NCBI RefSeq assembly: GCF_000022265.1
Contig: NC_011979.1
Coordinates: 3,540,001-3,572,000 of the forward strand
Source: Geotalea daltonii FRC-32
Lineage (GTDB): Bacteria; Desulfobacterota; Desulfuromonadia; Geobacterales; Geobacteraceae
Reading direction: 5' to 3'
DNA length: 32,000 nt
The notes under the pieces are model-generated. The model saw nothing but the letters and a program-made list of their open reading frames with translations. It was not told the origin of the DNA and did not search any database. The position numbers were made by a program, and so were the translations under genes. Below are positions 1-32,000 of the stretch, piece after piece; position 1 is the stretch's first letter, and each line of letters opens with the position of its first letter.

Positions 1-682
1 CCTCGCCATTGGCAGCAAAGATACGGTTGATGAGGGCTGGACGGAAATCCTGCTCAGTGGCATCGATGATCAGTCCATCATAGGCTTCGTCAAGCTTTAC
101 AGGATCGGCCTTGAAGGTCGGTTTGTCAGTGGCGAATTCCTTTTTCAGCTTCGGGTCCTTGTTCAGTTTCTCGTAAAAAGCAGTGGCAAAACCCTTTGCC
201 CCATGCATGCCGATCTTGATGATGGCTATGGCGGTATCCTTTTCCTGGCTGTACTCCTGGAACACCACCTGGCTTCCTTTGACGAAAGAGGAAACCGCCG
301 ACCTGATAACGTCATATTCGGCCATGCCGTCCTTGACCAGGGTGTCGCCGACTATGGCAAAACCTTGCAGATATTCCGCCAGAGCCCGTTGCGCAGTAAC
401 CACAGCCGCCCGCTTTGCCATCAGCTCGCGCTGGGCCGGAGTCTTGTGGTTGGGGTTGCCTATGGCTTCGCCGTAAAAAAGGATCGCTTCCTGGCTGAAG
501 GCGGCGTTATCGTCCCGGGCCCCGGCAGTGCCACCGGTGAGGGTAAGATTGCGCCCACTCAACCAGGTCTTGGTTTTGGTAAAGGTATCATCCACCTGCA
601 CCAGGTTTTGGTTTTCGTCTTCGGCAAAGGCAGGCCGGGCAAGCCCTGCCAGCAACATGGTCATCAAGATCAGCCTTTTCAT
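1..682 (-). CDS. LPP20-like secreted protein (partial; 3' end lies outside the window)
   Basis: Absent from the ORF track because it runs off the window edge. My reverse-strand translation from the ATG at 682-680 gives MKRLILMTMLLAGLARPAFA/EDENQ... (Sec signal). It continues ...AQRELMAKRAAVVTAQRALAEYLQG..., which is typical of LPP20-family lipoproteins. A GGGAGAG Shine-Dalgarno lies just upstream, and the start is 13 nt after the stop of the preceding gene. Confidence 0.6.
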   Translation of the reverse strand, partial: MKRLILMTMLLAGLARPAFAEDENQNLVQVDDTFTKTKTWLSGRNLTLTGGTAGARDDNAAFSQEAILFYGEAIGNPNHKTPAQRELMAKRAAVVTAQRALAEYLQGFAIVGDTLVKDGMAEYDVIRSAVSSFVKGSQVVFQEYSQEKDTAIAIIKIGMHGAKGFATAFYEKLNKDPKLKKEFATDKPTFKADPVKLDEAYDGLIIDATEQDFRPALINRIFAANGE

Positions 683-695
683 ATCTCTCTCCCTC

Positions 696-1907
696 TCAGC
701 GGATGTTTATTTTCTGTTTCAGTACCCGCACGGCCAACAGTGCCTCGGCGCCGTCGACAGGTTCATTGATGCGGAATTCACCGGAGAGTTCACCCTCCAT
801 GATGGCACGGGTGGTCATGTTCATCACCGCATTAAAGAACGGAGACGTGCTGCGCACATCGGGAAATGGCGATTGTTCCTGTCCGAAGTAGGCAGTGGCA
901 AGTTTTTCATCTCCGGTCAGTTTGATCAGCACATCCTCCAGGATGAATGCCATTTCCCCCCTGGTAACCGCTTCTGCCGGTTTGAACAAATAGGCTTTGG
1001 TCGTTTCATCGAATCTGGGCTCCAGGCCCCGTACTTTCCACTTCAACAGGGTCAGGATTTCATCCTTGAACTGGTGATCGGCGATGTCTGCCGGCGTGAA
1101 TTCCGCTTTGAGATGCTTTCCCTGTGAGGCTGCAGATAGCCTGCCGGCCATCAGCTTGTCCATCTTCATCTCATCCATGAGAAGCGCCGCCAGATCGCCG
1201 CGGCTTACCGAATCCTTCACCGCAATTTTTTTGCCCACATCTCCTATGGTAAGCCCTGACATGGCACGAACAGTCCTGTCCGTCTTCTTCCATCCCCGGT
1301 CAGCCTTGTCGTGCCACTTCCCTTCCCGCCTGGCATTCAGCACATCGGCAAATTTATCCCTGGCCTTCCGGAATTCCAGCGCCTGAAGGTAAGCAAGCCC
1401 CATGAAGTAGTCAGCAGCTTCCTTCCCCTGGTAATAAACCAGTTTCTGCTCGTCAAGCTTGAGGGCCGCCGCATCCCCGAACGCCCCTTCGGTCTCCTTC
1501 AGCCAGCCTTTTTCCTTCAGGATTGTATTGTCGCGCATGACGGCCAGGTAGTAATCGAACTGCTCTTCCGTGGTATCGGCGTATTTATCTGCCCGATCAA
1601 GAAAATCTCGGGAACGTCCTACCTCCACTGTCCGGAAGGCGTCATCGCCCTGGGTGCGGCTTTTCTCGGCAGCCACGATGGAATTGCCGGCGTATGCCGG
1701 AGAGTATTTTTCATTGCAGTAGAGGGCGCGGTCGAATTTCTCCCGGGCTGCAGTGATATCACTCTTCTCCAGAGCCTCCATGCCACGCAAGTAATGGTGC
1801 TCAGGGTTGTCTTCAGCCGTGGTACAGCGCACCTGGGGCCCGGAGCAGGCAGACAGGACACCCGCTGTTATCCCTGCCAAAAGCATAGACAGCAACTTTT
1901 CTTTCAT
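696..1907 (-). CDS. Lipoprotein with a TPR-like N-terminal part and two SLH-like C-terminal repeats
   Basis: ORF 696..1946. The likely start is the ATG at 1907 (MKEKLLSMLLAGITAGVLSAC, lipobox LSAC), preceded by AGGAGGAGG. The C-terminus has two F-x-D-(V/I)...TRGE/AEAL segments resembling S-layer-homology repeats. Confidence 0.65.
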   Translation of the reverse strand: MKEKLLSMLLAGITAGVLSACSGPQVRCTTAEDNPEHHYLRGMEALEKSDITAAREKFDRALYCNEKYSPAYAGNSIVAAEKSRTQGDDAFRTVEVGRSRDFLDRADKYADTTEEQFDYYLAVMRDNTILKEKGWLKETEGAFGDAAALKLDEQKLVYYQGKEAADYFMGLAYLQALEFRKARDKFADVLNARREGKWHDKADRGWKKTDRTVRAMSGLTIGDVGKKIAVKDSVSRGDLAALLMDEMKMDKLMAGRLSAASQGKHLKAEFTPADIADHQFKDEILTLLKWKVRGLEPRFDETTKAYLFKPAEAVTRGEMAFILEDVLIKLTGDEKLATAYFGQEQSPFPDVRSTSPFFNAVMNMTTRAIMEGELSGEFRINEPVDGAEALLAVRVLKQKINIR

Positions 1908-2000
1908 TGTTCCTCCTCCTTTTCGTGATGGTCCCGCAGGAAGCAACCAGCACCTTTTGCAGAACCCCGGGATGTCATTCCAGTTTTCAATACGCGGTAC

Positions 2001-2609
2001 TTATCTGCCAAAGGTGGAACGTTTCCAGACCTTTCTGATTTCCTTTTCGTCAGACCATTCAAGCAGGCCGGTGCGGAGATTCTTCAGGTTGAGGGTGAAT
2101 TTGTAGTAAACATCCCTGACATCATCGACCTTGTGCTCAATCTCGGCAAAGTTGCCCGACAGGATGTACTCGGCCCCGTACTGTTTTCCCATTTCCACAG
2201 CCTTTTCCTGATCGACCATGCCGCTGTTCTGCTGATATTTCAGTTCTTCCAGGACTGCAGCCTCGGTGGTTCTGTCAACGAAGGTGAATTTTCCCGACTT
2301 TATGAGCCTGGCACGGATTGAATCGGTTACAGCCTCCATGTCGATATGCTGCATGGACTTGTTTTTTATCCGGTCTACGGAAATGACCGGACGGCGAGTT
2401 GCGGTAATCTCCGCAACCGGTGGAAAGGTAATCAACGAATCGACCATGGTTGCCGCGATCTGCTGGAGATCTGCAGAACCGAAATCCGTTGACAGGGCTT
2501 GCTGCGACAGGGGATCGCCATATTCGACGCTGGGGGTGGCACACCCGGAAAACAGCGTAGCTGCTGCGATCAAAAAGATAAGACTGCCTGCTCTGGTTTT
2601 CTGGTACAT
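2001..2609 (-). CDS. LpoB-like (COG3417) outer-membrane lipoprotein
   Basis: Signal peptide plus lipobox (LFSGC). The remainder (…RPVISVDRIKNKS…GKFTFVDR…GAEYILSGNF…) resembles the penicillin-binding-protein activator LpoB / COG3417 fold family. Confidence 0.6.
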   Translation of the reverse strand: MYQKTRAGSLIFLIAAATLFSGCATPSVEYGDPLSQQALSTDFGSADLQQIAATMVDSLITFPPVAEITATRRPVISVDRIKNKSMQHIDMEAVTDSIRARLIKSGKFTFVDRTTEAAVLEELKYQQNSGMVDQEKAVEMGKQYGAEYILSGNFAEIEHKVDDVRDVYYKFTLNLKNLRTGLLEWSDEKEIRKVWKRSTFGR

Positions 2610-2640
2610 GGTGTTACTCCCTTCTTTGCGATAGATTCGG

Positions 2641-4104
2641 TCAGAATGTTATCTCCGTTGTTTTGAACGTATTGCCGGCCCTGATGACCCTGACGATTGT
2701 TTTGGCGCCGCTTTTTATATTGATCTCAATATCATGGAACATCGCCGTTCTCTCCTGCTCCAGTGACAATGAATGCTTTCCCGCCGGAAGGCTGGCCCGC
2801 ATCACCTGCACCTCTGCCGGAAGAGTATTCCAGCTTCTGAGATCGGCATTTTCGCTGATGTAGTTATAGAGTAATGAACTGAGTTCCCCCAGGGAGCCGA
2901 ACTTGTCCTTCGATTTCTTCGCTGCAATCCCTTTGGCAACGGCTCGGATGATCTGGCGTGTCACCATGGCCGGGACCTTTTCCTTCAAGGCCTTAACCGC
3001 CAGAGCCCTGGCGTCGCAAAGGGGTTCGGTAACGCCGATGGTATCAGAGCCTTCCATAACCCACATCGGGGAAGCGTCAGGCCATCGCTGCCCATAGAAG
3101 GGGAAAGCCACGGCAACGATGCCTCCACTTGGCAAGGGTATGGGAATCTTCACCTCTTCCTTCTGGGGGACGAAATCTTCTTCGAAAAACAACAGGAGTT
3201 CACCCGTTTCCATCCCTGGCGATGAAGTATCATCATTCCAGGTAGCATCCGGCACATCAACCGCCTTCTTTAATTTATCCAGCTCCTCATCCATGCCCAA
3301 AACCCGGGCCAGGCGCATCACATCCTCTTGCAGGTAACTGTTGTCCGGCCGGATCTCCAGCGCCTTCTTGTAGTCGATATAGGCGTCATTCGGCTGTTTC
3401 AGCAGTTCGTAGACCACCCCCGACACATAGAAGGAATAGGCATTCTGGAACGAGTTCTTCACCTTGCCGGCAATCTCATCCATGGCCCCATAGCTTGCAT
3501 AGACGCGACCGGCCCCTTCGGAGCTGCTGAAGTGGTTTTTTTCAGCTTCGGCCCTGGCTTCTTCCAATTCCTCTTCATGCCGCCTGAGGGCTTCATCCTG
3601 CTCCCTATTGGCCCGGCGGATCTCGACCCCGGCTCCTTCAATATCATTCCTGAAAAGATAATTCATCGCCTGAAAATTGTGCAGAAGAACGCGCTCATAG
3701 CCTTCGCCCCGGTAGGGAAGCGCATTATCATTGGTGAGAATTGCGCTGACATGGGATAAAGCATTCGTTGCACTGATGGTCGCCTTTTCATCGGCGGCTC
3801 TTATGGCTTGCATGGCACATTCATAGCTCTTGACGCTGAAATCCACGTCACCCTGTATCTGGGCAATGCGCCCCAACTCCATGCCATAGAGAATGGAATC
3901 TATGCTTTTATTACCCGAAACAAGGCACCGGGAAAGATCTACCTTTCTGTCGGCTTTCAATTGCTCGATGACCGGGGTGATCCTGCCCGTATAGGGGGTG
4001 AAGATTGTTGTGGCGCAACCCGAGGTGAGGATGGCAACGGCAACCAGGAACACCTGAAGTGCGCTTCTTGGGTATTTCAAGGTGCTTGCAGGGCATTTCC
4101 TCAT
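2641..4104 (-). CDS. TPR-containing lipoprotein, COG3014-like
   Basis: 487-aa ORF with lipobox LTSGC. It has TPR-like helical repeats (…AYIDYKKALEIRPDN…). It sits in the arrangement usually seen next to LpoB-like and LPP20-like genes. Confidence 0.55.
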   Translation of the reverse strand: MRKCPASTLKYPRSALQVFLVAVAILTSGCATTIFTPYTGRITPVIEQLKADRKVDLSRCLVSGNKSIDSILYGMELGRIAQIQGDVDFSVKSYECAMQAIRAADEKATISATNALSHVSAILTNDNALPYRGEGYERVLLHNFQAMNYLFRNDIEGAGVEIRRANREQDEALRRHEEELEEARAEAEKNHFSSSEGAGRVYASYGAMDEIAGKVKNSFQNAYSFYVSGVVYELLKQPNDAYIDYKKALEIRPDNSYLQEDVMRLARVLGMDEELDKLKKAVDVPDATWNDDTSSPGMETGELLLFFEEDFVPQKEEVKIPIPLPSGGIVAVAFPFYGQRWPDASPMWVMEGSDTIGVTEPLCDARALAVKALKEKVPAMVTRQIIRAVAKGIAAKKSKDKFGSLGELSSLLYNYISENADLRSWNTLPAEVQVMRASLPAGKHSLSLEQERTAMFHDIEINIKSGAKTIVRVIRAGNTFKTTEITF

Positions 4105-4111
4105 CTATTTT

Positions 4112-5239
4112 TCACTTCAGGTAATTAATGGTGATGGCATTGGTGGAGAAGTTGACGATTTTGAAACTGCCCTTCTGGGCAATGCTGTTGGCCAGATAGA
4201 TGGTGTTTTCAGGATAAGTTACCACGAACGATCCAAGCTCCTTTTCTTCCACCCCTGCTACCCAGGCGATGTTCTGCAGTGCCTCTTTCACGGCAAAGTT
4301 TTCCCCCGGGTCTTTTATGCCGCTGACCTTGACCTGCACCCTTTTTGCTGCAGCCTTCAGATGCCTCCCGACCTTATCGGCAACCACCGGTTTAAGCTTG
4401 TCCGAAAGATTTTGCAACCCCTTGGCGGCGGCATCTTCCATTGTGCCGGCAAGCCCCTTCCCTTGCTCAGTTCCGGCAGCAAGGATTACCATCCGGCCCG
4501 ATGGGTCCCTGGTAACCAGCCTGTAGGTCAATCGGGCAGTGATGTTGTGGAAAGGGGTGTTCAGACCGAATCCCATATCCCCTCCCTTTTTTTTGGTGAG
4601 GATTAAGTCGATATTGCCGATGAGGAGAATGTTGGTGAGAAATTGGTGCATCATACTGCTCAAACTTCGGAAATTCCCGCTTTTAAGGGCAGTCTCGATA
4701 TTCCGGGGATCCACTTCACCGGTGGGAGCAACATCAACAACGGTGTATCCACGCTCGGCGAGATCGCCGATGATTTCCTCCGAAAAGAGGTTGGACTCCT
4801 GGTAATCTCCGGCCGCTCCCGAAGGTGAAATTTTCCTGGCCGGAATGAAAACGGCCACGGCATTGTTCAATGCCAGGTCGGAAAGGGCATCACGGGTCTT
4901 TGCCGGTTCCACGCACGCATTTATTTTTACTGCAACCACATTGTCTCCGATTTGATAATCGAGAAGACTAAAGGAGGTAATCAGGCCATAGATTTTTCTG
5001 TTTATCGTCTCGTCAACAAGCATCAGGTTCTGGACTACGCTCTGGGCATTGACATCTACGCCTGCAGTCTGTTCGATGGCAGCCAGTTTGGCCCGGGAGA
5101 TTGCCTCTGCTTTTGCTGAAGGTTTATCACCATTGACAATGACAGCTTCACCATCGGCATCCACACATTGGACTTGAGCCAAAACAGTCAACGGGCATAA
5201 CCACAATGAAAACATTATAAAAACTAAGATTTTCCACAT
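4112..5239 (-). CDS. Secreted FlgT-N/LPP20-like protein
   Basis: 375-aa ORF with an N-terminal signal peptide (…CPLTVLA/QVQ). It has an LPP20/FlgT-like N-terminal motif (…KAEAISRAKLAAIEQTAGVDV…). It is the first gene of the minus-strand operon and follows an AT-rich intergenic region. Confidence 0.55.
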   Translation of the reverse strand: MWKILVFIMFSLWLCPLTVLAQVQCVDADGEAVIVNGDKPSAKAEAISRAKLAAIEQTAGVDVNAQSVVQNLMLVDETINRKIYGLITSFSLLDYQIGDNVVAVKINACVEPAKTRDALSDLALNNAVAVFIPARKISPSGAAGDYQESNLFSEEIIGDLAERGYTVVDVAPTGEVDPRNIETALKSGNFRSLSSMMHQFLTNILLIGNIDLILTKKKGGDMGFGLNTPFHNITARLTYRLVTRDPSGRMVILAAGTEQGKGLAGTMEDAAAKGLQNLSDKLKPVVADKVGRHLKAAAKRVQVKVSGIKDPGENFAVKEALQNIAWVAGVEEKELGSFVVTYPENTIYLANSIAQKGSFKIVNFSTNAITINYLK

Positions 5240-5477
5240 GGCCGGAAACTCCGTATGATTGTCTAAGTAATGAATAACTACAGGAACATAAATTATTCAG
5301 ATTGAGATTCCAGGATCAGCTTTTCGCAAGGGCATTTCATAGCAGAACGCAGTCATTGGTGATTTTTGTTTCTATTTTATGTTTTTGTTTTTTCAATGCA
5401 ATGGCAATTGCCCCACCCATGAATTATATTTGTTTAACTAAACACCATTCTGATATCTTTCGATTCGCATGCAAGGC

Positions 5478-5505
5478 TTGAATTGGTGTTAAAATTTGGT
5501 AAACT
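5478..5505 (+). promoter_or_regulatory. Candidate sigma70 promoter for the sensor kinase
   Basis: TTGAAT (5478-5483), a 16-nt spacer, then TGG-TAAACT (extended -10, 5497-5505), all within an AT-rich intergenic region. Confidence 0.3.
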
Positions 5506-5558
5506 CACGCAAAATCGTGGAGATAGCGTTTATGTGATTGCAAAGCCTGGAGCCTTTC

Positions 5559-8024
5559 GTGATAGACACTGCAGTTTCTTGTGAGCAGTTAAAGAAATAC
5601 CACCTTGTGCTGTTGCTCATGATGGTTATTGCCATTGCCGCACCTTCATTTGCAGCAGATCCAGGCCCATCCCTTCAGCGATCTATCCGCGTCGTCATGG
5701 ACGACAACTACCCCCCTTTCGTTTTCAGAGACAGGGATGGCAGGATCAAGGGCATCATCATCGATCAGTGGCGCCTCTGGGAGAAGAAAACCAGTACTCG
5801 GGCCGAGATCAGCGCCATGGACTGGGCCGATGCCCAAAGGCTGATGGCCGATGGCGAATTCGACGTCATTGACACCATGTTCCGCAACGAAAAAAGGGAC
5901 AAGCTCTACGACTTTACCAAGCCCTATGCCAGCATTCCGGTTCCCATTTTCTTTCGTTCCGATATCTCCGGAATAAGAGACATCCAGGATCTTGCCGGTT
6001 TTGCCGTGGGAGTGAAGGCGGGGGGCAACATCATCGATGTGCTCAGGTCCCACGGCATCAACAACCTCATCCAGTTCAACAGTTACGAGGCGATTGTCAC
6101 CGCCGCCCGCGACCACAAGGTTAACGTCTTCACCGTCGATGAACCGCCCGCCTATTACTATCTTTATAAATTCGGCATCTGGGAACAATACCGGGCGACA
6201 AAACCCCTGTACATCGGGCAGTTTCATCGGGGGGTAAAAAAGGGAAACAAAGAGCTGCTTCAAACCGTTCAATTTGGTTTCAATCGCATATCAAAGGAAG
6301 AATACTCGGAAATAGAAGAGCGCTGGCGCGGTAAACCGATTCTGGGAATGAAAGAAATGCGCTTCATCAGAATCAGCGGCATTGCGGTCATGCTGGTTAT
6401 GCTGGCGCTCGTCCTGTGGCTGTGGATGCTGAAGCGCATGGTAAGGCAGCGAACCGATGCCCTGCAGAAGGAAGTACAAACCCGTATCGGCCATGAAACG
6501 ATGTTGCGGCACAGCGAAGAGAGCCTCCGCTCGCTCATGGATGCCATGCCGGTGGGACTGGCTCTCAGTGACAGCCAGGGCAACAATATTTACATCAATA
6601 AATGCTTCATCGAGCGTTTCGGCTATAGTCTTGGCGAAATTACCACCAAAGCAGCCTGGTATGCCCGTGCCTACCCGGACGAAACCTACAGGGAAAAGAT
6701 AGTCAACACCTGGAAGGCGGCAGTTGCCAAGGCGCAGAGTGAACAGATAGGGATTCCCCCGTTTGAGTCACTGATTACCTGCAAGGATGGCTCTGTCAGC
6801 CACAATATTGCCAATACCCAATTGATTCAGGACCGCATCCTGATTATCTACACCGATATCACCGAACGGGAAAAAAGCCGCGACGAGCTTCTCAAGATGC
6901 AGAAGCTGGAATCACTGGGAATATTGGCAGGAGGCATCGCCCATGACTTCAACAATGTCCTCACCGGCATCATGGGCAACATTTCACTGTCACGGATGCT
7001 CCTCGATGAATCGCACCGGGCGACGACAACCCTGAAATCTGCGGAAAAGGCCTGTCAAAGGGCCAGCGAACTGGCCATCCAACTGCTGACTTTCTCAAAG
7101 GGAAGCCACCCGGTAAAGAAAACCGTCTCCGCCGGCAATATCGCCAAGGCATCGGCCTCGCGGGTATCAGACGGTTTCAGTGTGATCAGCGTCTTCAATA
7201 TCCCTGAAAATCTCCATCCCGTGGAGGTGGATGAGGGCCAGATAGGACAGGCCTTCAGCAATATAGCGATCAACGCAGCACAGGCAATGCCGGAAGGCGG
7301 GACCTTTACCGTAAGGGCGGAGAATGTGGCCCTGGACAAGGCAAACAGCATGTCCTTGCCAGCGGGGGATTACGTCAGATTCACCTTTTCCGACACCGGA
7401 TGCGGCATTCCCGAAGAGGATCTGAAGAAGGTTTTCGATCCATATTTTACCACCAGGGCAGGAGGCAGTGGCCTTGGCCTGGCTGCAGCCCATTCCATCA
7501 TCGGCAAGCATGGCGGACATATCGGTGTCAGTTCGGTAGTTGGCAAGGGAACGGTTTTCCAGGTCTTGTTGCCGGCAAGCAGTAATGAATCACCAGCCCA
7601 TGAAGAGGAGGGGAAAATGCCGGCAGCGCCGGAAAAGTGCAACAACTCCTTGTTGATCATGGACGACGAAGAAATGATCAGAGACCTTGCTACAGAGTTG
7701 CTGGGGGCGTTGGGATACAAGGTAAGCACTGCCGCGGACGGCAAAGAGGCAGTTGCCATGTACAGGGATGCACAGGAATCGGGCAGGCCATATTCCGCCG
7801 TCATCATGGACCTTACCGTGCCTGGAGGCATGGGTGGAAAAGAGGCAGCCCGGCTGATACTGGATGCATATCCCGATGCCAGGCTCATCGTCTCAAGCGG
7901 CTATTCCGAAGATCCGGTCATGGCGGAATACGCCAGGTTCGGCTTCTGCGCCGCCATGGTTAAACCTTACCGCGCCGTAGATGTCATGGGGGTTCTCGAT
8001 AAAGTGCTTTCTTCCAGGGATTGA
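5559..8024 (+). CDS. Hybrid sensor histidine kinase (periplasmic SBP_bac_3 domain, TM, PAS, HisKA, HATPase_c, receiver)
   Basis: ORF 5538..8024 begins at a TTG. The in-frame GTG at 5559 has a GGAG 6 nt upstream and yields a proper signal peptide (…KKYHLVLLLMMVIAIAAPSFA/ADP). Recognisable elements: a type-3 solute-binding domain; a TM helix (ISGIAVMLVMLALVLWLWML); a PAS domain; an H-box (GGIAHDFNN); G-boxes (DTGCGI, GGSGLGL); and a C-terminal receiver (LLIMDDEE…VIMDLTVPG…KP). Confidence 0.9.
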   Translation: MIDTAVSCEQLKKYHLVLLLMMVIAIAAPSFAADPGPSLQRSIRVVMDDNYPPFVFRDRDGRIKGIIIDQWRLWEKKTSTRAEISAMDWADAQRLMADGEFDVIDTMFRNEKRDKLYDFTKPYASIPVPIFFRSDISGIRDIQDLAGFAVGVKAGGNIIDVLRSHGINNLIQFNSYEAIVTAARDHKVNVFTVDEPPAYYYLYKFGIWEQYRATKPLYIGQFHRGVKKGNKELLQTVQFGFNRISKEEYSEIEERWRGKPILGMKEMRFIRISGIAVMLVMLALVLWLWMLKRMVRQRTDALQKEVQTRIGHETMLRHSEESLRSLMDAMPVGLALSDSQGNNIYINKCFIERFGYSLGEITTKAAWYARAYPDETYREKIVNTWKAAVAKAQSEQIGIPPFESLITCKDGSVSHNIANTQLIQDRILIIYTDITEREKSRDELLKMQKLESLGILAGGIAHDFNNVLTGIMGNISLSRMLLDESHRATTTLKSAEKACQRASELAIQLLTFSKGSHPVKKTVSAGNIAKASASRVSDGFSVISVFNIPENLHPVEVDEGQIGQAFSNIAINAAQAMPEGGTFTVRAENVALDKANSMSLPAGDYVRFTFSDTGCGIPEEDLKKVFDPYFTTRAGGSGLGLAAAHSIIGKHGGHIGVSSVVGKGTVFQVLLPASSNESPAHEEEGKMPAAPEKCNNSLLIMDDEEMIRDLATELLGALGYKVSTAADGKEAVAMYRDAQESGRPYSAVIMDLTVPGGMGGKEAARLILDAYPDARLIVSSGYSEDPVMAEYARFGFCAAMVKPYRAVDVMGVLDKVLSSRD

Positions 8025-8043
8025 ACGGAAATGAAAACATCAA

Positions 8044-9294
8044 TTAACGCCACACTCCACGGGTATCTATCACCACCTTCTCCTTGAGAAGTTCCTTGTC
8101 TATGGTTTTAAATTCATCGTGGTCGACCAGAACCACCAGGATGTCCGCCTCGCGCAGCACCTGGGACAGCTCATGCAGCTCCATGCCCGCCGATCCATTG
8201 CATACATTGGGTTCACAGGCCATCACCCTGCCCACTCCGCTTGAAATGAGCCCTCTGGTAATTTCCATTGCCGGCGACTCGCGCAGATCGTCGATATTGG
8301 CCTTGAAGGACAGTCCCAGGCAGCCGATAACCGGTTCCTTGAACCGCTCCGCCTTGGCCTTTATCTTGTTCATGACCCAGTGGGGCTTGTGATCGTTCAC
8401 CTCCCGGGCGGTACGAATCAGCCGCGCCTCTTCCGGCGCAGCGGAAACCACGAACCACGGATCGACGGCAATGCAGTGCCCACCCACCCCCGGTCCGGGA
8501 TTGAGAATATTTACACGGGGATGGCGGTTAGCCAGCTCGATCACATCCCAGACATTGACCCCCACCCGGTCGCTGATCAGCGACAGCTCGTTGGCAAAGG
8601 CAATATTCACGTCCCGAAAGGAATTTTCCACCAGCTTGGACATCTCCGCCGTCTTGCTGTCGGTGAGGAATATTGTCCCGTTGCAGAAGGTGTTGTATAA
8701 ATCTCTGGCCTTTTCGGCCGAAGCCTTGTTAATGCCGCCGATGATCCGGTCATTGTCCACCAGTTCGCGGATTATGTGCCCCGGCAGCACCCTTTCCGGG
8801 CAATGGGCGATGAAGACCTGGGGGGAATGGTTGTTGGTACCCGGATGCTGCGCCAGGTCCGGCCGCAGCTGCTTGACTATCTCACCGATCGCCTCGGTGG
8901 TCCCCACCGGCGACGTGGATTCCAGAATGATGAGACTTCCTTCCCGAAGAAAAGGCGCAATGGCCCGCGTAGCGGCATCCACGTAACTCACATCCGGGAT
9001 CTTCAGATGGGCCTGTTCCCCGTTTTTGAATGGAGTAGGCACGGCGATAATGAAGGTATCCGCCTCCTCGGGGACCAACGATGCCCGGAGATTGCCGCTG
9101 TTGACGGCAGAACGGACCAGGATGTCCAGATCGGGCTCGACAATGTGTATCCTGCCCGAATTGATGGTGTTGACCGCCTCCTCGTTTATGTCCACCCCCA
9201 CCACCTCATGCCCCTTTGTGGCGAGCATGGAAGCAGTGGGCAAGCCAATGTAGCCAAGACCCATGACGACAATTTTCTGACGGTTCTTTTGCAT
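8044..9294 (-). CDS. wecC: UDP-N-acetyl-D-mannosamine dehydrogenase
   Basis: Near-colinear similarity to E. coli WecC as I remember it (IVVMGLGYIGLPTA…, INSGRIHIVEPDL, ESTSPVGTTE, CPERVLPG, AEMSKLVENSFRDVNIAFANEL, NRHPRVNILNPGPGVGGHCIAVDPWF, LIRTAREVNDHKP, DDLRESPA). The ATG at 9294 is preferred over the GTG at 9300. Confidence 0.9.
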   Translation of the reverse strand: MQKNRQKIVVMGLGYIGLPTASMLATKGHEVVGVDINEEAVNTINSGRIHIVEPDLDILVRSAVNSGNLRASLVPEEADTFIIAVPTPFKNGEQAHLKIPDVSYVDAATRAIAPFLREGSLIILESTSPVGTTEAIGEIVKQLRPDLAQHPGTNNHSPQVFIAHCPERVLPGHIIRELVDNDRIIGGINKASAEKARDLYNTFCNGTIFLTDSKTAEMSKLVENSFRDVNIAFANELSLISDRVGVNVWDVIELANRHPRVNILNPGPGVGGHCIAVDPWFVVSAAPEEARLIRTAREVNDHKPHWVMNKIKAKAERFKEPVIGCLGLSFKANIDDLRESPAMEITRGLISSGVGRVMACEPNVCNGSAGMELHELSQVLREADILVVLVDHDEFKTIDKELLKEKVVIDTRGVWR

Positions 9295-9451
9295 AGGCAC
9301 CCCATATTTAATTGGAAGTATCTAACAAAAGTTACCACCAGATCATTCATTGTAAAGTTATAACTTTTAAAACATCTTCTCGCTTCGTTCAACGTGGCAG
9401 CGCCTCATTGGGCTCTGGAGTTTATCGGAAAGATTCTGTTCATCAATAGGC

Positions 9452-9481
9452 TTGACCATAAGGTTTTAATTAGATTATATT
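9452..9481 (+). promoter_or_regulatory. Candidate sigma70 promoter reading into the cassette array
   Basis: TTGACC (9452-9457), an 18-nt spacer, then TATATT (9476-9481). It lies upstream of the first cassette ORF. Confidence 0.3.
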
Positions 9482-9620
9482 TTACCGACATTCACTTCTC
9501 AGTGCTGGTCAGGGGGCCTTCTGGCGAAGCAACATATGTATTTAGATGCTTTTATATACAACCATATGCACCCACTCTAACTGGTCAATGTGTAGTTGAA
9601 TCAGAAAAAGGAAAAACAGC

Positions 9621-10145
9621 ATGGGAAACGCGGAAAAAATACCAAAAAACATCCAAGTAATCACTGCTGACGGAAGTTTGCGAATTCACTACACGTGGCT
9701 AACCATTTACACCATTAGATTTCTTCTTGCTGCGATGGTCTGGGACGGTTTTCTGCTGTGGTTTTTAGTTGCCCAAGTAGCAGACTCAAGGAATCCGACA
9801 TTTCATCCAGTACTTGTTGCCCTTGGAGTTACCGGAGTGCTCATTACGTATGTGGCACTTGCACATGTCGTAAACACAACTGAAATCCGAGTTAATAAAC
9901 ATGACTTGGAGACAAAGGTTGGTCCGTTCCCATGGCCAGGAAATAGTATGTTCCGGGTCGATAGCATTTTGAAATTAGAATCAGGAAGAGGTACAGGGCG
10001 GCTAATGCCGAGGTGGTCCGCAAACGTGAGTGTAAATGATAGGTGCGGCGAGAAGAAAATGCTGATTACAAACCTTGCCCGAGCGGATCAAGCAGAATAC
10101 ATCGTTGCAATGATTTCGGAATTCCTCAGGGAATCAAGAGCATGA
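9621..10145 (+). CDS. Cassette ORF 1: two-TM membrane protein of unknown function
   Basis: AAAGGAAAAA lies upstream of the ATG. Two hydrophobic helices are present (IRFLLAAMVWDGFLLWFLVA and VLVALGVTGVLITYVALA), followed by a soluble C-terminal domain. Codon usage is AT-rich, unlike the flanks. Confidence 0.55.
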   Translation: MGNAEKIPKNIQVITADGSLRIHYTWLTIYTIRFLLAAMVWDGFLLWFLVAQVADSRNPTFHPVLVALGVTGVLITYVALAHVVNTTEIRVNKHDLETKVGPFPWPGNSMFRVDSILKLESGRGTGRLMPRWSANVSVNDRCGEKKMLITNLARADQAEYIVAMISEFLRESRA

Positions 10146-10147
10146 AG

Positions 10148-10203
10148 ATTCAAGCAGGAAGATGCACCGATCTGACAGCCAGTGATCTCCCGGCCCGTTG
10201 TAT
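10148..10203 (+). repeat. attC-like site 1 (degenerate outer core)
   Basis: The outer 7-mers ATTCAAG and GTTGTAT pair at 5 of 7 positions; the left core reads AAG, not AAC. The inner stem 10157-10167 / 10182-10190 has 9 bp, with two bulged bases (A10160, G10164) in the 5' arm. Confidence 0.4.
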
Positions 10204-10218
10204 GAAATGGAGAACAAA

Positions 10219-10452
10219 ATGAATATACTACGAGTGCTGTCAGGTGTTGCCTTTGTTTGCCTTGGAGTAATTGTAATCAAATTTGGCGACAAAGATGTCA
10301 CAAAGAGAAGTAACGAAAGAGGAGTAATTACAAGAGTTTTCTCCCATACCCACCTAAATCCAAAACTTCTTAAATTGCAGAGGTCAGTAATCAAATGGGG
10401 TTTCGGCCTCGTTGCGCTCTGGTTTGGGCTTTGGCTGATAGTCGATTTATAG
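10219..10452 (+). CDS. Cassette ORF 2: small two-TM membrane protein
   Basis: Track ORF 10198..10452. The ATG at 10219 is preceded by GGAGAA at a 5-nt spacing. Two hydrophobic helices are present (VLSGVAFVCLGVIVI and WGFGLVALWFGLWLIV). Confidence 0.45.
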   Translation: MNILRVLSGVAFVCLGVIVIKFGDKDVTKRSNERGVITRVFSHTHLNPKLLKLQRSVIKWGFGLVALWFGLWLIVDL

Positions 10453-10507
10453 GCGAAAAAAAGCAGGAGTAGGCATAAGAGGCGGAAAACAGAATTTAAC
10501 CGAAAGA

Positions 10508-10547
10508 GGGAATTTGACAGAGGGAATTTGACAGGGGAATTTGACAG
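10508..10547. repeat. Three tandem copies of GGGAATTTGACAG abutting hairpin copy 1
   Basis: Copies at 10508-10520, 10522-10534 and 10535-10547. The last copy runs directly into the hairpin arm. Confidence 0.9.
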
Positions 10548-10618
10548 TGTCAGGTCTACACCTTGACAGAAAAGGATTAAATTAGTGTCAAGGTGTAGAC
10601 CTGACACATATTCTTCCT
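10546..10618. repeat. 73-bp repeat, copy 1: perfect 22-bp-stem hairpin
   Basis: GTGTCAGGTCTACACCTTGACA (10547-10568), a 17-nt loop GAAAAGGATTAAATTAG, then TGTCAAGGTGTAGACCTGACAC (10586-10607), followed by ATATTCTTCCT. It is 100% identical to 13683-13755. It is bounded by ATTTAAC (10494-10500) and GTTAGCA (10619-10625). Confidence 0.95.
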
Positions 10619-10675
10619 GTTAGCATCTGAAAACCAGCGCATATGAAGTAATCCATCTCCAGCCAAGAGAATGAC

Positions 10676-11677
10676 ATGAAACTACCCTCAAGAATTAAGC
10701 AGCATAAAGCCGAGTCAGATTCCTACGCCATTTTGCTGTACAAGTTGAAAAACGTCGGCATTTTCAGAAACTTAACAGAAAATGATTATGGGATTGATTT
10801 TGAGATTGAGGTCCTTAAGGGAGATCAACTAACCGGAAGATATGTCAAAGTACAAGTAAAATCATCAGAAGATTTAAAGATAAGAAAAAAAGACAAGGTG
10901 CCAACAGTAGGAGGGATAAAGGATACAACTCTCAATTATTGGGCTGAGCTAAGCTTAAGGGTCAATGTTCTAGCGTATGCAGTTGATTTAAAAAATGAGA
11001 ATATATACATCACCAAGCCCATGTTTTGGCAAGCAACCAAACTCATAGACGGATCAAAGAGAAGCAAATCAATCGAATTTCTTCCTGTGGACCAATATCA
11101 CTCAGAGGTCGCTGGCGCATTAACATATGCATTTGCACTTGCTCCTACCGCATCTGACATTATTCACAATCACAAAGTAGCATTAAAGCACCTTATGGAG
11201 TTCATAGAGTTTTACGTAGGCACTTTCCATTATGATATCCATCTACCAACAGATGAACCCGACGTCTTTCGATCATTCCTGGATGTATGCCGGATACTAA
11301 TGTGGGACATGAGATATGACAAGTCTGCCGAACTCTCAGAAGAGGAGCAAAAATGCTTACTTAGATACGAGTATTGGGCCAAGCAGGGAAACCTCATTTA
11401 TGACGAAATTCCTCATTATGTTCTACAGAAGCCTATGAAGTTTTTAATGCCTCTCTTTATCAAGTCGGTAAAACGTTACAACACAAGGGTTTTAGATGCC
11501 AGATACTACTGGTTATATAATGACTGTAATTACCTTCGGCTTGTATATGAATGTGTAATGCCTGAAGATCTTGATTCCCATGAAGGAATTATGAGATGGG
11601 GGTATGATCTTCGTATTAACGGCATCAAAAAACCAGCTGACTTTTACATGTTTCTAGCTGAAACTAAGAAATGCTAA
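10676..11677 (+). CDS. Cassette ORF 3: DUF4365 (PD-(D/E)xK restriction-endonuclease-like) domain protein with an uncharacterised helical C-terminal domain
   Basis: The N-terminus (…ESDSYAILLYKLKNVGIFRNLTENDYGIDFEIEV…GRYVKVQVKSS…) matches my memory of the DUF4365 signature (D-x-G-I-D … E … Q-V-K-S). The coding sequence is very AT-rich. Confidence 0.65.
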   Translation: MKLPSRIKQHKAESDSYAILLYKLKNVGIFRNLTENDYGIDFEIEVLKGDQLTGRYVKVQVKSSEDLKIRKKDKVPTVGGIKDTTLNYWAELSLRVNVLAYAVDLKNENIYITKPMFWQATKLIDGSKRSKSIEFLPVDQYHSEVAGALTYAFALAPTASDIIHNHKVALKHLMEFIEFYVGTFHYDIHLPTDEPDVFRSFLDVCRILMWDMRYDKSAELSEEEQKCLLRYEYWAKQGNLIYDEIPHYVLQKPMKFLMPLFIKSVKRYNTRVLDARYYWLYNDCNYLRLVYECVMPEDLDSHEGIMRWGYDLRINGIKKPADFYMFLAETKKC

Positions 11678-11736
11678 CAATCGGCGGCAGACGGTCTTCG
11701 CTGACGTTCCGCCGCTGCGCCGAAGCCCCGTTGGCA
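11672..11736 (+). repeat. attC-like site 3
   Basis: TGCTAAC (11672-11678) overlaps the TAA stop and pairs 6/7 with GTTGGCA (11730-11736). The inner stem 11681-11694 / 11712-11723 has 12 bp, with bulged G11687 and A11691 in the 5' arm. The loop is 17 nt. The site is GC-rich against AT-rich ORFs. Confidence 0.6.
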
Positions 11737-11747
11737 CAGGAGAAATA

Positions 11748-12512
11748 ATGTCAGATCTGAATTCAAATATTACCAATCGTATCTCTCAGCTACTTGGCGC
11801 TCTTTTTATATTATTGGCAGTGTCAGCACTGATAGCTGCACTAAATGAAGGTGTATGGCATGAGTTGGGCATGAGCCTTGTCGGCGGCCTTATAGTGTTA
11901 TTTATAGCAGTGTTTATAGCTGACCAACTGATGCAGAAATATAACGAAGAAAAATTCAATCCTCACCGAGATTATGTTTTTGCGATAGTTCAGAAGGCAA
12001 TAACGGAGTGTTATTTACGAGTTATTCCCCCAATGAAAAAATCAGAGTTACATCATGCAGAATTTGGTAAGTATTCCTCGGGTTATTATGATTTGCCAAG
12101 TTTAAATGGCACGTACAGAGAGCATATTCAGGAAACTCTTCGAATCTCGTCCCAAAACCTTGACGGCTTCGTCAAAGCTGTTGATATTTCCCGAGCCTCT
12201 TTGGATGTGTTTTTTGAAAAAACAAAGGAAATTAGTCACCACTTTTTTACAATATTAGACCCAGAATTACTCGAATATTTATTGCGTCTAGAAGATGCCC
12301 ATAACGAATTAGATATAGCTGTTATGGACTCCGGCATTAGCTTAGATACAAAGGTATCACTGTATTCGTTTTCTTTTATGAACACATTAATTGAAATGCA
12401 TAAGCTCCAACAACTACTCTTGTCCAGGGCCACAAAACGCTTAACAATGGAAGAATGGAAAAGAGATATTAGTGCTAAAGTGGACAGGTATACAGCATTG
12501 TGTGGGAAATAG
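11748..12512 (+). CDS. Cassette ORF 4: two-TM protein with a cytoplasmic helical domain, function unknown
   Basis: A strong AGGAGA lies 5 nt upstream of the ATG. TM helices are LLGALFILLAVSALIAAL and LVGGLIVLFIAVFIA. Confidence 0.55.
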   Translation: MSDLNSNITNRISQLLGALFILLAVSALIAALNEGVWHELGMSLVGGLIVLFIAVFIADQLMQKYNEEKFNPHRDYVFAIVQKAITECYLRVIPPMKKSELHHAEFGKYSSGYYDLPSLNGTYREHIQETLRISSQNLDGFVKAVDISRASLDVFFEKTKEISHHFFTILDPELLEYLLRLEDAHNELDIAVMDSGISLDTKVSLYSFSFMNTLIEMHKLQQLLLSRATKRLTMEEWKRDISAKVDRYTALCGK

Positions 12513-12514
12513 TG

Positions 12515-12607
12515 GGGCAACGCGAAAATGATGTGCCAACAGGCCCTAGGACACCGACCAGGGTTGAAAATCGCCCCAGTGCGGGTCAAGGGCGCAACCC
12601 GTTGTGC
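12515..12607 (+). repeat. GC-rich structured spacer; possible long or degenerate attC
   Basis: GGGCAAC (12515-12521) pairs partly with GTTGTGC (12601-12607). I could not find a canonical bulged stem. It contains several short GC hairpins and an internal CAAC…GTTG pair (12537-12566). Confidence 0.25.
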
Positions 12608-12620
12608 GAAGGGAACTTTA

Positions 12621-13058
12621 ATGCGTAAGAAAGTTAGAAAAGAATTGGATGACAAGTCTCGGCAGTGCAGAGAAGCGAGCACTTCAACAATATTAAAGCC
12701 TACGGTCGTCGTCGAAACGACCGATGCTTACGAATTTACTGCTGCAATTAAGTTGCTGGAAAAAGAAGGAATACCATTTTGTACAGAGAAAGAGTACACG
12801 GACGATCTTGTTGAAGGCAGGAGCTTTCTTGGTCCGTATGCATGGAAGATAATTGTTGAGGACGAGCTGCGGCAGAAGGCAACCAGATTAATAGACGAAG
12901 GTGGAGTTAGCGTAGTCATTGACGCTCCAGATGAAGGTGACGAAACCACGATTGAACGAGGGTTGGGAAAAAAAGATACTTCATATTGGATTGCAATCTT
13001 TTACTGCGGTCTAGGTTTGCTATCGCTTGGAATGCTTCTGAAAAATCTCTTTGACTGA
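12621..13058 (+). CDS. Cassette ORF 5: small tail-anchored protein with a DUF2007-like domain
   Basis: Track ORF 12528..13058. The first 31 codons lie in the GC-rich spacer, so the ATG at 12621 (AAGGGA upstream) is preferred. …TTDAYEFTAAIKLLEKEGIPFCTE… resembles DUF2007. A C-terminal TM helix is present (YWIAIFYCGLGLLSLGMLL). Confidence 0.45.
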   Translation: MRKKVRKELDDKSRQCREASTSTILKPTVVVETTDAYEFTAAIKLLEKEGIPFCTEKEYTDDLVEGRSFLGPYAWKIIVEDELRQKATRLIDEGGVSVVIDAPDEGDETTIERGLGKKDTSYWIAIFYCGLGLLSLGMLLKNLFD

Positions 13059-13067
13059 AATCCGAAA

Positions 13068-13127
13068 GCACAACCAGGCGGCGGCACACAGACGCTAACG
13101 CGTTGGTGCGCCCCCGAACCGTTATGC
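13068..13127 (+). repeat. attC-like site 5
   Basis: GCACAAC (13068-13074) pairs 6/7 with GTTATGC (13121-13127). The inner stem 13077-13095 / 13100-13115 has 15 bp plus one mismatch. Bulged G13084, A13088 and G13091 are all in the 5' arm. The loop is a TAAC tetraloop. Total length is 60 bp. Confidence 0.6.
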
Positions 13128-13157
13128 CGCCCAAAAAGACAGAAAGGCGAAAAAAAC

Positions 13158-13550
13158 ATGTGGTACCAGTTCTGCGAAAACCCACGCTCGATCACAGAGA
13201 TCTTTGGTAATGAACCTGTAGGCAATCCGGTTGAAATACACAGCGTCCGACTTCATCAAGATGGTCCATTGATTCAGCTTCAAATCGAACTGCCGACGTT
13301 CCCGGAGAAACAACAACCACGATGGCCTATTGGTGCAAACACACTTCAGGTTGAACTCGATCTCTGGGGAGTAACCAGCTTTGAGCAGGTTGGCTGGGGA
13401 ACGAGCAATATAGGAGTGCTGAGTCTTGAAAGAGAGGATGCTCTCAAATTCACATTTGTATCTAACCATTCAAAGTTCAGTGGAAGCTGCATTGTGGCTC
13501 GTATTGGCAAGGTGAGTGCTTATATCAACGGTAGTAAAGAGAAGGTATAA
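13158..13550 (+). CDS. Cassette ORF 6: Imm50-like immunity protein (orphan)
   Basis: The pattern …VEIHSVRLHQDGPLIQLQIELPTFPEKQQPRWPIGANTLQVELDLWGVTSFEQVGW…ARIGKVSAYING resembles the all-beta Imm50 family of polymorphic-toxin immunity proteins (recalled, not searched). Confidence 0.5.
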   Translation: MWYQFCENPRSITEIFGNEPVGNPVEIHSVRLHQDGPLIQLQIELPTFPEKQQPRWPIGANTLQVELDLWGVTSFEQVGWGTSNIGVLSLEREDALKFTFVSNHSKFSGSCIVARIGKVSAYINGSKEKV

Positions 13551-13612
13551 CATCGACGCAGACTCTGACGCGGCGAACAACGCCGCGCAGGTCACGCCGC
13601 GACACGTTGGTC
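13545..13612 (+). repeat. attC-like site 6
   Basis: GTATAAC (13545-13551) overlaps the TAA stop. The right core is GTTGGTC (13606-13612). The inner stem 13561-13575 / 13581-13593 has 13 bp, with bulged T13564 and A13568 in the 5' arm. The loop is AACAA. Confidence 0.5.
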
Positions 13613-13623
13613 GGGCTCTGAGC

Positions 13624-13689
13624 CAAATTTGGTAGTGTCACAAATTTGGTAGCAAATTTGGTAGTGTCATAGCAAATTTGGTAGTGTCA
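13624..13689. repeat. Tandem CAAATTTGGTAG(TGTCA) units abutting hairpin copy 2
   Basis: Units at 13624-13640, 13641-13652 (truncated), 13653-13669 and 13673-13689. Each full unit contains the outermost 6 nt (GTGTCA) of the hairpin's left arm. Confidence 0.9.
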
Positions 13690-13755
13690 GGTCTACACCT
13701 TGACAGAAAAGGATTAAATTAGTGTCAAGGTGTAGACCTGACACATATTCTTCCT
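13683..13755. repeat. 73-bp repeat, copy 2: perfect 22-bp-stem hairpin
   Basis: Identical to 10546-10618, with arms at 13684-13705 and 13723-13744. Both copies have the same loop orientation, so they form a direct repeat 3137 bp apart. Confidence 0.95.
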
Positions 13756-13800
13756 CCTGACACATATTCTTCCTCCCATATTCTTCCTCCATATTCTTAC
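13739..13800. repeat. Telescoping tandem duplications of the right hairpin junction
   Basis: TGACACATATTCTTCCTCC occurs twice (13739-13757 and 13758-13776). It is followed by the truncated CATATTCTTCCTCC (13777-13790) and then ATATTCTTAC (13791-13800). Confidence 0.9.
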
Positions 13801-13857
13801 TCAGAAATATTCATCCATCTTGTCGCATGTCAAGGCAGCCCCCTTAGAACTTATTTC

Positions 13858-16002
13858 CTACACCATTAGGCATTGTCTGAATTGTTTTTCCCGTACCTTT
13901 TCCTGAACCGTAGCCGTGCCGTTTATGTACCTGGAATAGACCGCTAGCGCCCAGACCGGGAAGAACAGGCTGTAACCGTGGTAGCGCAAGTAGAATACCC
14001 GCGGGAAACCGGTGCCGGTAAATTGCTTCTCGTTCCAGCCGTTGCAGTAGCTTTCCGTCAAATATCGTACACCGTTCCTGACGGCGCTGTGACGCCACTC
14101 ACCGGCCGCCATCAGCGCCATCAGCGCCCATGATGTCTGTGAGGCGGTGCTGGCGCCGCTTCCGGCCAGGGATGGATCATCATAGCTCGCGCAGGTTTCC
14201 CCCCAGCCGCCGTCGCTGTTCTGGCAGGAGATCAGCCACTCCACCGCTTTTCTCACATACGGGGCATCCATGTTCTCACCGGCCTGGTGCAACCCGGAAA
14301 GTACCGACCAGGTGCCATAGATGTAATTGACACCCCATCGTCCGAACCAGCCGCCAAACGGCTCCTGCTCCTTCTTCAAATAGGCGATGCCGCGGGCAAT
14401 CGGTGGGTAATCAGGGCCGTGCCCCAGCATCCCCATCATCTCTATACATCTGCCGGTCAGATCGGCGGTGCTGGGATCCAGCAAGGCCCCGTGGTCGGCA
14501 AAGGGGATATCGTTCAGGTAGAAATAGTCGTTATCCACATCAAAGGCCCCCCAACCGCCGTCCGTGCTTTGCATCCCCTGCACCCACCTGATCGCCCGTT
14601 CAATCTTTTCACGATATTCCGGTTTTTCCAGCGCCCCGGCACGGAACAGGCTCATCAGTACTTTTGCTGTATCATCCACATCGGGATAGCGGCTGTTTTC
14701 GTACTGGAAGGCCCACCCTCCCGACTCCAGCCCCGGACATTTCTCCGACCAGTCTCCCGGTGTGGCAATCTGCTGGCTGAACAGCCATTTGATGGCCCTG
14801 TCCGTTACTCCCGAGTTGTTTTCGGCATAACCTGACTCACACAGGGCCGACAGACTCATGCAGGTGTCCCAGATGGGGGAGTTGCAGGGCTGACAGAAAC
14901 TGAACTCCGTGTTGCCGGCTGTATCGGTCAGGTAGGTTGGAGATAGTTCAGGCGCTGCTGAAGAGTTGTCTATGGCAATGCCGCCACTGTCATCATCCAT
15001 GGGGATGGTGCCTGTCTTCAGATTGCGGTGCACCATCAGGTTATCGACCGCCTCCAGGCCGCGCAAATAATCGGCATCGTCATCGCTGCACCCCAGCGTC
15101 TTCAGGGCCATGACTGCATTGGCCATAGCCGGGTAGATGGCGCCAATGCCGCCGTCTCCCTGCATTCTGGCCCGTGTCCAGCGTTCAGCCTCGGCCAGGG
15201 CATGTTGTTTGATCCGGCCGGGGACCAGGTGCATGGTGCGTTTCAGCACCCGGTCCAGGGCGATGAAGACGTTTTTGCGCCAGGCATGGTGACGGAACTT
15301 ATCCAGATGGACCAGCATGTCCGGCGGAGTGGTGAACAACTCGGTGATCCCCTCGTTGTATTGCAGACGGCAGATCGGTTGTGTAGCGTAAAGGATAAGT
15401 AGCGGCACAATTACAGTCCGTGACCAGTAGGCTACCTTGTTCAGGTGAAAGAAAAACCAGCGCGGCAGCAGCATGATCTCGATCGGCATGGCCGGTGCGG
15501 TATGCCACGGGATCTGACCGAAGGTAGCCAGGGTGATGCGGGTGAATACGTTGCACTTGGCCGCCCCGCCGAGGGAGAGAATCAGCTGGCGCGCCCTGAC
15601 CATATGGGGAGCGTTCTTGTCGTGCCCCAGCAGCTTGAGGGCAAAATAGGCCTTAACGCTGGCACTGATATTGACATTGCCGTCAACGGCATACAGCGGC
15701 CAGCCGCCGTCAGGCAGCTGGCGCTCCTGCATGTAGGCGGCCAGCCGCTCGGAAATCTCCGGATCGATCTCACGGCCGATAAAGCGCTGCAGCATCACGT
15801 ACTCCGCAGGGATGGTCACATCCGCCTCCAGGTCAAAGACCCAGTGTCCGTCGTCCTGCTGCTGCCCGGCCAGCTGTGAAGCAGCCACACTGGTCACTTT
15901 TTCCAGATCGGCAGCGTCCATGATGGCGCAGGTTTCGCTCCCCCTGGCTTGGGTGGTTTTGCCCCCCTCGATCACACTGAAAGTACCTTTATGCTTATTC
16001 AT
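13858..16002 (-). CDS. shc: Squalene-hopene cyclase
   Basis: Contains the DVDDTA catalytic motif (codons at about 14665-14682), repeated QW-type motifs (…DGGW…) and CQPCNSPIWDT. The ATG at 16002 (MNKHKG…) has a GGAGG 5-6 nt upstream, so it is preferred over the ORF-track start at 16023. Confidence 0.92.
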   Translation of the reverse strand: MNKHKGTFSVIEGGKTTQARGSETCAIMDAADLEKVTSVAASQLAGQQQDDGHWVFDLEADVTIPAEYVMLQRFIGREIDPEISERLAAYMQERQLPDGGWPLYAVDGNVNISASVKAYFALKLLGHDKNAPHMVRARQLILSLGGAAKCNVFTRITLATFGQIPWHTAPAMPIEIMLLPRWFFFHLNKVAYWSRTVIVPLLILYATQPICRLQYNEGITELFTTPPDMLVHLDKFRHHAWRKNVFIALDRVLKRTMHLVPGRIKQHALAEAERWTRARMQGDGGIGAIYPAMANAVMALKTLGCSDDDADYLRGLEAVDNLMVHRNLKTGTIPMDDDSGGIAIDNSSAAPELSPTYLTDTAGNTEFSFCQPCNSPIWDTCMSLSALCESGYAENNSGVTDRAIKWLFSQQIATPGDWSEKCPGLESGGWAFQYENSRYPDVDDTAKVLMSLFRAGALEKPEYREKIERAIRWVQGMQSTDGGWGAFDVDNDYFYLNDIPFADHGALLDPSTADLTGRCIEMMGMLGHGPDYPPIARGIAYLKKEQEPFGGWFGRWGVNYIYGTWSVLSGLHQAGENMDAPYVRKAVEWLISCQNSDGGWGETCASYDDPSLAGSGASTASQTSWALMALMAAGEWRHSAVRNGVRYLTESYCNGWNEKQFTGTGFPRVFYLRYHGYSLFFPVWALAVYSRYINGTATVQEKVREKQFRQCLMV

Positions 16003-16032
16003 GTTTTTCCTCCATAACGCCAAACATTTACA

Positions 16033-16045
16033 TTAACACTGTTAA
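16033..16045. promoter_or_regulatory. Palindromic candidate TetR operator upstream of shc
   Basis: TTAACACTGTTAA lies 31-43 nt upstream of the shc start codon. It is a near-identical copy of the 13-mer at 16714-16726. Confidence 0.4.
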
Positions 16046-16055
16046 GTAAAGTAAT

Positions 16056-16077
16056 AAAAAAAACTGCCTGCGCGCAG
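16056..16077 (-). terminator. Weak intrinsic terminator after tetR
   Basis: On the minus strand, a short GC hairpin (CTGC-gcgcag-GCAG / CTGCGCGCAG) is followed by T8 (plus-strand A run 16056-16063). Confidence 0.35.
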
Positions 16078-16090
16078 CGTTGTCGTCGTT

Positions 16091-16711
16091 TCAGGGGTGA
16101 TCCGCCCGATAGCCCGAGAATATCCCGTCCAGCATCATCTCTGTCATAATGGCCGGGTCCGGCATGGGGAAATCCTTGGTAAAGATTGTACTGGTAACCA
16201 GTCCGTGCATGGCGCTCCACAATACTGTAGAGAGAGTGTAGCAATCCAGGTGGCGGAAATAGCCACTCTTGATGCAGTTGTCGACCAGTTCGCAGAACTG
16301 CTTCCAGCAGCGCAGTGACATGGTGTCGCGGGAAAGGTAATCCTCCGGCTTGCCGTACAGCTGCGGGTTGGAAAAGAAGACCACTTTGTACAGTTCAGGA
16401 TGCTTCAGACTGTAGCTGACATAACAGAGAAAGGCCTGGCGCAGGTGCTGCTCCGGTGGGGCGTCTGCGATCATGCCCTGCAGCTGCTCCTGCAGAAGGT
16501 TCGCATAGAAGTTTTCGCAGATGTGCAGCAGCAGGTCGTCCTTGTCGCGAAAATAGAGGTAGATCGTGGTGGGAGAGTACTCAATGCGCGACGCCAGCTT
16601 GCGCATGGAAAACCCGTTATAACCCTCCTGTACAAACAAAGCCAGTGCCGCTTCCAGGATCTCGGCCTTGAATTCGTTCTTATGTCTTTGTCTGCGTTCT
16701 TTTAACCCCAT
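16091..16711 (-). CDS. TetR/AcrR-family transcriptional regulator
   Basis: The N-terminal HTH (…ILEAALALFVQEGYNGFSMRKLASRIEYSPTTIYLYFRDKDDLL…) is a classical TetR signature. The ATG at 16711 is preferred over the GTG at 16720. Confidence 0.9.
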   Translation of the reverse strand: MGLKERRQRHKNEFKAEILEAALALFVQEGYNGFSMRKLASRIEYSPTTIYLYFRDKDDLLLHICENFYANLLQEQLQGMIADAPPEQHLRQAFLCYVSYSLKHPELYKVVFFSNPQLYGKPEDYLSRDTMSLRCWKQFCELVDNCIKSGYFRHLDCYTLSTVLWSAMHGLVTSTIFTKDFPMPDPAIMTEMMLDGIFSGYRADHP

Positions 16712-16713
16712 AC

Positions 16714-16726
16714 TTAACACCGTTAA
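16714..16726. promoter_or_regulatory. Second copy of the palindromic 13-mer, at the tetR start
   Basis: TTAACACCGTTAA lies immediately upstream of, and overlaps, the tetR ribosome-binding region. Confidence 0.4.
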
Positions 16727-16802
16727 TTTCAGTTTTTAGATTAATAGCAGTTGCGGAGAGATTATTCAAGACGTTTGTTGTCTGCCGGTGCACGCCCCGC
16801 CT

Positions 16803-19280
16803 TCACAGCCTCTCCACCGCCCCCCGCGCCAGCTCCACAATCGTATCCGGTTCCTCCCGGCTCAAGTAAAGGGGGCTGCCGAAGGTTACCGTCACCCTTC
16901 CCCGTTTGGGCCAGCTTGCTCCCCGGGGCAGAACCTTCTCGACCCCCTCGATCTTCACCGGTACTACCGGTATGTCCAGTTCCTTGACCATGATCCCCAG
17001 CCCCCGCTGGAACGGCAGCAGTCGGCCGTCAATGGAGCGTTCCCCTTCCGGGAAGATGAGGATGTTGTGGCCGGAGTCCACGAGCCTGCCCATGAAGCGG
17101 AAGGATTTGCGGAAACCGCTGCTCTGGGGCAAGGGAAAGACATTGTGAAAGAAGGTGGCATATTCGTAGGTGAGCCGTTTCCAGAGCCACTGCAGGGCGT
17201 TGTGGTAATTGCGGAAGAAGAACTCCTCCCAGGCAGCGGTTGCGGTGTTGTAGCGGATCTCCCGGGGCAGGGCGAACATGATCGCCGACTGGTCGATGTA
17301 GCTCAGGTGGTTGGAAACGAAGAAGACTGGCCCATTTATCTCTGCCAGCCTTTCCCGGCCCCGCGCCTCAATTGTGGCCATACTGCGGAAAAGAGGATAG
17401 GTGAAAACCGCATCCCAAACCATGCGCAGTGCCCTGACCGGCTTCGAGTTGGTCCAGAAGCGGAAATGATTTTTGCCATCGACTTTCTCCCGTTTCTCGA
17501 TGATGCGGCGGAGCTCCTGCACCCTGGTCTCCGGGCCGATGACGGAATCCTCCAGGTCCAGGCGGAATTCCTGCTCCAGGTAGTTGACCAGCTCCAGCCT
17601 GGCGATGGATGTGAGCCCCAGATCGGCTACCAGCCTTGACTCCTCCTTCACCTCGTCAACACCGGCTCCCGTTACCCGGGCGATCAAAGTGATCAGCCGG
17701 TCAGCCGCGGCGCCCGCACCTGTCCCCTTTTCTCCTTTTTGCAGCTTTTCCTTGACCTGGAATTTCCTGATCTTCAGGGTTGTTGTTTTGGGAAATTCCG
17801 CCTCTGGCCAGACGGAGAAGCCGGTTACCTGGTGCAGGGAGTCGAGCCGCTTGTTGACCTCAGCGACGATTTCTTCCGGCTTTCTGCCGCTGCCGTCCAA
17901 AAGCAGCACGGCATGGACCTCCTCGCCCCCTCCCCTGTCCATGCCGATGACGCACGATTCACGCACACCCTTGGTCCGGTTGAAGATATCCTCGATCTCG
18001 TCCGGATAGACATTGATCCCGGCGCCGGTGACGATGAGCTCCTTGGCCCGTCCCTTGATGGTCAGCCAGCCGTCTGCCGAGACTTCCCCCATGTCCCCGG
18101 TGCGGAACCGGCCGTCGGCGGTGAACGCCTCCCGCGTTGCCGCCTCGTTGCGGTAATAACCGGGGGTGATGTTCTTTCCCCTGGCGAGGATCTCGTTGTC
18201 CTCGATGGTGATCTCTATACCGGGAAGAGCTTTCCCCACCGCTCCCGCCACCTGCTTGTCCATGGTGTTGGCGGCCAGAACCGGCGAGCATTCCGTAAGG
18301 CCGTAGCCTTCGACAACCCTGAACCCCAGGTTCTGCCAGAATAGGAAGACATCCAGGGAGAGGGGTGCCCCTCCTGAGACGAAGAGGCTGAAGTGGCGGC
18401 CGAATTTGCGCTGGATCGGGAAAAAGAGCAGCTTCCGCGCCCCCGGGGAGAGCGCCTCCCCCTTTTTCATCAGGAATCTGAAGAGATTACCGAGCCCCTT
18501 CTCATCCAATTCCCGTTCCATGGAGCTCTTCAATAGCTGGAGCAACCGGGGAACGGCGATCATGGCATAGATGTCCTCTTCCCCAAGCGCCTCCATGATG
18601 GCCGATGGCTTCAAGGTCCGCAAGTAGACGATGGTGGAGCCGTTGTAAAGCGGGGTAAAGAATCCCCCCATCTGCTCGAACATGTGGGAAAGCGGCAACA
18701 GCGAGAGAAAGTTGAATTGTGAGGTTACAACAGGGATGTGCTCATTCACCTGAATAATATTGGCCATCAGATTGCCGTGGGTGAGGATGACCCCCTTCGG
18801 ATTCCCTGTCGTACCGGAAGTGTAGATAAGTTCGGCAACATCGTCGGTCGCCGGCCTGGCAATTTCAGCGAACGGTTCAAGACCGGCAAGATCGTATTCC
18901 AGGTCCTCCAGCAGAATGGATGATGCATGGTTCAGAGGCTCGATCTTGAAGCGGCTCTGGATGACGACTTTGGCCTCGGTAAGTCCGGCAATGGTCTCAG
19001 CCCGCTCCCTTTCCGACATGAAATCGACGGGTACCGCTACAGCTCCGCGAACAATGGCTCCCCAGAATGCCACAGCCCACCACGGAGAGTTCGGTCCCCA
19101 GATCAGCACCCGGTCCCCGGTTGCCACACCCCGGTCAGCCAGCAGGCGGGCCATTTTTCCGGAAAGCAGGTGAAACTCCTGGTAAGAGAAGATGAACCTG
19201 CGGACGCCGGTTCTGTTGACGAAGGCGGTATCCTTTCCTCTTGCGGGGAATGTCTCAAAAAGATCGATCAAGGTCTGCAT
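16803..19280 (-). CDS. Tri-domain acyl-AMP/CoA ligase, carrier domain and 1-acylglycerol-3-phosphate acyltransferase (Aas-like)
   Basis: AMP-binding motif YTSGTTGNPKG (aa 153-163). A carrier-like helix DLGLTSIARLELV has its candidate phosphopantetheinyl Ser at about aa 558. PlsC motifs are NHLSYID (HX4D, aa 658-663) and FPEGERS (aa 743-749). Confidence 0.85.
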   Translation of the reverse strand: MQTLIDLFETFPARGKDTAFVNRTGVRRFIFSYQEFHLLSGKMARLLADRGVATGDRVLIWGPNSPWWAVAFWGAIVRGAVAVPVDFMSERERAETIAGLTEAKVVIQSRFKIEPLNHASSILLEDLEYDLAGLEPFAEIARPATDDVAELIYTSGTTGNPKGVILTHGNLMANIIQVNEHIPVVTSQFNFLSLLPLSHMFEQMGGFFTPLYNGSTIVYLRTLKPSAIMEALGEEDIYAMIAVPRLLQLLKSSMERELDEKGLGNLFRFLMKKGEALSPGARKLLFFPIQRKFGRHFSLFVSGGAPLSLDVFLFWQNLGFRVVEGYGLTECSPVLAANTMDKQVAGAVGKALPGIEITIEDNEILARGKNITPGYYRNEAATREAFTADGRFRTGDMGEVSADGWLTIKGRAKELIVTGAGINVYPDEIEDIFNRTKGVRESCVIGMDRGGGEEVHAVLLLDGSGRKPEEIVAEVNKRLDSLHQVTGFSVWPEAEFPKTTTLKIRKFQVKEKLQKGEKGTGAGAAADRLITLIARVTGAGVDEVKEESRLVADLGLTSIARLELVNYLEQEFRLDLEDSVIGPETRVQELRRIIEKREKVDGKNHFRFWTNSKPVRALRMVWDAVFTYPLFRSMATIEARGRERLAEINGPVFFVSNHLSYIDQSAIMFALPREIRYNTATAAWEEFFFRNYHNALQWLWKRLTYEYATFFHNVFPLPQSSGFRKSFRFMGRLVDSGHNILIFPEGERSIDGRLLPFQRGLGIMVKELDIPVVPVKIEGVEKVLPRGASWPKRGRVTVTFGSPLYLSREEPDTIVELARGAVERL

Positions 19281-19399
19281 GCAATTTCCTTTTCCCGGCT
19301 TACCTGAAAATGTCGCTTTTTTCCTGACAGTATATGGCGGTCGCCACCCAACGCAAGAAGATATTATGGGGGTCCCTGCTGCAATTAATTATTTTAAAT

Positions 19400-19427
19400 T
19401 TGAACATCTTAACCCGGATGATATAGT
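19400..19427 (+). promoter_or_regulatory. Candidate sigma70 promoter for the Gly-rich protein gene
   Basis: TTGAAC (19400-19405), a 16-nt spacer, then TGA-TATAGT (extended -10, 19419-19427). An AT-rich UP-like tract lies upstream. Confidence 0.35.
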
Positions 19428-19492
19428 TTCATCTATAGCTCTGCGCTACCTTTACATGTGCGCATAAACAAACAGAAAGAGGAGGAACAACG

Positions 19493-20047
19493 ATGAAGAA
19501 TGTAAAACGTATGGTTTTTACCGCTGCAGCGTTGATTGCTCTATCGGGATTTGCTTTCAGCGCAAGTACCAGCGGTAGCAGTATGGGCAGCTCTTCCGGT
19601 TCAGACAGTTCATCCGGCATGACCGGCAGCGGTTCTGGCGGATCGACAACCGGTTCTTACGGCAGTGACACCGGCAGCGGCATGGGTGGCTCGACCGGTG
19701 GGTCGACAAGTGATACATACGGTACTGGTTCGGGCACAGGTGGCTCCACTAGTGACACTTATGGGACCGGCACCGGTGGTTCGACCAGTGATACTTATGA
19801 CACCGGTACTGGCGGAGCAACTGGCGGCACATTTGGAACGTATACCGGCGCAGGCACAGGTGGTTCCACTGGCGGCACTTATGGATCGGATACGGAAATG
19901 GGGACCGGCGGCTCCATGGGTGGCACCTATGGCACAGGCACCGGCGGAAGAAGTAGCGACATGGAGAAAGGGAAATCCGGTCACATGGGAACCATGGGTT
20001 CATACACCAGTTCGAGCCGCGGACACATGGGTACCAAAGGCTACTGA
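19493..20047 (+). CDS. Secreted Gly/Ser/Thr/Tyr-rich tandem-repeat protein
   Basis: A strong RBS (AGAGGAGGAA) precedes the start. The signal peptide is MKNVKRMVFTAAALIALSGFAFS/AS. Repeats of the form GGSTSDTYGTG(S/T)G span about aa 46-152. A terminator lies immediately downstream. Confidence 0.75.
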   Translation: MKNVKRMVFTAAALIALSGFAFSASTSGSSMGSSSGSDSSSGMTGSGSGGSTTGSYGSDTGSGMGGSTGGSTSDTYGTGSGTGGSTSDTYGTGTGGSTSDTYDTGTGGATGGTFGTYTGAGTGGSTGGTYGSDTEMGTGGSMGGTYGTGTGGRSSDMEKGKSGHMGTMGSYTSSSRGHMGTKGY

Positions 20048-20070
20048 TTTTCTACACGGATCCACATGAA

Positions 20071-20103
20071 AAATGGCCTGCTTATGCAGGCCATTTCTTT
20101 TTT
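20071..20103. terminator. Bidirectional rho-independent terminator between convergent genes
   Basis: AAATGGCCTGC-ttat-GCAGGCCATTT is followed by TTTCTTTTTT on the + strand and by TTTTT on the - strand. Confidence 0.8.
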
Positions 20104-20117
20104 CCGGCAATGAGTCA

Positions 20118-22154
20118 TCATCCGGTCTTCAACCAACATCTGAGCATCTCCGCCACGCTCCACGCCTGTGCCACGCACCCCCGCGGCGAATAGGGCTCTT
20201 CCGCATCGAACACCTCATTGATGCTGCCGACACATTTCTGATTCAGCTGGTCTTCCAGCCCTTCCAGGAACCCCCTTGCTTCCGCCTTGCCTTCCGGATG
20301 CTGCCGCAGCCAGGCATCGACGAACGGCCCCAGAAGCCAGGGCCAGACCGTCCCCTGATGATAGGCTGCATCCCTGGACCGCAGATCGCCGAAATATTTT
20401 TCCTTGTAATCTGGGTGCCCGGGGGCCAGCGTCCTCAAACCCACCGGCGTCAGCAAACGCTCTTTGACGACGGACAGGACCCTCTCCCATCGGGATGGTT
20501 CCAGCACCGGATAACGCAGTGACATGGCAAATATCTGATTGGGGCGACAGGCCGGGTCGTCTCCCCGTTCACCATCCACAACATCATAAAGGTACCCCCC
20601 CTCCTCGTACCAGAAACGTTTGTTGAAGGAGCGGCTCGTCTGGTCGGCGAGGGAACCAATCTGAGCCGCAAGCTTTTCGTCGGCCTCCTCACGGCTCCAT
20701 TTCTCCAGAAGCCGCAGCGCATTGTACCAGAGGGCATTGATTTCCACCGCTTTGCCCCGCCGAGGGGTAACGACCCAGTCGGCCACCTTTGCATCCATCC
20801 AGGTCAGCTGGTAACCTTCGGCACCCTGCCACAGCAGGCTATCCGCCGGGTCGATGCCGATACCGAAACGTGTTCCTGCCAGATGCCGGTCTATTATTTC
20901 CTTCAGTTTGGGCAGGATCAACACCAGTGTCGCCCGGTCCCTGGTGACTTCCACATAACGGTCCAGGGCATGGAAGAACCACAGGGTCGCATCGGCGGTG
21001 TGATAGAGCCCTTCCGTCTTCCCTTCGGGGAACATGTTTGGAATGAGGCCGTCGCGGATATAATGGGAAAAGGTCCTGAGAATCCAGCCCGCTTCATTGA
21101 TCCGCCCGGTGCAGAGGGTGAGACCCTCAAGGGAAATCATGGTGTCCCTGCCCCAGTCGGTGAACCAGTGGTAGCCCGCTATGACCGTGCGAATCTCATC
21201 TCCCATGGCATTGGCACGGACATAATCCTCCACTCTTCCGGTTGGAGAGATAATGAACTGATCGGCGGCAAAGACCAGTTCGGCCGGCAAGCCTGACCGT
21301 GCCCCCGGATCGGCGGCAGCCAAAAGCAGACGCCGGCGCTCCTTCTCCAATCTGAAGGCTTCACTGGGGGACAAGGCAGCGATGGTTTCCCATTTTTCCG
21401 TGGAAGCGACGAGGGTGGCATCTTCTCCCCTGGCCAGATCGATGGCAAAATAGCCGGGACTCCAGAGATCTCCTCCGTCTTCATAGCCACGGTTGTGCTC
21501 GATGCGGTAAAAGATATCCGGAATGGTCTTTTCTTCCAGGGTAAAGGTCCCGTGCAGCCCGTGGAGCACCAGGCGAAGCTGTGGCGACCTTCTGCCGGAG
21601 GATATCTGGTAGCGGTTTTCCACTGCCGAGAAAACATAGGAATCAATGGCGGGGGTGTTAACCGGCGCATCGTGGGGGCGGAAATGGACCGTCGGCTGCA
21701 GCTTGAGCCGTACCTTCTGCTCCCCCTCGAGCATCTTGTAGTTCACATGAACCGTATTCTGCTTGTGCAGAAGGAATATCCTCTTTTCGATGACTGCGCC
21801 GTTGATGTGGTATTGCCACACCGGCAGCCCGTCTTCCAGGACGAATGAGAAGAGGTTTTCGGAACCGAACAGCTCCACTGAACCGTCCCCACGCTCGTTA
21901 CCTCCCAGCATGACGACGCTTCCGTCTTCGAACCTGATCCGTTCCGTAACCTTGCTGAAAACCATATTGCGACCCATTGGGGTTGGATAGGCGGCAACGA
22001 GCAGGCCATGATAGCGGCGGGTCAGGGCACCGCTCACCGTCCCGGAGGCATAGCCGCCAAGGCCGTTCGTCACCAGCCATTCCCTTTTCAGCAGCACTTG
22101 ATCGCGGGTCATGTTCGGCCCGGTAAAAGGCATCTCCCTGCGTATTGATGTCAT
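20118..22154 (-). CDS. Glycogen debranching enzyme, archaeal type (amylo-alpha-1,6-glucosidase family)
   Basis: The N-terminal GDE_N-like region (…REWLVTNGLGGYASGTVSGALTRRYHGLL…) and the GYHWFTDWGRDTMISL motif are typical of the amylo-alpha-1,6-glucosidase (GDE_C) family. Confidence 0.85.
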   Translation of the reverse strand: MTSIRREMPFTGPNMTRDQVLLKREWLVTNGLGGYASGTVSGALTRRYHGLLVAAYPTPMGRNMVFSKVTERIRFEDGSVVMLGGNERGDGSVELFGSENLFSFVLEDGLPVWQYHINGAVIEKRIFLLHKQNTVHVNYKMLEGEQKVRLKLQPTVHFRPHDAPVNTPAIDSYVFSAVENRYQISSGRRSPQLRLVLHGLHGTFTLEEKTIPDIFYRIEHNRGYEDGGDLWSPGYFAIDLARGEDATLVASTEKWETIAALSPSEAFRLEKERRRLLLAAADPGARSGLPAELVFAADQFIISPTGRVEDYVRANAMGDEIRTVIAGYHWFTDWGRDTMISLEGLTLCTGRINEAGWILRTFSHYIRDGLIPNMFPEGKTEGLYHTADATLWFFHALDRYVEVTRDRATLVLILPKLKEIIDRHLAGTRFGIGIDPADSLLWQGAEGYQLTWMDAKVADWVVTPRRGKAVEINALWYNALRLLEKWSREEADEKLAAQIGSLADQTSRSFNKRFWYEEGGYLYDVVDGERGDDPACRPNQIFAMSLRYPVLEPSRWERVLSVVKERLLTPVGLRTLAPGHPDYKEKYFGDLRSRDAAYHQGTVWPWLLGPFVDAWLRQHPEGKAEARGFLEGLEDQLNQKCVGSINEVFDAEEPYSPRGCVAQAWSVAEMLRCWLKTG

Positions 22155-24040
22155 GATCCTCCTCCGTTGGGGGCCGGAGCCAGCACTACTGCGGCATGGC
22201 CCAGAATTCTCCAGAAATTTTCCGTCTCCGGCTCAGGATACCCGGAGCCGCCATACTCGGGCTTTTCGCTGGACCAGGCCACCTTCCACACGCCACCCTG
22301 GGGTGGTGCCAGCAGCGGTTCAGGCGCCGGCCTCAACCGCAATTCCCGCCCGAGATTCACCAGCAGCAGCCTTTCATCATCATTATGAAAAAAACGAATG
22401 ACAAAACCCTCTGCACCAAGGACAGCCCCGTCAATGAAAGAAGATGCACCGGCACTGAAAACCGGGTCTTCCCGCCTCAGCCTGATAAGATCCCGGTGCA
22501 TGGTGTAGATCCTGTCATGTTTCTGCCTTTCCTCCAGATTGAGCCGTGATCTCTCGAAAGTGTTCATGGCTGCCGGACTGTCCAGACTGTCGATTATCTC
22601 CTGGGAGGCAACATTGGTGAACTGGCTGAGAAATTCCACCCTCCCCTTGCGCACCATGTTTGCAACCTCTGCGCAGAGGTCGGCGAAGTATAGAAACGGG
22701 GTCGAAGCGGCAAATTCCTGCCCCTGAAAAAGCATCGGCGTACTGGGCGCCAGGAGCAGTAATGCGGTGATGGCCCGGTAGCTGCCGGGGCTCGTCAACT
22801 GGTGGATGCGGAATCCCCAGGCAGAGTTGGCGATCTGATCATGGTTCTGGATGAAGTTGACAAAACAGGATCGCTTCACCCCCCTGGTGGAGCTGCCACG
22901 ACGCTTGCCCTGCCAGAAATAACGCTGGCCCTGGTACAGGTACCCGTATTTCACTGCCGATACCAGTTCCTGGGAGGTCCCCAGATATTCGCTGTAATAG
23001 GCCTCATTGTACCCGGTGACGGCCGCATGGGCAGTGTGATGAAAGTCATCGTTCCAGACCACATCGAAACCATAGCCTCCCTGCTCGGGTGGTTGCAGAC
23101 ATTTAATCTGCTGGGGCTCGTTTTCCCCCACCAGGAATATGGATTTTTCTCCGGCTGTCTTTCGCACCTTTTCGTTGATGCAGGCAATGATATGCCGGGG
23201 AGAAGCATCATAGATCTGCTGGGTGGCATCGACGCGCAAACCGTCCAGGTGGAACTCGTCGATCCAATAGGCAGCATTGGCCATGAAAAATTCCCTGACC
23301 GGACCGGCCCCATCGCCATCGAAATTGACAGCCTCGCCCCATTCATTCCGGTACCGGTCGGTGAAATAATGATCGGAAAACTGCTTCAGGTAGTTTCCCT
23401 CAGGGCCCAGATGGTTATAGACAACATCCAGAATTACTCCTATTCCGCAGGCGTGGGCCGTATCCACGAAAGACCTCAGGTCGTCGGGACACCCGTATAA
23501 TCTGGTCGGAGCAAAAAGGTCGACGCCATCATAGCCCCAGCCGAACTTGCCCGGAAACTCCGCCACCGGCATTAGCTCCACGACGGTAATTCCCAGCTGG
23601 GCAAGCTCCGAAAGCTCTTTTGCCGCCCCTTGCCAGGTACCATCTCTGGAAAAAGTGCCGATGTGCATTTCATAGACGACGTTGCCCTCTTTGCCTATGC
23701 CGCGCCAATGGGAGTCGGTCCAGTTGAAGCTTGGATCGATGATGCAAGAAGGTCCGTGGGGTCCGGAAGGCTGAAAACGCGAGGCGGGATCGGGAAAAGC
23801 AACGCTGCTGTCAAGACGATAGCGATAAAGCCAGCCAGACATTGCGTCCCGGCAAAACCCGGAGAAATATCCGCCCGCCTCGGCGGTGAGCCTGAAAGAG
23901 AAACTTTCACCCTGTTCTCCGTCAAGACTCCCCTCCATCAGGACTTCCACAGTTTTCCGTTTCGGTGCCCAGACGCGAAAGTGGACACCTCCATGGGCCA
24001 TGACATCAGCTCCAATGGGCAGTCTTCTGGCACCGATCAT
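22151..24040 (-). CDS. treZ: Malto-oligosyltrehalose trehalohydrolase
   Basis: GH13 conserved regions are present: DVVYNH, GLRVDA, LVGENE and FIQNHDQ. An N-terminal CBM48-like segment (VHFRVWAP) is also present. Overall it resembles TreZ. There is an ATGA overlap with the downstream debranching gene. Confidence 0.85.
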   Translation of the reverse strand: MIGARRLPIGADVMAHGGVHFRVWAPKRKTVEVLMEGSLDGEQGESFSFRLTAEAGGYFSGFCRDAMSGWLYRYRLDSSVAFPDPASRFQPSGPHGPSCIIDPSFNWTDSHWRGIGKEGNVVYEMHIGTFSRDGTWQGAAKELSELAQLGITVVELMPVAEFPGKFGWGYDGVDLFAPTRLYGCPDDLRSFVDTAHACGIGVILDVVYNHLGPEGNYLKQFSDHYFTDRYRNEWGEAVNFDGDGAGPVREFFMANAAYWIDEFHLDGLRVDATQQIYDASPRHIIACINEKVRKTAGEKSIFLVGENEPQQIKCLQPPEQGGYGFDVVWNDDFHHTAHAAVTGYNEAYYSEYLGTSQELVSAVKYGYLYQGQRYFWQGKRRGSSTRGVKRSCFVNFIQNHDQIANSAWGFRIHQLTSPGSYRAITALLLLAPSTPMLFQGQEFAASTPFLYFADLCAEVANMVRKGRVEFLSQFTNVASQEIIDSLDSPAAMNTFERSRLNLEERQKHDRIYTMHRDLIRLRREDPVFSAGASSFIDGAVLGAEGFVIRFFHNDDERLLLVNLGRELRLRPAPEPLLAPPQGGVWKVAWSSEKPEYGGSGYPEPETENFWRILGHAAVVLAPAPNGGGS

Positions 24041-24102
24041 GCGGCCCCCCCCACAAATAAATGTATTTTAATATTACCATACTCCAGCCATAAAAAAATT
24101 AT

Positions 24103-24130
24103 TTGACACTAATGCCAGCACTGTTAATAT
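24103..24130 (+). promoter_or_regulatory. Candidate sigma70 promoter of the sugar operon
   Basis: TTGACA (24103-24108), a 16-nt spacer, then TGT-TAATAT (extended -10, 24122-24130). Confidence 0.45.
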
Positions 24131-24324
24131 TAGTATTGTTTAATTACCTTCAATTCATTACAAATGGCCCCTCCCTACGAGGAGGGACAGGAATGGGGGG
24201 GTGAAACTCTACCATCACTTCCTTCTGCTTCACCCTCCCCCTCGCCCCCTCCCGCTTCTGGAGGGGGTATAAAAACTTCGGCAGGCAGAAAATCCCTAAC
24301 CGCCAATCTGAAGGAGGATTTTTT
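24131..24324 (+). promoter_or_regulatory. Structured 5' leader of about 190 nt with three GC hairpins and repeated CCUCC motifs
   Basis: Three hairpins are present. H1 is CCCTCC/GGAGGG (24169-24186). H2 is GGGGGGGTGAA/TTCACCC(T)CCCC (24195-24240). H3 is CCCCCTCC/GGAGGGGG (24245-24267). The SD, AAGGAGGA, lies at 24311-24318. Confidence 0.4.
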
Positions 24325-25449
24325 ATGACCTGTGGCAGCGTGCTTGTAACGGGTGGAGCCGGTTTTATCGGTTCGCACCTGGGGGACGAACTGCTCCGGC
24401 ACGGCTACCGTGTCAGGGTACTTGACAGCCTTCTCCCCCAGGTTCATGGGCCGGCAGCCGGAAGGCCCGAATATCTGGATAGTGAAATCGAGCTGATAAA
24501 AGGGGATGTACGTGATCCCGATGCGGTAAAAAAGGCACTGGAAGGGATGGATGCGGTTTTTCATCTTGCCGCAATGGTCGGTGTCGGCCAGAGCATGTAT
24601 GAAATCGAGCGCTATACGTCGGTGAACAATAACGGCACGGCAGTGCTCATGGAAGCTATCGTCCACAGTGGCAGGGTCGAAAAGGTTGTCGTTGCATCCA
24701 GCATGAGCATATACGGTGAAGGGCTTTACCATGACAGCCTGGGAAATGAGTACCATGGCAGTCAGCGCTGCCTGGAACAGCTTAAGACCGGCACATGGGA
24801 ACTTTACAACGATGAAGGGGAGCACCTGGTCCCGGTTCCAACCCCGGAAACGAAAAATCCGAGCCTGGCCTCGGTTTATGCCCTTTCGAAGTATGATCAG
24901 GAGAAGATGTCCATCATCGTCGGCAATGCCTACCACATTCCAGTGGTCGCCCTGCGATTTTTCAATGTCTTCGGTACCAGGCAATCCCTGTCCAATCCTT
25001 ACACTGGTGTACTTGCCATATTCGCCTCCAGGCTGTTGAACAGCAACTGCCCCTTGATCTTTGAGGACGGGTTGCAGCAGCGGGATTTCGTCAGCGTCTA
25101 CGACGTGGTCCAGGCCTGCAGGCTTGCCCTTGAAGTCCCACAGGAATCCTGCCAGGTGTTCAACGTCGGCAGCGGTACGAGCCACAACATCCTCGAGGTG
25201 CTTGAACAGCTCGCCCAGCTGCTGCAATGCGAGCAGATCAAGCCGGCAATCACCAACAATTATCGGGCAGGAGATATCAGGCACTGCTTTGCCGATATTA
25301 CGGCAGCCCAGAATCTGCTTGGTTACCGGCCGCGGGTAAGTTTCGAGGAAGGGCTGACGGAGCTGGCAGAATGGCTCCGGGGACAGATCCCTGAAGACTA
25401 TGCCCCGGTTGCCCATGCCGAACTATCCGCCCGGGGGCTGACCCTATGA
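24325..25449 (+). CDS. NAD-dependent nucleotide-sugar epimerase/dehydratase (extended SDR)
   Basis: VLVTGGAGFIGSHL Rossmann motif and catalytic YALSKYDQE (YxxxK). A strong AAGGAGG RBS precedes the start. Confidence 0.88.
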   Translation: MTCGSVLVTGGAGFIGSHLGDELLRHGYRVRVLDSLLPQVHGPAAGRPEYLDSEIELIKGDVRDPDAVKKALEGMDAVFHLAAMVGVGQSMYEIERYTSVNNNGTAVLMEAIVHSGRVEKVVVASSMSIYGEGLYHDSLGNEYHGSQRCLEQLKTGTWELYNDEGEHLVPVPTPETKNPSLASVYALSKYDQEKMSIIVGNAYHIPVVALRFFNVFGTRQSLSNPYTGVLAIFASRLLNSNCPLIFEDGLQQRDFVSVYDVVQACRLALEVPQESCQVFNVGSGTSHNILEVLEQLAQLLQCEQIKPAITNNYRAGDIRHCFADITAAQNLLGYRPRVSFEEGLTELAEWLRGQIPEDYAPVAHAELSARGLTL

Positions 25450-27524
25450 GTTTTCAGGCCAAAGATCTGAAAATGAGGGAAACGCTCCCCGACCATCTTG
25501 GCCTGGTGGAATGGTTCCGGCCCGGTGAATTCAGTAGGGTGGAGAAAGTCCTGTCCATGATGAAGAAAATCGGCATCGGACGTCTGCGAACCGGCGTGTC
25601 ATGGGCTGACTGGTATACAAGCGCAGGAACAAGCTGGTACGAGTGGTTGATGCCGCGACTGGCCGCAGAGGTGGAGATTCTTCCCTGCTTCCTCTACACG
25701 CCGCCTTCCATCGGCATCGAGCAGAAAACCTCCTCTCCCCCTGTGTGCAACAAGGATTACGCAGATTTCCTGGACCTGTTCACCAGCCGCTTCGGCCGGT
25801 TCTATGAATATGTCGAACTGTGGAACGAGCCCAACAACCTGAGCGAATGGGACTGGACCCTTGATCCCCACTGGACGAAATTCGGCGAGATGATCGGTGG
25901 TGCCGCTTACTGGATGAAGCAGCGAGGCAAAAAAACCATTCTGGGGGGCATGAGCCCCGTGGATGGTCACTGGCTCTGCCGCATGTTCGAACTGGGGGTC
26001 ATGGAATACATAGATATTGTCGGCATTCACGGCTTCCCCGACATCTTCGATTACACCTGGAAGGGATGGGACAGAAACATCGTCATGGTGCGGGAAGTAC
26101 TGGAAAGCAAGGGGAGCAGTTGCCGGATCTGGGTTACGGAAGCGGGATTTTCCACCTGGCAGTATGACGAACTGAAGCAGATGGGGGTCTTCCTCGAATT
26201 TCTTCAGGCGCCAGCCGACAGAATCTACTGGTACGGGGCAGATGATCTCGATCCGGCTCTTGCCGCAGTCAACCGCTTCCATCTGGATGAAAGGGAGTAC
26301 TCCTTCGGCCTGAGGAAGGCTGACGGGACGCCGAAGCTTTTATGCCGGCTCCTGGAGAATGGCGGCGTTACAGCCGTTCGCCAGGTGACTGAGGGATTTC
26401 CAGCCACGACAAGCTATCTGGGAGAGAAGCAAAAGGGAGTGCTCATTACCGGCGGCGCCGGCTTTATCGGCACCAACCTTGCCGACCGGCTACTGGCTGC
26501 AGGAGAACGGGTGATCATCTACGACAACCTTTCCCGCCCCGGAGTGGAAAAAAATCTTTTCTGGCTGCAGGAAAAATACGGCGACAGGCTGGATGTGAGA
26601 ATTGCAGATATCCGCAACAGCCTTCTGCTGGAGCAGGCAGTGTCGGAGGCGAAGAACGTCTTCCATTTTTCTGCCCAGGTGGCCGTTACCACCAGTATTG
26701 AAAATCCCGCAGCCGACTTTGCCGTGAATGCCGCCGGGGCCTTTGCCCTCCTGGAAGCCATCAGGAAGGCCCCCGCACCCCCGACCCTGCTGTTTACTTC
26801 CACGAACAAGGTGTATGGGGCAATGGAAGGAATGCAGCTACAAAAGAACAACCAGCGCTACGAGCCGGTTGACCGGTCACTCCAGTCTTTCGGTATGGGG
26901 GAAGATGTTCCCCTGAATTTTCTCAGCCCTTACGGCTGCTCCAAAGGGTGTGTCGACCAATATGTGCTGGATTACGCCCACACTTACGGCATTGCGGCAG
27001 CAGTTTTCCGTATGAGCTGCATCTATGGCCCCCACCAGTTCGGCACCGAGGACCAGGGATGGGTTGCCCATTTCGCCATCCAGACCCTGTGCAACAATCC
27101 CATAAGTCTCTATGGCGACGGATGTCAGGTGCGCGACCTGCTTTTCGTTGAAGACCTGGTGGATGCATTCCTCCTCGCCCGCCAGTTGATGCCGGAAATA
27201 AAAGGACAGGCCTTCAATATCGGCGGCGGGCCGGAAAGATCGACAAGTCTCCTTGAGCTTCTCCAGCTTCTCCAGGAAATCCACGGCGACCTGCCTTCCG
27301 TAAGCTTTGGTAATTGGCGTACCGGCGATCAGCGCTACTACATATCAGACATACGCAAGTTCTCGGCGGTTTCCGGGTGGGAACCCCGCCATTCGGTAGA
27401 AGAAGGGGTGAAAAAGCTTTACCACTGGCTGTCGGCCTCGCTGACAACCGGCAAGAGAAACCTGTCCAGGGACTACCCCCATCCCCCCCTTTATCCCTCG
27501 GCAGCAGTGGAGGCTATGACTTGA
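25446..27524 (+). CDS. Fusion protein: clan GH-A-like glycoside hydrolase domain plus CDP-paratose-2-epimerase-like SDR domain
   Basis: The N-terminal ~330 aa carry LWNEPNN (Glu codon 25827-25829) and WVTEAGFS (Glu codon 26139-26141), the acid/base and nucleophile signatures of (beta/alpha)8 clan GH-A. The C-terminal part (VLITGGAGFIGTNL…DNLSRPG…STNKVYG…SPYGCSKGCVDQYVLDYA…DQGWVAHF) is colinear with CDP-paratose/tyvelose 2-epimerase as I recall it. There is an ATGA overlap with the upstream gene. Confidence 0.8.
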   Translation: MSFQAKDLKMRETLPDHLGLVEWFRPGEFSRVEKVLSMMKKIGIGRLRTGVSWADWYTSAGTSWYEWLMPRLAAEVEILPCFLYTPPSIGIEQKTSSPPVCNKDYADFLDLFTSRFGRFYEYVELWNEPNNLSEWDWTLDPHWTKFGEMIGGAAYWMKQRGKKTILGGMSPVDGHWLCRMFELGVMEYIDIVGIHGFPDIFDYTWKGWDRNIVMVREVLESKGSSCRIWVTEAGFSTWQYDELKQMGVFLEFLQAPADRIYWYGADDLDPALAAVNRFHLDEREYSFGLRKADGTPKLLCRLLENGGVTAVRQVTEGFPATTSYLGEKQKGVLITGGAGFIGTNLADRLLAAGERVIIYDNLSRPGVEKNLFWLQEKYGDRLDVRIADIRNSLLLEQAVSEAKNVFHFSAQVAVTTSIENPAADFAVNAAGAFALLEAIRKAPAPPTLLFTSTNKVYGAMEGMQLQKNNQRYEPVDRSLQSFGMGEDVPLNFLSPYGCSKGCVDQYVLDYAHTYGIAAAVFRMSCIYGPHQFGTEDQGWVAHFAIQTLCNNPISLYGDGCQVRDLLFVEDLVDAFLLARQLMPEIKGQAFNIGGGPERSTSLLELLQLLQEIHGDLPSVSFGNWRTGDQRYYISDIRKFSAVSGWEPRHSVEEGVKKLYHWLSASLTTGKRNLSRDYPHPPLYPSAAVEAMT

Positions 27525-27532
27525 TACATTCC

Positions 27533-28486
27533 ATGCAGGCAGCAATCATTACCGGTCCCGGACAGGCAGGACTGACCGAGATTCCCATACCCGATCCCGG
27601 CTCAGGCGATCTTTTGATCAGGGTAGAAGGATGCGGCGTATGCCCGTCAAATCTGCCCCTGTGGCAGGGAAGGCCATGGTTCACCTATCCCGCTCCCCCC
27701 GGGAATCCGGGGCATGAAGGTTGGGGAACCGTCGAAGCCACAGGCCACGGCGTCAAGGGTTTTGCCGAAGGTGACCGGGTGACCTTTCTTTCGTCCCAGG
27801 CCTATGCCGAATACGATCTGGTTCCCGCCGAAGCGGCAGTAAAGCTGCCCTCCAGCCTGGATGGAAAGGCATTCCCCGGCGAACCGGTCGGCTGTGCCGT
27901 CAACGTCTTCCGGCGCAGCCAGATCCGGGCCGATCAAACGGTGGCGGTCATCGGCGCCGGATTTCTCGGTATCATTTTTACAGCGCTCGCAGCAGCCCAG
28001 GGAGCCAACGTGGTCGCCATAACCAGACGGAGGGCATCGCTCGACCTGGCAAAAAAATATGGCGCCGCCGAATCGGTGACTTTGGATGATCACCAGGGCA
28101 TCATCGACCGCCTGAATAAAATTACCGGAGGAAAAGGCTGCGACCGGGTCATCGAGGCCACCGGCCATCAATGGCCCTTGGACCTGGCGGGAGAACTTGT
28201 CGGCGAGCGCGGCACGCTGGTCATAGCCGGATACCACCAGGACGGCCCCCGGCAGGTCAACCTCCAACAGTGGAACTGGAAGGGCATCGATGTGATAAAT
28301 GCCCACGAACGGGACCGGAAGGTCTATCTGGAAGGGATAAGGGAAGGCATCAGGGCTGCAGAATCGGGTCTGTTCCGTCTCGATGATTTGGTAACCCACG
28401 ATTTCAGCCTCAGGGAACTGGACAAGGCATACGCCGCAATTACCGAGCGCCCCGAAGGATTCATCAAGGGAATAATCCGCATGTAG
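27533..28486 (+). CDS. Zinc-dependent medium-chain dehydrogenase/reductase
   Basis: GCGVC and GHEGWG zinc-ligand motifs, plus VIGAGFLG NAD-binding motif. The track start at 27314 overlaps the previous gene by 210 nt, so the ATG at 27533 (MQAAIITGPG…) is preferred. Confidence 0.85.
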   Translation: MQAAIITGPGQAGLTEIPIPDPGSGDLLIRVEGCGVCPSNLPLWQGRPWFTYPAPPGNPGHEGWGTVEATGHGVKGFAEGDRVTFLSSQAYAEYDLVPAEAAVKLPSSLDGKAFPGEPVGCAVNVFRRSQIRADQTVAVIGAGFLGIIFTALAAAQGANVVAITRRRASLDLAKKYGAAESVTLDDHQGIIDRLNKITGGKGCDRVIEATGHQWPLDLAGELVGERGTLVIAGYHQDGPRQVNLQQWNWKGIDVINAHERDRKVYLEGIREGIRAAESGLFRLDDLVTHDFSLRELDKAYAAITERPEGFIKGIIRM

Positions 28487-28538
28487 TTCAAGAGGACACC
28501 CGGGAAATTCCCCCTCTAAAACACAGGAAGGAAAGAGC

Positions 28539-29540
28539 ATGACTAAGCACCACGCCCGCCGGCCGCGACTCGGCTTTCTCGGCACAGGCTGGATCGGCAG
28601 ACATAGGATGGAAGCCATTCATCGTTCCGGCGAGGCGGAAATTACCGCCATTGCCGACAGGTCGCCGGAAAATGCCCGACAAGCCGCCAAGATCGCCCCG
28701 GAGGCAATACTTGTGGATTCCCTCGACGATCTTTTGTCCATGAAAAAACTGGATGGCATCGTCATTGCCACTCCAAGCGCCTGCCATTCGAGCCAGGCAA
28801 TACAGGCACTGGACGCCGGTTTTTCAGTTTTCTGCCAAAAACCCCTGGCCCGCACCGCCGAAGAAACGGGACAGGTAATAGACGCAGCCCGCAAGGCAGA
28901 CCGGCTCCTGTCGGTTGATTTCTCCTACAGATATACCGATGGCTTCCAAAAAATCAATAGCCTGGCCAAATCCGGCGGGCTTGGCGACATCTATGCCGCC
29001 GATCTCGTCTTCCACAATGCCTATGGTCCGGACAAGCCCTGGTTTTACGATGCCGCCCTTTCCGGCGGCGGTTGTCTAATGGACCTGGGGATACATCTTA
29101 TAGACCTGGCCCTGTGGGTCCTTGATTTTCCAAGGCTCAAGGCTGTCTCAAGTTCGATCTATGCCGGAGGGACCAGGCTGAACGGTCCAGGAATGGTGGA
29201 AGACTACGCAGTGGCATCCCTGGGGCTTGAAAACGGCAGCATTGTCCGCATCGCCTGCTCCTGGAACCTCCCGGCAGGTCAGGATGCCGTGATAGAGTCA
29301 ACCTTTTTCGGCACCAAAGGTGGAGCCCGCTTCAGCAATATCAACGGCTCTTTTTACGACTTTACGGCAGAAAGGTTCACCGGAACCTCACGGGAAACAC
29401 TCTCCGTTCCACCTGAAGACTGGGGCGGAAGGGCCTCAGTAGCCTGGGTGCAACAATTGAGAAACGGGGGCGGGTTCTCGCCTGCCACGGAAAATCTGCT
29501 GTTTACTGCAGCAGCACTGGATGCAGCCTATGGTCGTTAA
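28539..29540 (+). CDS. Gfo/Idh/MocA-family NAD(P)-dependent oxidoreductase
   Basis: N-terminal LGFLGTGWIGRHR Rossmann motif and a CQKPLA (EKP-type) motif. A GGAAGGAAAGAG RBS precedes the start. Confidence 0.85.
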   Translation: MTKHHARRPRLGFLGTGWIGRHRMEAIHRSGEAEITAIADRSPENARQAAKIAPEAILVDSLDDLLSMKKLDGIVIATPSACHSSQAIQALDAGFSVFCQKPLARTAEETGQVIDAARKADRLLSVDFSYRYTDGFQKINSLAKSGGLGDIYAADLVFHNAYGPDKPWFYDAALSGGGCLMDLGIHLIDLALWVLDFPRLKAVSSSIYAGGTRLNGPGMVEDYAVASLGLENGSIVRIACSWNLPAGQDAVIESTFFGTKGGARFSNINGSFYDFTAERFTGTSRETLSVPPEDWGGRASVAWVQQLRNGGGFSPATENLLFTAAALDAAYGR

Positions 29541-30723
29541 ATCGGCAACTAGAAAAAGATTCAGCGTCTGGAACCAGCAACAGGGCCTTTCCAGCGAAGC
29601 TTCGGCAGCGCCCCGGCGCATTCTCATGACCACAGACACCGTCGGCGGAGTATGGCATTACTCCCTGGAACTGGCAAGGGGGTTGGCGAAATTCGGCGTG
29701 GAAGTGGCGCTGGCCACCATGGGCCCCCTCCCCACGGCGGAACAACGGCGCCAGGTCGCCCGCATTCACAATATCACCCTTTTTGAAAGCAGTTATCGCC
29801 TGGAATGGATGGAAGACCCCTGGGAGGATGTGGAGAAATGCGGTGCCTGGCTGATGAACCTGGAAGATGAACTGAAGCCCGACCTGGTGCACCTGAATGG
29901 TTATGCCCATGCCGACCTGCCCTGGAACTGCCCATGCATGGTGGTTGCCCATTCCTGCGTTATTTCCTGGTGGGAAGCAGTGAAGAAAGAACCGATTCCA
30001 CAGCGGCTCGGCCCTTACCGGGAAAGGGTGGCGCAGGGCCTGGCACGGGCTCACCTTGTGGCAGCACCGACAGCAGCAATGCTCAATGCCGTGGAAACGA
30101 GCTATCTGCCCCTGGCCAATACCAGGGTTATCTACAATGGACGCTGCCGGAAAAGGTACCGACCCGACAACAAGATAAATTTCATCCTCTCCGTGGGGAG
30201 GATCTGGGATGAGGCAAAAAATATCAACGCCATCGCCGAGCTTGCCGGCTCTCTCCCCTGGCCCGTGTTCATAGCCGGTGAGCAAAAGCACCCGGAGGGG
30301 GAAACGACCTTCCTGGACAACGTCAACCACCTGGGAAATCTTCCCCCGGCCAGGCTTGCTCCCTGGTTTGCGACGGCAGCCATATATGCCTTGCCGGCCC
30401 GTTATGAGCCTTTCGGCCTGACCGTACTCGAAGCGGCCCTGTCAGGCTGCGCCCTGGTCCTGGGGGATATTCCGAGCCTGCGCGAATTATGGGAAGGAGC
30501 GGCTGTCTTTGTGCCGCCCGATGACGCCGATGTTCTGGCCGATGTTCTCCAGTCCCTGTGTCAGGATCGCACTCTCCGGGAAAGAATGGCAGAGAAGGCT
30601 TTTGAAAGAAGCCGCTTTTTCAACCCGGACAAAATGGCAGCGGAATATTTTGCCGCCTATCTTTCCCTGAATTCCGGCCTCCGCCGTCAGGCGCCAGATG
30701 AAGCCGTGAACTTCAGCAGTTGA
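29521..30723 (+). CDS. GT-B glycosyltransferase (GT4-like)
   Basis: Has an N-terminal RILMTTDTVGGVW beta1/Gly loop and a C-terminal EPFGLTVLEAALSGCALV (E-x7-E region). The start is uncertain: 29521, 29530 or 29626. The first two overlap the upstream stop, which suggests translational coupling. Confidence 0.8.
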   Translation: MQPMVVKSATRKRFSVWNQQQGLSSEASAAPRRILMTTDTVGGVWHYSLELARGLAKFGVEVALATMGPLPTAEQRRQVARIHNITLFESSYRLEWMEDPWEDVEKCGAWLMNLEDELKPDLVHLNGYAHADLPWNCPCMVVAHSCVISWWEAVKKEPIPQRLGPYRERVAQGLARAHLVAAPTAAMLNAVETSYLPLANTRVIYNGRCRKRYRPDNKINFILSVGRIWDEAKNINAIAELAGSLPWPVFIAGEQKHPEGETTFLDNVNHLGNLPPARLAPWFATAAIYALPARYEPFGLTVLEAALSGCALVLGDIPSLRELWEGAAVFVPPDDADVLADVLQSLCQDRTLRERMAEKAFERSRFFNPDKMAAEYFAAYLSLNSGLRRQAPDEAVNFSS

Positions 30724-30731
30724 AAGGAACC

Positions 30732-31868
30732 ATGATGCGTATTGTAATGTTCTACCATTCCATAATATCCGACTGGAATCACGGCAATGCCCATTTCCTG
30801 CGGGGAATAGTGACGGAACTTCTGGGGAGAGGCCATCAGGTGGAAGTTTATGAGCCGAAGGAAGGCTGGAGCCTTACCAATCTCCTGCGTGAACAGGGGG
30901 AGATTGCCATCAGGCAGTTCCGCAGGATGTACCCGCTACTGGACAGTAAACAGTATGTTGCCGAACGTCTGAACCTGGACCAGATTTTTGAGGGGGCCGA
31001 CCTGGTAATAGTCCATGAATGGAACGACCACGAGGTTGTCAGGAAAATCGGCGAGCACCGGAAAAGAAACGGCTATTACCACCTCCTGTTCCACGACACC
31101 CATCACCGGTCGGTCACCGACTATGATTCCATGAACGCCTACGATCTGTCGGGCTACGATGGCGTACTGGCCTATGGTACCAAGATCAGGGACATCTACC
31201 TGAAAAGCGGCTGGACCAAGCGGGGCTGGGTCTGGCACGAGGCTGCGGATATCCAGGTCTTCCAGCCCCACAGCCCGATGGATTATGCCGGTGATGTGGT
31301 CTGGATCGGCAACTGGGGAGATGACGAGCGCAGCGAGGAAATCTGCGAGTTCTTTGTGGAGCCGGTGAAACGGCTCAAGTTGAAGGGGATGGTCTATGGG
31401 GTCAGGTACCCGGAAAAGGCCCTGAAGCTTCTGGAAAAAGCGGGCATTGAGTATGGAGGCTGGCTGCCCAATTTCGATGTGCCCAAGGTCTTCAACCGGT
31501 ACCGGCTGACCATGCACATACCGCGTCGTCCCTATGCCAGCGCCCTGCCCGGCATACCGACCATCAGGCCCTTCGAGGCCCTGGCATGCGGCATTCCGCT
31601 CATTTCGGCACCATGGTCAGACTGCGACAGGCTGTTCACGGCAGGGGAAGACCTGCTCTATGCCGAGGACGGCTTCCACATGGAAAGACAGATGAAGGCA
31701 GTCCTGGACCAGCCTTTGAAGACCGAACAGATGGTCAACCATGGCCTGAAGACCATCAGGGAGCGCCACACCTGCAGCCACAGGGTCGATGAGCTGCTGC
31801 GCATCTGCACAGAGTTGGGCATGGACACCAGCCTGCCCAGGAACAGGAAAATCGGGGGAAAAGGATGA
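30732..31868 (+). CDS. CgeB-like / Glyco_trans_1_2-family putative glycosyltransferase
   Basis: MMRIVMFYHSIISDWNHGNAHFLRGIVTELLGRGHQVEVYEP. This N-terminal pattern is shared with the next ORF and with proteins I recall annotated as CgeB-family. AAGGAA lies upstream. The track's TTG at 30720 is less likely to be the start. Confidence 0.7.
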   Translation: MMRIVMFYHSIISDWNHGNAHFLRGIVTELLGRGHQVEVYEPKEGWSLTNLLREQGEIAIRQFRRMYPLLDSKQYVAERLNLDQIFEGADLVIVHEWNDHEVVRKIGEHRKRNGYYHLLFHDTHHRSVTDYDSMNAYDLSGYDGVLAYGTKIRDIYLKSGWTKRGWVWHEAADIQVFQPHSPMDYAGDVVWIGNWGDDERSEEICEFFVEPVKRLKLKGMVYGVRYPEKALKLLEKAGIEYGGWLPNFDVPKVFNRYRLTMHIPRRPYASALPGIPTIRPFEALACGIPLISAPWSDCDRLFTAGEDLLYAEDGFHMERQMKAVLDQPLKTEQMVNHGLKTIRERHTCSHRVDELLRICTELGMDTSLPRNRKIGGKG

Positions 31869-32000
31869 AAGGTTTTTCCATCGCATTTTTCGGGTCGAGC
31901 CTGGTCTCTTCCTACTGGAACGGAGCAGCCACCTATTACCGTGGCCTGATCTGCGCCCTCCATGCACGGGGCCACAGGGTAACTTTTTACGAGCCGGATG
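31865..32000 (+). CDS. Second CgeB-like putative glycosyltransferase (partial; paralog of the preceding gene)
   Basis: My translation from the ATG at 31865 (ATGA overlap with the upstream stop) gives MKGFSIAFFGSSLVSSYWNGAATYYRGLICALHARGHRVTFYEPD…, which parallels the N-terminus of the preceding protein. Confidence 0.65.
   Translation, partial: MKGFSIAFFGSSLVSSYWNGAATYYRGLICALHARGHRVTFYEPD

Follow-up and report, generated by a model that had tools for sequence, protein, structure and literature searches.

In the chromosome of Geotalea (Geobacter) daltonii FRC-32, an AT-rich island (9301-13857, genes Geob_3228-3232) lies between two housekeeping genes, and short palindromes stand behind several of its ORFs. 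The question raised by this locus is whether the palindromes are integron attC sites, and the ORFs they follow gene cassettes, with no integrase beside them. All positions are those of the window, i.e., the whole 32-kb stretch of DNA that was analysed.

The flanking genes, taken for wecC and shc in an earlier reading of the sequence alone (the "sequence-only reading"), are identified as such by Pfam, and ORF calling recovers the six plus-strand ORFs described there (Table 1). The AT-richness is equally clear, with a GC content of 0.37-0.48 at 9501-13500 vs 0.55-0.61 in most flanking segments. The island is absent from the four relatives examined, in which TetR-shc is kept and unrelated DNA lies downstream of shc; the lack of synteny anticipated for the wecC-shc block holds in these four genomes. 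An exact copy of the wecC-like protein is found on Logan contigs, and these contigs stop at the first of two hairpin elements (see below).

The leader contains a sigma-70-like promoter match, TTGACC-18-TATATT, at 9452-9481 (10/12 positions matched). ORF1 and ORF2 (9621-10452) are part of the AT-rich island but not demonstrably cassettes. Among the four ORFs that follow, the ORF3 product is also matched weakly by PADLOC to an Argonaute-associated REase domain (E 2e-6), the ORF5 product is named a DUF2007 domain protein by NCBI, and the orphan Imm50 protein of ORF6 has only two known homologues (68% and 61% identity). Contents of this type, with an orphan immunity gene (Imm50), a nuclease-like DUF4365 protein and products without known function, are typical of chromosomal cassette arrays.

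Table 1. Features of the island and its flanks, in window coordinates; attC and cassette numbers designate candidates.
Feature	Position	Strand	Basis or details
Left flank, UDP-N-acetyl-D-mannosamine/UDP-glucose dehydrogenase family gene, wecC-like	8044..9294	-	Pfam UDPG_MGDP_dh_N, central and C domains, E 1e-50 to 1e-21
AT-rich non-coding leader	9301..9620	+	sigma-70-like promoter match inside
ORF1, Geob_3228, 174 aa, membrane-like, without family	9621..10145	+	sole member of its 90%-identity cluster
ORF2, 77 aa, without family	10219..10452	+	ORF and Pfam search
Hairpin element A	10506..10618	+	GGGAATTTGACA x3, perfect 22-bp inverted repeat, CATATTCTTCCT
GTTAGCA, inferred left junction (G/TT) of the cassette block	10619..10625	+	directly after the 81-nt repeat, whose identity ends at 10618
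Cassette 1 ORF (ORF3), Geob_3230, 333 aa, DUF4365 restriction-endonuclease-like domain	10676..11677	+	Pfam PF14280, E 6.7e-23
attC 1, 65 nt, R'' TGCTAAC including stop TAA, R' GTTGGCA	11672..11736	+	R1 15.4 bits, E 0.15, full length
Cassette 2 ORF (ORF4), Geob_3231, 254 aa, without family	11748..12512	+	cassette extent 11731-12601
attC 2, R'' GGGCAAC (12515) or TGCCAAC (12534), R' GTTGTGC at 12601-12607	12515/12534..12607	+	homology breakpoint vs L105/L107
Cassette 3 ORF (ORF5), Geob_3232, 145 aa, weak DUF2007 match	12621..13058	+	Pfam PF09413, E 4e-4, under the curated cut-off
attC 3, 60 nt, R'' GCACAAC, R' GTTATGC	13068..13127	+	R1 13.7 bits, E 0.36
Cassette 4 ORF (ORF6), 130 aa, orphan Imm50 immunity protein	13158..13550	+	Pfam PF15594, E 6.4e-15
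attC 4, 68 nt, R'' GTATAAC including stop TAA, R' GTTGGTC	13545..13612	+	R1 12.4 bits, E 0.73
Hairpin element B	13621..13803	+	CAAATTTGGTAGTGTCA-type repeats, same perfect hairpin, CATATTCTTCCTCC x4
Right flank, squalene-hopene cyclase (shc)	13858..16023	-	Pfam SQHop_cyclase_N and C, E 1e-119 and 1e-140

The candidate attC sites

In integrons, the bottom strand of an attC folds into an imperfect hairpin composed of the R box (AAC/GTT), a spacer and a stem. The tyrosine recombinase IntI cuts between G and TT of R', and "TT-ORF-attC-G" units are excised as circles, then reinserted.

A covariance model (R1) built from 33 real attCs adjoining IntI1-like integrases was run over both strands of the whole window (64 kb of strand searched). 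Its best three matches are attC 1, attC 3 and attC 4, the strong sites of the sequence-only reading, each on the plus strand, over the full model length and with ends exact to the base. These sites outrank everything else in the window, with weak scores: 12.4-15.4 bits (E 0.15-0.73) vs 26-73 bits for real attCs, resembling rather real attCs read on the wrong strand (10-18 bits). On the opposite strand, none of the three is matched at E <= 10. The background amounts to two R1 matches scoring 12.4 bits or more across 97.5 kb of control DNA from relatives, and to none in the rest of the window (27 kb); about 0.07 matches are expected in the island vs three observed (Poisson P ~6e-5).

AAC and GTT are invariant across the four sites of Table 1 and oriented as the ORFs, and the degenerate R/Y positions (RYYYAAC / GTTRRRY) are partly obeyed. 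The fourth site, attC 2, follows ORF4; it was missing from the sequence-only list and is not matched by R1 in the window search of both strands. Consecutive sites lie 332-798 nt apart, within the CALIN spacing of at least two attCs in 4 kb. The claim that the AAC core lies at or overlaps the stop codon stands as an overlap for attC 1 and attC 4, the stop being generally in R'' or within 10 nt of it. An RBS and the next start codon occur 12-31 nt past each GTT (R'), as had been noted. A palindrome was also claimed behind each ORF, and this fails for ORF2, where the element that follows is an unrelated hairpin repeat, perfect over 22 bp.

The geometry had been described as uniform, with near-complementary outer 7-mers and every bulge on the R''/L'' arm; both statements stand in part. 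The 7-mers pair at 6/7 positions in attC 1 and attC 3 and at only 4/7 in attC 4, and attC 2 (12534-12607) reaches 5/7 (or 4/7). The bulges do lie on the R''/L'' arm in attC 1 (two single-base bulges) and in attC 4 (three, in a 19-bp stem), whereas attC 2 shows a mixed pattern and the bottom strand of attC 3 folds symmetrically and bulge-free (7-bp R box, 4x4 spacer, 14-bp stem). Folding of the bottom strand, proposed as a check, gives dG -17.8 and z -2.99 for attC 3, a gain of 6.4 kcal/mol over the top strand, z -2.63 for attC 4, and non-significant values for attC 1 (z -0.84 and -1.18). In attC 2 the bottom strand has the advantage, by 1.8-3.0 kcal/mol. Overall the bottom strand is the more stable one in three of the four sites, vs 36 of 39 real attCs. 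Unlike in these 39, the spacers are asymmetric, short on the R'' side (2-4 nt) and longer on the R' side (4-7 nt).

A weaker site had also been proposed at 10148-10203 (ATTCAAG...GTTGTAT). It is not supported: it has AAG for AAC, a bottom-strand dG of -5.7 kcal/mol, folding no better than that of shuffled sequences (z -0.15 and +0.59) and no R1 match. At best, it is a decayed attC.

A cassette shared with another Desulfuromonadales bacterium

Cassette 2 recurs at ~94% nucleotide identity in L105-L110, contigs of an uncultured soil Desulfuromonadales bacterium; their AccD shares 96-98% identity with proteins assigned by name to Desulfuromonadaceae or Pelobacteraceae MAGs. The chromosomal context of these contigs differs from that of the window. 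Positions 11730-11782 match at 50/53 and 12023-12603 at 93.8%, and between them the window carries an extra, in-frame 240 nt (11783-12022). At the left breakpoint, identity rises from 14/27 in the ORF and 39/57 in the attC to 50/53 from the GTT of attC 1 (11730). On the right, in the comparison with L105/L107, it is 81/89 up to 12603 and falls to 28/54, with many gaps, beyond the GTT at 12601-12603. There the sequences diverge, GTTGTGC... in the window vs GTTAGGC... in L105/L107, and different ORFs follow. The upstream neighbour is the DUF4365 gene in the window vs an HNH gene in the other array, and the downstream neighbour the DUF2007-like gene vs SnoaL_2. A variant of attC 1, 68% identical, stands behind this different (HNH) ORF at 9926-9989 of L105.

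Breakpoints on both bounding GTTs together with different neighbours are, at the level of sequence comparison, what classically marks an integron cassette as mobile. Read in this way, they show a transfer of cassette 2 between arrays of two Desulfuromonadales genomes, and the same homology breakpoints place its crossover at G/TT. The junction evidence covers this one cassette; the closest homologues of the Imm50 protein are 61-68% identical.

No integrase accompanies the array. No Phage_integrase domain is present in any large ORF of the 32-kb window, tblastn with IntI1 returns nothing there beyond chance (E 8.9), and a complete integron (intI, attI and Pc beside the array) is excluded within the window, which has no intI. 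The absence of a tyrosine recombinase asserted by the sequence-only reading is thus confirmed for the large ORFs of the window. For another place in the genome, Leon & Roy (2010) list a group IIC-attC intron of CP001390 that sits within a cassette array. In the IntegronFinder 2.0 catalogue, which covers complete genomes, G. daltonii has no row; the standard attC model is therefore unlikely to call this array, provided that G. daltonii was in that data set.

Arrival of the cassette block

Region 10619-13612 is very probably made of four integron-type gene cassettes without an integrase in the window, and it is for this reason termed a CALIN, a cluster of attC sites lacking an integron integrase in the sense of IntegronFinder (Cury et al. 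2016, PMC4889954). The model matches, the non-synteny and the junctions of the ORF4 unit at GTT all support this interpretation, which the sequence-only reading had put forward. The block is bracketed exactly by two 81-nt direct repeats, 10538-10618 and 13675-13755, 98% identical and 3137 bp apart from start to start. They belong to hairpin elements A and B, with arms at 10547-10568 / 10586-10607 (17-nt loop) and 13684-13705 / 13723-13744, respectively. The GTT at 10619 would be the left junction, its motif fitting the GTT-type cores of the other sites. The four cassettes may have entered at a secondary GTT site between two copies of the hairpin repeat (...CATATTCTTCCT-G/TT-GGTCGGG...), either singly or as one multi-cassette circle, with an integrase supplied in trans or lost since. 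They would be expressed by read-through from the promoter upstream of ORF1, as the island is devoid of terminator-like sites.

A different route, which we consider unlikely, is the passive arrival of a foreign array fragment, no integrase having acted at the locus and the attCs being now inert relics. DNA carrying one hairpin could, for example, have recombined homologously with a resident hairpin, leaving the 81-nt repeats as scars. Passive arrival would account for repeats that bracket precisely the four cassettes and for the breaking of assemblies at these repeats, and it agrees with the lack of an integrase in the window and of a G. daltonii entry in the IntegronFinder 2.0 catalogue, and with the presence of the hairpin motif in accessory regions of other Desulfuromonadales genomes. 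Against it, the left repeat ends exactly 1 nt before a GTT (10619), and on the right the block closes with the GTT of attC 4, as IntI-mediated insertion at a GTT predicts. Moreover, the hairpin pattern had no match in the loci scanned, a set excluding L105-L110, and passive arrival still needs integron cassettes, differing from IntI-mediated insertion in the arrival route alone. An "empty" allele, ...CATATTCTTCCTGTTGGTCGGGCTCTGAGCC..., with both hairpins intact, would favour IntI insertion; one with a single hairpin and without the GTTGGTC spacer would favour hairpin-hairpin recombination.

The palindromes might also be ordinary intergenic structures (REP-like, RNA stabilisers or terminators) of a horizontally acquired operon, with coincidental AAC...GTT ends. 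The weak R1 scores with single E-values near 1, the non-significant folding of attC 1 and a geometry departing from that of canonical attCs all speak for such structures. As intrinsic terminators, however, the GC-rich stems are rejected: none is followed by a T tract, and 9200-13900 contains no terminator-like site vs 4.1 expected. Members of a REP family would resemble one another in sequence, which the four palindromes do not. All four present AAC...GTT in ORF orientation, and the three best R1 matches coincide to the base with the proposed ends. The GTT breakpoints at both ends of the ORF4 unit, between different neighbours, largely refute this reading, and ordinary structures are to be regarded as highly improbable.

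The hairpin motif occurs in eight contigs of Desulfuromonadales MAGs as singlets, doublets and one tandem array; outside MAGs, exact copies were found in the two hairpins of the window alone. Every copy is flanked by locus-specific tandem duplications. It is conceivable, if distinctly improbable, that the conserved 22-mer hairpins are more than bystanders, being either a preferred landing site for cassettes or a recombining pair that mobilises the block. A landing site would make the hairpin a structured, attI-independent secondary target for cassettes in Desulfuromonadales. A recombining pair would make the four-cassette block a 3.1-kb unit looping out via hairpin-hairpin recombination, and whole cassette arrays could then move without an integron platform. 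The flanking tandem duplications would then be traces left at the hairpin by repeated recombination or slippage.

Comparison with known systems

The hairpins alone, not the attC sites, resemble REP/REPIN elements: the short, near-palindromic 22-mer is extragenic, is present in several related genomes, and occurs as singlets and as inverted doublets forming hairpins. Unlike REPINs, the motif has a low copy number and no RAYT transposase was seen, and flanking tandem duplications are, to our knowledge, no described REPIN feature.

The candidate attC sites share with those of class 1 and related chromosomal integrons ("59-base elements") inverse cores, with AAC at the end of one and GTT at the start of the other, an imperfect palindrome 60-93 nt long whose bottom strand, in three of the four, folds better than the top, a stop codon in or beside R'' and a crossover at G/TT, as given by the homology breakpoints. 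They differ by lacking the conserved L'' motif of proteobacterial sites (..TCAAGCGGAC..), by their asymmetric spacers, by one bulge-free site and by one R box pairing at 4/7. Integron integrases are reported to insert cassettes at secondary genomic GTT sites (Loot et al., bioRxiv 10.1101/2022.09.11.507474). Like such insertions, the window array lies outside any attI, with an inferred left junction at a bare GTT (10619) in non-integron DNA; unlike them, its pre-insertion site is reconstructed, not observed.

CALINs are regarded as cassette reservoirs open to mobilisation by integrases acting in trans, and their cataloguing relies almost entirely on one covariance model, biased to proteobacterial attCs. 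The array resembles the CALINs of PMC4889954 in having at least two attCs less than 4 kb apart, in one orientation and each behind a small promoterless ORF, in lacking a nearby intI, in its chromosomal position between housekeeping genes and in cassette functions that are mostly unknown. In contrast to them, its attCs are divergent and far below class-1-type scores with R1, G. daltonii has no row in the IntegronFinder 2.0 catalogue, and an unrelated hairpin repeat stands on either side of the block. Apparently absent from that catalogue and low in class-1-type scores, yet containing a cassette that the junctions show to have moved between arrays, it illustrates concretely that metal-reducing soil bacteria have a divergent class of attC, and suggests that cassette reservoirs outside Proteobacteria are undercounted. 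The array is thus a CALIN, an element of a known kind, whose attC sites are divergent; in other respects it is an ordinary instance.

Island genes and flanks

Each of the six ORFs in the AT-rich island is identical to a protein of Geotalea (formerly Geobacter) daltonii FRC-32, whose chromosome (CP001390) is 4,304,501 bp long. The GC content is 0.37-0.48 over 9501-13500 and 0.55-0.61 in most flanking windows. ORF calls, GC content and domains bear out the sequence-only reading, which placed six AT-rich, plus-strand ORFs between wecC and shc. Rfam and tRNA scans of the window return no matches, although Rfam lacks an attC family and is hence of little information; a distant-mode search of the island against a plasmid collection also returns none. 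The region contains no terminator-like sites (4.1 expected), and a promoter-like match is found upstream of ORF1, which suggests that the island genes may be expressed by read-through from this point. In PADLOC, the DUF4365 cassette protein (10676-11677) weakly matches (E 2e-6) the REase-like domain of Argonaute-associated effectors; the cassette could encode a nuclease with a role in defence.

Features of the island and its flanks
Feature	Coordinates	Strand	R1 score	Remarks
wecC-type UDP-sugar dehydrogenase	8044-9294	-		left flank
ORF1				Geob_3228
Hairpin element A	10506-10618			
ORF3 (cassette 1)				Geob_3230
attC 1	11672-11736	+	15.4 bits, E 0.15	full model length
ORF4 (cassette 2)	11748-12512	+		Geob_3231
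attC 2	12515/12534-12607		no match	
ORF5 (cassette 3)				Geob_3232
attC 3	13068-13127	+	13.7 bits, E 0.36	full model length
attC 4	13545-13612	+	12.4 bits, E 0.73	full model length
Hairpin element B	13621-13803			
shc, squalene-hopene cyclase	13858-16023	-		right flank; 72-76% identity to named Geobacteraceae cyclases

A wecC-shc block conserved in related genomes, the finding that the sequence-only reading had named as contrary to it, is not found in four relatives: wecC lies beside shc in none of them, leaving no empty site to compare. Relatives whose shc shows 91%, 80% and 72% identity retain TetR next to shc, with unrelated DNA downstream of shc, indicating that the island is not vertically conserved. 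The DNA directly downstream of shc is different in every relative (L008 12150-16000, L004 12145-13400, L113 10166-11600); the L008 stretch is likewise an AT-rich series of small ORFs, with no GC-rich palindromes. In Geobacteraceae, the 3' side of shc appears to be a site of repeated insertion or rearrangement.

The attC sites

Taxon-specific attC covariance models have been published (Ghaly et al., PMC8352920, supplement). The model used here, R1, is derived from 80 metagenomic loci with IntI1 or relatives of 70-100% identity and from six plasmid integrons. Its training sites are attC-shaped sequences from the side of the integrase that bears the cassettes, harvested via a fold-based detector; the alignment comprises 33 non-redundant sites with clean ends and 19 base pairs present in 18-33 of the 33 sequences, thirteen pairs occurring in at least 30 of the 33. 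With filters off and both window strands searched, the three best matches are attC 1, attC 3 and attC 4, in agreement to the base with the three strong sites noticed by eye, and everything else scores at most 8 bits. Control DNA (97.5 kb of related genomes) yields two matches of at least 12.4 bits, hence ~0.07 expected in the island against three seen. R1 is shown to be specific as to the place, ends and orientation of the island sites. Their scores are low next to those of real attCs in arrays beside integrases, which reach 26-73 bits on the correct strand and 10-18 bits on the wrong one.

Candidate sites were folded as single-stranded DNA, with z-scores against shuffled sequences. The bottom strand of attC 3 has a textbook attC outline, in which a 4x4 unpaired spacer separates a 7-bp R box from a 14-bp interrupted stem (dG -17.8 kcal/mol, z -2.99). 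The attC 4 site forms a 19-bp stem (z -2.63), and its R box pairs at only four of seven positions; in attC 1 the R box pairs at six of seven and the energy is unremarkable (z -0.84). All bulged bases had been assigned to the R''/L'' arm. This holds for attC 1 (two bulges) and attC 4 (three single-base bulges, all on the bottom-strand 3' arm), but not for attC 3, which is symmetric and has zero bulged bases. A weaker site at 10148-10203 is not supported: AAG replaces AAC and its fold resembles that of shuffled sequence. The bottom strand is stabler than the top in three of the four island sites, by 0.6-6.4 kcal/mol, as it is in 36 of 39 real attCs. The geometry is non-canonical, with spacers of 2-4 nt on the R'' side and 4-7 nt on the R' side, and the net-unpaired measure, above zero in 31/39 real attCs, is zero or negative in the island sites. 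The fold-based detector, which served mainly to collect training sites, recovered only two island sites at strict settings, and an R-box heuristic (AAC...GTT, at least 5/7 complementarity) yields 180 candidates per strand, making it useless alone.

Outside the window, L017 3689-3751 (a MAG contig, minus strand) scores 15.6 bits with R1, but was excluded as an attC for want of AAC/GTT. It is a 63-nt palindrome with an interior close to that of proteobacterial attCs (..CCAGCGGACGG..CCGCTG..) and ends ACCTGAC...GCAGGT. A ccdAB-like pair (recognised by eye from translations) lies downstream of it, and the hairpin motif described below occurs on this contig too. The palindrome may represent an attC in decayed or variant form.

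A cassette shared with soil metagenomes

The 90% cluster of ORF4 includes a 173-aa protein encoded on contigs from soil metagenomes (L105-L110), whose DNA aligns with the window over 11676-11782 (85% identity) and 12023-12603 (93.8%). At the left junction, the preceding ORFs are unrelated (14/27 identical positions) and the attC ahead of ORF4 is a variant with 68% identity (39/57), followed by 50/53 from the R' GTT (11730). At the right junction, identity is 35/35 to the ORF end and 81/89 across the palindrome, dropping to 28/54 with many gaps after the GTT at 12601-12603; the junction is GTTGTGC... in the window and GTTAGGC... in the contigs. The neighbours differ as well, DUF4365 upstream and a DUF2007-like gene downstream in the window versus HNH and SnoaL_2 in the contigs, and so does the chromosomal context of the contigs (peptidase M1 ... 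TatC, TrpA, AccD). Their AccD is 96-98% identical to proteins named as from Desulfuromonadaceae or Pelobacteraceae MAGs. These alignments are the decisive evidence: the ORF4 unit qualifies as a mobile integron cassette by the classical definition, with its crossover at G|TT. Its homology breakpoints place a fourth attC, attC 2, behind ORF4, a site absent from the sequence-only reading.

The window ORF4 contains an extra in-frame 240 nt (11783-12022), giving 254 aa versus 173 aa in the contigs. This segment encodes a hydrophobic N-terminal stretch, an indel within a mobile cassette whose copies are otherwise 94% identical.

In L105 900-4400 and 7600-10746 and L107 1-1600, small ORFs follow one another on the same strand, with an AAC...GTT palindrome behind each (e.g., L105 2449-2520 and 9926-9989). 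R1 matches are found behind small ORFs in this array too, as at L105 1645-1695 (19.7 bits). No integrase lies within the 10-kb flanks in these soil Desulfuromonadales contigs; their ORF runs probably represent a further CALIN or the distal portion of an integron.

The Imm50 homologues P0129 and P0130 are too distant from the island cassette for junction analysis. The closest homologue (68% identity, L111, a Blastocatellales MAG) is isolated among housekeeping genes, with a sulfatase-maturase gene on one side and a cyclase gene on the other. Behind it is a short GCATAAC...GTTGCAC palindrome (10393-10465), and the gene may represent one cassette inserted by itself.

Bracketing hairpins, and no integrase in the window

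The four cassettes lie between two direct repeats of 81 nt that are 98% identical and spaced 3137 bp apart. Within each repeat, a perfect 22-bp inverted repeat encloses a 17-nt loop, and short tandem duplications stand on its flanks. The 22-mer GTGTCAGGTCTACACCTTGACA occurs in eight MAG contigs, seven labelled Desulfuromonadales, Geobacteraceae or deltaproteobacterial and one Dongiaceae, as singlets, inverted doublets (loops of 4-25 nt) or a tandem array (85-nt period). Most copies display locus-specific flanking tandem duplications of 12-19 nt, in several including the outer 6-8 nt of the motif, and toxin-antitoxin-like genes lie nearby in several contigs (judged by eye from ORF translations). 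Neither a target-site duplication nor an Rfam match was found for the elements in the window and in contigs L011-L018, and a literature search with the hairpin sequence found no match. Hairpin A was also considered as a long attC (132 nt, 10494-10625, ATTTAAC...GTTAGCA) and rejected, with an R box of 4/7 and arms of 46 vs 12 nt. The left repeat ends 1 nt before GTTAGCA (10619) and the right one starts 9 nt after attC 4, so the reconstructed pre-insertion site would hold two hairpins ~70 nt apart with GTT between them; before cassette insertion, this empty site would have read CATATTCTTCCTGTTGGTCGGGCTCTGAGCC.

The absence of a tyrosine recombinase from the region is borne out within the 32-kb window: a domain search of the larger ORFs detects no such domain, and tblastn with IntI1 gives nothing beyond chance. 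The IntegronFinder 2.0 table, covering all elements in complete RefSeq genomes, includes several Geobacter genomes but no G. daltonii row, and no code between GEAU and GEKA. If G. daltonii was in that data set, neither an integrase nor the island CALIN was called there. Leon & Roy 2010 list a group IIC-attC intron of CP001390 (IEP YP_002536457) that lies in a cassette array; its protein accession suggests a locus different from the island. Overall, the sequence-only observation is largely right and its interpretation is supported: four cassettes with divergent attC sites make the island a genuine CALIN, and the published IntegronFinder 2.0 integron catalogue has no element for this genome. R1 shows the island attCs to be distant from those of proteobacteria.

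Follow-up and report, generated by a model that had tools for sequence, protein, structure and literature searches.

Cassette block and paired hairpins at the locus

The analyzed window, a stretch of 32,000 nucleotides of Geotalea daltonii FRC-32 (NC_011979.1, positions 3,540,001 to 3,572,000), contains a block of four ORFs, each followed by an attC-like site, which is bracketed by two copies of a hairpin sequence with tandem repeats (stutters) at their ends. The GC content of the block was 41-47% versus approximately 56% in the flanks. No integrase gene was present in the window, and the block was therefore considered a CALIN-like array. The features were as follows:

10508..10547, no strand assigned: left-end stutter of copy 1, GGGAATTTGACAG x3 (10508-10520, 10522-10534, 10535-10547; TRF period 14, 3.1 copies, and direct reading)
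10535..10620, + strand: copy 1, 86-bp non-autonomous TIR dimer with left tip, left arm 10547-10568, loop 10569-10585, right arm 10586-10607 and right tip CATATTCTTCCT(G) (repeat search and folding; bounds by homology with the independent insertion L070)
10619..13612, + strand: block of four ORFs, each followed by an attC-like site
10676-11677: ORF, DUF4365; attC-like site ~11672-11736
11748-12512: ORF; attC-like site ~12515-12607
12528-13058: ORF; attC-like site ~13068-13127
13158-13550: ORF, Imm50; attC-like site ~13545-13612
13624..13683, no strand assigned: left-end stutter of copy 2, CAAATTTGGTAG x4, with or without TGTCA (TRF, repeat search and direct reading)
13672..13755, + strand: copy 2, TIR dimer with left arm 13684-13705, loop 13706-13722, right arm 13723-13744 and right tip CATATTCTTCCT (repeat search, folding and tip comparison with copy 1)
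13739..13802, no strand assigned: right-end stutter of copy 2, TGACAC+ATATTCTTCCTCC (= TGACACATATTCTTCCTCC) x2, followed by the truncated units CATATTCTTCCTC and ATATTCTTACTC (TRF period 19 x 2.1 and period 13 x 2.9)

The repeat search of the window confirmed two identical 73-bp perfect hairpins in direct orientation, as proposed in the original prediction: the sequences 10546-10618 and 13683-13755 matched exactly at a spacing of 3137 bp and belonged to a direct repeat of 81 nt with 98% identity (10538-10618 versus 13675-13755). In both copies, the 22-nt arms were 100% complementary and formed a perfect stem with a 17-nt loop. Folding of the dimers as single-stranded DNA yielded -25 to -41 kcal/mol (z = -7 to -10), and none of the 200 shuffled sequences folded equally well. 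With up to three mismatches allowed, the arm was detected in only four places in the window, namely, the arms of both copies (expected number 0). Beyond the right arm, the two copies had exactly 12 nt in common and then diverged, while comparison of copy 1 (10535-10620) with L070 (1998-2083) revealed a common stretch of exactly 86 bp with 97.7% identity. At the core of each 86-bp non-autonomous dimer lies a 73-bp hairpin; the dimer consists of two TIRs and lacks the transposase gene.

A decayed third copy, previously suggested at 9451-9473 (+ strand), was not accepted. When aligned with the end of the arm and the loop, this sequence agreed at 19 of 24 positions (one gap), a level that was reached by none of 20 shuffles and by two unrelated matches in 789 kb of related DNA; the likeness was restricted to the loop region, no arm was found on either side, and the sequence overlaps a promoter-like TTGACC-N18-TATATT.

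The arm family and its transposase in related genomes

The 21-22-nt arm TGTCAAGGTGTAGACCTGACAC was found in approximately 95 loci of Geobacteraceae and Desulfuromonadales genomes and metagenomes (82 from the metagenome scan and 13 from the genome scan, both with the arm as query), a sample that is biased toward intact arms by retrieval with the exact arm pattern. Thus, the arm family is widespread in these taxa, where it occurs as solo arms, short inverted dimers with loops of 5-25 nt, clusters, and complete units of approximately 1.06 kb. In six loci, two arms separated by about 1 kb enclosed a 314-aa ORF. The geometry of the complete units was constant, with one arm located approximately 60-80 nt upstream of the transposase ATG and the TAG stop codon lying within the other arm. 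Complete units and dimers occupied differing genomic contexts, in both orientations relative to neighboring genes. Sequences L069 and L085 shared 1063 bp at 99.4% identity, the common part extending past the arms by 13 and 10 nt and lying between unrelated flanks. Comparison of independent insertions (L069/L085, L070/copy 1 and further pairs) placed the ends of the mobile unit 10-13 nt beyond each arm. No target-site duplication was found at the elements, the left and right flanks being unrelated. It was also observed that assemblies break at the element.

The 314-aa ORF matched Pfam Y1_Tnp (2.4e-15) and had a C-terminal HTH, with a score of 79.9 bits on the NCBIfam model 'REP-associated tyrosine transposase', which is just below the cut-off of 80. 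The HUH residues (H60, H62) and the motif Y119-x3-N123-P124 were invariant in 17 homologues, and the family profile matched DnaA domain IV with E = 7e-4 and TnpAREP 4ER8 with E = 0.21. Relatives are labeled 'REP element-mobilizing transposase RayT' in the source records. The full element ('TIRtron') encodes a tyrosine transposase of the HUH Y1 type that carries a DnaA-like HTH at its C terminus, which matches RAYT group 1 (TnpA-Y1 subclass 2.1). It is very likely that the hairpins of the window are gene-less miniature TIR dimers (REPIN/MITE-like) of such a TIRYT-type element, and the reading as a whole is likely. The earlier suggestions of a target or end of a hairpin-recognizing HUH/RAYT-like enzyme and of a genome-wide MITE/REP-like element were essentially right, since the arms flank a Y1 HUH transposase gene in relatives and are dispersed as solo arms, dimers and clusters. 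The repeat proved to be common, dispersed and untied to cassette boundaries, which by the reckoning of the original prediction would reduce it to an ordinary REP/MITE, but the stutter belongs to the family and not to this locus.

The transposase gene was absent from the FRC-32 window, and therefore any movement of the dimers depends on an enzyme supplied in trans. None of the 120 closest transposase homologues appeared to come from FRC-32; the strain appears to have no close homologue of the enzyme, and hence the two window copies may be orphans. FRC-32 itself was not among the genomes with loci in the genome scan for the arm.

According to a different reading, the hairpin is an unusual attC or its functional replacement, copy 1 serves as the attC of cassette 2, and the stutters are produced by the integrase. 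As had been claimed, copy 1 is preceded by ATTTAAC (10494), which resembles RYYYAAC, and followed by the GTT word GTTAGCA (10619) that opens the next cassette, and the four attC-bearing cassettes are exactly what lies between the two copies. The attC role itself was not upheld: the stem is perfect and has no extrahelical bases, only 4 of 7 positions pair between the two words, R'/R'' boxes of this kind are missing from copy 2, and the window contains no integrase. Moreover, the arms at the approximately 95 loci were retrieved irrespective of context, many of them adjoining a Y1 transposase gene, and the other stuttered loci that were read or tabulated represented ordinary intergenic DNA or flanked the transposase gene, with no cassette arrays. 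This reading is largely refuted and highly improbable. The position of the TIR dimers beside attC-like sites is probably incidental, although their placement was perhaps helped by both kinds of sites being single-strand- or hairpin-prone DNA. Looping out or mobilization of the 3.1-kb block is possible; no evidence for movement of the bracketed block was found.

Similarly, there is little probability that a transcription factor acting as a dimer uses the arm as its operator and that the dimers serve in regulation. In favor of this reading, the GntR/HutC-type dyad GTnTAnAC is matched by the core GGTGTAGACC, DasR-type sites in the literature contain GGTCTAGACC-like cores, direct reading revealed dyad symmetry of the arm with a TGTCA...TGACA inverted repeat, and all instances read in sequence were intergenic, except where an arm runs into the 3' end of the transposase gene. 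However, the arms stand at fixed positions on either side of the transposase gene and, together with their 10-13-nt tips, move into unrelated contexts, no consistent class of neighboring gene was noted, assemblies are interrupted at the element, and any dsDNA binding could be explained by the HTH of the transposase itself. A MITE of the classical DDE-transposase type, a structured RNA or a terminator would likewise be short, with terminal inverted repeats, no coding capacity and a strong hairpin, but such an identity is extremely improbable: target-site duplications are lacking and the flanks unrelated, the HUH Y1 enzyme was the sole gene type found between full-length arms, and neither an Rfam match, which also speaks against the structured RNA suggested earlier, nor a terminator-like T-run was detected in an element that occurs in both orientations.

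Comparison with known elements

TIRtrons, or TIRYT elements (Di Nocera et al. 2013, PMC3733652), correspond to TnpA-Y1 subclass 2.1 (Quentin et al. 2018, PMC6006769) and to RAYT group 1 (Bertels et al. 2017), and are characterized by TIRs with a GGGGWSAS motif, a TIR that overlaps the gene at its 3' end, and families of TIRs present as single copies (monomers), dimers or clusters (PMC3733652, PMC6006769). The element studied here shares with them the Y1 HUH core with the Y-x3-NP motif, the long protein (~314 aa) whose C-terminal HTH is similar to Bac_DnaA_C/HTH_23, inverted repeats in place of GTAG-footed REPs on both sides of the gene, one TIR overlapping the gene 3' end, and the dispersal of TIR copies as monomers, dimers and clusters. 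The start of the TIR resembles GGGGWSAS, but only 6-7 of 8 positions match. Unlike in the published elements, near-identical whole units were found in different contexts, which indicates that the complete unit is mobile, and neither the TIR family GTGTCAGGTCTACACCTTGACA nor its distribution in Geobacteraceae was found in the searched literature. The kind of element is already known and little studied, whereas the outer-end stutter is apparently undescribed: the TIRtron/TIRYT and REPIN/RAYT papers examined contain no mention of the 10-13-nt terminal spacer or of the stutter with its 12-13-nt ruler.

As in REPINs (Bertels & Rainey 2011, PMC3116915), a long hairpin arises from two short palindromic units in inverted orientation, solo units are apparent remnants, and the Y1 HUH enzyme is related; tandem clusters including flanking sequence are also known there, and the array of 85 nt x 4 at locus L008 is similar. 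TnpAREP cleaves 5' and 3' of the hairpin (PMC3333891, PMC8266576). In contrast, the GT[AG]G of canonical REPs sits at the hairpin's 5' foot, while here GTAG lies mid-arm and contains the transposase stop codon; copies appear to be few, an exact 18-mer search giving 1-3 loci per MAG, and the protein falls into the subclass with an HTH, for which REPs had not been found.

The IS200/IS605 elements (IS608, ISDra2), which move by 'peel-and-paste' single-strand transposition, also have a Y1 HUH transposase, lack target-site duplications, and are recognized at small imperfect hairpins; each arm can form the hairpin TGTCA(A)GGT-GTAG-ACCTGACA, in which one A is bulged. In IS608, cleavage occurs 19 and 10 nt outside the hairpin, a distance that would be 10-13 nt here. 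Unlike in IS200/IS605, the ends are true inverted repeats, and therefore either strand can present the hairpin, and the enzyme has an additional predicted DnaA-like dsDNA-binding domain. In MITE-bracketed integrons, or integron mobilization units, two identical miniature elements in direct orientation bracket cassettes; these MITEs are approximately 300-440 bp long, derive from DDE-type elements and have target-site duplications. The two identical, directly oriented elements around the integron cassettes of the window resemble this arrangement, but are 86 bp in size, HUH-type and without a TSD.

Stutters at the outer ends and their origin

Stutters were present at three of the four junctions of the two window copies (TRF and direct reading), in the numbers originally reported (three units, four units, and two plus truncated units). 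The last GGGAATTTGACAG unit of copy 1 is the element's own 13-nt left tip, its final G being the first base of the arm. This stutter was base-identical in contigs of two other sequencing runs and is therefore not an artefact. The CAAATTTGGTAG units to the left of copy 2 carried 0, 5 or 5+3 nt of the outer end of the arm (TGTCA / TGTCATAG), and the right-end units telescoped, with progressively less arm per unit.

Across the family, stutter was detected at 25 of 100 outer ends versus 1 of 47 inner ends and 4 of 612 random windows (Fisher p = 4e-19 and 3e-4); another count gave 20 of 100 outer flanks versus 3 of 575 controls. The unit comprised the 12-13-nt terminal spacer plus 0-19 nt of arm, and unit lengths clustered at 10-14 nt (mode 12-13).

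Palindromes are known to stimulate slipped mispairing, and the stutter of the TIRYT-family dimers could have arisen without the enzyme, by replication slippage or template switching at a very stable hairpin or cruciform. The folding energies of the dimers given above agree with such an origin, as do several junctions with 1-2 nt of microhomology, for example, CC|TGACAC, which are compatible with slippage. Nevertheless, solo arms, whose own hairpin is weak (-4.5 kcal/mol), stutter equally evidently (L004, L008, L017, L037, L049), the stutter is confined to the outer end, the unit is quantized at 12-13 nt across unrelated flanks and equals the independently mapped terminal spacer, and the L076 junctions have no microhomology; an enzyme-independent origin is thus considered unlikely.

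An enzyme-driven origin of the stutter is put forward tentatively as a serious possibility. The stuttered flanks resemble scars left about 13 nt outside each repeat. By analogy with IS608 and TnpAREP, the transposase would bind the arm and nick one strand at the tip, at a measured distance outside the arm, the stutter being a by-product of this nick; the position and strand of the nick and the role of the enzyme are inferred from the repeat pattern. Either the polymerase would jump back to the free 3' end and re-copy the terminal segment, or the enzyme would join the 3'-OH of the tip to a secondary cut within a sister copy's arm, and repeated rounds would generate the telescoping pattern. The family-wide stutter, specific to outer ends and with its ruler of 12-13 nt, agrees with the earlier suggestion that the hairpin base had been cut or had slipped and was then copied again several times. 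The same stutter was found with a diverged TIR in the finished genome of Geobacter sp. AOG2 and with another TIR family at L070.

Hairpin dimers of the cassette island

The AT-rich island at 9400–13850 of the window (41–47% GC versus about 56%) carries six small ORFs, the last four of which sit between two hairpins, copy 1 and copy 2. The stem of each hairpin is formed by an inverted repeat of 21–22 nt (TIR, hereafter the arm), and the outer flanks of the arms bear a stutter, i.e., tandem, telescoping short repeats.

Neighbours of the island, attC-like sites (AAC...GTT cores; identified from box words and folds) and stutters (periods and copy numbers from Tandem Repeats Finder)
8044–9300, minus strand: UDP-glucose dehydrogenase gene, left neighbour of the island
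10505–10547: copy-1 left stutter, period 14, 3.1 copies
about 11672–11736: attC-like site
about 12515–12607: attC-like site
about 13068–13127: attC-like site
about 13545–13612: attC-like site
13624–13689: copy-2 left stutter, periods 12, 20 and 29
13737–13776: copy-2 right stutter, first part, period 19, 2.1 copies
13763–13802: copy-2 right stutter, second part, period 13, 2.9 copies
13858–16023, minus strand: squalene-hopene cyclase gene, right neighbour of the island

The identity, stem, loop, spacing and junction stutters of the hairpins, as described in the original prediction, were borne out by direct reading, repeat search and Tandem Repeats Finder. The stretches 10546–10618 and 13683–13755 were exactly identical, lay in the same orientation at a spacing of 3137 bp, and had 22-nt arms paired over 22/22 bp and a 17-nt loop; with two mismatches, the likeness extended over 81 nt (10538–10618 versus 13675–13755). 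Single-stranded DNA folds of the copies had energies of −25 to −41 kcal/mol (z = −7 to −10), with 0 of 200 shuffles as stable. No further arm copies were found elsewhere in the 32-kb window with up to 3 mismatches allowed, the Rfam scan of the window matched no family, and the terminator scan revealed no terminator-like site. The copy-1 stutter was base-identical in same-strain contigs from two other sequencing runs and is thus not an assembly artefact, while the public same-strain contigs terminated within the hairpins, as expected of a de Bruijn assembler at a 73-bp repeat.

The ORFs between the hairpins encoded a DUF4365 protein (Geob_3230 by exact protein look-up; its 90%-identity cluster has one member), an unknown protein, a protein with a weak DUF2007 match and Imm50, and each was followed by an attC-like site. 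Neither integrase nor transposase genes were encoded across the 32-kb window; thus, the array is CALIN-like. Copy 1 occupies the expected attC position of the second ORF, and GTTAGCA abuts its right tip (the terminal spacer just outside the arm), from which it had been proposed that the hairpin might stand in for an attC site. This reading was not upheld: the stem is perfect and has no extrahelical bases, the presumed boxes ATTTAAC and GTTAGCA of copy 1 are complementary at 4/7 positions and lie 46 and 12 nt from the stem, and copy 2 has no boxes, with no GTT box downstream. Nor was there a tie to cassette boundaries: the searches that yielded about 95 other loci took no account of context, many of these loci flank a transposase gene, and the ones read lay in ordinary intergenic DNA. 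Perfect hairpins at cassette junctions need not be attC variants.

The decayed third copy suspected at 9451–9473 could not be sustained either, since it matched 19/24 positions of the arm end and loop only, had no arms and overlapped a promoter-like site, the only notable one in the promoter scan. A stretch inside the DUF4365 ORF (10759–10789, CTTAACAGAAAATGATTA...) equalled its score against the arm-end-plus-loop query, probably by chance in AT-rich DNA.

Repeat family, transposase and element boundaries

Related loci (L-numbers) were retrieved from genomes and metagenomes by arm sequence. The exact 18-mer of the arm was found at 13 loci of the species-representative genome collection, a count that omits G. 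daltonii, as the window's own four arms were not returned and the genome or region was evidently masked. Nearly all of these loci belonged to Geobacteraceae or Desulfuromonadales, including Pelotalea chapellei; the outliers were single hits in alphaproteobacterial and gammaproteobacterial MAGs and one Flavobacterium hit, which was probably due to chance. Exact or near-exact arms outside Desulfuromonadota were seen at L005 and L016 (Dongiaceae MAG) and at L002 (gammaproteobacterial MAG; the two half-sites in reversed order), pointing to either horizontal transfer of the element or contamination of the bins. A slightly degenerate 21-mer returned 82 loci from metagenomes, and no arm matches were found in viral contigs or in phage and plasmid collections. 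By exact 18-mer scan, a MAG contained 1–3 loci, with many hits at contig ends, suggesting collapsed repeats. The arm motif was absent from the lists of multicopy nucleotide sequences in the genome-paper supplements of G. metallireducens and G. bemidjiensis.

A mismatch-tolerant census revealed three architectures, namely, solo arms, about 20 short inverted dimers (loops of 5–25 nt), and arms about 1015 bp apart. Inverted doublets forming a hairpin included the window copies, L006, L012, L013, L044, L070, L073, L081 and others; tandem arm clusters were found, for example, at L008 and L053. At L008:2012–2336, an 85-nt unit composed of a solo arm and two CATATTTTTCTCCC tip units was repeated four times in tandem, forming a cluster of higher order that resembles tandem REPIN/BIME arrays.

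The units of about 1 kb enclosed an ORF of 314 aa, with six arm–ORF–arm units complete and seven more interrupted by contig ends. The catalytic motifs HUH (SNHYHLL) and Tyr (RYIHLNP; Y-x3-NP) were identified in the ORF at L085:8510–9454, and residues H60, H62, Y119, N123 and P124 were invariant across 17 sequences. The 314-aa product matched Pfam Y1_Tnp (E = 2.4e-15), had a C-terminal HTH (Sigma70_r4, 1.2e-5; HTH_23, 3e-3; Bac_DnaA_C, 3.8e-3) and scored 79.9 bits against the NCBIfam model NF047646, 'REP-associated tyrosine transposase', for which the cut-off is 80. A single-sequence PDB search with the transposase gave no match; with the 17-sequence profile, the C-terminus matched DnaA domain IV structures (E = 7e-4 to 5e-3) and the core weakly matched E. 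coli TnpAREP 4ER8 (E = 0.21). The family comprised at least 8,000 relatives at E < 1e-10, with database names such as 'REP element-mobilizing transposase RayT', Geobacter members included.

According to tblastn, homologues of the transposase (52–100% identity) adjoined arms in about 20 loci in a constant geometry, with one arm 60–80 nt upstream of the ATG and the TAG stop inside the other arm, in its central GTAG (L085:9437–9462, L100:3427–3463). Thus, the 3′ end of the gene and the recognition sequence overlap and must co-evolve. The arm could also be read as a GntR/HutC operator (GTnTAnAC), to which a low probability is assigned. In five loci (L067, L068, L071, L074 and L089), the arm adjoined only the first 41 transposase codons (78% identity), and these remnants apparently represent a stage of internal deletion between complete units and dimers lacking the gene. 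The MAG of L008 contained a second, diverged transposase (L008:4250–5880, gene at 4871–5800, 55% identity), bracketed by a different inverted repeat, GGGTCAACTCTCC... (4797–4820/5841–5864), and 82-nt tandem arrays (4565–4810); thus, several transposase–TIR pairs with separate repeats coexist in one genome. Of the at least 8,000 homologues, the best 120 included none on a 4.30-Mb contig, the size of the FRC-32 chromosome (4,304,501 bp), so that this strain may lack a close cognate enzyme; the two dimers of the window may be orphans that arrived with the island.

The boundaries of the mobile unit were determined by comparison of insertions. Loci L069 and L085 shared 1063 bp with 99.4% identity in otherwise unrelated flanks, i.e., the complete unit sits in different contexts, and the shared stretch stopped 13 nt past one arm and 10 nt past the other. 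The independent insertion L070, which has the same 17-nt loop, shared exactly 86 bp with copy 1 (10535–10620), the window copies shared a further 12 nt past the right arm and about 10 nt past the left one before diverging, and other pairs of insertions diverged 10–14 nt outside the arm. Thus, the mobile unit consists of the arms and a terminal spacer of 10–13 nt on each side. At every dimer examined, the left and right flanks beyond the tips were unrelated, which indicates the absence of target-site duplication, as HUH single-strand transposition would give.

In all oriented outer flanks, the tips were pyrimidine-rich and the first six or so bases past the arm were semi-conserved family-wide (C-Y-T-W-W-T/A), so that either the TIR is effectively longer than 22 nt or insertion is sequence-biased; a conserved nucleotide at the tip or junctions was not found by eye. 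On the reverse strand, the right flank is rich in purines and precedes GTG/ATG, which had looked like a Shine-Dalgarno sequence with a small peptide; this candidate was rejected, as the downstream 'peptides' were not conserved between loci and the pyrimidine-rich stretch belongs to the tip of the element itself.

Among known systems, TIRtrons are tyrosine-transposase genes with flanking terminal inverted repeats, which often share GGGGWSAS and sometimes overlap the 3′ end of the gene, and in some genomes, TIR families occur as monomers, dimers or clusters (Di Nocera et al. 2013, PMC3733652). The TnpA-Y1 subclass 2.1, present in about 15% of strains, comprises long proteins with a C-terminal Bac_DnaA_C/HTH_23/HTH_28-like domain, has no association with canonical GTAG-footed REPs, and is regarded as the same as RAYT group 1 of Bertels et al.; it probably also corresponds to the TIR-associated tyrosine transposases (TIRYTs) (Quentin et al. 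2018, PMC6006769). The present family resembles TIRtrons in the Y1 gene placed between inverted repeats, the HUH and Y-x3-NP motifs, the C-terminal HTH and the dispersed monomers, dimers and clusters. Its outer end, (A/G)GTGTCAG, agreed with GGGGWSAS at 6–7 of 8 positions, with GGGTCAGG as the counterpart in relatives from Geobacter sp. AOG2 and from a Geobacter MAG. Canonical REPs have GT[AG]G at the 5′ foot of the hairpin, whereas here GTAG is central, in the loop of the arm's own weak hairpin (8 bp, bulged A, −4.5 kcal/mol), and the arms are preceded on their 5′ side by variable bases (GTAG, ACAG, AGAG, TGGG, GAAG). The inverted doublets forming a hairpin are REPIN-like in form but are not canonical REPINs. 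Classical IS200/IS605 elements likewise lack target-site duplication, but they have distinct LE and RE hairpins on one strand, whereas the ends here are 21–22-nt inverted repeats. The absence of target-site duplication and the HUH Y1 parent enzyme do not fit a DDE-type MITE.

Since all TIRtron features except the full GGGGWSAS were seen and the GTAG foot was absent, the hairpins were classed as TIR dimers of a TIRYT family. The window finding is thus largely explained as two non-autonomous TIR dimers of a TIRYT/RAYT-group-1 element within an integrase-less cassette array, i.e., an odd feature of a model subsurface Geobacter genome derives from a large, experimentally untouched transposase subclass. 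This kind of element is already known, and the TIR family is a new member of it; neither this TIR sequence nor TIRYTs in Geobacter were mentioned in the literature searched.

Stutter at the outer ends of the arms

A strict two-copy tandem repeat within 60 nt was found in 20 of about 100 non-redundant outer flanks versus 3 of 575 windows taken as controls within these loci. The seed-recurrence test was positive for 25/100 outer ends, 1/47 inner ends of solo arms and 4/612 random windows (Fisher p = 4e-19 and 3e-4 for the excess at outer ends), and the lone positive 'inner' end was the outer flank of a neighbouring, different TIR. The repeated flank unit was 10–14 nt long (mode 12–13) irrespective of its sequence (e.g., CCGGTGGGCGTG, CTAATACTGTC, CATATTCTTCCTC), whereas the portion of the arm carried by the units varied from 0 to 19 nt of its outer end, most commonly 0 or 4–7 nt. 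Thus, the outer boundary of every unit coincides with the independently mapped tip.

Cleavage in IS608 occurs 19 and 10 nt outside its hairpins. TnpAREP cleaves 5′ and 3′ of REPs (PMC8266576). By analogy with both, in the simplest reading, the TIRYT would bind the arm and nick one strand at the tip. A polymerase on the nicked strand could then enter the protein- or hairpin-blocked arm to a variable depth and return to the free 3′ end left by the nick, whereupon the spacer would be re-copied; alternatively, the enzyme could join the 3′-OH of the tip to a 5′-phosphotyrosyl end from a secondary site in the arm of a sister copy. Either route would yield an exact outer boundary, a variable inner boundary, polarity toward the outer end and telescoping after several rounds. 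As a third sub-alternative, self-targeted insertion beside an existing tip might occur repeatedly and be followed by partial deletion.

The main rival is purely hairpin-induced slippage, which is considered unlikely: it would leave unexplained the stutter at solo arms, the 12–13-nt ruler and the junctions free of microhomology. Solo arms (L004, L008, L017, L037, L049) and dimers showed the stutter, as did complete units at both of their ends (L059, L076), and the L076 junctions TCTA|GACA and TCTA|CTGACA had no microhomology. The tentative reading drawn from these sequence patterns, which may be correct, is that the stutter represents a direct in vivo footprint of the TIRYT, i.e., of a nick at a protein-measured 12–13 nt outside the TIR and repeated cycles of nicking and re-copying or rejoining, and hence a distinct, enzyme-driven form of tandem duplication. 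In the literature searched, no description of an outer-end stutter with a 12–13-nt ruler and no biochemistry of HTH-bearing Y1 transposases were found.

The stutter was also detected in other TIR families. At a distance of 150 bp from the L070 dimer, a different family (GGTGTCAGGCTTGCAA...TTGCAAGCCTGGCACC, L070:1700–1880) had a left flank with a telescoping stutter of AGGAAATCG units and variable TIR lengths, and the TIRtron of the finished Geobacter sp. AOG2 genome had duplications at both ends, of GAGAAACTAATAA together with GGGTCAG on the left and of TTTTTGGTA on the right. A single locus represented by L010 and L088 on the one hand and by L036, L043, L048 and related sequences on the other was polymorphic between samples for a 10-nt insertion, ATTCTCCGTT, immediately after the 13-nt tip CCTAATCCTCTCC, i.e., at the predicted cleavage point.

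The transposase subclass was reported without recognisable REP-like partners, whereas here the partner, the boundaries (10–13 nt past the TIR) and a mutational scar are readable from sequence; the boundaries and the scar together predict a specific cleavage position for an uncharacterised transposase subclass. The stutter could also serve as a marker of active or recently active TIRtrons in other genomes.

Direct repeats around the cassette block

Direct repeats can come to flank a cassette block that has no integrase, and they provide substrates for deletion or, conceivably, for mobilisation. Recombination between the 81-bp direct repeats could plausibly, in principle, excise the 3.1-kb block, as envisaged in the original prediction. 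Taken together, the two outermost arms (left of copy 1, right of copy 2) have the end configuration of a complete TIRtron and might be acted on by a transposase provided in trans; that the 3.2-kb unit with its four integron cassettes is a cargo element mobilisable in this way is highly improbable. An additional 36-nt tandem repeat in the window (19733–19806; 2.1 copies, 81% matches), located in a region of overlapping ORFs (19493–20069), was unrelated to the hairpins.

Follow-up and report, generated by a model that had tools for sequence, protein, structure and literature searches.

The DUF4365 gene of Geotalea daltonii FRC-32 lies by itself between a hairpin element and an attC-like site, and its 333-aa product joins a nuclease-like N-terminus to a helical remainder, which raises the question of what such a solitary protein might do. 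The original prediction, made from the letters alone, had taken it for a stand-alone, single-gene integron cassette and a candidate compact defense or toxin module. We addressed this question computationally in the window, that is, the whole stretch of 32,000 nt analyzed here (contig NC_011979.1, positions 3,540,001 to 3,572,000), and by comparison with relatives and described systems. The features discussed below are collected in Table 1.

Table 1. Features of the DUF4365 locus, with coordinates counted from the first letter of the window.
Feature	Coordinates	Strand	Evidence and remarks
Left 81-nt repeat with perfect 22-bp hairpin (10547-10568 / 10586-10607) and flanking short tandem repeats	10538..10618	.	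Abuts the first cassette junction
R' box GTTAGCA, 5' recombination junction G|TTAGCA, start of cassette 1	10619..10625	+	Exact reverse complement of its own R'' TGCTAAC at 11672-11678
Cassette 1, 1111 bp, DUF4365 gene as sole cargo	10620..11730	+	G|TT junctions; first 6 nt TTAGCA versus R'' TGCTAAC perfect
DUF4365 + helical-domain gene, 333 aa	10676..11677	+	ORF listing, ATG start; AF2 pLDDT 94.1, pTM 0.91
DREN/DUF4365 PD-(D/E)xK nuclease domain, aa 1-137	10676..11086	+	PF14280, Foldseek, invariant residues
C-terminal all-alpha domain, aa 138-333, family-specific	11087..11674	+	AF2 pLDDT 94.5
attC1, 65 nt, R'' TGCTAAC, R' GTTGGCA	11672..11736	+	Bottom-strand bulged hairpin, -13.6 kcal/mol, R boxes constrained to pair
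Cassette 2, 254-aa protein (11748-12512) with hydrophobic N-terminal stretch; attC2 12534-12607	11731..12601	+	TTGGCA versus R'' TGCCAAC perfect
Cassette 3, 145-aa protein (ATG 12621, stop 13058), weak DUF2007 match; attC3 13068-13127	12602..13121	+	TTGTGC versus R'' GCACAAC perfect; hairpin -17.8 kcal/mol, constrained
Cassette 4, Imm50 immunity-protein homolog (13158-13550), PF15594 E 6.4e-15; attC4 13545-13612	13122..13606	+	TTATGC versus R'' GTATAAC 5/6; hairpin -17.5 kcal/mol
Right 81-nt hairpin repeat, 98% identical to left copy	13675..13755	.	63 nt past attC4

To characterize the protein itself, we scanned it against profile libraries and aligned it with its homologs, which align from residue 1, so that the ATG start is sound. 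This analysis revealed PF14280 (DUF4365) with an E-value of 6.7e-23 and 81.7 bits (gathering cut-off 24.3), spanning aa 13-150 of the protein and positions 1-136 of the 139 in the profile, and the domain was likewise present in all 27 of the aligned relatives scanned. The motif reads D37-Y-G39-I-D41-F-E43-I-E45 ... Q60-V-K62-S63, with D41 and K62 at the positions originally claimed, and the active-site codons map to 10712-10714 (E13), 10796-10798 (D41), 10853-10855 (Q60), and 10859-10861 (K62). Across an 82-sequence alignment, residues D37, Y38, G39, D41, E45, K58, Q60, V61, and K62 are invariant, and both E13 and E43 are nearly so. The window protein is a DUF4365 PD-(D/E)xK nuclease-like protein whose catalytic residues D41, Q60, and K62 are intact, and it is predicted to have nuclease activity. 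NCBIfam and PHROGs returned no match to it.

The AF2 model, built on the 82-sequence alignment, further delimited the two domains. A first helix (aa 8-23), which carries E13, is followed by three long strands, a helix at aa 83-93, and one more strand; DSSP places the last strand of the domain at aa 131-134. Taken with the Pfam extent, the nuclease domain measures ~137-150 aa, thereby leaving ~195 aa (aa 138-333) to the helical C-terminal domain. The order of parts that had been predicted, an N-terminal DUF4365 domain and a helical rest, was therefore retained, whereas the sizes given to them, ~65 and ~260 aa, had to be corrected.

Structural comparison of the whole model with the PDB by Foldseek yielded DREN-APAZ chains of SPARDA (9qcc, 9qbp, 9qbq, 9vx6, 9jt2, and 9jsz) as the best 15 matches, with E-values from 7e-5 to ~0.05 over ~150 aligned N-terminal columns at 16-19% identity. 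The DREN domain of NbaSPARDA, which corresponds to DUF4365 and occupies aa 1-146, uses D41, Q60, and K62 as catalytic residues and has its helix alpha2 at aa 83-91 (PMC12205087). Besides belonging to the same Pfam family and sharing the fold, it thus carries its catalytic residues under the very numbers that they have in the window protein, and its helix 83-91 compares with helix 83-93 here. When isolated, this DREN domain is monomeric and inactive, and collateral nuclease activity appears solely upon tetramerization (PMC12205087). The likeness does not extend to the rest of the system: the window protein has no APAZ, its C-terminal domain alone matches no SPARDA/APAZ structure, and searching the PDB by sequence gave no match either with the single protein or with the 82-sequence profile. 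The ORFs that we scanned from 4112 to 19280 likewise include no Argonaute (PIWI/MID) match. Without an APAZ domain and an Argonaute partner, the window protein is not a SPARDA component.

The domain had been introduced as best known from STAND/Avs-type systems. In the searchable literature and libraries it is instead documented as the SPARDA DREN effector, and the sole PADLOC 2.0 match of the window protein, to aa 28-110 and hence to part of its N-terminus, was a pAgo-associated REase model. At 333 aa, with no NTPase in Pfam, no PADLOC match to Avs, and a model devoid of a P-loop fold, the protein is not of the Avs/STAND type either, since these are large proteins in which the NTPase domain that it lacks, of STAND/NACHT type, occupies the center and a sensor repeat region the C-terminus. 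We accordingly rejected a fragment of SPARDA or Avs as an explanation, with APAZ, a pAgo gene, and an NTPase domain all absent.

After the SPARDA chains, Foldseek listed the PD-(D/E)xK nucleases D212, PrfA/RecU, and Hjc. These weaker structural matches would suit a housekeeping or element-maintenance function in DNA processing, for instance that of a Holliday-junction resolvase-like nuclease for recombination or repair, with no role in conflict. Such a function is, however, highly improbable for a rare and patchily distributed family that always turns up in variable accessory surroundings and on cassettes, and which in this case is encoded in DNA of foreign base composition, at 40% GC against 56% in the flanks.

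The C-terminal half proved to be conserved and peculiar to this family. Within the 82-sequence alignment D187 is invariant, and P157, D161, H166, W234, P259, and Y277-Y278-W279 are nearly invariant. Modeled alone, aa 138-333 fold into an all-helical domain (Table 1). As anticipated, no known motif could be assigned to it: Pfam gave no match, also across the 27 relatives scanned at E <= 10, and the model had no significant structural neighbor (best PDB E-value 0.75 with a probability of 0.08; best BFVD E-value 0.57), so that no recognizable sensor or oligomerization fold emerged from the PDB and BFVD structure searches. Probing 1.84 billion representative proteins by phmmer with this domain retrieved 54 matches. 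All the full-length ones (313-369 aa) carry it at ~aa 140-330, the remainder being fragments, and PF14280 occupies the N-terminus of the 10 most distant full-length matches, all 10 of which were scanned. This layout indicates that the C-terminal domain is private to the family and obligatorily coupled to DUF4365.

We then assessed whether the gene is the cargo of an integron cassette. Each of four consecutive plus-strand genes is followed by an attC site, and all four sites form a bulged hairpin with their R boxes paired. In unconstrained folding, the attC3 (z -2.3) and attC4 regions outperformed shuffled sequences, whereas those of attC1 (z -0.98) and attC2 did not. Stronger evidence than these folds was provided by the cassette boundaries, for which we used the rule that the 6 nt after the G|TT junction are the complement of the cassette's own R''. 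This holds perfectly in three of the four cassettes and at 5/6 nt in the fourth, and 4% of 870 background ORFs pass the same test. The attC assignment rests on the R boxes, the boundary rule, and the constrained folds. It is the G|TT rule that delimits the DUF4365 cassette (Table 1), with the TAA stop codon of the gene falling within R'' of attC1. Indeed, the gene, which does lie between the hairpin element and the attC site as first described, is a bona fide integron cassette and the first of four in a chain. The protein of cassette 2 has no match in Pfam, PADLOC, or PHROGs, and neither PADLOC nor PHROGs matched the neighboring cassette proteins scanned.

Searching the 32-kb window by tblastn with IntI of Vibrio mediterranei uncovered no IntI homolog (best E-value 3). 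Within these 32 kb, the array therefore looks like a CALIN, the IntegronFinder category for clusters of attC sites that lack an integron integrase; an integrase may be encoded in another part of the genome. Four chained attC sites at cassette-sized spacing with no IntI in 32 kb agree with this category, whereas the bracketing of the array by an unrelated 81-nt hairpin repeat departs from it, as this repeat corresponds to no described integron feature that we know of. No Pc promoter was found at the array and no clear promoter directly upstream of the DUF4365 gene. A sigma-70-like site (10/12) at 9452-9481 is situated ahead of two small membrane-protein ORFs. Given that integrase, Pc, and clear promoter are all missing, the gene may be silent in its host.

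The array is embedded in a low-GC island (~9330-13830) of 40-47% GC, as compared with 52-60% in the flanks, that is bordered by a UDP-sugar dehydrogenase gene and a squalene-hopene cyclase. The best explanation is that this island was acquired horizontally, with the cassette array parked inside. A contig of an independent short-read assembly spans the stretch between both hairpin repeats and has its two ends within them. We also considered the hairpin element as an attI or another part of the integron, which is unlikely, since a metagenome contig (L051) carries this element without any cassettes and a GTT-type core is absent from the element except where the first cassette abuts. An Rfam scan of the island returned sub-threshold miRNA-precursor matches to the hairpin alone, which we took as generic hairpin matches.

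Homolog searches recovered 267-305 clusters at 90% identity, nearly all of 325-365 aa and with the same two-domain layout, for which the best available annotation is "DUF4365 domain-containing protein". They originate from Vibrio, Shewanella, Idiomarina, Vreelandella, Pseudomonas, Cupriavidus, Ralstonia, and Paraburkholderia, as well as from Flavobacterium, Marinifilum, Kiritimatiellae, and many metagenomes. The family is nonetheless rare, with ~40 loci among 185,579 species genomes, and patchy across phyla. It had no match in phage genomes and only three on plasmids, all of them megaplasmids, and a phage- or plasmid-borne origin was rejected on these grounds.

The cassette signature recurs among these relatives. 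The same boundaries, with GTTAGCA ahead of the gene and TGCTAAC at its stop codon, are found at ~10 of their loci, about a quarter, in several phyla; loci with the exact pair include L001 (Bacteroidales), L002, L003, L009 (Vibrio mediterranei), L010 and L044/L045 (Shewanella), and L046 (Idiomarina), and a Flavobacterium locus (L018) shows the variant R'' AGCTAAC. In V. mediterranei the relative belongs to a cassette chain downstream of a divergent intI, and in Flavobacterium it is one of six chained cassettes. L002 and L044 have a degenerate or truncated attC.

On the other hand, clustering of all neighboring ORFs at 38 genomic loci disclosed no conserved neighbor gene. Accordingly, the DUF4365 gene stands alone, with no conserved partner, and its description as a stand-alone single-gene cassette holds. 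Consistent placement in housekeeping contexts, which had been named in advance as evidence against a conflict role, was not what these loci revealed, as relatives sit in defense or mobile-element neighborhoods. Of the non-cassette relatives, one adjoins a Gabija-like pair of OLD-TOPRIM ATPase and UvrD helicase (L043), and that at L044 has an integrase and type I restriction-modification genes beside it. Those at L042 and L017 are next to Mrr_cat and giant helicases, and that at L050 is next to an AAA_13 ATPase. Fic, DUF4238, Cdc6-like, and HerA-like genes and tyrosine recombinases are further neighbors, while no recognizable defense genes surround the relatives at L048/L049.

The restriction-modification and Mrr_cat genes that adjoin relatives would be in keeping with a type IV, modification-dependent and Mrr-like restriction endonuclease, the helical domain of which would read modified or unusual phage DNA and direct its cutting with neither abortive infection nor an oligomerization switch. 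A solitary gene with no methyltransferase partner is also what type IV enzymes lead one to expect. We regard this possibility as unlikely, however, because the C-terminal domain resembles no DNA-binding or modification-reading fold in the PDB and the DUF4365 nucleases known so far cleave non-specifically, as collateral nucleases.

The system had been considered as not previously described, a statement that two precedents show to be too strong. [quoted passage not shown] Single-gene DUF4365 integron cassettes have therefore already been described in kind, as an anti-phage system, in 2024. Both Divona and the window protein are encoded by single-gene integron cassettes, begin with DUF4365, continue with a second domain of no established role, and have no partner gene. 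A putative difference is that the second domain of Divona is described as crr6-like (PF08847). In 27 family members, hmmscan revealed no PF08847 match at E <= 10, although this method is less sensitive than the profile-profile comparison probably used for Divona. The top 120 relatives listed for the window protein and for the V. parahaemolyticus member include nothing from V. cholerae or E. coli, nor do the named clusters among the 20 matches to the C-terminal domain that were looked up. Similarly, a blastn search of E. coli genomes with the conserved 5' portion of the homolog from V. mediterranei found nothing. This indirect evidence argues against close orthology to Divona, known here by description only, and a distant relationship would be possible.

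The second precedent is EAT16, a toxin of Photorhabdus aegyptia associated with an extracellular contractile injection system (eCIS), which has two domains, the N-terminal one being DUF4365, and whose toxicity is abolished by DxGxD...QxK mutations (PMC11297309). The window protein has in common with it the two-domain architecture, the N-terminal DUF4365, and the DxGxD...QxK motif; the difference is that EAT16, again compared by description, is encoded with the injection system, whereas the scanned flanks here contain no such genes. A toxin would accordingly be conceivable, either delivered as eCIS, T6SS, or contact-dependent cargo, as with EAT16, whose toxicity depends on the motif shared by both proteins, or acting in addiction to stabilize the array, in which an orphan Imm50 immunity cassette is present; toxin-antitoxin cassettes are known from integron arrays. 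We nevertheless hold it to be improbable. No immunity or antitoxin gene is conserved beside the family, the cassette comprises one ORF, and Imm50 resides on another cassette, which has an attC of its own. Moreover, no secretion or eCIS genes lie directly beside the gene in the loci examined, except for a T2SSE-type ATPase at L023.

We therefore turned to the function that we consider likeliest, namely single-protein defense against phages or plasmids by a self-contained sensor fused to a DREN-type nuclease activated by oligomerization, to which we assign a probability of about 0.5. The active site is intact, the second domain is private to the family, a partner gene is absent, the cassette is mobile across phyla, and the relatives have defense or mobile-element neighborhoods, all of which suits an anti-phage or anti-plasmid protein that is self-contained. 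The SPARDA analogy leads us to infer that the C-terminal domain acts as a sensor and that oligomerization activates the nuclease, the anti-phage phenotype being equally putative. The C-terminal domain would keep the nuclease silent until a cue derived from the invader is sensed, and would then drive self-association, as tetramerization does for the SPARDA DREN. Self-association would in turn switch on non-specific DNA cleavage, and the ensuing degradation of invader and host DNA would lead to growth arrest or abortive infection.

We also entertain a more specific version, tentatively and as less than an even bet. The C-terminal domain would be a previously unseen sensor fold that directly recognizes a phage or plasmid component and thereby triggers an oligomerization-dependent collateral DNase. 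The protein would then represent a one-polypeptide "sensor-DREN" abortive-infection system, distinct from both Divona and SPARDA, that might have moved between phyla as a cassette with a conserved TGCTAAC R box.

Some observations count against a defense function. They include the partial nature of the PADLOC match, the blank NCBIfam and PHROGs results, the surroundings of the relatives at L048/L049, and the lack of a clear promoter. To these may be added the 16-19% identity on which the SPARDA analogy is built and a C-terminal domain with no recognizable fold.

If inactive, or silent in its host, the gene would simply be an uncharacterized cassette of a rare accessory family. If active, it would add to the integron-borne defenses a compact, 1-kb, one-gene nuclease system with a new trigger domain, and would extend the concept of integrons as defense biobanks beyond Vibrio to integrase-less arrays in other phyla. 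Furthermore, DREN-type collateral nucleases are already in use for nucleic-acid detection, and a version with a different sensor could therefore be useful.

The array of four chained integron cassettes that includes the DUF4365 gene lies within a 4.5-kb low-GC island and is entirely enclosed by two copies of an 81-nt direct repeat, each of which contains a hairpin whose 22-bp stem is perfect and whose loop measures 17 nt. No IntI homologue was found across the entire 32-kb window. Short tandem repeats beside the 81-nt copies differ between the two sides, with GGGAATTTGACAG occurring three times next to the left copy, and CAAATTTGGTAGTGTCA (three times) and CATATTCTTCCTCC (three to four times) next to the right one. 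The hairpin core was also retrieved from two unrelated metagenome contigs: in L051, which is devoid of cassettes, the loop differs, and in L052 the hairpin adjoins two chained cassettes. The 81-nt repeat looks like a dispersed REP/MITE-like element. An independent short-read assembly, Logan contig SRR9436588_720 (L041; 3122 nt), carries an identical DUF4365 gene and spans the stretch between both hairpins, with each end falling inside a repeat, a pattern that would fit multiple copies of the repeat in the underlying genome.

Features of the array, its surroundings and related loci.
Feature	Position	Remarks
81-nt direct repeats	10538-10618 and 13675-13755	98% identical
Four-cassette array	10619-13612	CALIN-like, integrase-less
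UDP-sugar dehydrogenase gene	8044-9300	minus strand; one island flank
Squalene-hopene cyclase gene	13858-16023	minus strand; other island flank
Small hydrophobic-protein ORFs	9621-10145 and 10198-10452	174 and 84 aa; upstream of left hairpin
Cassette 2 ORF	11748-12512	254 aa; hydrophobic N-terminal stretch
Cassette 3 ORF	12621-13058	145 aa; weak DUF2007 match, hydrophobic tail
Cassette 4 ORF	13158-13550	orphan Imm50 (PF15594, E 6.4e-15), polymorphic-toxin immunity protein
DUF4365 cassettes with R-box pair (L001, L002, L003, L009, L010, L044/L045, L046)	about 7955-9130 in most (locus coordinates)	
L018 DUF4365 cassette	7966-9198 (locus coordinates)	grouped with R-box loci

Pfam, PADLOC and PHROGs supported neither the cassette 2 nor the cassette 3 protein. 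The cassette 3 ORF is annotated as 176 aa long; because its annotated start at 12528 falls inside attC2, the ATG at 12621 is the likelier start. No toxin gene was found near the Imm50 gene of cassette 4. The two ORFs upstream of the left hairpin share the low GC of the island, and no attC sites accompany them. A sigma-70-like site (10/12) at 9452-9481 could be a driver of the whole plus-strand gene set.

Among relatives elsewhere, an uncultured delta proteobacterium (L030), related to the host by a common AMP-binding/acyltransferase gene, yielded a tblastn match at 8001-8882 with 63% identity to residues 3-300 of the DUF4365 protein. An ORF of only 140 aa remains at the match; this is probably a decayed gene copy, surrounded by many small ORFs. 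At the Cupriavidus taiwanensis locus (L043), a Gabija-like pair, in which an OLD-like TOPRIM ATPase of 691 aa is accompanied by a UvrD helicase of 593 aa, occupies positions 3774-7605, directly upstream of the DUF4365 relative, with an 83-aa ORF alone in between.

Bacteroidales, several Gammaproteobacteria and the host studied here all retain the R-box pair GTTAGCA ... TGCTAAC at their DUF4365 cassette, including cases in which the box does not contain the stop codon. This shared pair suggests that a single DUF4365 cassette lineage has moved between phyla.
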